Of a DNA stretch of 64,000 bases, positions 1 to 64,000 are shown piece after piece. A program made the translations under genes and the position numbers. The stretch spans positions 1-64,000 of the forward strand of contig MU271185.1 of the NCBI GenBank assembly GCA_021432655.1, in the 5' to 3' direction. The stretch comes from Atractiella rhizophila (Eukaryota). Position 1 is the first letter of the stretch, and each line of letters starts with the position of its first letter. The notes below the pieces were generated by a model. It saw only the letters and a list, made by a program, of their open reading frames with translations, did no database searches and was not told the origin of the DNA.

Positions 1-153
1 AGTGAGAAAGGACAATAAAGCAATAATGGAGACGGTGCAGACCGGCGAAATGTATAAGGTTTGCTGAGCGGCGATTCGTGTGAGACAGGGGAAGGCGGCG
101 ATCAGCGAGAACGTGAGCAAAGCGGCGATGGGCAGGCGCGTGGTCCTATGGCA
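1..153 (-). mobile_element. Probable 5' (U3) end of a gypsy-type LTR whose remainder lies left of the window
   Basis: The mirror copy of 1-153 (~9472-9624) runs directly into 9625-9897, whose complement matches the 3' half of the solo LTR at 14063-14451 and is followed by a gag ORF. The boundary at 153 (TG on the minus strand) is a guess. Confidence 0.4.
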
Positions 154-203
154 TGGTAAAGTGGGTCACGTGACTTCAGATGGTGCATTTCGGTAATGCG
201 TAG

Positions 204-1555
204 GGGCAAGCCTGACACTTGCTTTGCAACTTGATGCTGCACAAGAAAAGCTTAACGACGTCCAAGACGAACATAAACGTGCAATTGACGAGCTTGATGA
301 ACTGCGTATTGAGATAGAGAACGCAAAGAAAAAAAGACGGACAGGCAGCATTACATCTACAATCGCTGATGCAGCTGATCATGTTGCCAAACGAGCTGGG
401 AAGGCAGTAATTTTTCGTTACTCTGTTTGGCCATCCAAACAAGCTCCTGAATTCCAACCCCGTACTATGTCAAGACCTCAATCTGGATTGGATGACGTCG
501 GAGGGAAGGCCAGCTCAGCAGATCAGAGCTTGTCGGAGAGCGAAAGAGAGATGGCTGAAGAAATGTCGAGAGAAGAGCGGAAGAAGCAGTTAGTTAAGAA
601 ACTTGCAAGGCCATACAAGCACAGTTCGTTTGTTACTTTTGTCATTCTAGAAATGGGGGAGTATGCAAGGGAGATTGAGAAGCCAACTATTCGAAAGAAT
701 GTGAGCAGTGGCCGATCCCAGAAGCCAGTTCTCACACAATAACAGGTTCTCAAGGGGATGAGAGAAGGCCGAAGCGATGCCATGAAGAAGATACGAGAAA
801 ACCTAACCGAAATTTATGACATTGACAATCCGGACAAGCTTAACCTGAAGAACCATCACGTTCGCAAAGAGATTCCCCAGCTTCAGGCACTTCTCAAGGA
901 CGACAGTTTTCTTTTCAATCCTAAATTGTACGATCCAAATGATAAAAAGCAGAAGGTGAAGGCCTACCTCATGCATCCGGGTCTTTTTAGAGTATGTTTT
1001 TAGTTTTTCTATAGCTTTTCTTGCATACTTAATTGCCTTATCAACTGGGTGTAGGCAGCCCGAGTGGTTTTTCACGGCCCAAACGTGATATATGATGCAA
1101 AGTCAAAGTATAAATCAAACACAGTTGGTCCTTTGACGAGCACACATGAAGGTAGCACACAGATCATCGCTTTTATTGCTGTGGTTGTAAGCATTATCTG
1201 TCTACCTCTCAATATGAGTTCAGGTTCATTTCCTTCTTAGTGCTGCTCTGCCTTAGGCCCCGACCCAGAGTTTGAAAGGGTTGGAAAGGTTCCTGACCCG
1301 TATGGGAAAACTGAACAGAGTCGAAAGAAAGGCTTCAATTATCGTGGATTCTATCTACGCACCGTTTGCAATCTTCGAGCAATGCAAGAAAAGCATGGAG
1401 AACGGTTCAAGCGCCTGTTAGGAGATTGGAACAAAGAGGTATTCCCATCAGAAAAGGAGGTACGAGAGGAAGACGAAGAATATCAAGATGATTTCCTGGA
1501 AGAGGGACTCGATGCGATCTCTCAGGAAGACGACAGAGGCTACGGTGAAGTATGA
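204..1555 (+). CDS. Spliced hypothetical protein, DUF6698-like, apparently lacking its 5' exon(s)
   Basis: Phase-0 GT-AG introns at 701-745, 992-1054 and 1187-1240 join four open exons to TGA at 1553-1555. The C-terminal part (GLFRAARVVFHGP...IAFIAVVCCSAL...FNYRGFYLR...LLGDWNKEVF, acidic tail) resembles basidiomycete DUF6698 proteins from memory. No ATG in frame at the 5' end. Confidence 0.6.
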
Positions 1556-1709
1556 AAAGGCTAGGAATTGTAATTACCTCGGAAACTCAATGTATATAGC
1601 CTAAGCATGTATACAAACGTTACCATTTACTTCAACATTCAATACAAGCACATATTCATGTGCATCCGAAACATCTGAAAACGTTATCGCATTAGCAATG
1701 TGGTATCAT

Positions 1710-4620
1710 ATAACTCAGCTGTATCCCAAACAACCACGGTTGTCGCCGACTCAGGCAGTATCCAGTGTCACGTGACTTTTTTCTCCTTTCTCGTGTGGAC
1801 TATCGTTAAGATCAAACCTGAGTTAGAGTTGCTTCAGCGGGTATTTGGCGTAGCAGCTGAAGCGTTGCACTAGATAGCTGCGACGTCTCTGTACCTAGCC
1901 TCATAGAAGGTTTTTTCAAGTCGCGAGCTTTCCGACAAGAATACTTCGGTTCGACATCCTCCTCTCATATAGCTTGAAGTTTTCCGTTAAGACAACGTCT
2001 TTGGTTGCGAAGCTCTCTCAACCATAGGAACCATAAAAGTGGTGCGGGTGCCTTTTGGACCAACATAGGTACTCGGTCTATCTGCGACGAGGTGACAACT
2101 TCTGTGACTCAACTTATGTTTCCTAGTATTAACCGTGTTTGGTTTTCGTGAAAGAGGCTCTTCACAAGTCGCAGCTAGAGGTTGAACAGCTCGGGATAAA
2201 CAGCTGTGTCAAATTACCGACATAAAGCTTTGTACCTGCGTAGACCATTAGGGTTCACGAGTAGCCAGCTTCTCTAGCCATGGGTGACACGTTCCTGAAG
2301 TTTACGGACACTGGGGAAAGTGAAGAAAATAGTCTATCAGCGTTTTTATTATGGGACTATCACAGCTCCTGCAGAAAAAGTGAGGTCTCTAGCTGTAAAC
2401 GTGAGTCTCGAGCCTTATGCACGACTAAATGTCAACGGACGTCTAAACTGCACTACCGACCCAGGCGGGTATCTCATACGAGGCTACGACAGTCGACATA
2501 CTGTCTTCATTCTTTCCCTAACCCAACGTCCCCGTAGCTGGTTTCCACGGTAAACCTTATACTGACTAGCATCGATAACAGTTAGGTTCAGTAACACCTT
2601 GTTAAAATACAATCTTTCTTATGTAGACGGAGTCAAGGACACGGAACCAGACCAGGTTCTTAACTGAAGCCTGTCCTTCCACGTTAAGTCGAAACCCCTC
2701 TAAGAGTTAGGGGAAGAGCTTCAAAGAGTTTTGGCATAGGTTCTTACTGGTATTTAGAGGTATTAGGTATCTCAGGTGTCAGGAAAGCAGGTGAAGGCTT
2801 CTAAGTCATCTTTTATTCAAGCGCTTACGTACGAACTTCACCTTACACAGCCAGTTTTGAGCAAGCCTAACCCCGCAATAGCTACCGCAACCGCTTGCTC
2901 CCGGACTTGACTTCCCATATCTTCAGCGACATCTGACGACGCAGGGTGACATGCGTCCCACCTCACCTCTAAGACTGCCACCCGGCTAATGCTTCCTCGT
3001 CCCCTACGAATCTTGCCTCGGTAGTGTTTTCGAACTAGTCCTACCAGTCGCTACTAGTAGTAACAGTCACAGTAGTCGGTTTTCCTCCGACGAGTGGCAC
3101 CCAAGTCAACACCCTATTGAACTTGAAGTATACCAGTCGCCGTCATAGACCGACTGGTAAGGCGTACCTTACGATTTGAACTGAACTAGTAGTTCACAGC
3201 GAAATGAACTGGAATACCAGTAAAGGTCGCAAAACGACTAGTAAATCAGACGGACCGACCGGTAACTAACAGTAGACGGGGCAAAACTTACTAGTAATAC
3301 AGCACGGACGACCGATTTACTATCCCTCACTAATCGGTAGAAACAAAAATTGCCCGACGAGACAACCAGTGGCTTTTATACATTATTTACAACTAAACGC
3401 GTAATCATAGTTACTATACTTTTTAAGTAGCCACTGGCAAAGAGAATGTAGAAGGGCTTAAAACTTTTGTTGTGAAACACTCGAGTTCTACGGGACTCGG
3501 ATTTGGTTGCATGACGGGTCGATGGCATCGGATTGAGAGAGTAGGTAGTAATTCGAATTTACGACCTCTCTTCCTTATACGCGTGGCCTTTGTGAGTCTG
3601 TAGTCCGCTGGATCCATCATGAAGAACTATACTTTGTCGAGCCAACCTCTCTTCTACCAGCCTCTCTTCTGCCACCTTTCAATGTACCTGTTTACCTGTT
3701 TAGACTCGGTCCCTTAACCCTAGTGACAGTGACCTTGAGCTTCATCACGGTTAGCCTGTCCTTCTAAGGGCGTAATATCCTGACATGCGACGGTCTTAGT
3801 ACTACAGCCACCAACCACGTAGCAACAACAATCTTTGGACTGATATAGATTATAGGCTGGTGTTTCTTAGTAGTCGTACAGGCTTTATGTACCTTCACTC
3901 CACCCCTCTCTCATTCCCGTTGTACGTGACTTTCGAACTGTAGTAACGACAGTGAGCGCTGTTGCGGGAGTCTTGGGTCAGCAGTTGATCATATGTATGA
4001 TACTTAGAGGTTAACAGTTACATGAGGTGCACCATCATCCTTGGCGAGAACTAGACGAGAAGAAGGAAGAGGAGGAGTACAGCTTCTGTTGTAACCTCAT
4101 TTTCACATAGAGTTTTAGAGCCGCAGAGATGGTAGTAGATGGCGTTCATGATCATCTTGAGTCTATTCAGTATTTGGTGGACTAATTGACGTATGTATGA
4201 CCCTATCGCACTTTCTTTTGTATTCACCGACAGCTGCAACCACCGCTCAGACTCAGCTGTCAAGTTAAAAGAAGTCGGTAGTAGTTGAAGTGTCTCTCGC
4301 GGCTAGTTTAGTTGGAGAGCTCAAAGCGTACGTGATTAGGTATGGACAAACACGAAGTGAACCGATATCGACGGATACAATCCTAAGCGATGGCTATGAA
4401 GTCAAATAAGTCGTGCGTAGGGCGCCATCCGTTACCGCTTTATTCACACAACCTCTACCGCTACAAATGTACTACTCATCGTACCTCTTCACACTACGAC
4501 CAAAAGACATCGGGTCTCTGTAACATTACACAAGGTATCGAAACGCAATGTCTCCCTACTCCGAATTAACATAACAAATAAGGAACTGCAATTCCTCGTC
4601 CTACAATACTTCATCAATAG
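1710..4620. other. Reversed-not-complemented block 1
   Basis: 3019-4236 is the letter-by-letter reverse of 10798-12014 (e.g. 4221 tattcaccgacagctg vs 10798 gtcgacagccacttat). 4237-4620 is repeated at 7533-7916. Confidence 0.93.
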
Positions 4621-4645
4621 NNNNNNNNNNNNNNNNNNNNNNNNN
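4621..4645. other. Assembly gap (25 N)
   Basis: Run of 25 n. Confidence 1.
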
Positions 4646-7507
4646 GTAGAGAACGTGTAATCGATGGAGTCGACGTTGACATGCTTCGATGAAGGAATTT
4701 TGTGGCCCCACTTGCGAATCACCTCCTGTACGTCCTTCTTTGAGAGTTCGTCCACTTGAACCGCCACAGGTACACTGTCATTAGGGGTGTGCACGTCATG
4801 TAAGGCGAAGGCACTTTCCTGTTGAATGGGTCTTACGTCCACCTCTACGTGCTTGGCCCCAATGCAACTGCCCAATTTCAAACTCTCAGGAGACACGGTG
4901 CTCCCTTCAACGTGCGTACTAGGAGCTAGACGGAGGATATCTCTGTATTTCGAGTCAATGACGTAGTCGTCATTGAGGATACGCTTATTTGGGATTCTTT
5001 TTCGTGTGGAACGGCGAGGAGGTGGAGCTGTCTGAGTTGAGGTCGATGGATGGAAGGAAGGTGGCTCAGGTGGAGTGCTGGGACGTCTATGTGCGAAAGT
5101 TGGCTCCGTTGATTTGTCAGGGTAATGCTGATCATTTAGAGGAACATCACTTTCCTGAATTGCGGGTCTTACGTCCACCCTTTCGTGTGAAGCGCCCTCG
5201 CAACTGCCCGTTCCCAAATTATCTCTCTCCTCAAGATTACTCGCCTCAAAGGAGCTTGGAATGGATGGAGATGGAGCTATTGTTTCGATGGAGTTGGGAG
5301 CGGAAGGTGCAACTCGCACCCACGAATCGGGAAGTCCAGCATCAGAAGGTGCATCTTGAGGGAACTCATCTATATTCTTTTCTGACCAGAAAGAGTAGTC
5401 GTCCAGACGATCTGACCCAGTTCTCCCTTCAAAGTAGTTTTCAGCGAATATCACATGCCGTGCTCGAATTAGACGACATTTCATTGGGTCCCAGCAACGA
5501 TGCGATTTAAACATCACGTCAGGCCCAAGATAAATGCACCGGACAGCCTTATTTTGCCACTTCCTCCTTCGCTCTTCCGGTATGAGCGCCCATGCCGTAC
5601 AGCCAAATGTGCGTAGATAGCCAACTGAGGGTTGGATTCCTTCGAGAGTTGTGAGTGGTATCTTTCCCTGTAGCGAAGAATGAGGAGTTCGATTGTAGAC
5701 GTGGCCGGCAAAGTAGAGAGCTTCTGCCCAGAATGTTAGAGGAAGCCTTGCATGGTGGAGCATGGATTTTGCGAGGTTGCGGAGGGTGCGATGGATGCGC
5801 TCTGCAATCCCATTTTCTTGATGACAGTAAGGAGTTGTGGTTTTCCATTCTATATTGTTGACTTCGAACCAGGATCGTAACAGACTGCTCACGAATTCTC
5901 CTCCTCCATCGACTTTCCATCTCTGCACTCTTCGTTGGGTTTTTGCATGGAGGATCGATCTGAATCGCTCAAATGAGGGAAGAACAGTTGCCTTTGACTT
6001 GTCGGGAATGAATTCCTGGTGCACCACTCTCGATCCAACATCGACGTGTACAATTGAATACCAAGCACCACCTAACGAAGAGACTTGCACAGGACCAGTT
6101 AAATCGGACACTACAGACTCGCCCGGAAGAGTAGGCGGGAGCTCGACGCTTTGCTTTGAAGGAAACGGACCACGATGCATCTTTCCCATCACACATGGCT
6201 CACAAACTTCCTCAAAATCCTTTGCTTTCGCCTCTTTCACTTCCAAACCTCCAACCAGGGATTTCGAGATCAGATCTTTGATCTTCTCCATCCCGATATG
6301 CGCGAGTCTGTTGTGCCACACCTTCAGGTCGACAGCCTTTGAGGCAGTATCGATGTGAGTACTCGCCTTCGCCTTCCGTGCATCTCCCTTCAGCAGAAAC
6401 AGTCCCCCTTTGTCCTCCGCCATTCCTACCAGCCCTCCCTTCCGATTAAAAATCTTGCATGCTCCATCTTCGAAAACCAGTTCGAAACGGTCGCGAGGTG
6501 GAAGAGAGAGACTGACGAGTTTGGAGACGCTTATGAGGGGGCTGGTGAGCGAAGGCAGGTGAAGAACGTTTTGAAGTACGATGTTTGAGAGAGGTTGTCC
6601 ATTTTTGTTGTGGGTAGTGTATTCCGCAGAGCCTTTAGTCGTAATAGATATGCTTCTACCATCTGCCACCTCGATAGATCCATTGTGTGGCTGACGATTG
6701 AAGATGTAGTCGAGGGGAAAGACATGAGAGGTGCAGCCCGAGTCGATGCAGGCGGCGGTTGCCAGTTTGTCAAGAGATAGATTCGCCTTGCTAACTGACA
6801 CCTCTTCAACCAGTCGTACTTGATCTCGGATGGCAAGTGAACGTGTTGACTGGGCACTCGATGCAAAATCGGAGCTGAAATTGGAGACATTGAGGACAAG
6901 GTTCGCTTGGTCAGGAATGGAGGAGGTATCGATGGATGGTGACGCTACTTCTTTCCTGTTGTCTTTTCGCTTTGGATTGATCGTTCTGTCCTTGAATCGA
7001 TATCCTGAGGGTGCAAGGACTCGATTTGCTTCTAGCTCCCAGCAGCGATCAGGGGCATGGGAGCGTAGGTTGCAATGAGGACACGAAGGGAAGCGATTCA
7101 ATCCACTCTTTCTCCCCTTTTCTCCGACACTCCCACTGTTTCCACTCCCTCTCTGAGGTGCTATCGAACGCGAAACGAGGGCCTGTTCCTGTGCCTTCTG
7201 CACTTCACTGAGACCCTCTTCCAGCATAATCGTATTGATGGTGTTAGAGATCCATTCTGGGGTGAAGTCGATGAGAGTGGCTTGTGAGGATTTCGTTGCC
7301 TGCAGTGCCGAAAAATAGGGCTTCATCTTGTCGCGAAGTGAGTCTGGAACTGTCGCTTGGAGGTGTGCAGAGAAAACAATCGATTTCCAAGTCCCAGTAG
7401 TGAGCTTGTCTTCACCAACGTATTTGATGAAGTCTGTGAGATTCTTTTCGAGGACCGCCATGTGTTCTGTCCAGTGTTGAGGAGTTGTCCCACTGAAATG
7501 AGTGCGC
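4646..7507 (-). mobile_element. Ty1/copia retrotransposon internal fragment (gag zinc knuckle, protease, GAG-pre-integrase, integrase); RT/RNase H and LTRs absent
   Basis: Open frame with CPHCNLRSHAPDRC knuckle, CIDSGCTSH protease, WHNRLAH...CEPC, SDLTGP / VDGGGEF / ENGIAER integrase and YLRTFGC. Integrase directly after protease is the copia order. Both ends are cut by N runs. Confidence 0.95.
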
Positions 7508-7532
7508 NNNNNNNNNNNNNNNNNNNNNNNNN
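7508..7532. other. Assembly gap (25 N)
   Basis: Run of 25 n. Confidence 1.
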
Positions 7533-10500
7533 CAACCACCGCTCAGACTCAGCTGTCAAGTTAAAAGAAGTCGGTAGTAGTTGAAGTGTCTCTCGCGGCT
7601 AGTTTAGTTGGAGAGCTCAAAGCGTACGTGATTAGGTATGGACAAACACGAAGTGAACCGATATCGACGGATACAATCCTAAGCGATGGCTATGAAGTCA
7701 AATAAGTCGTGCGTAGGGCGCCATCCGTTACCGCTTTATTCACACAACCTCTACCGCTACAAATGTACTACTCATCGTACCTCTTCACACTACGACCAAA
7801 AGACATCGGGTCTCTGTAACATTACACAAGGTATCGAAACGCAATGTCTCCCTACTCCGAATTAACATAACAAATAAGGAACTGCAATTCCTCGTCCTAC
7901 AATACTTCATCAATAGTACTATGGTGTAACGATTACGCTATTGCAAAAGTCTACAAAGCCTACGTGTACTTATACACGAACATAACTTACAACTTCATTT
8001 ACCATTGCAAACATATGTACGAATCCGATATATGTAACTCAAAGGCTCCATTAATGTTAAGGATCGGAAAAGTATGAAGTGGCATCGGAGACAGCAGAAG
8101 GACTCTCTCGCGTAGCTCAGGGAGAAGGTCCTTTAGTAGAACTATAAGAAGCAGAAGGAGAGCATGGAGGAAAAGACTACCCTTATGGAGAAACAAGGTT
8201 AGAGGATTGTCCGCGAACTTGGCAAGAGGTACGAAAAGAACGTAACGAGCTTCTAACGTTTGCCACGCATCTATCTTAGGTGCTATTAACTTCGGAAAGA
8301 AAGCTGAGACAAGTCAAAAGGGTATGCCCAGTCCTTGGAAAGGTTGGGAAAGTTTGAGACCCAACCCCGGGTTCCGTCTCGCCGTGATTCTTCCTTTACT
8401 TGGACTTGAGTATAACTCTCCATCTCTCTATTACGAATGTTGCTGTCGTTATTTTCGCTACTCGACACACGATCGAAGTACACACGAACAGTTTCCTGGT
8501 TGACACAAACTAAATATGAAACTGAAACGTAGTATATAGTGCAAACCCGGCACTTTTTGGTGAGCCCGACGGATGTGGGTCAACTATTCCGTTAATTCAT
8601 TCGTTCTTTTCGATATCTTTTGATTTTTGTATGAGATTTTTCTGGGCCTACGTACTCCATCCGGAAGTGGAAGACGAAAAATAGTAAACCTAGCATGTTA
8701 AATCCTAACTTTTCTTTTGACAGCAGGAACTCTTCACGGACTTCGACCCCTTAGAGAAACGCTTGCACTACCAAGAAGTCCAATTCGAACAGGCCTAACA
8801 GTTACAGTATTTAAAGCCAATCCAAAAGAGCATAGAAGAAGTACCGTAGCGAAGCCGGAAGAGAGTAGGGGAACTCTTGGACAATAACACACTCTTGACC
8901 GAAGACCCTAGCCGGTGACGAGTGTAAGAAAGCTTATCAACCGAAGAGTTAGAGGGAACGTATGAGGGGGTAAAGATCTTACTGTTTTCATTGTTTGCTT
9001 GACACGAACATACCGGAGCGTTCAAAGAATTGATTGACGAAGAAGGCGAGAAGAGAGCTGTAAAGAAGTCGGTAGAGAGAAAGCGAGAGGCTGTTCGAGA
9101 CTAGACGACTCGACCGGAAGGGAGGCTGCAGTAGGTTAGGTCTAACTCCAGAACTGTATCATGCCCCAACCTTAAGTCCTCGAACAAACCTACCGGTTTG
9201 TCTCATTGCTTTTTAATGACGGAAGGGTCGAGCAAACCGTTGTACTAGTCGACGTAGTCGCTAACATCTACATTACGACGGACAGGCAGAAAAAAAGAAA
9301 CGCAAGGGATAGAGTTATGCGTCAAGTAGTTCGAGCAGTTAACGTGCAAATACAAGCAGAACCTGCAGCAATTCGAAAAGAACACGTCGTAGTTCAACGT
9401 TTCGTTCACAGTCCGAACGGGGATGCGTAATGGCTTTACGTGGTAGACTTCAGTGCACTGGGTGAAATGGTACGGTATCCTGGTGCGCGGACGGGTAGCG
9501 GCGAAACGAGTGCAAGAGCGACTAGCGGCGGAAGGGGACAGAGTGTGCTTAGCGGCGAGTCGTTTGGAATATGTAAAGCGGCCAGACGTGGCAGAGGTAA
9601 TAACGAAATAACAGGAAAGAGTGAACATGACGAGTCATACAGAATAAAGGCTCAAAAGGAAAATAACGAAAGGACTAGATCGATAGAATGTACAAAGTTC
9701 TTTGAATACTATGTCAAATACCGTCACGAAAATGTATACATATATATGTAGCTCTACATCACCACCACTGGAGTCTCATAAGAGAATCCAAATGGAGGTG
9801 ATGTCCAATCAGAAGAGTACGGTATAATAAGGGAATCCAAATGGAGGTGATGTCTGCGTAGCGGATAGCCGCTGGCGTGTATCACAATCGGGATTATCTT
9901 CTTATGAGAGAGGAATTTTAAAACTTTGGTTTGCATTTTTTACAGCCTCTAAACCCCTTTATACCTTTGCGCGCTTGGCGGCTGCTCGCTTCTTGCGTAG
10001 GTTGTGAATCTTTCCTACAAGGTTTGAGATGTGGAGTGTTGACTTTTCGTTAAGTTTTTTGAGCTTGTTCTGGAGTATAGTTCGAAGTTGGTTGTTTTAC
10101 GTGTTTGGAGGGTCTTACGCTTGCTTTAACGCGTTGACTCCAGGCTGCAGGTTTTGTGTTTGCTAGCTTAAAACGTTAATAACCTGAGGTCTGACGGGGG
10201 AGGATCTCTGTCACCTTGGTGGAGAGGAAAGAATAGCGCTTGTCTGGGTTATGGAGTTTGAATAAGAGGAGGCAGATATAGGGTCTGACGGGTTCATCGT
10301 GGCATACGTCCATAGTTCGAGCGAGGTGGAAGTTAGAAGTTTCCTCGAGGATTGTGTCGAGGCTGTAAAAATGCGCTTTAAATGCAGATGTGGAGATGGC
10401 AAGGTCCGGTTAAGGGCTGACTTTTTAGCTTTTTAGGATAAATGGGAAAGAATGTACTTTCTTCCTCTACGCCTTTTTAAGCGGCGACCCTAAAACGCGG

Positions 10501-10797
10501 CTGAACAGCTTTTACTCCTTGTTTAACGCACCCTTGTTAAAAACAGCCTCAAGTTTCGCGCAAAGACGTTCTGTCTGGTATTCGAGTAACGTGTCTGTTT
10601 TTATAGAAGGGAGGTCGTTTTCCCCTTGGATCTTTGGATGTAGTAGTTCAAGCTTCTTAACCGTTTAGTTCGACTGAAACTACTACTTCGGGAATGGAAA
10701 AAGAAGTTTGCTCCTGAGTTAGGATGGGATGTAGAGTTTCATTGGGTTCCCCTCAAGGGTTTTAGCGACCTTCCTGACCTTTCTTTTTAGAGCCGCT
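7533..10797. other. Reversed-not-complemented block 2
   Basis: 7917-9624 is the letter-by-letter reverse of 1-1709 (the window starts agtgagaaaggacaataaagc; 9604-9624 reads cgaaataacaggaaagagtga). 7533-7916 duplicates 4237-4620 (384 bp). Confidence 0.95.
9941..10797. mobile_element. Ty3/gypsy gag ORF legible only as the base-wise complement read left to right
   Basis: Complement translates MSEIWGNMETREPPTSEERIQHLERMF...IKLAPPSIFKGAPNTAPTFLREIYVY...QFPTEKSK, then after one extra base in the run at 10430-10434, ILFTLSYMKEGDAEKF...WEQFLSEFKARF...SLQQKGNLETYIIKFEELANQADFDDEALTFFFKRGLNP. This is a retrotransposon gag pattern. Confidence 0.88.
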
Positions 10798-12703
10798 GTC
10801 GACAGCCACTTATGTTTTCTTTCACGCTATCCCAGTATGTATGCAGTTAATCAGGTGGTTTATGACTTATCTGAGTTCTACTAGTACTTGCGGTAGATGA
10901 TGGTAGAGACGCCGAGATTTTGAGATACACTTTTACTCCAATGTTGTCTTCGACATGAGGAGGAGAAGGAAGAAGAGCAGATCAAGAGCGGTTCCTACTA
11001 CCACGTGGAGTACATTGACAATTGGAGATTCATAGTATGTATACTAGTTGACGACTGGGTTCTGAGGGCGTTGTGGCGAGTGACAGTAATGATGTCAGGC
11101 TTTCAGTGCATGTTGCCCTTACTCTCTCCCCACCTCACTTCCATGTATTTCGGACATGCTGATGATTCTTTGTGGTCGGATATTAGATATAGTCAGGTTT
11201 CTAACAACAACGATGCACCAACCACCGACATCATGATTCTGGCAGCGTACAGTCCTATAATGCGGGAATCTTCCTGTCCGATTGGCACTACTTCGAGTTC
11301 CAGTGACAGTGATCCCAATTCCCTGGCTCAGATTTGTCCATTTGTCCATGTAACTTCCACCGTCTTCTCTCCGACCATCTTCTCTCCAACCGAGCTGTTT
11401 CATATCAAGAAGTACTACCTAGGTCGCCTGATGTCTGAGTGTTTCCGGTGCGCATATTCCTTCTCTCCAGCATTTAAGCTTAATGACGGATGAGAGAGTT
11501 AGGCTACGGTAGCTGGGCAGTACGTTGGTTTAGGCTCAGGGCATCTTGAGCTCACAAAGTGTTGTTTTCAAAATTCGGGAAGATGTAAGAGAAACGGTCA
11601 CCGATGAATTTTTCATATCATTGATACTAATGCGCAAATCAACATTTATTACATATTTTCGGTGACCAACAGAGCAGCCCGTTAAAAACAAAGATGGCTA
11701 ATCACTCCCTATCATTTAGCCAGCAGGCACGACATAATGATCATTCAAAACGGGGCAGATGACAATCAATGGCCAGCCAGGCAGACTAAATGATCAGCAA
11801 AACGCTGGAAATGACCATAAGGTCAAGTAAAGCGACACTTGATGATCAAGTCAAGTTTAGCATTCCATGCGGAATGGTCAGCCAGATACTGCCGCTGACC
11901 ATATGAAGTTCAAGTTATCCCACAACTGAACCCACGGTGAGCAGCCCCCTTTTGGCTGATGACACTGACAATGATGATCATCGCTGACCATCCTGATCAA
12001 GCTTTTGTGATGGCCTAATCAAAGGATGGATGCAGGATCCGCGCAAAGGAGTCTGTGATTCCAACATCCGCGGATGGGAAGATCGCGGATTTCAGTGTCA
12101 AGGTAGCTATGGTCTACGGTCACGAAACTGCCAGCATAGTCGTTGCTGACACGTCGCCACCTCTCCACTCTCATGGATCTCATCTCTCATCCACTTGCTT
12201 AAGAATTTTGTTGTTGTTGTTGTTGTGATCATATTTCAGAGCTTTCAGACTATAGTCAACATAGCTCTACATTTGGGGATATCACATGTGAGAAAATGAA
12301 GATGTTAACAGTCCAACAAAGTAATCTTGGAGGTTGAATCAGAACCGAGAATATTGCGACGAGAAAGTGTAAAGGATATGAAAAAAAGCCCCCGGTAATC
12401 CCCGTTAAAATGTATGTTGGCGTGGAACGAAAGAAGCGGATGGGGGGTTACTTAAATCGCGATGGCTATTTGGTTGGGTTGTACGAGATGGGGATTGACG
12501 ATGTATTTGGTTCCTCCTTTGCTATAACCTCATGGTATATGTGTCATGGTAGATGGTTGTGTTCCTAGGAGCAATACCTTAGATGGGTCAGTGATGAGAT
12601 TGGACGTAACTCGTTTTTAGTCTTCCCACTCCTCCCTGAACTCTTCTTCCTCCCCTCTACTTTCCGCCATTTGCTTTCGCTTCTCCTTTCTTCTGTCCAA
12701 GAC

Positions 12704-15700
12704 TCATTGTGCCCTTTTGATCCATAGGTTGAATTTCCCATTCTTCCGGATGAATTCCCACACTGCTTGCGTTGCCTCCGGTTCGCTTAAAAGGTCCTTC
12801 AGGGATCGGAATCGAATGTCTTTCTTCCTGAGCCTGGCCCTGAGCTTCTTCCTTTCGTCTTCGTGTTCCTCGCATTCGAAAAATAGGTGGGTGACCGTGT
12901 CGTTCATTCCACAGAAGTCGCAGTATGGCTCGTCCATGACCCCGATGCGGTGGAGCTATTGGTTGTTGGAGATGTGTCCGCTGCGGAGTTGTACGAAGAT
13001 GGATGCTTGAGCTCGTGGCATCTCCTTAAGCATTTTGAAGGTCTGGTCCGAGGAGAGGTGACGAGATAGCGAGTGGTGGTGTTTGCCGGCAGAGAGTGTC
13101 GGGAGTTCGCTGGGTAGGAACCGACTGGTCGTTATTATGGCCTTCAGTGTGGATGGGCTTTTCGCAATGACGATGTGGCCTGTTGCTGATTCGGGATCCG
13201 TCGCGCTGTTGGCCGCCATGTCCGCTAGCTCGTTGCCTTTGACATTGTTGTGGCCTGGGATCCAATGGAGAGAGATGGAGCTGGTGGGGAAGAGCCTTCG
13301 GAATCTGTTTGCCAGCTTGTTGATGTTGAGGATCAAACCAACTCCAGGTTTGCATTTCGGTTTTCTTCGATAAACTTCTGACTGCGGCCTGAGAATCTGT
13401 GAAAATGCGTATAGACGAGACGGTTCCTCTTGAGTTATTGAGCGCAATCCCCAGTGTCAAGGCTCGATCTATCCCCATTAGTTCCGCTTCGAAGATGGTG
13501 TTATGGTCTTGGTTGCTGATCCTGTATCCCACTTTGTTCTCCGGTTCCGTCATCGCTAGCCCGCATGCCACTCCATCCTCTGTCCTTGAGCCGTCCGTGA
13601 AGATCCAAATTTCATCCTCTTCTTGCTTTAGCTTCTTGAAATCTTGCATCGCGTCTTCCTTTGAGCCCGCTATGAAGATGTCGAAAGATGGTGAGTGGCC
13701 AGGGTGGGTGGTGAAAGAAGGGATGATTTCGAGGTCCTTGGGAAAGTTGAGTTTGTCGGAGAGGAGGAGTGAATTGAGAGGAGAGAGGTGTTTCTTGGGT
13801 TGAGCAGAGTTGAGTATATCTTTTGCGATCCTGCCTGCTGGGTTGGAGTCCGGGAGGGAGAGCAGTCTGATCATTGCTCGAGTAATCGTTTTATCGAGGC
13901 GAGCCACCACTGGCGGAAGGTTGGAGTCATAGGAGAGAGCCGTTGTAGGGGTGGTGCGAAAGGCTCTGAGCATGAGTCTTTGAGCGTATCGTAGAACGAT
14001 TTCCAGCCGTGCTGCGCCGCCACTCTTCTTTCCAAGATGGTGCCAAATGATTGCGTTGTTATTGTCAGGTTTGCATCTTACGCAAATCGGCGCCCGTTCG
14101 CCGGATTGCGTCTCCCGTCGCCTATTTGCACGCCCGTTCGCCTGTTCGCCCATTTGCACCTACATCACCACTTAGCCCAATTGTGCCTATCCTCCTCTTA
14201 TTAACTCCGCGTAATCCCACTGTCACTTCCCTTTTAGTTCTCTTACATGTTTCATCTGCTCTCCTCTACGCTTTGTGGCAGTGTTATTCCGCTTGTATAT
14301 ATAGATCAGTGAGTAGTGGAGGTGACCTTAGAGTATTCTCTTAGGTTTATCTCCACTACAGGTTAGTCTTCATGTCATATCATGCTCTTAGGTTTATCTC
14401 CACTACAGACGCATCGCCTATCGGCGACCGCACATAGTGTCAGCCCTAACAGTTATCTTATCATTGCACAGATTGCAGCCTCATCCAGGCGCCGATAGTG
14501 TAGAAGTGGGATGCCTTTCGTCGTATTGGAGAGGGTCGGCAGAAGGGAGAGCGATGACTTCGCCTTCTTCTCAATCACTTTTAGGCGGGAATTGAAGCTT
14601 AACCTGGAATCAAGGAGCATTCCTAGGTGTTTCATTTCCAGCGACTGCATAATGGTTGTAGATCCAACACGAATAGTGAGGTTGCCGAATCTGGACTTCA
14701 TCTTTTTATGTTTACCATAAAGGACGAAATCCGTCTTGGCCTCCTCAAAAATAGCGCCATGTTTCTCACGCCAAGCCATTGCCTTGTCGAGCATCACCTC
14801 AAGGTTGGAAATGGCCCGTTCTGGGTTCGTCTCACGGGCATTCATGTGGACGTCGTCTACGAACCCGCATTTGAGAGAGTCCCCTTCCAGAGCCTGTATG
14901 TCAAGGAGGTCAGCATTGTAGAACAAGTATAAGATGGGAGATAAAGGAGATCCTTGAGCCAGTCCAATTCCTAGGACGAAAGGCTTTGACGTGTATCCGT
15001 CGAAGTTGTAAGTCGTTTGTCTGTCTCGCAGCCATGCCTCAATGATGTCGATCTCGCTTTCTGGGACTGATCTCTTCCTGAGGTCGTCGATTAGACGAGC
15101 GTGAACTACTGTGGGGAAGGCCCCCTTTACGTCCAGTGAAACCGAGGCTGTTACCTCTCCCTTCCTCCAGCCCTCTCTTATGAACTCTGTGACTGTTAGT
15201 AGGGCGTCATTGATGGATCTACCTGGCCTAGCTCCGAAGTGATGGGAGGGGAGCGCTCCATTGCTCTCTGCATGGAAGGTGAGTCTGGCTGAAATAACGC
15301 CGTCGAAAACCTTCGCAACGCAGTCTAGGAGGGCAATCGGCCTGTAGGCCGAAGGAGGGAGTAGTCGGCACGTTTAGGTTTCCGTAGGATGACCGTTGTG
15401 AAGTGCTTCCAGGACCATGGGTAGTATCCAACAATGTAGCAGGCGGAGAAGATGTTGAAGAGATGGTGGCATATCTCCAACCTAACCTCCTTTATCATCT
15501 TGTTGGAGATGCCCGATAGTCCTGGCGCAGAACTCGTTTTGATTCTATCTATAGCTTTGTCAATCTCTTCAATCTTTAGGGGGCGGGCTGGAGCTGGAGA
15601 AGGGGGGTGGGGATGTGGGATGTCAGAAAGGTCACATCGGCGCGCTGAGGGATTGAAGGAGGAATGGAATAGGGAGGCTTTTTCCCCTGGGGAGGATACG

Positions 15701-17059
15701 GTGTCTTCAGGGCTGTCAGGGTTGGTGAGAGGTGGGATGTCATGACACCGTTCCTCCCTTTTACCATATTTGTGAGCTGTCCAAATGGAGTTCTTGTCCA
15801 GGTCGGCGAGGAAATCTTCGAAGTGCTGGGACTTCGCTTGTCTGATGTCTGCATGGAATTGGTTAGCTGCTCCCCACCAGGTCAAGCGAGCTTCCTCCGT
15901 TGATTCCTCGCTGCCTTTCTTTTTCGCTTTGAGGAACCTGTTACGCAGCTTGTTGACCTTTTTCCGCTTTTCTGACAAGCTCCTCCGTCCACCATCGCTT
16001 CGTAGGTTGACTCTTGGAAACTCTGGGGATCAGTTTCATGGCGTCAACCAGCGCTGCGGTGAGGTGTTCGACCGCTGCATCAATGTTTTCTTTCGTCGCT
16101 AGTTCGTCCACGTCCCCTGGGATACCTGCCAACAGATCAGATTTTTGAAGGTGTTCTCTTACCAACTCCCAGTTAGCGGTTTGGAGGTTGTAGTGGCGAC
16201 ATGGATTGAATGCTGGGGGAAGGAGCGAAAGCTTGGTCACTAGCTTGTAGTGGTCCGAGTTGTGACTGTTTCCCCCTCGGTCAGTGACGCAGTATGTTAT
16301 GAACTCGTTGGCGATTTCGTTAGTGAAGATAAGATCAATGGCTGTTTCGTGTCCCAGGGCACTTATGAATGTTGGGACACCTCGTTGAGAGCATAGGGTG
16401 AGACCTATTTCCTCCATGTTTTCTAGGAGATAGTCTGCGTTGCCATCCGTGCGTGTGTACCCTTCTGGGTTCCACTCGGTGTGGTGCAAGTTAAAATCCC
16501 CCCCTACATATATCAGGTCCTCTTCTTTTAATGTTCCTCTTTCTCTGGCATCATTTAAAAGTGACATAACATTGTTAATGGTCTGTCTGCCCCCTGCCGC
16601 ATTGTATACGTTTACGACGAAGAAGCTTTCCCCCCCTTTAAGTGAAATCACCACCGCTGAAACATCAGGATATTTACTGGGAACTTCCAAAAATGAATCT
16701 CCCGAAAATGTATTAAGATTGATAAGAATAACAGAGCGGGAGACTTCTGATCTAGAGTCTGAAGTTTTCGCTTTTTTTGAAGCAATTGTTTTATAACCGG
16801 GATAACGAATAAGTGTCCCGCTGTCAGGAAGAACTGTGGGAGGCTCTTGAATTAAAATGATGTCTGCTAGACGGTCTTCAGAATTTAGAAATGAGTGCGT
16901 GATAGTTCCTCTTTTATGGTGATTTTGCTGAATGATCGTTAGAATTCTTTTAGAGGCGGATGAGTTTGGAACCATTGCTGGAGTGTGTGGTGGGACCAAA
17001 CCGCTCTCTGAACTGGTGTCGTTGACTGCATCAGGCCATGTGAAGATTTCTTCTATCAT
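12704..17059 (-). pseudogene. LINE ORF2 (APE endonuclease - RT - RNase H - C-terminal zinc finger), frameshifted and split by a solo LTR
   Basis: IIQQN, DIILIQEP, GGDFNLHH, NSDH (APE); SAPGLSGI, GFVDD (RT); IFTDGS, FEAEL, IFTDSQAA, WIPGH...GNELAD (RNase H); CDFCGMNDTVTHLFFEC. Spread over several frames. Confidence 0.92.
14063..14451 (+). mobile_element. Solo LTR (389 bp), gypsy family, inserted in LINE ORF2
   Basis: TGTCAGG...CCTAACA termini, 5-bp TSD GTTAT (14058-14062 and 14452-14456), TATA-like run near 14296. The 3' half matches the complement of ~9690-9897, which precedes the gag. Confidence 0.9.
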
Positions 17060-18905
17060 TCTACAACCTCATTGTTGCTCAATACTGGCAACTCAGTTGT
17101 TTCACTTCCCGTCTCAAGCTTGGGCGTCTGTTCTCTTCCATCATTTCCCTCCTCTTTATCCTCTTGATGAATGGGTGCCCCTTCCGGTTCGTCATCCCAT
17201 TCATCCCTTTCAAAGTATTCTCCTAGTTCTCGTTCGACTAATCTCGCTTTAGCTCTGTCAGCTCTCTTCCTAAGGCAATTGTCTCCTCCATAGGCCCCAT
17301 GTGCACCATGTCCTTTCTCGCCACAGTAAGCGCAGCGTAACGCTACCCTCACATGTGAGCAGAGTGTACCTATCGGGGTCTTATCTCCACATGGAGATGG
17401 GTCTAATCCTTCTTGCATGAAGCAGGTTAGTTGCTTTGTGCAAGATCTTGTATCGTGCTCTTCTGCGCATGCTCCGCAAACAGGTCTGTCTTTTCTATGA
17501 CAGCTTCTACCAAAATGTCCTAGTTGGAAGCAATTAAAGCATTGTGGCAAGGCTCGAATCGATTTTTCGGCGTTGAGGCGTCGACCATTGAAGAACACCC
17601 CTCTTTCAATGGCTTCATCCGCGACTTTTCCGTTTTTGAAGAAAATCAACAAGGATGAGAAGCTCTTGAGAGCGTTGCTTTCTACATTCTTGTCTTTGAA
17701 AATTTTATTCGAGACCCATTCTAGCTTTAGAACATCCATTCTGTCCAGTTGTTGCGGTCTAAGAGTAGTCTCTTGACCTGACTCTTGTCCCTTATATTCC
17801 AATCGGTCTGGACTCTGTGAATCACCACAACGTCCGTTGGAACATTTCGGGTGAAGCCCTTGAGTTCACCACAAGCATCTACCCACTCAGTGAAGGTTTG
17901 CGAAGCCCTGTCGCAATCGATGGTATCGTTGAACCATAGAGCCAACCCCCCTCCAGGTAGTTTGTCCACTGCAGAAGCAGTGACGATACTATTCTCCTGT
18001 TCTTCCGGGGTGTTGTCCCTAATCGGTTCGCTGAAGACCAATCTCTTGACTAGGGCCTCGTTAACTTGAGCAAGCAAATCCGCTTCGGATTTATCAACTT
18101 GGTGGGCTTCGGAGTCATTGGGAGGGAAAAGTGTCAGCTTTCTAGAGCGATTTCGCCTCTGGCGAGCTTTCTTAGAAGCTGCCCTGGAACGGATGGGAGC
18201 GTTCGTCGGTGCTAGGACTGAGGGGAGAAGGCTAAGCGGAGGGAAATCATTTGCATCTGGCACCCAGGTGGGTCGGATGGTGTTCGTATCATGAACACAG
18301 ACTCCCTCTGAGAGTTTGCTTTCAATCCCTTCTAGTCTGTCTAGGATCAAATCGATTGACTTGTTCGCAATGGCTTGATTACGAGTAATGCAACACATTT
18401 TGCTGAGAGGGTCTAGCTTCAGCATATGAATGGCAGTCTTAAAAAGAGTGCTAATGTTGTCTACTACGGTTTGATCCGTTTTGAATTCTCCTCTGGAATT
18501 TTTGAGCTTGTTTTTCCCGCACATATTGCGAAATTCTAAAAAGGCAAAGTCCAGAAGCTGGACTGGGTCATTCTGGGTCTCTTCATCAATGCCCAGAATG
18601 TCTACAACTCTTGGAAAGGAAGGGGTGCCATGGATGGAAAGAGGTGGAATAGACTCTCGGTTCGAAGCACTCATGTCAAGGAGGTGCGTACTGGTGACCC
18701 TTCCTCCTCTGTCGCTTTCGTCGATAGCCCTCTGGCTATTTCTCATTATTCCTCCTTTGTTGGCACTCATGGAGTGCTGATTTTGGAGAGCGGTGGGGAG
18801 GCGAGTAGAAGTTGGAGCAAATTCTACTCGCAGTTCCCCTCCTTTCCCAGGTCCAGAGTTGGCCTTTCCGCCCTCTTGTGAGGGGTTGGGGCCTTTCTGG
18901 GGCAT
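17056..18905 (-). pseudogene. LINE ORF1 (gag-like, zinc knuckles), one frameshift near 17770
   Basis: CFNCFQLGHFGRSC, CGACAEEHDTRSC, CAYCGEKGH. Colinear with the unbroken frame at 36465-38222. Confidence 0.9.
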
Positions 18906-20695
18906 GGTAGTCGGTGGGTTGTGTTGGAGAGTTGGTTTTGTTGGAATTGTTCGATGGGGTTTCGTCGTTTCTCCCTCACTTGCTTAAGAAAATGAACATA
19001 GTTTGACCAAAAGTCACATGCCTCAAGAAGATAGAGGTATCGTGCTTGAGCCCAGAGAGAGACTCTTAGAAAATGTCATGACTGCAAGGCAGGAAGGTAT
19101 GACCTATGCCCTTCCATCAAACGTTCGTTGTTACCCCGCCTTTCGTGAGTTTTCCTCCTTCTGTGGCACATGTTCGGGTGCTAACTGCATTGGATGGCAG
19201 GACAAAACTCTCCAACACTTCTACAAGCTCGGTGACAACCGTACGACCCTCCTCCTTGCCTACTCCTCTCCGATCGCTGACCTATCATGTCTGTGCTGCA
19301 AGCGCCTACAAATTTCAGAATGTGCATTCTATTCCTTATGCTCCATGGAATATCTTGTATAACGAAACCGATTGGACAGAAAGTTTCCCTAGAAGAAGAA
19401 GAAATGGTGGAACCACTCTCTGTGGCCTCCAAAATGTGGCACATATCAATGGATGAAAGCTGGGTTGAACGTTGTCATTTGCCTGTCAGTCTCCCTCCAT
19501 CTACTCCTCATCTACCTGTAGAATAAAATAATAATGACGGTGGTTCAAGAGCAGGCTCGCTTGCACGAACAAGTATGAGGACGGGAGACTTCATGGCTCC
19601 TAAACGTGCGTCCAACCCTAATGCCTCTTATGCATGACTTGTCTCAGGTTTCTGTTTCTTTTTGCGCGTGATGGTTTGCGTTTGTGGTTTAGCGGAGGGA
19701 GTGCAGAGCATAGTGTACTCGAGACGGTCGTGGGGATCATGAAGGAGGAGTTCAAGACTGCAGACAGGGAATTGGATGATATCGACATGACCATAGACTG
19801 CATGGGGCTGAGGTTCGTTTCTCCTTCCTGCACTTTCTGATATTGGTGTACTAAAATACTGATGCAATTAATGAAGACAGGCGTGCGTCGAGACCGCCCC
19901 CTTTCTCGTCAAGAACGGCGGAACGTACATCCCAGTCGGGTAACCAGTCCAAACTCCCATCACCATCCTCATGAAGGAGAGGCTCCCTTTACCTCACGCA
20001 TTTATGAAGCTTCTTGGTTAGTTATTGAGTTGCACGATACTTAAGGTCCGGGAGAGTTGTGCAAGTGATTGGTTTGGTTGCTGGAGTTCTTGTCGACTTG
20101 AAGTCGCAGCACTATAAGTTCAAAGATACAATTTGTCCCTCGAAGACGATGTAAGCTCGTCCCCAAGGGTTGAAGGAATAGTCCCATTGTTATACCACAT
20201 CTTCGGTCTTCAATGGCACCGCTTTCTGTTCTGTTAAGTAGGACATCGTTGAATGCATGAGTCGTCGCCAGCTGTAAGAACGACTCAAGTGACACTCAAA
20301 GGGTGATCGGCTGCACTACAGTGTAGCACATTTGGACGGAACTTGATGCCTTAGGCGCTTTTGCTGGGAATCAGCAGAATCATTTGCATGGCAGAAGACA
20401 TCCGTAATACACACAGAGAGCGTCCTCCTCACAAACCCAATCTCGTCATGCCCTGAAGCTTCCGAAATAGTCATCAACACCAGTTCTACTCCTTCTCATC
20501 CAACGTCATCATTGCCCGTATCCCTCATTTCCTGATTCCCCAAGAACCAGCAAATAAACACTGGGAAACCGACTCACCCCTGCAACAGGAAATAGTTATG
20601 ACCTATACCACACTGTGTTCTAATAGTGCGCATGGAAAGACTTGGTGTGGATGGGGTTCCAAGATTGCTCATACGAATCGAGCATGAGGTGTCAT

Positions 20696-20912
20696 TGTGA
20701 GAGATATGGCTCTCATTAGGCACTCAGCATGCTTTCGGTGCTTCCACAAGTTGCGGTTAGGGTTAGGGTCTTGTCTTCTGGATCCACAGCGTTTTGACCA
20801 CCGCCTTTGTGTACCCTGTGGATCCAGGTATGTAGTGTTCTTTGCATTGTGAACAGCGTTTTGACCACCGCCTTTGTGTACGCTGTGGATCCAGATCCGG
20901 CTCGTTCTCACA
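20696..20912. mobile_element. Small solo LTR-like insertion (217 bp)
   Basis: TGTGAGA...TCTCACA termini, 5-bp TSD GTCAT (20691-20695 and 20913-20917). Absent from the paralogous site near 46645. Confidence 0.85.
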
Positions 20913-21105
20913 GTCATGTGCTAGATGACTTTTGTGAGGAAGTTACATTGAATAGTGGGGAGGGACGGCAACGTTCGGAACGTATTCCAGCCATTTTCCT
21001 AGTCACCAATTTTCAATGCCGTGTTAGATGGAGAGAGATACGAACTGTGCAACCTTCTCATTGTGTCTTCTCTTGAACGCGAGTCAAATCTGATAATTCC
21101 CCACA

Positions 21106-22999
21106 TCACCACTCCCCACCCTCCCGAACCCAGGTATCTTCATTCTCCTCGCTCACCCCGAACTTTCTCAACGTGCTCCTTCCCTTGCATATCTCGTCCT
21201 CAAGCCACCCTCCAAAGAATAGCTGAACCCTCAACCCGCGTCCTCTTGTCGTCTTCACCTTTTCAGCTCCATCCTCCATATCCCCCTCCTCCTTCACCCC
21301 CCTGTCCCCAAAGAACCAGCAGATGAAGTCTGAGAATACAAACCCTGTGAATTCCCAGTCCACCACACAGTACCGAACATCTATGATGGTTATCGCTTTT
21401 GCATTTGTGAGGGTGTGGAAGAACTGGGGGGCAATGAGGTTCGAAGTTTCCTCACCACCATTGAGGAAGAGTTGGGTGAGATGTTTGAGGTGTGATAGGT
21501 CGAGCGGAGTGGAGAGGATGGAGGTCTTTCCATTGGGTGAGTAGGGAGCGAGTGTGATATCGAGATGTTCGAGGAGAGGCGGCAGACAGGAGCCTGAGAC
21601 GGAGGGAGGCAGGGAGCACAGATTGGAGAGATGTAAATACGTGAGGGTGAGTGGGAGAGAGAGCGATGGGAGAGGCAGGTATGTGTGAAGCGTTAGGATT
21701 TTGAGGTCAGATGACAATTGAAGGCCTGGTGATGTCGACGAGGCAGAGTCCTCCACGTCAAAAGCACGGAAGAATCTGATCCTGCCACCGATCCTCTGCA
21801 TAAAATTCTCAACCTCATCCTTCTTCCACTTTCTCCAACCTTGCCCTCCAAATGTTACCTCATCCAACCTCATCAAGCTTTCAATCGCATGCAACACAAT
21901 CTTCGCCTCCTCTTCACTCCACAATGCATCCATCCACACTGCCTCAACATTCGGCGAGCCAGCGATGACGTCTTTCACCATCTCAATGCTGACATCATCC
22001 TCAAAGCTTCTTTCAATAGCTATGTATGTCCACAAATGCCCGGCATTAGGATAAGCTGTCAAACGAGCATGCAACTCCTTCACAGAAACATGTTCACTCA
22101 AATATGGGACTAAAACAGCCTTCCAGAGCTGACAGACGGCAGAAACTCGCTCGAAGTCAACAAGATATCCAGTACCTTCTATGAGCCCTTCAGATTCATC
22201 CAATGAAAGAAACTCGAAGATGAGTGAGAGGATCTCAGTAGGGAGGTGTGTGATACTGCATAAACTAATACCTGTAGGTCGAGTTGTGGAGAGGGAGAGT
22301 TGGATGGTTGTCCCCAGACCGGTGGATGGGACGGTTGATTCCTCCCATTCGCTGAGAGGAATGAAACGCCGTTGCTCCTTGCAGTATAGGGCAACGGGTT
22401 CAAAGAGGACCTGAGAGCGATTATCTGGAAGATGAAAAGTGCATGTGAAGGGCTTCCGAGACCGAAAAGTGCATGTGAAGGGATTCCGAGACAGGCGCTC
22501 CAATTCCACGGATGCACGACGTTTGGTATCCCCAAAGGCTACTGAAATACTTTGCTTCTCCAACGTGATGCAAAGAATCAGTGCACCGTCAGGTTTGACT
22601 CCATTTTCGATGGCTGCCAGAGAGAAGTAGGATGATTTCGACGGCCCATAATACTTGCTCCAGAATTCAAGAGGCAAGACAAATGTGATCCGGAGAATGT
22701 GAATTGATGGAGGTAGGCGAAAAAGGAAAGAGGGAAGAATGGAGAGGTGGATTGGAGCGCCATGGAACAATGTTACTGGGGTAATGAGATGCGCCAGTGC
22801 GATTGACTCTGTTCCCTGATCATCCTCCCGTGAAATCAATGTTTCCTTCTCAATCCTTCGCAGAGAAGATACGCTGGACTGAAGCCCACGAATTCATGTT
22901 AAACGAGGCAAGGGCAGGGGAAAGATCATATCATGCCTGCAGCACATCAGCGCGTTGTCCAGTCATCATCTCGACGTTCTCGGGGCAATGATCAGACAT
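21106..22999 (-). CDS. F-box / LRR(RNI-like) protein, copy 1
   Basis: ITHLPTEILSLIFEFL...SAVCQLWK F-box motif followed by LxxLxL repeats. Exon 1 22937-22999, GC-AG intron 22879-22936, exon 2 21106-22878, in frame. Confidence 0.85.
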
Positions 23000-25900
23000 C
23001 ACTATTATGAGGATGGAGATCGCAAAACTGTTCGTTGGAGTCGGTGGATTAGGCGACCGTTGCAGTTAAGACAGATCAGGATGGTGTTGGTGGAAGTGGG
23101 AGTCCGGACGATGAAGGCTTTAGTTCTCTAGCACTCGACTACCGGGTAATGCTACAGGAAGTCCTAAAATATGTAAAGAATCCTTTGCAATGCTAGTACC
23201 TAAATTACACTGCAAATCAAACGAGAGCTAGTGCAGAATGCTCTGATATTGAGGCTTCGTTTCGTATTGATTGATTGTGAGAGGAAAGGCTAGATGTGGC
23301 TGGGACAGTTAGGGAGGCAGTTACCTGTCTGGATGACAGAGGAGGCAGAGGAACTACTCGCGAGAACATAGATGACACTTGAGTCACTAGCGGGAGACAA
23401 GAGGGATGGAGGACGGAGGCTCAGGAACACGAGAAGGACCAACCTAGATGTCCACTTGTGGTCCTTGATGCCACACTGCACACTTTGCCCTCCTCTTTCT
23501 CCATCGCCATTTCATTGTTGCCCTCGATGTCATGAAGCAAGCGTCGGCGGAAAAGGTGCCATGAAGTGCAAGCCAGAGTGGGAGAGAAGGTGGGGGATGG
23601 GGTGGGAGAGGGAGTAGGGGGCGGCATGGGACACGGGGGAGGCACAGGATGACGAGGGATGGCGAGGGAATGTGATCACAGGTGCGAGACAAAGCGTGAC
23701 GCGAACCTGCGACATCCCATCTTGACCATGGACCCGTTGTCACTTCTTCCTTCCGCTTTTGCTATCGAACGTTCAACCTCCACTTCGCGTTCAACTTCCG
23801 AGTCACGGGCTTGGTGGAGGCGTGAGGGCCGGTGGAGTGCGATAGGAGGTGGAGTGGGACTGTTAGGAAAGCTGAGCGAGGGACCTAGTATGCATGGCAG
23901 TTAGGACACTTGTAGCTGGAGAGAGGAAGGGAGAAACGAAATACACTGCCAGCTGAAGGAAAGACCCAACGAGGCCACAATGCGAAAAAAGGTGGGGGGT
24001 TGATAGACGGCGAGGTGAAGGGTGAAAGTTGGCGGAGAGGGATGGAGGTAGGGCGAGAGGGTATCGGAGGCGAAAGGAGATGGCGGAGTGGGAGAGACGC
24101 CGGGACGATCTCACGTCTTTCTGCCATCACCAACCGCGTTCCCTCTATTCCCCTCTGTCTACCGTTTCGTTATTGAAATGTCCCCGTGCTATGTATTGAT
24201 ATTAAATTACCAATATGCGAGAAAAGGTAGAAGGGCTCAATGGAGGGGGGGTGGGAAGCTAGGAAATGGTGGAGAACAAGCCGCGGTGGCGAAAGATGGC
24301 GGTGTGCGCTGGGGATTGACGGCGTCGCCGTCCATCACATGCCCCTACTCTTCGCGGTTTGTTTCTGTTGTCTAGTGCGAAGCAAGTTGGTTCGAGGCGA
24401 AGGATGGTGGAAGCGGACTTGAGGGATGGGGTTGGAGAGCGAGGTGAAACGGGAGGGCAACGGTGGGCGACGAGAAAGCTTGGCATGCCTCCCCGATGTC
24501 CAGGTTCAATCCCCGACCATCTGTCGCACTCCGTCCTCTGGTTTGGCGATCCGACCTCCAACTCGGCCCGGCTTTCATTACGGAGGACAGAAAGGCTGCT
24601 GGAGGAGCGAAGGATGATGGATGTCGGCGGGGGTGTAGGGAGAGAGCGATGATGGAGCGAGAGAGGCGAGAGGCGTGGCAAGGGTTACGGGAAAGACGGA
24701 TAGGTCGGATGGAGGTAATGAGACTGGTGCAGGGCGGCGCTTACTGCTTCCCTCTAACTGCCCTCTCGCTTCGTAGCCCGGCAGTGAGCGTAAGTCAGAA
24801 CGCCGGGAGGTCGAGCAGTGCTGAGGAGGGACGCGGTTGCAGAGGGTTGAGGACGATGGTGGACATTGTGACGGGGGGAGCAACCTAATACCTATGTCAG
24901 TAAACGCAAATGCAAAGAGGGAGAGGGAACGGGACGGTACCTCTTCTCTCGTACCTCTCTGCCCCTCCATCTATGTCACACTTCGCCTTCCACTATGCAC
25001 GATTCTGTTGGCAATGCATCTGATTCCCTCCCGTCTTTCCGCTGGTGCGTTCATCACTTGAGCACACCCTCGCTACCGTCTCCTCCCTGCGCCACCCCAC
25101 CCTGTCGAGCCTGCTCTGTCACCAGCTGTCCAAGTATTTCGGTTCGTACCGACTCCGTCACGCGTAGTCTAGGAAAGGTCCATCAGCAAAAGAGGACTTT
25201 GGAGGGTAGCTGCGGTGAAGAGTGCTGTGGAGGAGAGAGAGGATCCGGAGGGGATGACGAAGGAGGCTGGGACAGGAGCGGGACACCAGCACTATCCACA
25301 GTGAAGGAGACCAGCGAGACGCAAGCGAGGTGCGGCATGGGGCTGCATGAAAGAAACGGCTAGCTCAGAGCGAGAAGCGGTAGAGGTCGGGAGACGATGG
25401 AGGACGTTCGGAGATGGTGTACTAGTGACGGCTTGCGGCGGCGTAAGAGATGAAAGGACACTGGTGCTGGTGGTCAGTTTCGGAATCGGATAACGAACCG
25501 AAAACTCATTCGCTTTCGCTTTCACACGTCAAATTCGCGTCGCGTCGCGTTACCAATGCGCAAGATCTCACGAGACACCACTGCAGAATTCACGCAAGTG
25601 CGTCTGTGGTCCCGTCTTCGCTAATGGCAAGATCGCAGGTATCATCTTCAAGAGATGCTGGTCACGAACTGCCAGCGTACTCGTTGCTGGTACGTCGTGT
25701 CTCCACGTCTCCTTCCCGCCTCTCATCCACTTGCTAAAGAAAATGAACATCGTTTGGCACAAAGTCACACACCGCAAGAAGGGAGATCACGTCGCACTTC
25801 AGCCTGGAGAGAGAGAGAGGCTCTTATGACTGTTACGACTGCAAGGCGGGAAGGTATGAGCTATGCCCTTCCATCAAGTTCGCTGCTAGCCCTCCTTTCT

Positions 25901-27717
25901 TCCGTCATTCCTCTTCCTTCCGTTTGCTCTGTGGCACATGTTTGGGTGCTAACTGCATTGGACGGCAGGACGGAACCCTCCACGGGTTCTACGACCTGAG
26001 GCGACTGTAGGACCTCTCCCTCTCCTCTACTCCTCTTCCCAATTGCGACTTATCACGTCTGTGCTGGAAGCGACTGCAAGCTTCAGGATGTGCGTTCAAT
26101 CCCCTTCGCTCCATGGATTATGTTTTGTACGAAACCCACTGGAAAGAGCGTTTTTCTGGAAGAGTCGATGGTTACATCGCTCTCTGTGGCCGTTCAGAGC
26201 TTGGCATGTATCAGTGGATAAAAGCTGGCTTGAATGGCGCCACCTGAGGGTTCGTCTCCCTCCCTCTACTCCTCCTCTATCTGTTAAACAAACAATAATA
26301 ACGTTGTTGTGAAGAGCCGGTCCCGTAGGACTCCTTGCACAGGCAGTCGGGAAGGCGTTGGCGCGCTAGAAGGATAATCGCCGTCGACATTCGTGAGCGG
26401 CAGGCTGGCTTCGCAAACATGTATGTGGGATTGGAGACTTTCACGTCTCCCAAACGTGCGTCCACCTCTGACGTCTCTTCTACATGACTTGTCTCATGCA
26501 TCTCTTTCTGTCTGTGCGTCGTGCCCGTCACTGCCATCTCCACGAAGGAGGTGACCATGAACGTGTCTTTCCTGTCCATCCTCCGTCCTACCGCTTGCAC
26601 CATAACGTTGTTCTGACATTTCTTAGTTCTTGATTTGCTCGATGAATACGAACAGTATGCCATGGGCAAACAATTGATTGGTTCGCTAAGGGCCACGTAC
26701 ACTGCTGAGCCGCTCATCACACATCGCTTCAAGTTCAGGGATGCAATTCGCACCTTTAAGACAATACAAGCTCGCCTCCTCTCTTCCCTTCGCCTTCATG
26801 TCACAAATTTGAAACCTGGCCATGATGCTTCGCTGTAGGACGGGATGGGGATGACGAGATTGAAATCGTCATCGACGGATACGTTAACGAATGAACCTTG
26901 CAGCTCCGTGCATGCAACTCTCAGACTATGAAGGAAATAAGGAACAAAAAGATGGAATATAAACTACCAGAAAGGGTTCATGGAATGGTACCATGGTTAT
27001 ACCACACCTTCGATCTTCGACGACAGCTCCTTCTGTTCTCCTAAGTAGCTCATCTTTGAATGCACGAGTCGTCGTCAAATGTAAGAACAACGCAAGCCTG
27101 ACTCAAACTGTGAATCAGTTTCTTCACAAGGCAATTTTTGGGCGGAACTTGTTGTCTTCGGCACTTTTACAGGGAATCAGAAGAATTGTTTGCATGAGAG
27201 AAGACATCCCGATTACACACAGAGGGTGTCCTCCTCACGAACCCGATTTCTCAAGCCCTGAAACTTGTTCAAGCCATGCAACAATCATCAACAGCAATTC
27301 TACTTCTTCCCATCCATCGTCGTCATTGCCCGTATGTCTCGTTTCCTGATCCCCCAAGAACCGGCACATAAACACTGGGAAACTAACTCACTCATGCGGT
27401 ACGAAATAGTCATGACCTTTACCGCATTGTGTTAATACGGCGCATGGAAAGTCCTGGCGCAGATGGAGTTCTAAGATTGCTCATAACCATAGAGCACGAG
27501 GCGTCGAGTACGAGGGAGGTGACCTTTGTGAGGTGCGGTATGTTGCATAGAGGGGAGAGGGATGGACGGATGACATCGTCCAGATCGAATTCCAGTCCCT
27601 GTCCCTAGTCACCCATTTTCAATGCCGTGTTAGTGTTAGATGTAGAGGGGTACAAACTGTGCAGCTTCCTATCGTGTCTTCTCTAGAACGCGAGTCAAAA
27701 GCCTGAGAATCTCAGTG

Positions 27718-29540
27718 TCACTCTCCACCTTCCCGAACCCATCTAAAGTCGTCATCCTCGCTCACCCCACACTCACTCAACGTGCTCCTAGCCTTGCATA
27801 TCTCTTCCTCAAGCCACCCTCCAAAGAATAGCGCAACCCTCAACCCGCGTCCTCTCGTCGTCTTCACCTTTTCAGCACCATCCACCGTATCCCCCTCCTC
27901 CTTCAACCCCCTGTCCCCAAAGAACCAGCAGATGAAGGCCGAGAATACGAACCCTGTGAACGCCGAGTCCACCACACAGTATCGACCATCTATGATGGTT
28001 ATCGCTTTTGCATTTCTGAGGGTGTGGAAGAACTGGGGGGAAACAAGGTTTGAAGTTTCCTCACCACCGTCGAGGATGAGGTATATGAGATGTTTGAGGT
28101 GTGATAAGTCGAGGGGACTGGGTAGGATGGAGGTCTTTCCATCAGGCGAGTAGGGGGCGAGGGTGATCTTGAGATATTCGAGGAGAGGCGGCAGACAGGT
28201 GCCTGAGATGGAGGGAGGAAGGGGACACAGGTTGGAGAGATGCAACGACGTGAGGGTGAGTGGGAGAGAGAGCGATGGGAGAGGAGGGTATGTGCGAAGG
28301 TCTAGTTGTTTGAGCTCAGTCGATAGTTGAAGCCCTGGTGACGTCGACGAGGCAGAGTCCACCACGTCTTTAGCACGGAACTCTCTGATCCTGCCACCCA
28401 TTCTTCGCGTAAAATTCTCGACCTCATCCTTCTTCCACTTTCTCCAACCTTGCCCTCCAAAAGTTACGTCATCCAACCTCGTCAAGCTTTCAATCGCATG
28501 CAACACAATCTTCGCCTCCTCTTCATTCCACAACGCATCCATCCACACTGCCTCAACATTTGGTGAGCCAGCGATGACGTCTTTCACCATCTCACCGCTG
28601 ATGTCATCGTCCTCACTTCTCAAACGAGAGATATCTCCACAAACGCCCGGCATTAGGATAAGCTGTCAAACGAGCATGCTTCTCCTTTACAGAAACAGCT
28701 TGACTCAAATGTGGGACTGAAACAGCCTTCCAAAGCTGAGAGACGCCAGAAAGTCGCTCGAAGGCGGGATATTTAAATCCGAAGGGAAGAAACTCGAAGA
28801 TGAGTGAGAGGATCTCAGTAGGAAGGTGTGTGATATTGCATAAACTAATACCTGTAGATCGAGTTGTGGAGAGGGACAGTTGGATGGTTGTCCCCAGACC
28901 GGTGGATGGGATGGTTGATTCCTCCCTTTCGCTGAGAGGAATGAAACACTGTTGCTCCTCGGAGTGTCGGGCGACGGGGTCGAAGATGGTCTCAGAGCGG
29001 TTATCTGGAAGATGAAACGTGCATCTAAAGGGCTGCATGTCAAGGTCGTCCATATCCACGGATGCAAGATATTTGGCATCCCCAAAAGTCACCGCAATAG
29101 TTTCCTCCTCCAACGCGATGCAAAGACTCCCTGTACCGTCGGGTTCGACTTCATTTTCGAGACCTGCCAGAGAGAAGTAGGATAATTTTGACGGCCCATA
29201 ATCCCCGCTCCAGAATTCAAGAGGCAAGACAAATGTGATCCGGAGCATGTGAATTGATGGAGGTAGGCGAGAAATGAAAGAGGGAAGAATGGAGAGGTGG
29301 ATTGGAGTGCCATGTCGTAATGTTACTGGGTTGATGAGATGGACCAGTGCGATAGACTCTGTTCCCTGATCATCCTTTGAAATCAATGGTTCCTTCTCAA
29401 TGTTTCCGCGAGATGCACAGGACTGAAGCTCACGAATTCATGTCAGATGAGACGAGAGAAGGGGAAAGATCATATCATGCCTGCAGTGCATCTGCGCGTT
29501 GTCCAACCATCTCAACGTTCTCCGCACAACGATCAGACAT
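27718..29540 (-). pseudogene. F-box / LRR protein, copy 2 (single +1 frameshift at ~28617)
   Basis: Same architecture, intron 29423-29480. Has cctcacttctc where copy 3 has cctcactctc. Confidence 0.8.
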
Positions 29541-30034
29541 CAGGATCGTGAGGATGGAGATGGCAAAACTGTTCGTGGGAGCTGGTGGATTAGGCGACCG
29601 TTGCAATTAAGACAGATTAGGATGGTGTTGGGTGGAAGAAGTCTGCGTCCGGACGTTGAAGGCTTTAGTTCTCTCGCCCTTGACTACCAGATAGTGCCAC
29701 AGGAAATCCTAAAATATGTAAAAGAACTGAAATCTTTTACAATACTAGGACCTAAATTACACTGCAATTCAAACGAAAGCTAAAGCAGTACGCTCTGATA
29801 ATGATGATTCGTTCCCTAATGCTCCGAATGCGAGAGGGAAGGCTACATAAGCCTGGCAGAACTATGATGGGTAGTCGGCAATCAGGCTGGCGGAGGTGGT
29901 AGGGGAGCTCGCTTGCATCTCAGCGAGAACATCGGTGATGTTCGAGTCAGGAGGGAAGGCAGAGGTTTAGGGGCCCGAGAGCTGGGCCAACGCAGACTGT
30001 TTGTTGTGGTCCTTGACTAACCAGTCCCCCTTGG

Positions 30035-30687
30035 TAGGGCTTTGCACTGTCCCATCCGTCGATTTTTGTGCCTGAGACGCACCGTCACTGAACACGGGGA
30101 CTATCTGACAGTGACGGGACTGTGACGGCAAGAAAAGGGGTACAGACGGACGGGTTTGACGGTGAACACGGGTGTTCAACAAAATGTTCCTTGATTCTGT
30201 CCGGCACCACCGGAATATCTCATTCATGCCATGTTCTAGCCGCTAACTACTAATGCCGGCAAGCCTAGGCCTGTTTGGCTGGGCGGAAAGGTGATTTGGT
30301 TGAGCCGGATATGGCCACAAAGGAGCCCGCCCACATAAGGTTAGGTTTGTACTGACCCGGAAGTCCCTTTCTGGCCGTTTCGGGCCATGCAAAGGAATGT
30401 TTGCTCTGCTGCAAACAAGAAAATATGAAATTACGAAAAGCTTGCAGCAAAACACGCAAAAAACCGGTAAAACAGGTTTAAAACTTAAAATTCATATATA
30501 ACACCCGTTGTTCCCCGTCTGACCCGTCATGGAAGCGCATGAGAGGGCTGACGGACGGGTAGCACCCGTCCTTTTATACCGTCCGTCGTCAAAAAATCAA
30601 AGTTGTGACGGTGACGGGACGGGTGGCCAAAAATGCCGTCCGTCCCGGACCCGTCACCCGTCTTGACGGTGACGGTGCAAAGCCCTA
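30035..30687. mobile_element. Non-autonomous hAT-type DNA transposon / MITE (653 bp)
   Basis: TIR tagggctttgcac(t/c)gtc matching 16/17, 8-bp TSD ccccttgg (30027-30034 and 30688-30695), many subterminal GACGG/CCGTC motifs. Absent from the paralogous spacers. Confidence 0.9.
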
Positions 30688-33600
30688 CCCCTTGGGATCC
30701 TCTTTCTCGATGAGCCGTTACATCATCGACCTCTATGTCACGAAGCAAGCGTCTGTCGAAGGTGATCAACGGAGTGTGAGACAGTGTGGAAGAGGATGAG
30801 GTCGAGGAGAGAATAAGACGGCGTCATGGGACACAGGACAGGCATAGGATGGCGAGATGGCGAGGGAGTCCGAACAGAGGTGCGAAGAAAGTGCGACGCT
30901 TCCATCTGACATCCCCTTGTCACATCTGCCCTCCCTGCTATTCGACACTCAACCTCAAGTCCACGTTCGACGTCACTTCCGAGTGCTCATGGCTTGATGC
31001 AGCCCGTGAGGGGCAGTGGAGTGCGAAAGGACGTGGAGTGAGACTAGCAGAAAACGGAGCAATGGACTCTAGTGCGCGTGTCAGTTAGGACACTTGTGGC
31101 AAGGAAAGAGAGGGAGAAAGAAAATATCCTACTAGCAGAAAGAAAAGTCCTAACCAGGCTAGCGTGCGAAAAAGGCAGAGGGGTTGGCGGAATGCGAAAT
31201 GAAAGGCGAACCTTGGCGCAGAGGCTAAGTGCAGCAAAGAGAGATGGCAGAGGTCGAAAAGGAGTAGAAGAGACGCCGGAACGGTCCTTCTCACGTCCTT
31301 TTGGGATCACCCACCGAATTCGTCCCCTCTGTCCACCATTTTCAGCATTTGGGTTAATTTTAGACGCCTATTTTGCGAGAGAAGGTGGAAGGGATTGGTG
31401 GAGGGGGAATAGGCAATATTGGAGGGCAGGAGAATAGGGGAGGCGGCAAAAGACGGCGGCACGAGCGGGGCTGGGCGAATGGGTTGGCAGGGACTTCTCT
31501 CTGAACCCCTTCCGACCCCATCTGAGCCACAGTCCACCTCCTTCGCATCATACCCCCTAACGCTTCACGGTTGACTTGCAATATCTACGGTGACGTAAGT
31601 TGCTTAGAGTCGAGGGATGGCTGAAGCGGGCTTAGGGATGTTAGAGAGCGAGGTGAAACGAGAGGCAACTGTGGGTGAGAGAAGCTTATCATGCCTCTCC
31701 AAGGTCCAGGCTCAACCCGTACCCGCTGTGTCAGCTCCATCCTCTACTTTCGTGATCCGACCTCCAACTCGACCTGGCGTTCATTTTGGAGGACAGAAAG
31801 GTTGCTGGAGGAGCGAAGGATGATGGATGTCGGCCGGTGGCTGGGGAGTGGGGAGAGAAGGATGAAGGAGCGAGAGAAGCGAGAGTCGTGGCAAGGATTA
31901 TGGGAAGTGGGATAGGTCGGATGGAGATATTGAGACTGGTGCAGCGGGGCGGCGCTTCCTGCTTCCTCCTAACTGCCCTCTCGCTTCGTAGCCCGACAGT
32001 GAGGGTAAGTCAGGACGCTGGGAGGTCGAGCAGTGCTGAGGAGGGACAGGCTTGCACAAGGGAGAGGGGCGATGGCTACCAGGGTGACGGGAGAAACCTA
32101 ATACCTATGTCAGTAAACGGAAATGCAAAGAGGGAGACCGTCACCTCTTCTCTCGTACCTCTCTGCTCCCTCCATCTCTGTCATACTTCGCTCTCCAATA
32201 TGCACCATTCTGTGACAATGCATCTTATTCCCTCCGTTCTTCGCGTTATTGTACTCGTCCATTCATCACTTGCCCACGCCCCTGCTACCATCTACCCTCC
32301 CTGCACCTCCCAACCATGTCGAGCCTGCTCTGTCACCAGCTGTCCAAGTATTTCGGTTCGTACCACTTCCATCACCCGCAGTCTAGGAAGGGTCCATCAG
32401 CAATAGGGGACGGTGGGGGATAGCTGTGGTGAAGGAGTACTGAGGAGGAGAGAGGAGCCGGAGGGAGACGAAGGGGACTGAATCAGGAGAGGGACACCAG
32501 CACTATCCACAGTGAAGGAGACCAGCGAGACGCAAGCGAGGTGCGGCATGGGGCTGCATGAAAGAAACGGCTAGCTCAGAGCGAGAAAGCGGGAAGGGCG
32601 GCGGACTCGGAGATCGAGAGACGATGGAGGAAGTCGGAGACCTGCTTGCGGAGGCGGAGGAGTGACACAAAAAGGAGCTGGTCGCATATTCTTGGTGATC
32701 GTAGAAAATCATTCAACAGCATCCCACGATCTACCCAAGACAAAGGCTGATGCGATTTACACCTCCCCGCCGTATTCCCTATTCCCCTATCGCAGTTGAC
32801 ACTTTTAGGCAGACTAGACTAAGGGATGGAGTTGACAGGAATGAGACTGAGAGGAGGCTGATCAACTGTGCCAACTTTGTGTGTTCTCTCAGTTCAAATT
32901 GCCAAGGGAAGCGTTGGTTATACTGCGATATGTTGAGAATGCTGCTGAGAATCTCTCAAGGAAGAGTTGCTGCCGGAGATTTCATGTACGGACTTGCACA
33001 GCTGATCGAAGCTGCAAACATAGCTTCCCGTCCATCTCTCCCATCGCATGGGAGAGGTACCTTCTGCAGCTCCCGTTCATCGTGGGTACACGTCGCTCTC
33101 TACACTTCGTGCATACAGTAGTGTATACTAGATGCCTTCGAGCAGTCCATGTCTTCTTTTCACACGCATGGGATGTTCGATGAAGAAGATTCCCGAGCAG
33201 TTATCCCTAAGATCTCCAGCGAGTTCATGATCACGTTGATGGGAAAAGCATCAAATCGTCATTCCCAGTTCGCAATGGTATATGTCAGTCCTTCGCTCCA
33301 GATGCCAGGCCAAAGCACTAATGAAAGATATTAGCCCGGCAGGGACCCTTACGGCTGCTCTTCTCACTTTCACACTGGACACCTTCCTCATCTGTATAGT
33401 CCGTTCACGGTTATCGAGATGGGTGATTCAATAAATCTCGCTTTCATGACAGTTAAACGAGGGGAAGATGACTGGTCTGTTGGGATTGGGAATATGAAGC
33501 TGAAGCCAGGGGCGTGGTGCGAATGTGCCAACATTTTGGAGCTGCCGGAAGTGGGAGGGGAGAGGGTAGGCAAGGGAGTATGATCCTTGAAATTGTCAGT

Positions 33601-34092
33601 GATGAGGAGCAAGAGTTCTGCTTATGTGGATGGGCATCTTGAGTGTGTTTCTCTCTTGTTTGCGTCTGGTGAACACTGATAGAACAAAGCTACACGATAT
33701 TTAGGCTCCTCAATAACTCCACACTGGGACGGTACTGAACTTGAAGAGTTCACCATCACTGCTACGGCGTTGTGGACCAGCCCACTGAGACCATTCGAAC
33801 GTAGATCAAGGTGAGTAACTTCCATTCGTCCCAGCCTATGCTAGACGATGACAGGTGGTGCGATCCCTCCCCTCTCCCCAGAACCAGCAAGAAGCATACT
33901 TCTGCTCCTTCAAAACTTGCACAACAGCAACATCCTCTGGTGCCGTTTCTCCTCCTGTGGCTCCAAACCCTTCTGTCGTTCCTCCAGCTGCAACCCCAGT
34001 CAGCATCGACTCTCCCAACTGATGCGGCTATCTCACCAGCACCATCTCCTGTGCCAGCATCTGCGCCGGCTGGCCCAGATCTCACTGTCCCA

Positions 34093-37000
34093 GGTGAGCG
34101 TGCCAAATCGGGACTTCATCCCCTTCAGTTTCCCGTAGAGGACGAAGTCCGTCTTGGCTTCCTCGAAAATGGCACCATGTTTCTCCCAGACCATTGCTTT
34201 GTTGAGCATCACCTCGAGGTTAGCAATGGCCATCGGAGGGTTCGTCGCACGGGCATTCATGTGGATGTCATCTACGAACCCGCATTTGAGAGATTCCCCT
34301 TCCGGCGCCTGTATTTCAAGCAGATCAGCATTGTAAAACAGGTAGAGAATAGGAGAGAGGGGGGATCCTTGTGCCAGTCCTATGGCAAGGGCGAATGGCT
34401 TTGAGGTGTAGCCGTCAAAGTTGTAGGTTGTCTCCCTATCCATAAGCCACGATTGGATGATTTCAATCTCGCTTTCTGGGACTGCTCTTTTCCTTAGGTC
34501 GTCGATTAGTCGAGGGTGGACCACTGTGGGAAAGGCGCCTTTGACGTCCAAGGAGACTGAAGCCGTTACCTCACCCTTCCTCCAGCCTTCTCGAATGAAC
34601 TCTGTCACAGTTAGTAAGGCATCGTTGGTGGATCGACCTGGCCTGGCACCGAAGTGATGGGAGGGGAGGGCACCATTTCTCTCTGCGTGGAAAGTGAGTC
34701 TGGCTGAGGTAATGCCGTCAAAAACCTTTGCCACACAGTCCAGGAGAGCGATGGGCCGGTAGGCTGAAGGAAGGGAGTAATCCGGTCGTTTGGGCTTTCT
34801 GAGAATGACCGTCGTGAAGCTTTTCCAAGACTTTGGGTAATATCCAACAAGGTGGCAAGCTGAAAAGATGGTGAAGAGGGGTTGGCGAATCTCCGACCTA
34901 ACCTCTTTTAATACCTTGTTGGAAATGCCAGTCAGTCCAGGGGCGGAGCTTGTTTTGATCCTATCTATTGCTTCATCAATTTCTTCAATCTTTAGCGGAA
35001 CGGAGGGGGCAGAGGAAGGGGATGGGGATGGAATGTCAGAGAGGTCGCAGCGTCGAGCGGAGGGGTTAAATGAGGAATGCAAAAGAGATGCTTTTTCAGC
35101 TGGGGAGGAAACAGTGTCATCGGGACTGTTTGGGTCAGTGAGGGGAGGGATGTCACGACACTGTTCCTCCCTCTTTCCGTACTTATGCGCCGTCCATATT
35201 GAGTTTTTGTCCAGGTCAGCGAGGAAATCTTCGAAGTGTTGGGACTTTGCCTGCCTGATATCAGCGTGGAACTGGTTAGCCGCTCCTCGCCATCGCAGGC
35301 GAGTTTCCTCCATAGTTTCCTCACTACCCCTTTTCTTAGCTTTGAGAAACCTGTTACGAAGTTTGTTGACCATCTTTCGCTTCTCTGACAGTTGATCCGT
35401 CCACCATCGCTTTGTTGATTGTCCTTTAGATGCTAAAGGTATTAGCTTCATACCTTCAATCAACGCCGCTGTGAGGAGTTCAACTGCATCGTCTATCCTT
35501 TCTCGCGTCGAAGGCCCGTCCACATCCCCTGGGATCCCTGCAAGTAGGTCAGACTTTTGTAGGTGTTCCCTTACCAGCTCCCAATTAGCTGACTGGGTGT
35601 TATATTGGGGACGTGGATTGAAGGCTGTCAGGAGTAGCGAAAGTTTGGTCACTAACTTGTAATGGTCCGAGTTGTGACTGTCTCCCCCTCAGTCAGTAAC
35701 ACAATATGTTATGTATTCGTCAGCTGTTTCGTTAGTGAAAATGAGATCGATAGTAGTCTCGTAGCCTAAAGCGCTGATGTACGTTGGAACGCCTCTTTGT
35801 GAGTGTAAGGTGAGACCTATTTCCTCGAAACTTTCGAGGAGATATTCCACGTTGCCATCCGTGCGGGTGTACCCTTCAGGGTTCCACTCGCAGTGATGCA
35901 GATTGAAGTCCCCCCCTACATATACCAGGTCTTCTTCACCCAGCAACCCTCTCTCTTTTAAATCAGCAAGGAGTGTCATGACGTTGTCGATAGATTGTGT
36001 TCCTCCTGCTGCATTGTATACGTTGATGATAAAGAGATGCTCCCTTCCGCTCAGTGAAATCATGATTGCGGAAATGTCTGGAAATTTGGTTGGGATCTCA
36101 GTGAAGGAGTCTCCTTCAAAGGTTTTTAGATTAACCAGGATGATTGAGCGTGAGACTTCTGACCTCGAGTCAGATGTTTTGATCTTTTTTGATAGCACTG
36201 CTTTATATCCTGGGAAGCGTATAAGGGTTCCACTGTTAGGAAGGACTGTGGGTGGTTCTTGAATAAGGATGATGTCTGCCAATCTGTCATTCGAGTTCAT
36301 AAAAGAATGTGTAATGGTACCCCTTTTATGGTGGTTTTGTTGTATGATGGTAATGTATTTTTCCCGGCGAAGTGAAATGGGCGTAATAGGAGGAGCAGGT
36401 GGGTTATTTCCACTGTCTGAAGATGTGTCGCTTTCGTCATCAGACCATCTAAATATTTCATCTATCATTCAACGACTTCATTGTTGCTCAATACCGGCAA
36501 CTCTGACGTTTGACTCTCCGTTTCTCGGTTTGGGGTGTTCTCTTTTTCCATATGTTCTCCCTCTGGACTTCTGGGTGCCCCTTCCGGTTCGTCATCCTCC
36601 TTCTCAAAGAATTCTCCCAATTCCTTCTCTACGAGTCTCACCTTTGCTCTGTCTGCTCTTTTTCTCAGGCAATTGTCTCCTCCGTATGCGCCATGGGCAC
36701 CATGTCCCTTATCTCCACAGTAGGCACATCGCAGAGAGACCCTAATGTGAGAGCAGGGCATTCCTGCAAGAGGAGGGGGATAATCGCCACATGGTGTGGG
36801 ATTGGTGCCCTCTTGCATGAAGCAGGAGAGGTTTTTCATGCAGTTTTTTGTGTCATGATCTTCCGCACAAGCTCCGCAGACTGGTCTGCCTTTCCTATGG
36901 CAATTTCTGCCAAAGTGTCCCAGTTGAAAACAGTTGAAACACTGAGGTAAGGCTCGAATCAATTTTTCAGCATTGAGGCGTCTGCCATTGAAGAGCACTC

Positions 37001-38670
37001 CTCTTTCAATGGCGTCGTCCGCGACTTTGCCGTCTTTGAAGAATATCAGCAAGGATAAGAAGCTTTTCAGAGCGCTGCTTCCTACATCCTTGTCCTTGAA
37101 TACTTTCTTCGAGACCCATTCTAACTTCAGAATGTCTGTCTCCGTCCAATTATTTCGCTCAAGAAGTAACTTCTTGACATGATTCTCATCCTTTATGTTC
37201 CAGTCTGTTGGGACTCTGTGAATCACCACCACGTCCGTTGGAACATTCCGAATGTATCCCTTAAGTTCACCGCATGCGTCAAGCCACTCTGTAATGGTTT
37301 CCGTAGCTCTGTTACAGTCGACGGCGTCGTTGAACCATAGAGTTAGTCCCCCACCAGGTAGTTTGTCGACTGCTGACGCAGCAACAATAATGTTATCCTG
37401 TTCTTCGGGGGTCTCATCTCTTGTTGGTTCTCTGAACACCATTCTTTTGACTAGAGCATTGTTCACCTGAGTAAGCAAGTCCGCTTCGGGTTTATCAACA
37501 TAATGGGCATTCCAATCAGGTGGAGGGAAAAGTGTCAGCTTTTTGAAGTGATTTCTCCTCTGGCGAGCTTTCTTAGAAGCGGCCTTTGAAGGGATAGGAG
37601 CATTTTTGATGTCTAGAAGTGATGGAAGAAGGCTAAGTGGAGGGAAATCCTTTGCATCCGGGACCCAAGCGGGTCGGATGTCGTTCCTTTCACGAACGTG
37701 GATTCCCTCTGCAAGTTTGCTTTCAATCCCATCTAGTCTGTCTAGAATCAATTCGATTGACTTGTTTGTGATAACTTGATTGCGAAAGATGCGACACATT
37801 TCACTAAGAGGGTCTACCTTGAGGAGAGAGAGACATGTTTTTAGAAGGGTACTGATATTGTCTACTACGGTTTGATCCGTTTTAAATTCCCCTCTAGCAT
37901 TCCTAAGTTTGTTGTTCCTGCACATAGCACGAAATTCTGTGAACGTAAAGTCCAAAAGTTGGACCGGATCGTTTTGGGTCTCTTCATCAATGCCCAAAAC
38001 GTCCACAACTCTTGGAAAGAAAGGGGTGGCATGGATGGAATGAGATGGGGCAGACTCCCAGTTCGAACCACTCTTATCAACGACGTACGTACTATTGGCC
38101 CTTTCTCCTCCATCGCTTTCATCGACAGCCCTCTGGCTATTCCTCATGGTTCCTCCTTTGTTAGCACCTGCGGAGGAGAGCTGGCTTTGGGGATCGGGGG
38201 GCGCATGTAGAAGTTGGTGCAAATTCTACTCACAGTTCCCCTCCTTTCCCAGTTCCAGAAGTGGCCTTTCCTCCCTCTTGCGAAGGGTTGGGGCCTTTCT
38301 GGGGCATGGTGGTGGGTGGATTGTGTTGGAGAGTCGGTTTTGATGCAGGGTGAAATATAGGATATGGTCCACCTGCTCGTTTTGGTTTTGGTTGACTAAC
38401 CACTGATGTCACTTGACCAGAAGCTCAAGGTTGCAGATGGGGATTGGAGGCATTCACCTGACTTAGTGTTGGATTTTGCAGTCTAGTTTCGTGCCACTCA
38501 GTGGCAAAGTCCTTAAGTTTTCTGGAATGTTCTACTACTTTCTAGTTGCCACTGCTGTAAGCTATATAAACACATAGAATTCCATTTCCTGGTGCTCATG
38601 CGTTTGCAAGAGCTCAGCCAAACGTAACCAAGTCGTACTTAGCTCCGCTCCTCAGCCCGTTGATTTCCAA
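34093..38670 (-). mobile_element. Tad1-like LINE, copy 2 (ORF1, APE, RT; 3' part missing)
   Basis: ORF1 ~36465-38412 with a premature stop at ~38230, APE 35689-36468, RT ~34093-35652 (YRPIALL, LAQGSPLSP, GFVDD). Homology to copy 1 stops at ~34093; the 5' boundary is approximate. Confidence 0.9.
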
Positions 38671-40164
38671 CACTTAGGTTCCATGGAGGGCTGAGGTCCG
38701 TTTCTCCACCCTTCTTCCTATGCCGCACTTTGGGTATTAGTGTACTAATACTGATGCGCGAATGAGAACAGGCGCGCATCCAGACCGCCCTCTACCTTGT
38801 GAAGGACAGCGGAATGTACGTCCAGGTGGGGATGGGCAATGATTCTGACAAGGAGCTCATCGCCGCCATCTTCAAGGCAGAAGCGACCATGCATTAAGAC
38901 CACTCAGGTTCGTCTCCCCTGCTCCTGTACTTTTTCTAAAGTTCACACTGGGATGTGTAAATGAGTAGAGAGTTGAAAGGAGATTGCGTGGAGAGTCATG
39001 TAGGACGTGTTACAACTTCAGGGCGGGAAGGTACTCGCTCTGTCCCTTCATCGAGTTCCCTGCTACGCTTTCTTTGTGAGCTTTCCCTCTTCCTTCTCTC
39101 CTCTTCGAGGTATGCAGCTTCCTGCCGACTAGATTTGTTAGCAGGGCGGACCCCGCGAGGTTCTACAGACTATGGCGAGAAATGTACATTATTTTCCTCA
39201 CCTGTCCGCTCTCCAAAATTGACTTATAGTGTCCTTGATGACAGACCCTACAGATTTGAAGGTTGAATTTTACCTTCTTCGGGTTTGTCTCCCTCCGTTT
39301 CTCCTCCTCCCCCTGTTCCCTTCGAACAAAAGCTAATCACTGAACAGCCAGTCTAAGAGTGCTCCTCGCATAGGCAGGTGCGAGGGCATTAGGTACTAGA
39401 AGGATAATCGCCGTTGACATTCAAGAGCGGCAGACTCGTTGTATGTGGGATTGGAGTCTTTCATGCCTGCCAAAGGGAACAACTCAAGCAACACTGAAAC
39501 AATGAATCGACCTCTTTTTACATTGTGGCACTTTTTGGACAGAACTTAATGTCTTGAAACTTGACTCAAACGGTGAATCAGTTTCTTTACATGGCAATTT
39601 TTGGGTGGAACTTGTTATCTTAGGCACTTTTACAGGGAATCAACAGAATTGTTTGCATGAGAGAAGACATCCGTAATACAGACAGAGAGTGTCCTCCTCA
39701 CAAACCTGATCTCGTCATGCCCTGAAGGTTCCTCAAGGAATGAAAAGAGCAATTCTACTCCTTCCCATCCATCATCGTCATTTCCCATATCTCTCATTTC
39801 CTGATCCCCCCAGAACGAGCAGATAAACACTGAGAAACTGAGTCACTCCAAGCAGTACAACATAGCTATGACCTTTACCGCATTGTTTTGTAATAGCGGC
39901 ATGGAAAGACTTCGTGCAGATGGGGTTCCATGATTGCTCGTAACCATTGAGCGCGAGGCGTCGAGTACGAGGGAGGTACCTTTGTGAGGTGCGGTAGGTT
40001 GGATAATGGGGAGGGGGATGGTCGGATGGCATAGTCCTGAACGAATTCCAGCCCTGTTCCCAGTCACCCATGTTCAATGCTGTGTTCAATGAGAGGAATA
40101 CGAACTGCACACCTTCTTCTTGTGTCTTTCCTAGACCGTGAGTCAAATCTGAGAATCTCCAGCA

Positions 40165-42025
40165 TCACTCCTCCCCTCCCTCTCGAACCCATATCCGGTT
40201 ATTCCCCTCGGCCACCCCGAACTCTCTCAACGTGCTCCTAGCCTTGCATATCTCTTCCTCAAGCCACCCTCCAAAGAATAGCTGAACCATCAAGTCGCAT
40301 CCTCTTGTCGTCTTCACATTTTCAGCACCATCCACCGTATCTGCCTCCTCCTTCACCCCCCTGTCCCCAAAGAACCAGCAGATGAAGTCTGAGAATACGA
40401 ACCCTGTCAATTGCCAGTCCACCACACAGTACCGAACCTCTACACAATCTATCGCTTTTGCATTTGTGAGGGTGTGGAAGAACTGGGGGGAAACGAGGTT
40501 TGAAGTTTCCTCACCACCGTCGAGGTAGAGTTCGGTGAGATGTTTGAGGTGTGAAAAGTCGAGTGGACTGGGTAGGATGGAGGTCTTTCCATCAGGCGAG
40601 TAGGGGGCGAGGGTGATCATGAGCCAACCTAGAAGAGGCGGTAGACAGGAGCCTGAGACAGAGGGAGGGAGGGGACACAGGTTGGAGAGGCACAAATCTG
40701 TGAGGGTGAGTGGGAGAGAGAGCGGCGGGAGAGGCGGGTATGTGCGAAGCTCTAGGTTTTCGAGGTCAGATGATAATTGAAGGCCTGGTGATGTCGACGA
40801 GGCAGAGTCCTCGACGTCGAAAGCACGGAAGAATCTGATCCTGCCACCCATCCTCTGCATAAAATTCTCAACCTCATCCTTCTTCCACTTTCTCGAACCT
40901 TCTCCTCCAAAGCGTACATCTTTTAACCTTGTCAAGCCTTCAATCGCATGCAACACAATCTTCGCCTCCTCTTCATTCCAAAATGCTTCCATGTACACTC
41001 CCGTGACATTCGGCGAGCCCGCGATGACGTCTTTCGCCATCTCAGCACTGATGTCATCGTCCTCACTCTCAAATGAGAGATATGTCCACAAACGCCCGGC
41101 ATTAGGATAAGCCTTCAAGCGAGCATGCATCTCCTTCACAGAAACTTCTCCACTCAAATATGGGGCTGAAACAGCCTTCCAAAGCTGACAGACGGCAGAA
41201 AGTCGCTCGAAGGAAACGAGATATTCTTCTTCGAAACCTTTGATGAGCTGTTTATATTCATCAAGTGAAAGGAACTCAAAAATGAGTGAGAGGATCTCAG
41301 TAGGAAGCTGTGTGATACTGCATAAACTAATACTTGTAGGTCGAGTTGTGGAGAGCGAGAGTTGGATGGTTGTCCCCAGACCGGTGGATGGGATGCTTGA
41401 TTCCTCCCATTCGCTGAGAGGAACGAAACGCCGTTCCTTCTCCAAGTATAGGGCAACGGCTTCAAAGAGGACCTGCCAGCGATCATCTGGAAGATGAAAC
41501 GTGCATGTGAAGGGCGTCACGTCCAGGTCGTCCAAATCCACAGATGTATGACGTTTGGTATCCCGGAAAGTTACCGTAATGCTTTCCTCCTCCAACGCGA
41601 TGCAAAGAATCACTGCACCGTCGGGTTCGACTTCATTTTCGTGACCTTCCAGAGAGAAGTAGGACGATTTCGAGGGTCCATAGTTGAGCTTCCAGAATCG
41701 AATAGGTAAGACGAACTTGATCCGGAGCGTGTGAATTGATGGAGGTAGGCGAGAAATGAAAGAGGGAAGAATGGAGAGGTGGATCGGAGTGCCATGTTGT
41801 AATGTTACTGGGGTGATGAGATGGACCAGTGCGATAGACTCTGTTCCCTGATCACCCTTTGGTGAAATCAATGGTTCCTTCTCAACGTTTCCCCGAGATG
41901 CACGGGACTGAAGCTCACGAATTCATGTCAGATGAGACAAGAGAAGGGGAAAGATCATATCATGCCTGCAGCGCATCCGCACTTTGTCCAACCATCTCGA
42001 CGTTCTCCGCGCAATGATCAGACAT
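40165..42025 (-). CDS. F-box / LRR protein, copy 3
   Basis: Exon 1 41966-42025, GC-AG intron 41908-41965, exon 2 40165-41907, in frame and open. Confidence 0.85.
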
Positions 42026-45000
42026 CACGATCGTGAGGATGGAGATTGCAAAACCGTTCGTGGGAGTCGAATTAGGCGACCGTTTGCAATTAGGACAGAT
42101 TAGGACGATGTTGGGTGGAATAAGTCTGCGTCCGGACAATGAAGGCTTTAGTTCTCTAGCACTTGACTACCACATAGTGCCACAGGAAAACCTAAAATAT
42201 GCAAAAGAACTGAAATCCCCTGCAACACTAGTACCTAAATTACACTGCAATTCAAATGAGAGCTAGTGCAGAACGCTCTGATATTGATGCTTCGCCAGCA
42301 ATGATCTGATTGTAAGAGGAAAGACTAGATAGGGCTGGGAGAGATAGGGCAGTTAGCAACAGGATGGCAGACGGAGCGGAAGCCACTTGCATCTCAGCGA
42401 GAATATAGGTGATGTTCGAGTCAGGAGTAGGAGACAAGAGGGACGGAGGGCAGAGGCCCAGGAGCATGAGAGAGAGGCCGACCTAGACACCCTCTTTTGG
42501 CCATGATCCAACACTGTCCCCATTGCACTCCTCTTTCTTCATCAGGTATTTCATTGTTGACCTTGATGTCACGAAGCAAGCGCCAGTGGAAGGTAAGCCA
42601 TGGAGTGCGAGCTCGAGTGGGATGGAAGATGCAGGATGAGGTGGGAGAGAGAAGCGGCATGAAACACGGGAGAGGCATAGCAGGATGAGAGATGGCGAGG
42701 GAGTCCGAACAGAGGTGCGAAGAAAGCGCCACGCGTCCCTCCGACATCCTCTTGTCACATACCCTCCCTACTACCCGACATCCAGCCTCAAGTCCACGTT
42801 CGACGTCTGACTTCCGACCGCTCATGGCTTGGTGCAGGCGTGAAGGGGTGGAGTGCAAGAGGACGTGGAGTGGGACTATCAGAAGGGGGCAGCGAAGGAT
42901 CTAGTCTGCATGTCAGTTAGGACACTTGTGGCAAGGAAAGAGAGGGAGAAAGGGAATACACTGACACCAGAAGGAAAGTCCCAACGAACCTAGCATGCGA
43001 AAAAAGCAGAGGGGTTGGCGACATGTGAAATGAAAGGCGAACCTTGGCGCAGAGGGTAAGTGCAGCAAAGAGAGATGGCAGAGGTCGAAAAGGAGTAGAA
43101 GAGACGCCGGAACGGTCCTTCTCGCGTCCTTCTGCGATCATCGACCGAATTCGTCCCCTCTGTCCACCATTTTCAGCATTTGAAGTGCCTCCTATGCTTT
43201 GGGTTGATCTTAGATGACCATTTTGCGAGGGAAGGTGGAAGGGATTGGTGGAGGGGGAATAGGCAAAGGTGGAGCGCGAGAGAATGGGCGAGGCGGAGAA
43301 AGACGGCGGCACGAGTGGGATGTGCGAATGGGTTGGCAGGGACTTCTTTCTGCCCTCCTTTCCGACCCCATCTGAGCCACAGTCCAACTCCTTCGCCACC
43401 ACGCGTCCCTACTGCGCTGAGCGGTTGACTAGCGATGCCTACGGTGAAGCAAGTTGCTTAGAGTCGAGCGATATCTGAAGCGGGCTGGGGAATGTTAGAG
43501 AGCGCCGTGAAACGAGAGGGCAACTGTGGGTGAGAGAAAGCATATCACGCCCTCCGATGTCCAAGCACAATCCCCAACCAGCTGTGTCAGCTCCATCCTC
43601 TACTTTCGCGATCCGACCTCCAACTCGGCCTTGCGTTCGTGGAGGACAGAAAGGTTGCTGGAGGAGCGGAGGATGATGGATGTCGACAGGAGCGCGGAGG
43701 TGAGGACAGAGGGATGCTAGAGCGACAGAGGTGCCGCGAGGGAAACGCGAAACCGGGATGAGATGGAAGGAGGTATTGAGACAGGTGCAGGGCGGCGCTT
43801 ACTGCTTCCCTCTAACTGCCTTCGTAGCCCCGGTAGCTAAAGGTAAGGCAGAACGCCTGGAGGGTGGAGCAGTGCTGAGGCGGGACGGGTTGCACGGGAG
43901 AGAGGCGATGGTGGACAGGGTGGCGGGGAGAAACCTATACCCATGTCAGTAAACGCAAATGCAAAAGAGGGAGAGGAAACGGGACGGCCTGTTCTCTCGT
44001 ACCTCTCTGCCCCTCCATCTCCGTCACACTTCGCCTTCCATTATGCACCATTCTGTTGGCAATGCATCTTATTCCCTCCCTTCTTTGCGTTCTTGTCTAT
44101 TCACCACTGGCACACCTCCGCTACCGTCTCTCCTCCCTGCGCCTCCTCACCCAGTCGAGCCTGCTCTGTCACCAGCTGTCCAAGTATTTCGGTTCGTACT
44201 GACTCCATCACGCGTAGTCTAGGAAGGGTCCATCGGCAATAGGGGACGGTGGGGGATAGCTGCGGTGAAAGAGTACTGAGCAGGAGAGAGGAGCCGGAGG
44301 GGATGACGAAGAGGTTGAAACAGGAGAGGAACACAGCACTATCCACAGCGAAGGAGACCAACGAGACGCCAGAGATGTGCGGAGGTGAGGCATGGGACTG
44401 CATGAAAGAAACGGCTAGCTCAGAGCGAGAAAGAAGGAAGGGAGGCGGACTCGGAGATCGAGAGACGATAGAGGACGTTCGGAGATGGTGGACTAGTGAC
44501 TGGTTGCGGAGGCGGAGGAGACGAAAAGAGCTGCCAGTGGCGGTCCGTTTCGGATGACTAACCGAAAACTCATTCGCTTTCGCTTTCACAGAGCGCCGTG
44601 TGACCATGGCATCATCTGGGGGGTGGTACTAGACAAGTGCACACAGGTCAAATTCGCGACGCGTCGCATTCCCGATGTGCAAGATCTCACCAGAGGCCAG
44701 TCTGTCTTCCTTTTCTTCCTGTGTCCAACTTGCACCTAATCAAAGGATGGATGCAGGATCCGCGCAAAGGAGTCTGTGGTTCCAACATCCGCGGATGGGA
44801 AGATCGCGAATTTCAGTCTCAAAGTAGCTATGGTCTACGGTCACGAAACTGCCAGCGTAGTCGTTGCTGACACGTCGCCACCTCTCCACTCTCATCGATC
44901 TCATCTCTCATCCACTTGCTTAAGAAAATGAACAAAGTTTGACCAAAAGTCACATGCCTCAAGAAGATAGAGGTATCGCGCTTGAGCCCAGAGAGAGACT

Positions 45001-46843
45001 CTTAGAACGTGTTATGACTGCAAGGTGGGAAGGTATGACCTATGTCCTTCCATCAAATGTTCGTCGTTACCCCGCCTTTCGTGAGTTTTCCTCCTTCTGT
45101 GGCACATGTTCGGGTGCTAACTGCATTGGATGGTAGGACAAAACTCTCCAACAGTTCTACAAGCTCCGAGACAACCGTACGACCCCTCCCCTTGCCTACT
45201 CCTCTCCGATCGCTGACCTATGATGTCTGTGCTGCAAGCGCCTACAAATTTCAGAATGTACATTCTATTCCCTCTGCTCCATGGAATATCTTGTATAACG
45301 AAACCGATTGGACAGAAGGTTTCCCTATAAGAAGAAGAAATGGTGGAACCACTCTCCGTGGCCTCCAAAACGTGGCAAATATCAATGGATGAAAGCTGGG
45401 TTGAACGTTGTCATTTGCCTGTCTGTCTCCCTCCATCTACTCCTCATCTATCTGTAGAATAAAATAATAATGACGGTGTTTCAAGAGTATGCTCGCTTGC
45501 GCGAACAAGTATGAGGGATAGGAGACTTTCATGGCTCCCAAACGTGCGTCCAACCCTGATGCCTCTTATGCATGACTTGTCTCACGCTCCTGTTTCTTTT
45601 TGCGCGTGATGGTTTGCGTTTGTGGTTTAGCAGGGAGAGCAGAGCATAGCGTATTCGAGACAGTCGTGGGGATCATGAAGGAGGAGTTCAAGACTGCAGA
45701 CAGGGAATTGGAAGATATCAACATGACCATAGACTGCATGGGGCTGAGGTTCGTTTCTTTTTCCTGCACTTTCTGATATTGGTGTACTAAAATACTGATG
45801 CATGAATGAAGCCAGGCGTGCATCGAGACCGCCCTCTATCTCGTCAAGAACGGCGGAACGTACATCCCAGTCGGGTAAAGAGTCCAAGCTCCCATCATCG
45901 CCATCCTCATGAAGGAGAGGCTCCTTCCATTGCTTCTCCCTTTACCTGTACGCATTTCTGAAGCTTCTTGGTTAGTTATTGAGTTGCACGATACTTAAGG
46001 ACTGGGAGAGTTGTGTAAGTGATTGGTTTGGTTGCTGCAGTTCTTGTCGACTTGAAGTCGCAGCGCTACAAGTTCAAAGATACAATTTGCCCCTCGAGGA
46101 CAACGTAGCCTCGTCCCCAAGGGTTCAAGAAATGGTACCATTGTTATACCACATCTTCGATCTTCGATGGCGCCGCTTTCTGTTCTGTTAAGTAGTCCAT
46201 CATTGAATGCCTGAGTAGTCGTCAACCGTAAGAATGACTCGAGTGACACTCAAAGGTGATCGGCTTCACTACATTGTAGCACATTTGGACGGACCTTGAT
46301 GCCTTGGGCGCTTTTGCTGGGAATCAGCAGAATCATTTGCATGGCAGAAGACATCCGTAATACACACAGAGAGCACCCTCCTCACAAACCCGATCTCGTC
46401 ATGCCTTGAAGCTTCCGAAATAGTCATTGACACCAATTCTACTCCCTCCTATCCATCGTCATCATCACCCCTATCCCTCATTTCCTGATCCCCCCAGAAC
46501 CAGCAAATAAACACTGGGAAACCGACTCACCCCCGCAGCAGGAAATAGTTATGACCTATACCACATTGTGTTCTAATAGTGTGCATGGAAAGACTTGGTG
46601 CGGATGGGCTTCCAAGATTGCTCATAAGAATCGAGCATGAGGTGTCAAGTACGAATGACTTTTGTGAGGAAGTTACGTTAAATAGTGGCGGAGGGACGGA
46701 GGGATGGCAATGTTCCGAACCAATTCCAGCCCTGTCCCTAATCATCCAAATTCAATGTTGTTTTAGATCGAGAGCGATACCAAATGCGCACCTTCTTCAC
46801 GTGTCTTCTCTAGAAGGCAAATGAAATCTGAGTACCTCCAGCA

Positions 46844-48826
46844 TCACTCCTCCCCTCCCTCCCAAACCCACGTATTATCCTGTTCGCTCACCCCACACTC
46901 AATCAACATGCTCCTAGCTTTACATATCTCATCCTCAAGCCACCCTCCAAAGAATATCTGAACCCTCAACCTCAACCAGCGCCGTCTTGCCATCTTCACC
47001 TTTTCAGCTCCATCCACTCCATCTCCCTCCTCCTTCGCCCCTCTGTCCCCAAAGAACCAGCAGATGAAGTCTGAGAATACGAACGGAGTGAATTCCCAGT
47101 CTACAATACAGTACCGAACCTCTATGTCATGTATCGCTTTTGCATTTGTGAGGGTGTGGAAGACTTGGGGGGAAACGAGGTTTGAAGTTTCCTCACCGCC
47201 GTCGAGGGAGAGGTTTGTGAGATGTTTGAGGTGTGACAGGTCGAGCGGAGTGGAGAGGATGGAGGTCTTTCCATCAGACGAGTAGGGGGCGAGTGTGATC
47301 TTGAGCCAATCTAGAAGAGGAGGTAGACAGGAGCCTGAGACGGAGGGGGGGAGGGGACACAAGTTGGAGAGACCCAACATTGTGAGGGTGAGTGGCAGGG
47401 AGAGCGATGGGAGAGGCGGGTATGTGTGAAGCTCTAAGCTTTCGAGGTCAGATGAAAATTGAAGGCCCAGTGATGGCGACGAGGCAGAGTCCTCGATGTC
47501 GTAAGCACGGAAGACTTTGATCCTGTCACCCATCGTCCGCATAAAATTCTCGACCTCATCCTTCTTCCACTTTCTCGAACCTTGCACGTCAAAACATACG
47601 TGATCCAACCTCGTCAAGCCTTCCAACGCATGCAACACAATCCTCGCCTCCTCTTCATTCCAAATTGCGTGCATCCTCACCTTCGTAACATTTGGCGCAC
47701 CGGCGATGACGTCTTTCGCCATCTCACCGCTGATGTTGTCGTCAAACGGTTTTACAGACCAGAGGGATGCCCACAAACGTCCAGCATGAGAATATTGTTT
47801 CAAGCGAGCATGCATCTCCACCATAGGAACATCCTCATGCAAAAATGGGACTGAAACAGCCTCCCAGAGCTGACAGACAGCAGAAAGTCGCTGGAAGGAA
47901 ACGAGATATCCAGTATCTTCTATGACCCTTTTATATTCATCGAATGAAAGAAACTCGAAGATGAGTGAGAGGATCTCCGTAGGAAGGTGTGTGATAGTGC
48001 ATAGACTTCTCGCTGGAGTTGGAGAGCATGAGAATTGGATCATTAGCCCCAGACCGGTGGATGGGATGCTTGATTCCTCCCATTCACTCAGAGGAATGAA
48101 ACGCTGCTGCAGCTTGGAGTATAGGGCAACGGGTTCAAAGAGGACCTGAGAGCGGCTATATGGAAGATGAAAAGTGCATGTGAAGGGCTTCCGAGACAGG
48201 TCCTCCATATCCACGGATGCAAGATATTTGGTATCCCCAAAAGTCACTGCAATACTTTCCTCCTCCAACGCGACGCAAAGAATCACTGCACCGTCGGTTT
48301 CAACTTCATTTTCGAGACCTGCCAGAGAGAAGTAGGATGATTTCGACGGCCCATAATCCTCGCTCCAGAATCGAATAGGTAAGACAAACGTGATCCGGAG
48401 CGTGTGAATTGATGGAGGTAGGCGAGAAAGGAAAGAGGGAAGAATGGAGAGGTGGATTGGACTGCCATGTCGTAATGTTACTGGGGTGATGAGATGGACT
48501 AGTGCCATGGACTCTGTTCCTTGATCATCCTTCGGTGAAATCAATGTTTCCTCAGCCATCATTCCCTGAGAAGATGTGCGGGACTAAAGCCCACAAATTC
48601 ATGTTAAACGAGACAAGTGAGGGAAAAGATCAGATCATGCCTGCGGCGCATCAGCGCGTTGTCCAACCTGCGCCATCTCCCTCTCCATCATTCCCAGAGA
48701 AGATACGCCGGACCAAACCCCACGAATCCATGTTAAGCACAAGAGATGGAGAAAGCAAGCTTGCTGCACATCATCGCATGGGCAAGCTTCGACCATATCG
48801 ATATTCTCAGGGAAGTGATCAGACAT
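46844..48826 (-). CDS. F-box / LRR protein, copy 4 (extended exon 1)
   Basis: Exon 1 48641-48826, GC-AG intron 48584-48640, exon 2 46844-48583, in frame and open. Confidence 0.82.
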
Positions 48827-51250
48827 CGCAATGGCGAGGATGGGGGTCGTAGAACCGTTTGTGGGAGTTGATGGATTAGGCGACTGTTTGGGCTGTTGCT
48901 GGACTGGCGTCCGGACGGTGAAGGCTTCCGTTCTGCTGATCGAGATCAAGACTTGAAGGACTGCGCCTCGCTGGAACATGTTTGGTGGAAGGTCACATCC
49001 AGCAACTTATTGCAATCACATTGTAAAACATGCTCTCCTGCTCTCCTTGCCATCAGTTATGCTGCCCACTGAGGTGTGAGCAGAATTATTTCTATCCCAG
49101 CATCGGAAACCAGATAGAATAAGTGCACCCAGACAATGTGGCACTTCGTCTGATCCTCTTCCAAGTTGAAAGAGGAAATGAATTTGTGACAAGTCTGATT
49201 CGATCTGATTGGGGCAGGAATAAGAGCGGTGTTGCTGGTGAAACTGCCGGTGACAGAGCTTCGTTGGAAGCCTTACGACTACACGATTGTTCAGATAGAA
49301 AACAAGGAATTCGAAGTCAACATTCCCTTACAGATTAATCCTGTAGCTCGGGGCTTGATTAAATTGCACGAGCTGCAATGAAGATAATTTGACACAATTT
49401 CACAAAAGAAGAAAACAAGCCCGAAATGCGAGTACGCCTGACCAACCAGGATATAAAACAACACAGGTCTATCAATGAAGCCTTTTCATTCTTGACACGT
49501 CTGTCGAGCCTCAAGTTGGTCCCCCTACACCTCGATTGCAGTAGCGAGGGTTAGAGACCAAAACACAGTGATATTTGTTGATTATCCAATGAAAGCCCCA
49601 ATATACGAGCAGCTTGGTTCAGCTTAGTGTGCTAAAAAAGTGAATTTTCAAGGACAATAGGTTTTACGCCATACATGGGTCTGGAGATGACATTGTTTGA
49701 CAAATTATTACTTCACACTTATCCCTGTTTGGTGCGAAAGAAGGGACGCACCGGTGTCTGTATCTTTCTTTGTCCTTTCCCTGCTTCATCCTGCTCCATC
49801 CTGTTTACCCATGCTATAGATCAGCCACGGTGGCATGACCCTCATCGTAGATCAAGAGTCGATATTCATGCTACAGCGGCCACACGGATGCTGAAATGAG
49901 AGTTGGATATGAAATTTACGAATGTGGCTAATCCACCGTGGCAGGGTTGACACTGAGGGCGAGTTTGATGCGTCGAAAATATTTAATTCTGATGATATGC
50001 GCTACTGTGTGCAACAAAAGAATAATCCCATGGGAAGGGAGCTGGTGGTTGGTCCACGTCACCGTGCACTCTGGGGTAGAAAGTGATTGAACATGTTTTT
50101 AGGCAATAGGCAACCATTCTACCCAAAAAGACTGTCGAGACTTATGCTCCCACGCCAAATTCCCCATTTCCCTGCCGCAGTCAATATTCTTAGGGGGATA
50201 GACTAAGATACATTGCCCTTTCGCGTCAATTTGAAGAGAGGAGGGGAAGGAGGATGGATTGTGGATAGGAAGCTGAAATGTTGACGCTGCAGGAGGCCAG
50301 AGGGGAGAAGGTGGATGACAAGCTAGGGACTATCATTCTGGTTGGTAATGGGGCGAGAGTTTACTTGCGTCGAAGAACATCTTGAGTACGTTTTGCTTCA
50401 CCTTGTGTCTTGCAATAGTTGATGGAGATAGAAATATGTGATATTTGAGCTCCTCAAAAACTCCATAAAACCCACGAAGGAGACGCCTTGAGCATACTGA
50501 AGATTCCCTATGACTGCCATGGCGGTGGTGGGCAAGCGTACAATATCTGTTTAACTATGGGACAACCCCTTCCCTCCTGTACCGACCACGACACCAGGCG
50601 GTAGTATCCCTCGCCTGTCCACAGTACCAGAAAGTGTCCCACAGATCCGGACAGCATGTCCTCCTCCTCCTCCCTTCTGGGGCCACCGTTTTCCACCACT
50701 GCTCGTCGAGGGATCTTTTCTTCGCACACTTTTATTCTACCACCAATGCCATGTCGAACATACAGTGTTTGACAAGGAAATGATTGCCAAGACGAAGAGG
50801 GAGGCAAAGTTGGAAGGAAGTTACAACCGAAAAATCTGAAAATGGGCAAGGCAGAAGAGGGACAGAGTGAAGGGCAAAGAAAATGGGACAAAGAGTGGCG
50901 TCAATTTTGTGTGAAGAGGAAGTTGGGACTGCCACTGACGTTGAGCAGTATTTATGCGGAGTATTTGGTCCGTTTCTTTGTAATCTTTGCTTTGGAAATC
51001 GCTGACTAGAGTATAGGACAGGTGCCTCTATAAAAGTCTATTCGATGGACAATTATGGCAGTGATGCTTGTTTCTCGGTGCTAAGAGTTAGAGACACGTC
51101 GCCTCAAGCTGCCCGCAACTCTAAGAAGAGATGTACACATAGACGTTACTTTGTTCCATTTATTTCATCTCCACCACCTTTTGTTGATCGTTGTGCTGGC
51201 GTGTGAGTCATTTATGAGACACCATTGAGCAAGACGACAACGAAAAGAAC

Positions 51251-52229
51251 ATGCAACGCCTACGCTACTCCTCTCAACTCCTCCGCACCGCCAGACGGTA
51301 CACAACCGCCGCTCCAGCAGCTACGAAACCAGCCTCCGCCAACGGGGCGACGACAGCAGCGCGTCCAGCGAGCTACAACAACTCGACCACCTCCTTCCCC
51401 GCGAGGGCAGAAGCGAAGCTCCCCTCTGCGACATATGCGGTGGATGCAGTGTCTAGAGAGAATGCAGAGGGGGAAGATTGGAGCACTTCCTTCTACGGAC
51501 TCTCACAAACGCCTTTCGAGAAGGAAATCGCAGACATTCTGCTCAAGCCTATCGACCCGGCAGACGTCGAAATGAAACCTGGTATGCCCTCTCTTGCTCG
51601 TATATGTCGTGGGTTTGAGATTATGTGAAAATAGATGGGCTGATATACCTTCCTGAAATCAAGTACCGCCGTATTTTGAACCAGGCGTTCGGACCAGGAG
51701 GATGGGGTCTCGCTCCGCGTTCCGACCTCGACATCTCAGCGCAAAGGCTGGTGAGCCGGGAGTACGCGCTCGTGTGTCTTGGGCGGTGCGTTTCTTATTT
51801 AGTGCAGGTGAATGAACAGAAGGCTGAGATGACTATGGTCTGGGATGTAGAATGGTTGGTATGGCCCGTGGCGAACAAGAATTCTTCGACCCTGCCGGTA
51901 TACCCACTGCTGCAGAGGCGGCGAAGAGTAACGCCCTGATGAGGTGCTGCAAGGATTTGGGAATCGCCTCTGAACTTTGGTGCGTTTCTCACTCATTCCA
52001 CTCCATTACTGTGCATTTATTCAAGTAACTTTTGTGTGGATAGGGACCCGAGCTTCATCAGGAAATTCAAGTCGGAATACTGCACAGAAGTATGGACTGA
52101 ACATGTTGTCAGTAAGAAAAAGTATGTCGCTTTGGCTTCCCTAACGAGATTGCAGCCTAATTAGTCTTTAGGCAAAAGCGATGGAGGAGGAAGGATGCGA
52201 CGTTCGAGTATCCCTACAAGGAGGTCTAA
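51251..52229 (+). CDS. MGM101: Mitochondrial genome maintenance protein Mgm101
   Basis: Arg/Ser-rich targeting-like N-terminus; [81 protein letters not shown]...YPYKE; short GT-AG introns. Confidence 0.95.
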
Positions 52230-54549
52230 GCTTCTTCATTACAATTCCAAACACTACACTTCGAATTTGGTTCTGGCGCTTCGCGATAATCTGCTCTACC
52301 TTCAGTTCTTGCAGTGGCGACAACCTCACTCTGAAAGAAAGTCGCGTATGCACAAAATCGCTGACTGTTCGACTTTTGCGTTGTTTCTTTATTATTCATT
52401 CCAAAAGGGTTTGTTGCCTCCATGCAATCTATTCTCCGTTCCGCTCTACAGTTTCCATGACCGTGCTCTGCATCCTGGTCAGCAGAGTCAGCGCAATTTT
52501 CCTCGTTACATTCATGCAAGCTGGCTCAGAAAATGCTCTGCCCCAACAAGCAGAGTCCTGCTGTCTCTCCTTCACCGCCCGTGTAAAACGGTTCAGACTA
52601 TCCCAGAACGTGGCAGCTTTTTTCATCATTGCCTAAATTGTGGATGGACATGGATAATACGTTAGCTCACATTGATATTCTGCAGCACGCCAGAGGAAGG
52701 TGATCAACTGAGATGTGCCCAGGCACAAAGACCAGGCGGCCAAATCTTCCAAAAAATCGACGTAGCCTTAGACGGGGATGACTAGTTAAGGCAAGACGCG
52801 TCCTTCGGAAGGGACCTATGCAGCATTATAAAAGTCAGTATCACACTTTGTCAGGACAGTGTAAAAGCGACGGCTCAGAAATGCTCTGTACAAGATGTCA
52901 AAAACAGAGACGTGCCGTTTCAACCTTATGTCCTCTGGCACTTCAGGATGCACATGAGTGGCACTTCGTAGCATCATTGCGGCAATCGTCGCTCACTAAG
53001 GAGACTCACAATAGCAGGATTGAAGTGTTAAGGACTCCTTCCAACTAGCTGAACCTTTGTGAACCAACTATTCAACTTCTGTGCCTAAACGTGGGAACTC
53101 ATCAGTCCCCGTTCCGAGAGGCAAGCAAACGGAAACGAAGAAGTGTTCAGAAAATATAGATAGAGACCGCATTCCGCAATTCCTCTCTGAGGATCAGAAA
53201 ATACATGCTGATTATCTTTTACTCATCACGACGAGCTCGAGCTCCGTTTCGAATGAGAGGAAGAAAGGATGAACTCGCCTTCTCAAGCGGTGACCTTCTC
53301 GGCTGCCCACCCGAACAATAGACGGCTGATACTTCCCTGGCCATAGAAAACATGGATATCAGCGTCAATCCGAGTGAATGTTTGAGAATTGAGTTTAGGA
53401 ATCAGAATAAACATTGATCTCACGCTCCAACCTACTCTCATCGCAGAGAGAGGAGGGCAGTCGACGAGCTGGGTTTATGTTCGAGCGTCATGCTCTTTTT
53501 CATCATTCTTTCAAACGTCGTTTCGCAATCCGGAGGAAGGAAGTGCTCACCTGGTGATAGCTGGTCGACGAGGGACTTCTTTCTTTGGGGTGATGCTATG
53601 CTAAGCACGGTCTAGAGTCAGTTTTCATTTCGTTTGTAATAAACGAGCGGACTAAAGTTGATCAGTATGAAGACAGTTCTCGCTCTCATACTATGGCATA
53701 AGAATCATGTAGAGGTTAGAATATTGGACATCATCACTTTGGCTCAGACCACGCTGAAGGAAGATACAGAATATGAGGAACGAGCCAACTCACTGTTTTC
53801 TCTTTTTATACCGCACATATGACTGTTTAGATGTTTAGGCTGGAGTCGACTGTTGGATACGTTGGGAAATGGTGTACTCCATCATACTTTCTGAGGACGC
53901 CGCATTAGGTGACTGTGTTAGTGTCCCTTACTAAAAAGATCCGATGAGCCTTCATTGATTTCAATACGATGCATGAAAGAGACGAGGAAGGTGGATATCG
54001 ATCAGGAAGAGCATGTCACTATTCTTCTCTCCTTCGACGCTCATCAACCATCAAATGGATGACAGAGCACCAAGGTCAGAAAGTGAAGAAATGTATGCGT
54101 TCATCATCTCCTCCAAATGTCTGGCTCTTCCAAGAGAAAGTCACGTACTCGAAAGATGGCACATTCTCTCTTCCCGATATTTCCTGCCGTTGACTGTATC
54201 CTGTCCACCTATCTATTGAAGATAGGAGAACTGCTTCACAACAACATTATCACGCGGTGCGCCTTTCTTTCTCTTGGCAACTGTGATACTAGCAAGTGCT
54301 TGCTTGAGGGTAGGACATGGCAGCGGTGCAGGCCAAAGAACACGTCCAGTTTGCGCGTCAGGAATGGCTGAATTTTTTTGGTTAAGTGCTAGATTGAGCC
54401 TTCCAACCAAACACCGGTCTCCGGCTACCTTCGACATTCATCATCATTCATACATTCCTTCCTTACTCTCGCCTCTTTCTTTCATCGGCGTCCTCTTCAA
54501 CACCGTCACTCCCTGCAACAGAGTCAAAACTATAGGCATAGAGCAAAAG

Positions 54550-56563
54550 ATGTCTGACAGGGCCATCCACTCGTGCGTTCTCTTTCCCTGACCGACACGG
54601 CTTCACATGACATTCCTTAATATTTACATGCATACAGCCGATTTGAAAGCAGCGTGCGCATAGTCCAGTCACTTCCAAAGTCTGGACCTATCCAGACATC
54701 CTACGATGACAAGCTGCAGCTCTACAGTCTGTATAAACAGGGTAGGTCATCGTTTTATTTGCCTCCCTTTCATTATCTCTTTCCTTTGCTCCTTTCTCTA
54801 CCGCCTCATATTATTCCCTCTTACACCCTATTTTCTCATTCTCGTTTACCTCTTATGCTTTTATCTTCGTATTTGTTCCATGGTTTACCATGTTCTCTTC
54901 AATTTATCCCCCTTTTGTTATTGTTACCCTTCGTGTATTTTACTTTCCTCATTATACTATTCCCCTTAGACATCTACGTCGTCAAGTTCAACCCCAGTTT
55001 CTTCTTTTCATCTAAAGTTTCCACTTCTGCACGCCAAATCGCTACCTCCTCATTCCGATGTCCATGCTGAGACTTAGATCATGGGGAACAGCAACCGAAG
55101 GACCACCAACGACACCGCGTCCAGGCGTATGGGACGTCCTAGGCCGTTCAAAATGGTAAGCCTCACTTCCCTGTTCTCTCACAAGGAAGGAACACAACTC
55201 ATCACCATGACACAGGGACGCATGGAACCGTCGTCGTGCCTTATCCAAGACCGAAGCCGAAAAGGGATACGGAGACGTCCTCGTATCTGTTCGTTTTCTT
55301 TTTCTTTCATACATCGATTTAGGCTCGGAAACTGATAGGAAGGTTGATAGATACTGGGTAACTTCAAAGATGAGAAACAGGCTAAGGTCTGGATACGCGA
55401 GCTTTCGCTTTCCAAACATGCTGAACGAGAGGAAGAGGAAGAGGAGGAAGGCAGTTCTGAATCGGGTGCCTTTTTCCTCTACTTGATGTACTCTGTGGTG
55501 TGATGGCTGACCAATAAAGCTCCAGATTCATCCCTCGACTCCCTCCACAGCGGCCTCCTCCGCCTCTCCAATCCACATCCACATCCGCCCGTCCCCTCCG
55601 CATCCACAACGTGGTCCACCCTCAATCACAAGTTCGGATCTACTCTCCACCTCCACCCGTCAACACCAACACCAATACCAACGACCCGTCTACCCACCCT
55701 CAACGACCGGTTCCGGCTCCTCCCTTCTCCCTCCCCCGCACTCCTCCCGCTCCTCCCATCCAACGAGTGCTCGCATCGTCCCCGGAAGAGGGGGGAGGGA
55801 GAGGGAGAGGATAGCAGAAGAGTCCGGTTCAGAAGGTAGCTCCATCTCCGACTCTGAAGATCCAGACCCAACACCTCGTCGACCGCCAGTTCGAACGGGA
55901 CGGGGAGGAAGTGGAGGAATGTTGAGTCCCCCCGGATCTGTCCTCTCCGGATCAACAGGCCCCGGCGGAAGAGCAGAGCAGTCGATGTCGCTTGGAGGCG
56001 GGGGCAGTAGAGTCCTCCCGCTGTCGAGGGAGAACCTAGGAAGGCTAGAGCGGAGCGGAGGGGGAACGGGACGGGTGAGAGGGAGCGAGAGCACCATCAT
56101 GCCCTTGCCCGCCCCCCCTCTCCAGGCCAGAGCGGGAAGCGCAGGCGGACGCGTCACACCCGGTGGACCAGGAGTGGGAGGGATTGCGGGAGGAGGCGGA
56201 GGGAACGCGACTACGGCTACGCAGGCGACGTTGGACCATATCATGCTCTCCCTCTCACGCATCTCTGCCAGATTAGAGCGCTTGGAATCGTCTCCGAACC
56301 CCGTTGGAGCATCAGGATCGGGGCAGGCTCAAGGGAGAGGGCAAGGAGGAGCGTCCACCTCGCATAATGCGCTCGCGTTCCCCCTCGTCAGAAGGTTGTT
56401 GTTCCCGAGGGGCAGGCGGGAGGGGGAGGACGTTCTTGAGGCATTGCTTGTGCTTGCTAGAAGGATCACTTTTGAGGGCTTCTTGATCTGGTTGCTTTGG
56501 AGGTTCGGGAGGTGGCTGATCTTTGGTCGGGTGGCCACGGAGCAGAGGAAAGGAAGAGAATGA
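54550..56563 (+). CDS. Acyl-CoA-binding (ACBP) domain protein with a disordered middle and a hydrophobic C-terminal segment
   Basis: Spliced N-terminus RFESSVRIVQSLPKSGPIQTSYDDKLQLYSLYKQATEG...PRPGVWDVLGRSKWDAWN. Middle exon boundaries were not resolved. Confidence 0.8.
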
Positions 56564-56828
56564 GAGTGAAGGAGACTGATGAGTTAATGTTGAGCGCTGA
56601 GCGACGGGTCTGGAGGCCGCATCCGAAATGGAATACAGAATACATGGTGGATGATAGACGATGCTTGGCGATGGATGGATGGCATGGTTGATGGTTGCGC
56701 AAGATGGGGCATGGCACGATGATAGGGATCCTTTGATGTGAATACAACGATACCAATTCTATTCTCTACTTCGATTGTACTCTCAAAGAGAAAGCCAGAA
56801 ACAAGAGAGAAACAATGGAGGAAAAGGA

Positions 56829-58927
56829 TTACCAGCGCGTCACATCTGGCTCGCTGCTGACTTCCTCCACTCCCGCCCCTTTCCGTTCTCCCTCCTCATC
56901 GGAAGCACCTTCAGCTTCTCCAAACAGGCTCGGCTTCTTCACCTGAAAACTGTGCTCCACTCCATCTCCTTCAACTTTCATGATCGGTTCTCCCTCGTAG
57001 ATGGAGGGTAGACGAGAGTGTAGAAATGAGAGGATGTGAGAATTTATTTGCTCGAATTCTGTTTCAGCAAAATGAAAAGCGTTATTTATCAGAGGAGGAG
57101 GAACCCACCAAGGAGAAATCCGTCGTGCCCATCTGGAGATTGGATGATAACAAGCTTAGCCTGTTTCCCAATTCAACGCTGTGATAAGGGAACTAGGCGA
57201 CAAGACTGACCTCAGGAATGTTCTTTGCTAGCTCTTCCTGTTCCGTCATCGTGAATAGACCATCCGAAGAGATGGCCATCACCAAAGCTCCTTTGGGTAT
57301 CCTTGATAGAGGATTTGGGACATATGGACGGTCACGGGAGACATCGTGGGAGTCCATTTTGCGAGTTATGTGCAAATAACAGTTTGCATCGAAGCTTTCC
57401 AATTCGTAAAAATCGTGTAGAGTCAGTTGAGCCAACGAAATACGGACCGCGAAATGAACTTGTCCCCCTGATATCTGAGGTACGATTGAGCGCGAAAGAT
57501 AGTCTTCTGGCTTGCAGCCGCAAGAGGGACCGCTTCGTCCCTGCCCTCTCCCAACATGGGAGATTTATGATTGAGTCTCGACGCGCCAAATCGCTTGTGG
57601 CCATCGTTATGTGCCTCCAAAGCGGGCGAGTAGGATCGGTCGATTTCCCCACTACCACGAGGGGACTCTTGCTCTTTTCTCCCGAAGCGAGATTCAAAGC
57701 TGTCCCTACTTCGATACGTCAAAAGCGCCGCCATCCTCGCTGCTGCTAAACCAGCCGAGGGACCGTCATCCAGCGCATAATATCCGTCTTGATATTTCGG
57801 GTCAGAATATATCGATTGGCGTTGAGCTTCTCCCCAGGAAATTCCCCACGCTGAATGTCTGGCACATGTCGCTATCGGAATAACGTTTTGCACGTATCCC
57901 TCCGGCGTCAGCAAGGGCCATTCGAGCGCCTGCATCCCTCCCATGCTCCCTCCAATGACCACTGCAACGCTCCCAACACCCAGACGATCGAGGAGGAGTT
58001 TGTGTAGTCTATTTCCCCAAGATGAGGAAGGAAGAAGCCCCAAGCAATCGGTGTCAAGGGTGTACTGTTCAAGAAGAGCGCAAATCGTACCGGACGTCGT
58101 CTCTTACGGTTGTCGACGGAAATTCTGGCCCATATAGCTTCCCAGTGCGTGGATTCACGGTGATAGGCGACGAAGTACCGTAAGGCGAACCGAGGACATT
58201 GCAGCAGATTATAAAATAGCGTGTTGGGTCAAACGCCAGACCCGGACCAAGAAGAGGTCCCCACCTGAGGAAAGAAGAGATGTGTAAGCAAATGCGGCTA
58301 TGGCGCGACTGTGAATTGAAGAGCACAACAATATGAAAAGGAATGTGGGACAAAAGGTTAGGGCCAAAATGCAATCGATCTCAAGCAACTATGCGGACAG
58401 CTTCAGCGAGCCGTCATTTCGCTAAAAAGCGCTTTATATAGAGGTATTTATCAGCACAACTGGATTTCGAGATATACAGAGCAGCCTATGTGTATGGGAA
58501 GTGCATCCCTATTTCAAATCTAAGCTGCTAAATGGATTACTCAGACAACTTTTCAATTTTTCACAGAATATCTCGCAGTCACTCTCTCCAGGAAACCAAT
58601 GAGATTTTTGCAGAACAAAAGAAGTTTTTCTCCCTGAACATGACCACACACACGCCATTCTCAAACAGCCACAACGTACCAATCCTCTAAATCGCTGCTC
58701 CCGGTCAAAGCATGGCAAACTACCATTGCATTATTCCTCTCATCATTGAGTTTTCCCCAGCTCTTCCAACCAATCCAAACATCTTCCAGAACTTCACCCG
58801 ATTCGAGCTCAAACGAGGGAAGGTGCGCAAGCGATTGGGAAGGGATCAAGGAAGCAAGATGCGATGGGTGATTAGGGACGTGTGGAGGTGTGAAAAGAGT
58901 TACGGAGGCCGCAGAAGAAGCCGACAT
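56829..58927 (-). CDS. MET2: Homoserine O-acetyltransferase
   Basis: CHALTGS, NVLGSPYG, GGSMGGM nucleophile motif, SYLRYQGDKF, FDANCY, GHDGFLL; multi-exon; stop at 56829-56831. Confidence 0.93.
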
Positions 58928-59377
58928 CTTGCTCGAGGACTCGTCGTTCCTTTTTGAGATCGGATTGCTGTGAAAGTGGCCTGATCAGGTGATTTATTTG
59001 GTTGATAAACTGCCCTAACCCTAACAATCAAGTGATAAGATAACCGACGGGACCACCATAATATCCAATCCATAGGCGTGCAAGCGATTGGGAGGGGATC
59101 CATGAAACAAGATGAATTTGCGGTTTGAGTTTGCCTGATGAGTTATCGAGGGTTGCGAAGATCCTGACTCTTTTGTTTTGTGAGTTGTGCAATGGTAGTG
59201 TTGGGTTATCCAATGTGCCATATTGTCCGTACTTTTCTGAGCTGAATGGCTTACGTTGATGTTTTGTTTAGTTGCTGTTAACTCTTATTTGTCTCCCCCA
59301 TCTGATAGATCATCAAAGAAAGCTAGAACACAAGTCGATTGTAAACAGATGATGATTGAGTAATACAAACGACACTT

Positions 59378-61350
59378 TTAGACAGTCAGGTAGAAAGGGG
59401 TTTCTAGTGGGTCCAGCACAGTCCAGACGAAAGGCATTCCTTGACTCAATCCATTCTCATCAAAAGACCTAGCCTTAAACACCTTGCTGAACGCCACCAT
59501 CTTGTTCTTGAAAGTCTGTGCTGCAGATCGAACCTTCGCGTTCGAGCGGTCGAGCAGCTCCTGCTCATCGAACATTTCGGAGACGGTGCGGTTGCCGTTC
59601 TCGAAGAAGGGCCTGTTGAATGCACCGAGCAGAGTGATCTGTCCAACGGATTGCGTGACGTTCGGCATGAAGGGCACGAGGTCCTGGACGCCTTTTTCGG
59701 TGGGAAGGGGGGAGTAAAAAGCGGTAGGATGCAGAGGGAGGCTGCAGACAGGATCAGGAGACATGGACAAGGTGACAAGGATGTGGACTCACGAGGCGGT
59801 GGTATGGACGGGGTCGTTGGTGTTCAAGACTCCGTGAAGGACGGAAACGAGGTATCCGAAGTGGGTGAGGATGTCCACAAGGTCTGAACGGCGAGTGATG
59901 GAGGTAGGGAAGTCGACGATGCCAGCTGGAACGGTCTCGGCGATGAAGTTTTGCAGTTCCTGGTCACGCGACAACGCCTTGTCACTGGTGTAGTAGGAGC
60001 TGACGAATTGGTCGAAAAAGTCGTTCATGGCGCTGTAGATGACGGATGCGTCCTCGTAGAACGGGAACGATTTCAGCGCAGGCCCAAAGTTGCTGTTGAC
60101 TAAACCCCGGTTCTGGAGGTTAGTCTTGAAGTAGTTGGACTTCCAAGGAGCGGCTTGTGACCAGTATAGTTTGCTGGAATAAGTGCCTGCGGCGGAACCA
60201 CTCCAGGCGAAGTAGTTGTCCACTGGTCCTCCGACGTTGATGAGGGTCTGAATGGCGCTGATACGATAGGCGAATGTTTGATATGCCACTGTCTAGAGGC
60301 CTGAGAATCACGCAAAGAGTAACAGGAGGACATACATCGGTTCATGATGGCGAGCAACGGATGATCAGCGCTCAGGCTCCTCAGAGCAGCTTCGTAAACG
60401 ATGTCGATGACCTCGTGAGTGGCAACCAAATGGTACCTACACAGTTTACCTCAGAATTGCACGGGACGAAAGAAACTGTTGCGCACCATTGAGCCCACCA
60501 GAAGTCATTCTGCTCAAACAGCATTTTAGCAAGTTGCCAGTCGTTCTCGCTGTCAAGCGGGGTGTAAATCAAAGGACTGCCGTTGTTAGGTCGGATGGCA
60601 AGAGGAAGGAAATCTCCCGACGTAGGGTGGATGTAGAAGAAAGCGTCGCAGGCTCCGGCATACCTTCCCTCCGTCAAAGTCTGGTCTCCCTGGTCACGAT
60701 AGTCGACGTAGAAGAGACGTCCAGCAGCTTGGAGCTGCTTTTGAGTGAAAGTGCTGATCTCCTTCGCGCTGTCATCGTCGACACTGAAGCTGAGTGTTTC
60801 GCCCTTCTGAACTCTTCGAACGCTGTACGGCTGGACTGAGAGACGCTCCATCGAGAAGAGAAGGTCGGAAGTGTAGTTCGTTCGCATACCAGGGCTGACT
60901 CCATCCGGGATGGTGTTCTTCCACAAGCCATCATAAAGCTTGGTTGCGTAGTCTTCATAGGTGTTCAGTCCTCCGCTCTACATCCCATTCCAAGGCAGCC
61001 CGCATCAGTCTCTTTGGCTGCAAGGCTTGAGAGGCGAGGCAACAGACCTGAATGACCGCGACCGCTGCAGCCTGAGCTTCGGATCTGCATTGGGTGACCC
61101 ACGGCAAATGCTCTCCAAAGAAAGCGTCTGTCATGTTCTTGATCAATTCATCCGCGTACGAGCCTTGAGGGTAGAAGGATCCGTTTCCAGCAACATCAGG
61201 TCCGTAGTTGAAGTTCTGGCGGAGCGTGGCGATGGCTTCTGCGCGAGCGGCTGCGTTGGAGGAGCCCGTAGGGAGTGAGTAGGGTGTCGTTTGGGCAAGG
61301 GCGGAGAGGGGGAGAGTAAGCAGAGCGGGGAGAAGGGAGGAGACTGTCAT
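59378..61350 (-). CDS. Secreted fungal lipoxygenase (C-terminal Val type)
   Basis: Signal-peptide-like N-terminus; SDLLFSMERLS, FLPLAI, DWQLAK, WYHLVATH, HGVLN, C-terminal PFYLTV; multi-exon. Confidence 0.92.
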
Positions 61351-62252
61351 GTTTGATTATTTGGTGAAGGAATGGACTGTGATTATTAGAGTGAATGAAT
61401 GAAATTGACGAATAATCGTCCTAAGAGTGCAAAATGAAGACAGGAAGACAGGGAGAGAGGACCAGGGAGTCGCCTTTTAACGAACGAACTGTTGTCGACA
61501 TACACAGCTCAAAGAGCTTCCGACCCTCAGCCATGGCTCGGAGGACCATGTGTGTACCTTCAGTCCAAAATGTAGATGGTGGTCGGTCGTACAGCACCCG
61601 GATACCTGCAACGCTTAACGTTCTTAACGTGCGTCGCGCTAACTCGTTCCGGGGTTACGCCTCTGCGGTACATACACACGTTCATCCTGCTACCCGACGC
61701 AAATTACACCTTCCTTTCCTCTTCCGCTCCTGCACGCCTTTGTCGCGAACGCGGGTACCTCCACTCCGGGATGATGCCATTCTAGGATATTGCATGCGGA
61801 AACGTTATGCACGAGGTCGGATATCGGATCACTCCGCAACACGACACAAAGCCTGCGGCCCGCTACGTCGGTGAACTAGGGGCAGCTCCTCAAAGGCTCC
61901 TCCCTCCATCTTGATGACAGTTTTGTAATGAAACCCTGCGGGGGAACAGGAACATCGGATTCAGAGTGCGACAACGCCGTGAGTTTCTGCTCATGTACTA
62001 GTATTAACCGAAATGGACCTGAATTGAATGTGCCTACGAGTTAGATCACTCACTCTGTGTCATTCCCTTTGTCCTTCTGAGCTAAAACATGGCAGATGAC
62101 GAAGCGCCGATTGAGTGGAGAAAATGGACGTTTGTTGACAGATTCTCAACAGAAGGAACTTTGCAAACTAACAAAAGTGACTTCTGCGGCAAGATTTATA
62201 CCATCATGACGATAATATATCTGTTCACAGACATGAAACCCCTAACTCCACA

Positions 62253-63958
62253 TCAAGTCAGATAATAGCTCCACATTCCGTCCTGGAGTGGAAATGGTCC
62301 CAACTTGGGGTCCCAGCGCTCTTTCTCCGATTTTAACCTCTGCATTGCATCTTCCCAACCTTCTGCAGCGACAATCCCATCTCCCTCGCATCCAATCCTA
62401 TTGAGTAAACCATCAAGCTCTTGCTCGAACTCTTCATATCTCTTGAATGTTTCGACGTGGTCGTCCAATTCAGTTTCCGTGAATGGAAAAGGCGGTCGAG
62501 GATCCTCTCTCCACATCTCCCAATTCTCCAAACACTTCAAAATCGCTTCTCGATACGGTGTAAGCCCATCGCTCCATGAGCGCAGAACAAGTTGAGGAAA
62601 GTTCGCGAGCTCGCTAGCATTTGGAAAGCTAGCAGCGATTCTTCGCGTCGTGTTTGCCGCGCTAAGCACGCTTCTTGCCTGGTAAGCTTTCCATCGCATA
62701 GCGAACTTGTGTTCCAGGCGAATAGCGTCTATTTCTTCTTGGGGAAGACCATCAAGGTCCGGCAGAGATGGCTTTTCAAGAACTCCTTCAGGAACTTCAA
62801 TGCGGGAGCCGCGATAAGCTAGGGCTGGCGCCAGACTCGCTTGCATGAACAACGGTCCCACGCATGCATCTTGCCAATCGAGCAAGCCTGTGATTGTGGC
62901 GTCTCCTGATTCGGAGACCATGATGTTGGCCAGTGAAAGCTCGGGATGCCAGAGTATGGGGCAGGTAATGTCAGGCAGGCTGGGGAGAAAATCAGGAAAG
63001 AACCTTTCAAATATGTCTTGCAAGTGTAAGGCTTCCGTTAGCGTCGCTCGCGGTTCTGGACCCTTGACTCGAAAGCTGTTAGACTCGCTTATCTGAGATC
63101 GAGTGGTGAGCCAAAAGCGTTGGACGGTCGACAAAGATCGAAACAAATCTTCTGTTGTTTTCCAAGGGCCTCGAGAAACTTTCAAATCAGCGTAATCATG
63201 GCGCCACCAGAGGTGATGGGCAATAGGTCCAATAGTGTACTTTGACGAATCTTCGGTTTCCTCTGGATAGAACCGAGAAGACTGTAAATCAACTGGAAGA
63301 TCATTTTTGAAATAAATACTTCCATGAGAAGAGAGGTGCGTGGTCTCGAATTTTTTCTCAATCGCTCGTAAATCGTTGAGGAATGCTACAACCTGACCTT
63401 TCTCGATATGTGCCCACCTTCCCACAATATTTCAACGCCTAGTAATTACCGTAGATAGAACGAAAAACAGGAGAACCTTTTGTACAGAGGAACACCCTGA
63501 ACCTTCTCCATCAAGATGAACTCACTCCCAACTGGCGTAGCATCAGCTCGAGCGCTCCAAGCGAAAACTTCTGGACAAGGGATAGAAAGCTCATTACGAA
63601 CAAAATCCATCGTCGCAACCTGGCTGGCGGTCGAGTAAAATGTCGGACGGTTCATGGAATAAGGCACTCTAGCGATGAGCTCCCGACCGTTATCGAACGT
63701 GAGCAAATAAGTCCTATTGTAGCCACCTTCCGCAAGTTTCTCAAACGACGTGCAAAATTTCGCGTTCATCGTCTTTATCCCGATTTCTGCAAGTGCATGG
63801 GGATTAAAGTTGGTATGGCGAGCTCGTAAAAGCTGCACTTCGTTATAGAGGGCTCTTTTTTCGGAGGCAAAGAAGATTGGTGACTTGACAAACAAGTCTG
63901 AATGAGGTCCTGAAGTAGATATCTTCTTGAGCAAATTATTTCCTATCCTGGCGAACAT
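62253..63958 (-). CDS. APH phosphotransferase / AIM9-like kinase-fold protein, possibly mitochondrial
   Basis: KLAEGGYN, LIARVP, TASQVATMDF, PVGSEFILMEK, LWHPELSLANI, LLDWQ; one intron near 63420-63475. Confidence 0.85.
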
Positions 63959-64000
63959 CTTGAAGTACGACTGAGATTAAAGCAGGCTAATTGCCCCAAA

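Follow-up and report, generated by a model that had tools for sequence, protein, structure and literature searches.

The window analysed here comprises positions 1 to 64,000 (forward strand) of contig MU271185.1 in the Atractiella rhizophila assembly GCA_021432655.1. Its first 12 kb hold the end of one contig, a fragment of a Ty1/copia-type retroelement enclosed by two gaps of 25 N, and the start of a second contig with a spliced gene. Two blocks, R1 and R2, lie between these correctly written parts and the gaps, and their letters run backwards on the same strand (Table 1).

Table 1. Features at the left end of the window. Positions are those of the window; LLR is the k-mer score described in the text.
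Feature	Position	Strand	Remarks
Native contig end A	1–1709	+	Written correctly; k-mer LLR +23.8 per kb; X1 and X2 contig pieces on it stop at 1709
Block R1, 2,911 bp	1710–4620		Reversed without complement; extends the left contig to the right, into gap 1; LLR −21.6 per kb, 4 of 4 1-kb windows negative
Sub-block X, distal part of extension 1	1710–3018		LLR −14.5 per kb; matches nothing else in the window, whatever the orientation
Sub-block D, mirror copy of 10798–12014	3019–4236		99.5% reverse-only match; LLR −31.5 per kb
Sub-block E, 384-bp A-to-C bridge written backwards	4237–4620		Exact direct copy of 7533–7916; run-contig loose ends match the reversed form
25-N gap 1	4621–4645		N run
Ty1/copia-type Gag-protease-integrase fragment contig	4646–7507	−	Correctly written; LLR +26.8 per kb; ORF and Pfam; run-contig pieces stop at 4646 and at 7507
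25-N gap 2	7508–7532		N run
Block R2, 3,265 bp	7533–10797		Reversed without complement; extends the right contig to the left, into gap 2; LLR −17.4 per kb, 5 of 5 1-kb windows negative
Mirror copy of 1–1709 inside R2	7917–9624		99.2% reverse-only match; LLR −22.6 per kb
Sub-block Y, distal part of extension 2	9625–10797		LLR −11.5 per kb; LINE fragment 9716–9898 is the plain complement of 14272–14452
Native start of right contig C, spliced gene	10798–12014	+	Correctly written; LLR +29.7 per kb; X1 piece begins at 10798

The copia fragment (2,862 bp) carries a minus-strand frame that is open into both N gaps. Its product matches the Pfam domains gag_pre-integrs (1.3e-12), Pol_BBD (6.8e-12) and SH3_retrovirus (2.9e-21), with rve (5e-07, 30.4 bits) slightly below the cut-off of 32.6. 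The domains of a Gag, protease and integrase polyprotein are thus present, as in Ty1/copia. Reverse transcriptase, RNase H and LTR were not found within 4646–7507, a piece truncated by N gaps at both ends. In a contig of one public run (X4, see below) 30 letters extend beyond 7507, and these match the window in no orientation. The contig bearing the fragment was probably misplaced by scaffolding, or is specific to one allele.

The first-pass annotation had reported two mirror repeats, reversed and not complemented, and had proposed a comparison of the window with its own reverse. A blastn comparison of the window with its plain reversal recovered both reverse-only matches, and the coordinates given were correct. 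Positions 1–1715 pair with 9624–7910 at 99.18% identity over 1,716 columns (12 mismatches, 2 gaps, E = 0), and 3019–4236 with 12014–10798 at 99.51% over 1,218 columns (5 mismatches, 1 gap, E = 0). The description of the copies as letter-for-letter was slightly too strong, since global alignment finds 13 differences in the first pair (1–1709) and 6 in the second (10798–12014). The longest exact mirror word has 459 bases; five shuffled versions of the window reach 16–19, and its native part, 12206–64000, reaches 22. The mirror matches in the record are far beyond chance.

The junction letters place the true boundaries of the blocks at 1709/1710 and 10797/10798. At their other ends both blocks adjoin 25-N gaps, as had been noted from the letters. 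Two further repeats were found by blastn. One is an exact direct repeat of 384 bp (4237–4620 and 7533–7916, 100% identity), which touches both N gaps. The other is a complement-only match of 183 bp, in which 9716–9898 pairs with 14272–14452 at 87.5% identity.

Reverse-only symmetry on one strand is also the mark of H-DNA mirror repeats. Tracts that form H-DNA are short, homopurine/homopyrimidine in composition, and have their arms next to each other. Here the arms measure 1.2–1.7 kb and are separated by spacers of 6,207 and 6,561 bp, the purine fraction is 0.49–0.57, and the longest purine-only or pyrimidine-only run has 21 bases. A triplex reading was rejected on these grounds, and the earlier statement that this is not a homopurine H-DNA tract agrees with the purine fraction.

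The direction in which each part is written was scored with a fourth-order Markov model trained on both strands of 12206–64000, by comparing the sequence as written with its reversal. Such a test discriminates reversal because the k-mer spectrum of the genome is symmetric under reverse complementation and asymmetric under reversal. Control chunks of 3 kb (n = 17) score +29.3 per kb on average (sd 7.1, range +19.5 to +42.5). The three native blocks as written give +23.8, +26.8 and +29.7 per kb, whereas R1 and R2 give −21.6 and −17.4, with all five of their sub-blocks negative. At the scale of 1-kb windows, nine out of nine inside R1 and R2 score as reversed, versus none of 92 outside.

The stretches that score as reversed are exactly the two, 1710–4620 and 7533–10797, that the first-pass annotation had proposed for re-mapping of reads. 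The present result refines that proposal in that the reversal extends beyond the two mirror repeats, to parts for which the window contains no mirror partner (1710–3018 and 9625–10797). The reversed state of these two parts is less strongly indicated, by their k-mer scores (−14.5 and −11.5 per kb) and by the single 183-bp complement-only match.

Reversing R1 and R2 in place restores ordinary sequence relationships. The separate repeats become a single collinear HSP between the left and right halves, with 99.25% identity over 3,317 columns. Un-reversed R1 continues A seamlessly, and un-reversed R2 joins position 10798 in the same way. The complement-only LINE match at 9716–9898 turns into an ordinary inverted copy.

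Reading frames and their products were compared as well. The three longest stop-free frames of R1 lengthen from 90, 84 and 83 aa as written to 171, 163 and 141 aa after un-reversal, and those of R2 from 129, 106 and 104 aa to 192, 181 and 166 aa; part of the gain follows from the copy of C contained in R1 and the copy of A contained in R2. Weak Pfam matches, one of them to DUF6532, were obtained for two of three plus-strand ORFs of 1–1709, and none of three ORFs of its mirror copy has a match. A tblastn search with 40 native-part ORFs of at least 150 aa returned no hits at E ≤ 1e-3 in R1 or R2 in either form, as written or un-reversed, and so does not discriminate between the two.

Evidence from outside the record comes from the assembled contigs, as opposed to the raw reads, of four public runs, X1 to X4. 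X1 and X2 stem from one sample, which may be the sample behind the record, and are not mutually independent. Record 10 of X2 covers 1201–1709 and continues for 205 further letters, and record 7 of X1 carries 132 letters ahead of 10798. The 30-letter consensuses of these loose ends match the bridge in the window only when reversed, with scores of 24 (X2) and 25 (X1) of 30, whereas the remaining three orientations score 11–13. A control loose end ahead of 12014 matches 30 of 30 letters as written, at 44705–44734. The alignment to the un-reversed bridge spans 28 of 30 letters of the X2 end, with mismatches near its start, and 27 of 30 letters of the X1 end, where one mismatch occurs. The run contigs thus differ from the un-reversed bridge, which points to an allele or copy that is slightly different.

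The run contigs also bear on the origin of the backwards copies. At least 5 of the 17 substitutions that distinguish the native from the backwards copies recur as variants of the X1 contigs at the same position and with the same letter, and a 1-bp deletion at 1004 recurs there too; a rough estimate of the number of such agreements expected by chance is about 0.03. The mirror copy at 7917–9624 has four substitutions and one 1-bp deletion in common with X1 contigs. The backwards copies carry variants common to run X1 and therefore derive from real DNA. A contig of X4 skips 11108–11186 (GC..AG) and 11447–11501 (GT..AG) within 10885–11635, both on the plus strand. These splice-type skips identify the copy at 10798–12014 as the native one. 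Depth is zero in all four runs for the 13 of 13 bins lying wholly inside 2101–4620 and 7561–10500, and the native parts are covered; this depth is contig-based, so absent cover does not count as evidence. Taken together, the data show that R1 and R2 are written in reverse, that each is attached where it belongs, and that their sequence originates from real DNA, either of a second allele or of a near-identical copy.

The mirror repeats are very probably an assembly artefact, consisting of two gap-flank extensions written reversed and without complement, and not a product of biology. A software strand error during gap filling had already been suggested from the letters, and that suggestion is supported by the k-mer scores, by the collinearity gained on un-reversal and by the run contigs that cross 1709 and 10798. 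We infer that the fault arose in the gap-extension step of a gap filler.

The events can be reconstructed as follows. In the true DNA of at least one allele or copy, 1–1709, the 384-bp bridge and the sequence from 10798 onward would be contiguous. The scaffold would have set the copia-fragment contig (4646–7507) between the left and right contigs, thereby creating two gaps. Gap filling would then have added 2,911 bp to the right end of the left contig, made up of the bridge, a copy of 10798–12014 and 1,309 bp more, and 3,265 bp to the left end of the right contig, made up of 1,173 bp, a copy of 1–1709 and the bridge. The 1,173 bp (sub-block Y) probably represent sequence to the left of the window start. 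Both extensions would be read-through of the same true sequence, and each gap would have been left as 25 N because neither extension met the copia contig. Both would finally have entered the record as reversed strings, not complemented. Written in this way, the redundant copies would appear as mirror repeats, the copies of the bridge as a direct repeat at the gaps, and the inverted LINE as a complement-only match.

The bridge could be a solo LTR of the copia element, which would explain why the scaffold placed the element here. The data speak neither for it nor against it: the junction letters show no clear TG..CA termini accompanied by a target-site duplication, and the X4 letters beyond 7507 have no match in the window.

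Three other accounts of the reversed blocks have to be weighed. Mirror copies truly present in the DNA of the cell, made by an unidentified process that copies kilobases reversed and uncomplemented, are vanishingly improbable. Their sole support is that the record holds such copies at 99.2–99.5% identity, yet the blocks break the k-mer spectrum of the genome itself, and the reversal spans whole blocks that end at N gaps, partnerless parts included. Moreover, the letters that the run contigs carry beyond 1709 and ahead of 10798 are those of the un-reversed sequence. To our knowledge no polymerase chemistry yields a reversed, non-complemented copy.

The choice among software faults depends on where the reversal begins and ends. 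If minus-oriented contigs had been reversed and not complemented during scaffolding, the same letters could result, since a reversed string is the complement of a reverse complement, and a gap does bound both blocks. In that case the blocks should be corrected by complementing, which would yield inverted copies, instead of by reversal in place. However, no gap lies at 1709/1710 or 10797/10798, and in-place reversal makes both junctions agree with the other copy and with the loose ends of the run contigs, whereas complementing would bring unrelated sequence to them; a scaffolding fault of this kind is very unlikely. We regard as exceedingly unlikely an origin in the handling of the record after assembly, by format conversion, submission or a later pipeline. 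The sequence names no program, and a published gap-filler fault of such a kind was not found, both of which would suit that origin. A general handling error would, however, ignore the limits seen here: the fault is confined to blocks running from a contig end to the 25 N and spares the 2,862 bp between the gaps.

Extensions left beside gaps by a gap filler have a close parallel in PBJelly. In the accessible text of its description, 25 N defines a gap and flanks are extended into gaps (PMC3504050); many 'overfilled' gaps are attributed there to scaffolding errors (English et al. 2012, PMC3504050). The present locus resembles the overfilled or extended gaps, as far as that text describes them, in its residual 25 N, in the new sequence on contig ends and in the lack of overlap with the neighbouring contig. 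The account of scaffolding errors given there also fits a copia fragment set between contigs that are really 384 bp apart. Unlike the extensions described in that text (PMC3504050), those seen here are reversed without complementation. A literature search that included the accessible parts of PMC3504050 and PMC6733440 found no published account of any gap filler with a reverse-only fault. The 25-N gaps, the flank extension and the 'overfilled' gaps are in keeping with PBJelly-type behaviour, and the chances that PBJelly was the actual program are about even.

The artefact proposed here has a further parallel in bioinformatics benchmarks, where sequence that is reversed and not complemented serves as a deliberate null or decoy. 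Such decoys keep composition and length and carry no biology, and R1 and R2 behave in this manner in the ORF, Pfam and k-mer tests. The difference is that the reversal here would be accidental and lies inside a public genome record.

The significance of the finding is almost certainly one of data quality only, and not of new biology. About 6.2 kb are unreadable as written, and any genes in them are hidden from annotation. Positions 1–1709, the bridge and 10798–12014 are represented twice in the record. The same fault could affect other assemblies processed likewise, and a k-mer score of sequence as written against its reversal, trained on the record itself, offers a cheap, read-free detector for it.

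A blastn comparison of the window with its own plain reverse yields two kilobase-scale reverse-only matches (see the table). The mirror repeats described in the first-pass annotation are thereby confirmed, except that they are not letter-for-letter, since global alignment finds 13 differences in the first pair and 6 in the second. Exact mirror words reach 459 bases in the window, versus 16–19 in five shuffles and 22 within native sequence 12206–64000; therefore the matches cannot be chance. Two further repeats were detected by blastn: an exact 384-bp direct repeat (4237–4620 and 7533–7916) that adjoins both N gaps, and a complement-only match of 9716–9898 to 14272–14452 with 87.5% identity.

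The k-mer spectrum of real DNA is symmetric under reverse complement and asymmetric under plain reversal. A fourth-order Markov model was trained on both strands of 12206–64000, and each block was scored as written minus reversed, per kb. The two blocks adjoining the gaps, R1 and R2, score negative, as do all five of their sub-blocks, including 1710–3018 (−14.5) and 9625–10797 (−11.5), two stretches without a mirror partner anywhere in the window. Negative 1-kb windows number 9 of 9 inside R1 and R2 and 0 of 92 in the remainder of the window. The reversed state thus spans two whole blocks, from contig end to N gap, and extends beyond the mirror repeats alone. These blocks are exactly the stretches that the first-pass annotation had singled out for re-mapping of reads.

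Coordinates, scores and run-on lengths of the features discussed
Feature	Positions	Strand	Detail
Block	1-1709		+23.8 per kb
Block R1	1710-4620		-21.6 per kb
25-N gap 1	4621-4645		
Block between the gaps	4646-7507		+26.8 per kb
25-N gap 2	7508-7532		
Block R2	7533-10797		-17.4 per kb
Block	10798-12014		+29.7 per kb
Controls, 17 cross-validated 3-kb chunks			mean +29.3 per kb, sd 7.1, minimum +19.5
Reverse-only match 1	1-1715 with 9624-7910		99.18%, 1,716 columns, 12 mismatches, 2 gaps
Reverse-only match 2	3019-4236 with 12014-10798		99.51%, 1,218 columns, 5 mismatches, 1 gap
Run contig, X1 record 3	1201-1709		
Run contig, X2 record 10	1201-1709		205 letters beyond
Run contig, X2 record 11	4646-5155		
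Run contig, X1 record 6	7009-7507		214 letters beyond
Run contig, X2 record 15	7009-7507		312 letters beyond
Run contig, X1 record 7	10798-11350		132 letters ahead of 10798
RNase_H (LINE-like elements)	13026-14159	minus	
Exo_endo_phos_2 (LINE-like elements)	15941-17059	minus	
RVT_1 (LINE-like elements)	34033-35652	minus	
F-box-like ORFs of the array	21106-22839, 40165-41871, 46844-48562	minus	
F-box-like ORF copy	27718-29386	minus	apparently broken

R1 and R2 were each reversed in place by script, giving a left half (1–1709 plus un-reversed R1) and a right half (un-reversed R2 plus 10798–14000). The two halves align as a single collinear HSP of 3,317 columns with 99.25% identity, and the letters are seamless at the boundaries 1709/1710 and 10797/10798. 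Therefore the true order is 1–1709, a 384-bp bridge, and 10798 onward. This string occurs twice, once as the left contig with its extension into gap 1 (R1) and once as the extension into gap 2 (R2) with the right contig. One model explains every oddity of the region: each extension includes the end of the contig on the opposite side, producing the mirror repeats; the 384-bp direct repeat is the bridge, twice written backwards on the basis of the same data; un-reversal makes the complement-only LINE fragment an ordinary inverted copy; and the 99.2–99.5% identity reflects extensions taken from another allele or copy than the contigs. Past its copy of 10798–12014, the first extension diverges from the native contig precisely at 12014, where blastn places the border of a large tandem array; its source is therefore an allele or copy whose sequence differs beyond that point.

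Four public runs, all present as contigs, were found with native stretch 52001–62000 as query and compared over 1–12600. X1 and X2 represent one sample, which may be the source of the assembled record (share of sampled words 0.72 and 0.67, respectively). The contig pieces stop exactly at the block limits. Thirty-letter consensuses of the loose ends behind 1709 and before 10798 match the window only when reversed, one at each end of the bridge, with scores of 24 and 25 versus 11–13 in the three remaining orientations. As a control, the loose end before 12014 matches 30/30 as written at the paralogue 44705–44734. Because the loose-end matches are imperfect (28/30 and 27/30 letters covered, with mismatches), the run contigs come from a slightly different allele or copy. 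At least 5 of the 17 native-versus-backwards substitutions recur in X1 contigs at the same place and with the same letter, as does a 1-bp deletion at 1004, where rough arithmetic predicts about 0.03 chance coincidences. Real DNA is therefore the source of the backwards blocks, which are wrong only in written order. All 13 depth bins wholly inside R1 and R2 are empty in 4/4 runs, these being contigs, whose missing cover does not count as evidence.

An X4 contig skips 11108–11186 (GC..AG) and 11447–11501 (GT..AG) on the plus strand, as a spliced gene would look, so 10798–12014 is the native copy of its mirror pair. The spliced contig (record 22) carries 36 further letters before 10885, whose 30-letter consensus has no match in the window in four orientations (best score 14/30); they may represent an upstream exon lying beyond the window, or come from another copy. 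Separately, bin 1–420 has a summed word depth of about 21,800 (X1) and 39,300 (X2), versus roughly 240–860 in each of the three bins that follow, and loose ends are found at 217–219 in many contigs. Near 217, a repeat of high copy number apparently ends.

The correctly written sequence between the gaps is a minus-strand Ty1/copia-type Gag-protease-integrase fragment, open in reading frame into both gaps; no reverse transcriptase was found in it. Since the contigs flanking it are separated by 384 bp according to both the extension data and the run contigs, the fragment either was misplaced by the scaffolder or exists in one allele only. An X4 contig, like those of X1 and X2, has a loose end at 7507; the 30-letter consensus of this X4 end has no match in the window, so gap 2 probably conceals genuine copia sequence. 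Short skips bounded by GT..AG occur in X4 contigs as well, at 5346>5397 and 5826>5873, where depth is low (about 4).

As to the cause of the fault, the available part of the PBJelly paper (PMC3504050) defines a gap as 25 or more N, has unspannable gaps entered by read extension of the flanking contigs, and terms 'overfilled' those gaps whose extensions do not overlap, often from scaffolding errors. Gap filling of this type fits the anatomy here, a likeness that does not itself identify the program used. However, the reverse-only fault seen here is absent from that part of the account, and no description of such a gap-filler fault was found in the literature as available, including the accessible parts of PMC3504050 and PMC6733440. 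Among the papers listed by a literature search, 'reversed, not complemented' phrases occur only in those using such strings as controls. Alternatively, whole minus-oriented contigs might have been reversed at scaffold building, to be repaired by complementing. Such a history disagrees with the two junctions, which read without a break only when the blocks are reversed in place.

The window is eukaryotic DNA that appears fungal. Pfam identifies LINE-type endonuclease, reverse transcriptase and RNase H ORFs and F-box-like paralogues in it. A plus-strand ORF of 1–1709 has a weak DUF6532 match (E 0.0019, below the family cut-off), and none of the three ORFs in the mirror copy of 1–1709 matches a Pfam family. 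The tandem array (12014–49000, left edge at 12014) consists of diverged multi-kb direct repeats of 74–92% identity. Two minus-strand LINE-like elements, 12206–18976 and 34094–38345, are 77% identical over about 4.3 kb; the former splits a repeat unit whose halves, 12014–12205 and 18977–20694, are contiguous in the copy at 44735–46647. A 390-aa minus-strand ORF at 62253–63425 matches the phosphotransferase (APH) family (E 6e-06, 26.6 bits versus a cut-off of 23.2).

An H-DNA mirror repeat was rejected on composition and spacing: the purine fraction of these arms is 0.49–0.57, stretches of purines only or of pyrimidines only reach at most 21 bases, and the spacers between the arms measure 6,207 and 6,561 bp. 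Reversed decoy sequence is alike in that the backwards blocks lack family matches and have the wrong k-mer spectrum. The artefact reading favored in the first-pass annotation is supported by the k-mer scores, the in-place un-reversal and the loose ends of the run contigs. The mirror repeats are present in the record and are not real biology; that the cell itself contains mirror copies is improbable in the extreme.

What the first reader, a model, noticed from the sequence alone, without database searches (positions are those of the whole stretch)
9625..10797. A gypsy LTR plus gag hidden in a 'seventh frame'
Seen: none of the six frames explains this stretch, but its plain complement gives the 3' half of an LTR (...cttaggtttacctccactacagacgcatcgcctatcggcgaccgcacatagtg, nearly identical to 14387-14439). 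That is followed by ATG at 9941 and ~285 codons of gag-like protein with one homopolymer frameshift. Inference: the block is real genomic sequence in the wrong polarity, the 14063 solo LTR belongs to a gypsy family, and this predicts what lies left of base 1. The homopolymer slip suggests an unpolished long-read consensus.
Basis: partly seen in the sequence, partly recalled or inferred. Interest (0 to 1): 0.72.

Follow-up and report, generated by a model that had tools for sequence, protein, structure and literature searches.

The report
Gypsy element in backwards-written assembly block
The stretch is the front end of an ordinary fungal jumping gene (a gypsy-type retrotransposon), unreadable only because about 3.3 kb beside an assembly gap was written in the wrong direction, which is a data fault and not biology.

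Summary
Observation confirmed and extended. 9625-10797 lies in a larger block, 7533-10797, written reversed without being complemented. A second such block is 1710-4620. Each abuts a 25-N gap. Read right-to-left, both join their native flanks seamlessly at exactly one cut point each and align over 3311 bp at 99.4%.

The complement holds a whole 490-bp 5' LTR (9408-9897), whose first 217 bp also lie in normal polarity at 217→1. A 10-nt self-primer-type site follows, then a gag cut off at the flip point. A gag profile hit 1 of 2749 ORFs (E 1.2e-13). Public contigs carry this LTR variant and its leader in normal polarity.

Most likely one ~5.8-kb patch sequence extended both gap flanks with half of the reverse-complement step missing. 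The program is not identified. The element looks like a Tf1/sushi-type self-priming Ty3/gypsy, but pol could not be tested. The homopolymer site of the frame change is plausible but not pinned.

The scan noted the same fault three times on other DNA of this genome. I found no paper on it in four searches. Low biological interest, some quality-control value.

The parts
7533..10797 (.). Right-hand wrong-polarity block (3265 bp), reversed without complement; read right-to-left it is A + B' + C and joins 10798 seamlessly
   Evidence: 1 of 16 cut points tested gives a seamless join: 10797
1710..4620 (.). Left-hand wrong-polarity block (2911 bp); read right-to-left it is C + D' + E and joins 1709 seamlessly
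   Evidence: 1 of 22 cut points tested: 1709
9408..9897 (.). Complete 5' LTR, 490 bp, read as plain complement; starts TG, ends TA instead of CA
1..217 (-). Normal-polarity copy of the first 217 bp of the same LTR, running off the window at base 1
9740..9783 (.). TATA-like box (9740) and, 34 nt on, a 10-nt stretch (9774-9783) complementary to the site behind the LTR: candidate transcription start and self-primer
   Evidence: start site inferred, not measured
9900..9909 (.). Candidate primer-binding site, 2 nt behind the LTR end; no TGG tRNA-type start
   Evidence: 31 of 20000 shuffles give such a match; the helix is in the minimum-energy fold; loose ends
9784..9854 (.). 22-nt direct repeat pair with a 49-nt GT..AG intron-like segment ending in the second copy (47 nt in the solo LTR)
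   Evidence: lead from earlier notes; splicing not shown
9941..10797 (.). gag (complement): unmatched N-terminal part, capsid-like part about 10420-10740, one frame change within about 10343-10436, cut off at the flip point before any zinc knuckle or pol
14063..14451 (+). Solo LTR, 389 bp, TG..CA, 5-bp target-site duplication GTTAT (14058-14062, 14452-14456), inserted in a LINE between RT and RNase H
   Evidence: (contigs join 14062 to 14461 in X1 and X4)
7910..9624 (.). Mirror copy B' of 1-1715 (99.2%)
3019..4236 (.). Mirror copy D' of 10798-12014 (99.5%)
4237..4620 (.). Segment C (384 bp), identical to 7533-7916; exactly the sequence between the two flip points, present only in wrong polarity
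4621..4645 (.). 25-N gap
7508..7532 (.). 25-N gap
4646..7507 (-). Normal-polarity contig between the gaps: internal part of a Ty1/copia element (protease-like, GAG-pre-integrase, integrase)

Best explanation
Assembly fault hiding an ordinary element. SHOWN: the left contig ends at 1709 and the right contig starts at 10798, and each is extended into its gap by sequence in reversed-not-complemented polarity. Read correctly, the true order is A-B-C-D, then E. INFERRED: both extensions were cut from one patch sequence of about 5.8 kb (A B' C D' E) spanning both flanks. Its unaligned tail was added to the left contig and its unaligned head to the right contig. One half of the reverse-complement step was skipped, so no overlap was recognised and the gaps stayed open at 25 N. 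A long-read flank-extension gap filler such as PBJelly fits (about 0.6; not shown). Biology of A, SHOWN: 5' LTR, leader and gag of a Ty3/gypsy-type element on the minus strand, pointing left out of the window. INFERRED (about 0.7): it primes reverse transcription as Tf1 does. The first ~10 nt of the transcript, starting ~30 nt behind TATA, pair with the site behind the LTR and are cut free as the primer. This copy looks decayed or carries consensus errors (LTR ends TA; one frame change).
For: Mirror matches of 1716 bp at 99.2% and 1218 bp at 99.5%. Polarity score is negative for all six segments of the two blocks (-8 to -34), positive for B, copia, D and F (+30 to +84), and positive in 49 of 49 held-out 1-kb windows over 15001-64000. 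Single seamless cut points and a 3311-bp collinear alignment with 17 mismatches and 2 gaps. C copies identical at 384 of 384. X1 contig record 1 is laid from 10798 with 132 further letters on its left that do not fit the window. Loose ends behind 14452 (14 contigs X1, 15 X2) and before 14313 (17 contigs X2): the 15 and 27 letters tested match the complement at 9899 and 9730 exactly. tblastn of 12 frames against 123 loci gave 3 hits at E<=0.05, all from one complement frame, to gag ORFs of L014, L041 and L069 (E 1e-11, 2e-10, 3e-4). All three ORFs pass Pfam's cut-off for Retrotrans_gag, and L014 and L069 have pol in RT-RNaseH-integrase order. A profile from 15 such proteins hit 1 of 2749 ORFs, E 1.2e-13. 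Flank extension, overfilled gaps and the 25-N gap definition are described in PMC3504050 (passages).
Against: No genome is held, so DNA left of base 1 was not read, and I cannot tell whether the fault is in the public record or arose in later handling. The 132 letters of X1 record 1 and the ~2060 unlaid letters of X2 record 13 were not displayed. Record 13 differs from the solo LTR by 17 letters and 7 gap letters versus 18 and 4 for the block, so it is a relative and not proven to be this copy. X1 and X2 are one sample and may be the source of the assembly. A second gag profile (103 proteins of the L003 family) did not hit, and 4 viral loci gave no tblastn hit below E 0.3. The complement protein was not scanned against Pfam itself; the gag call rests on homology to Pfam-positive proteins. 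The N-terminal ~130 residues matched nothing. The passages seen in PMC3504050 describe no polarity fault and do not say that overfilled gaps are left at 25 N (that is recalled).
Confidence: 0.93

Rival explanations
1. Same polarity fault, but made by another step (scaffold or AGP building, haplotype patching, format conversion, or preparation of this window) and not by a long-read gap filler.
For: Any routine that complements without reversing a minus-strand piece gives the same text (inference). Substitutions outnumber indels 17 to 2 between mirror copies, which is not the indel-rich profile recalled for raw long reads. No paper links PBJelly to such a fault (0 papers).
Against: The blocks begin exactly at contig-like ends, end at gaps of exactly 25 N, and each overshoots into the opposite flank, the pattern of flank extension and overfilling in PMC3504050.
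Confidence: 0.35
2. The mirror copies come from the second haplotype or a paralogous locus, so A need not lie left of base 1 in this scaffold.
For: X1 and X2 (one sample) differ from each other at several sites in D, and 11383 shows a half-depth indel. After D the two readings diverge into E and F. D' carries the X1 allele at 11947.
Against: The LTR's 5' 217 bp are already in the native contig and run off at base 1, so at least the rest of the LTR should follow there. B and B' are identical over the LTR part (first difference at 318).
Confidence: 0.15
3. The solo LTR at 14063 belongs to a different (for example copia) family that only shares an LTR module with the gag-bearing element.
For: Earlier notes (unchecked) report a repeat/intron module shared by gypsy and copia LTRs in this genome. 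The U3 parts differ in length and align poorly.
Against: Identity covers both termini, the TATA region, R and U5. Contigs laid on the solo LTR run on into the same leader that precedes this gag.
Confidence: 0.08
4. The cell really holds kilobase mirror-polarity DNA.
For: Only the record itself.
Against: No copying mechanism gives reversed-not-complemented DNA (established knowledge: synthesis is antiparallel). The blocks stop at N gaps and flip at single bases. Contigs show the sequence in normal polarity.
Confidence: 0.005

Closest known systems
Tf1/sushi group of Ty3/gypsy chromoviruses (Tf1 and Tf2 of S. pombe, Tj1 of S. japonicus, Tcn1 of Cryptococcus neoformans)
   Same: LTR with TG..CA ends and a 5-bp target duplication (solo copy); the site behind the 5' LTR is complementary to a stretch ~30 nt behind TATA and not to a tRNA 3' end; gag follows. 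Tf1 uses 11 bases (PMC7175516, passages); proposed for Tj1 (PMC4600332, passages) and Tcn1-like elements (PMC6317226, passages).
   Different: The match here is 10 nt and starts 2 nt behind the LTR. The start site is not measured, pol and chromodomain are not in the window, and the LTR carries a repeat pair with an intron-like segment. Self-priming is also predicted for some copia lineages, so it is not diagnostic alone.
Gag ORFs of L014, L041 and L069 (Pfam PF03732 Retrotrans_gag; PF19259 Ty3_capsid above cut-off in L041 only)
   Same: 30-39% identity over 49-110 residues in the capsid part.
   Different: Distant relatives only; no close relative was fetched.
Overfilled gaps from flank extension (PBJelly, PMC3504050)
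   Same: Both flanks are extended, no overlap is recognised, the added sequence exceeds the true gap (384 bp), and the gaps are 25 N.
   Different: The passages seen describe no reversed-not-complemented output; attribution to this program is an inference.

Membership tests
Ty3/gypsy LTR retrotransposon | LTR with TG..CA ends and 4-6 bp target-site duplication | tested here: met
   Solo LTR 14063-14451 TG..CA with GTTAT on both sides. The block copy starts TG but ends TA; its duplication cannot be checked without the 3' end.
Ty3/gypsy LTR retrotransposon | Gag of Retrotrans_gag/Ty3 capsid type behind the 5' LTR | tested here: met
   tblastn E 1e-11; profile E 1.2e-13, 1 of 2749 ORFs, and the window's copia ORF was not hit; reference proteins Pfam-positive. 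One other gag profile did not hit.
Ty3/gypsy LTR retrotransposon | pol in PR-RT-RH-INT order | not testable with these tools
   The block ends inside gag at 10797; no genome is held; no locus with this LTR was found.
Ty3/gypsy LTR retrotransposon | RT phylogeny within Ty3/gypsy | not testable with these tools
   No RT of this element was available.
Tf1/sushi self-priming group | Primer site complementary to the 5' end of the element's own RNA | tested here: inconclusive
   10-nt perfect complement 34 nt behind TATA in both LTR copies, 31 of 20000 shuffles, helix present in the minimum-energy fold; RNA 5' end not measured.
Tf1/sushi self-priming group | No tRNA-type primer site | tested here: inconclusive
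   No TGG start behind the LTR. No tRNA set was available (0 tRNA genes in the window), so half-tRNA priming was not excluded.
Chromovirus | Chromodomain at the integrase C-terminus, or chromovirus RT clade | not testable with these tools
   Integrase is absent from the window.
PBJelly-type overfilled gap | Both flanks extended beyond the true gap with no recognised overlap, beside 25-N gaps | tested here: met
   2911 and 3265 bp added for a 384-bp interval.
PBJelly-type overfilled gap | The record was processed with that program | not tested

The most novel reading that the evidence does not exclude
The fault is systematic: a gap-filling step writes kilobase extensions in complement-only polarity in many public long-read-patched assemblies. 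This would hide real genes and repeats from six-frame annotation and from read polishing, duplicate flanks invisibly, and be undescribed in print. Here it is shown for two blocks in one window; three earlier unchecked notes report it elsewhere in this same genome.
Probability: 0.4. Interest if true: 0.45.

Novelty: not a real feature. Interest (0 to 1): 0.15.

Why it matters
Biologically little: a truncated gypsy-type 5' LTR and gag in a repeat-rich fungal genome is ordinary. For data quality it matters. 6176 of 64000 bases here are unreadable in six frames, the 384-bp stretch C (just upstream of a spliced gene at 10885-11635) exists only in the wrong polarity, and such blocks look like unique orphan DNA to annotation, repeat masking and sequence models. 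A simple test finds them: BLAST the plain complement of an assembly against itself, or score k-mer polarity beside gaps.

Tried and rejected
Contig cover: 0 depth in all 13 bins over 7533-10782 in 4 of 4 runs, with depth from 10783 on in X1, X2 and X4. This fits the reading, but a part without cover is not counted as evidence. X3 held a share of only 0.06 and is not used.

Whole genome: not held.

Exact search for a 24-base LTR stretch: 0 matches in metagenome contigs and 0 in viral contigs. A long RT pattern gave 0 in viral contigs. A shorter one gave 4 loci, none with a tblastn hit below E 0.3.

The L003 gag family (135 hits; the best 103 used) gave no profile hit. For the working profile, 15 of the 22 proteins were used: those with PF03732. 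The 7 without it were dropped.

Pinning the frame change by scanning an X break: scores were flat at 47-52 bits over 10343-10436.

The X4 loose end before 10885 was sought in all four readings as a possible exon in C: no match within 3 mismatches. E read right-to-left matched nothing in the window. Pieces of gene B gave only sub-threshold Pfam hits (DUF6532 E 0.0075, DUF6698 E 0.031).

Literature on the fault: (listings and abstract starts only) showed no paper describing it. PMC6240028 (passages) only confirms 25 as the default minimum gap. PMC5445492 (passages) describes a different hairpin behind copia LTRs, which does not fit here. No supplements were read; a note on such a fault could lie there.

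Earlier findings near the place and by LTR sequence: none; scan-wide word searches: none.

Full report
Observation. Over 9625-10797 the six ordinary frames have no stop-free run longer than 79 codons, while two complement frames have 192 and 166. Complement 9833-9885 matches 14387-14439 at 52 of 53 bases, and the wider match is 87.5% over 184 bp. An ATG at 9941 opens a reading of 285.7 codons to 10797 with one change of frame.

Extent of the fault. BLAST of the window's plain complement against the window found two long mirror matches: 7910-9624 is the reverse of 1-1715 (99.2%) and 3019-4236 is the reverse of 10798-12014 (99.5%). In addition, 4237-4620 equals 7533-7916. A strand-symmetric Markov model trained on 15501-64000 scored all six segments within 1716-4620 and 7533-10797 as reversed (-8 to -34), and 1-1715, 4646-7507, 10798-12014 and 12015-14062 as normal (+30 to +84). 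All 49 held-out 1-kb windows of the remainder scored positive. The short solo LTR scored -2.7, so the score is weak on LTR sequence. Both blocks abut a gap of exactly 25 N. Read right-to-left, the left block joins seamlessly at 1 of 22 cut points (1709) and the right block at 1 of 16 (10797). The two corrected readings align over 3311 bp with 17 mismatches and 2 gaps. The true order is A-B-C-D, where C (384 bp) is exactly the interval between the flip points.

Independent sequence. Contigs of four public runs were laid on 7533-15032 (X1 and X2 are one sample and may be the assembly's source). X1 record 1 is laid from 10798 and carries 132 more letters on its left that do not fit the window. 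Loose ends behind 14452 (14 contigs in X1, 15 in X2) begin with the leader that follows the LTR in the complement, and a loose end before 14313 (17 contigs in X2) has the block's LTR variant. The 15 and 27 letters tested match the complement at 9899 and 9730 exactly; in the other three readings the 15-mer's best matches have 3 mismatches and the 27-mer has none within 3. X2 record 13 (2239 letters) starts inside the LTR and runs about 2 kb on. Its difference profile (17 letters, 7 gap letters) is close to, but not the same as, the block's (18 and 4), and its other letters were not shown. X4 shows spliced joints at 11107-11187 (GC..AG) and 11446-11502 (GT..AG), which confirms that D is in normal polarity.

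The element. The LTR is complete. In complement it starts TGTCAGG at 9408 and ends at 9897 (490 bp). Its first 217 bp also lie in normal polarity on the minus strand at 217→1, where they run off the window. This supports the prediction for the DNA left of base 1, although that DNA was not seen. The solo LTR is 14063-14451 (389 bp, TG..CA, GTTAT duplication), inserted in a LINE between RT and RNase H; contigs of other LINE copies join across it. The two LTRs share both ends, the TATA region, R and U5 but differ in U3, so they are related subfamilies.

Gag test. Loci with a gypsy-type RT motif (recalled) were fetched. tblastn of all 12 frames of the block against 123 loci gave 3 hits at E<=0.05, all from one complement frame (L014 1e-11, L041 2e-10, L069 3e-4). 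These ORFs pass the Pfam cut-off for Retrotrans_gag, and L014 and L069 have pol in RT-RNaseH-integrase order. A profile from 15 PF03732-bearing relatives (15 of 22) hit 1 of 2749 ORFs from the four readings of the whole window: complement 10299-10868, E 1.2e-13; the next best was 0.77. A profile of another gag family (103 proteins) did not hit. The N-terminal ~130 residues matched nothing. The frame change is bounded to about 10343-10436; two five-base runs lie inside, but the site is not pinned. Gag stops at the flip point, so the truncation is probably the end of the patch and not of the element (inference).

How it likely works. Two bases behind the LTR is a 10-nt stretch (9900-9909) that is the perfect reverse complement of 9774-9783, 34 nt behind a TATA-like box. 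The same 10-mer sits at the same distance in the solo LTR. 31 of 20000 shuffles gave such a match, and the helix is in the minimum-energy fold. [quoted passage not shown] The start site is inferred, not measured; I put self-priming at about 0.7.

How the fault likely arose (inference). C is identical in both blocks, while B' and D' differ from the native contigs by 0.5-0.8%. So both blocks probably come from one patch A B' C D' E of about 5.8 kb. Complementing a minus-strand patch without reversing it gives exactly this text. Flank extension, overfilled gaps and the 25-N gap definition are described for PBJelly (PMC3504050, passages), but those passages mention no polarity fault, and the record's method is unknown here. 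On the 'unpolished consensus' idea: both mirror-copy indels are in homopolymers, and three clustered D' substitutions (11075-11098) are absent from the long X1 and X2 contigs over that stretch, which fits errors. But 11947 is a real allele, and substitutions dominate.

Comparison and novelty. The element works like a Tf1/sushi-type Ty3/gypsy. Membership of Ty3/gypsy is met for LTR and gag; pol order, RT clade and chromodomain could not be tested. The 'seventh frame' is not a feature of the organism. Earlier notes of this scan (unchecked) report the same fault on other pieces of this genome (e1-7574415, e1-7574419, e1-7588955) and describe the host as a root-associated basidiomycete, one naming Atractiella rhizophila; I did not check that. 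Four literature searches (listings only) showed no paper on the fault; subscription papers and supplements were not seen.

Verdict. Observation confirmed, interpretation supported with corrections, interest 0.15.

Noticed in passing
window 14340-14408 and complement 9784-9854: Both LTRs carry a 22-nt repeat, then a GT..AG segment of 47 or 49 nt that ends in a second copy of the repeat, starting just behind the candidate self-primer. X1 and X2 each have one contig skipping 49 bases at 14343-14393. Earlier notes propose a self-regenerating intron; splicing was not shown here.
   Followed up: partly
window 4646-7507: Internal part of a copia element sits alone between the two gaps, while the corrected B-C-D reading has no room for it: a heterozygous insertion or a misplaced contig.
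   Followed up: no
window 12014/12015 and 1710-3018: After D the native text continues into a repeat (12014-12205 matches 44735-44926 at 96.9%), while the patch continues into E, which matches nothing else in the window. E may be the allele without the insertion.
   Followed up: partly
window 218-1552: Intron-containing gene with weak, sub-threshold DUF6532 and DUF6698 hits; the LTR end at 217 abuts its first long open frame, so the element may have inserted into or just before it.
   Followed up: partly
window 12206-18976: Full-length LINE on the minus strand (gag-like zinc knuckle, endonuclease, RT, RNase H) with a (CAA)n tail and a ~14-bp flanking duplication, nested in another repeat; a second copy at about 34094-38345 (77%).
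   Followed up: partly
window 10885-11635: Spliced gene of unknown family with a GC..AG and a GT..AG intron (X4); a 1-base indel at 11383 at about half depth in X1 and X2 suggests heterozygosity.
   Followed up: no
window 20923-48668: Four related repeats each carrying a 274-595 aa ORF with a weak F-box-like hit, 79-92% alike; element type not determined.
   Followed up: no
L014:5608-6129 and L041:4586-5134: Both gypsy loci have an antisense cysteine-containing ORF behind the integrase, like the antisense accessory genes in earlier notes.
   Followed up: no
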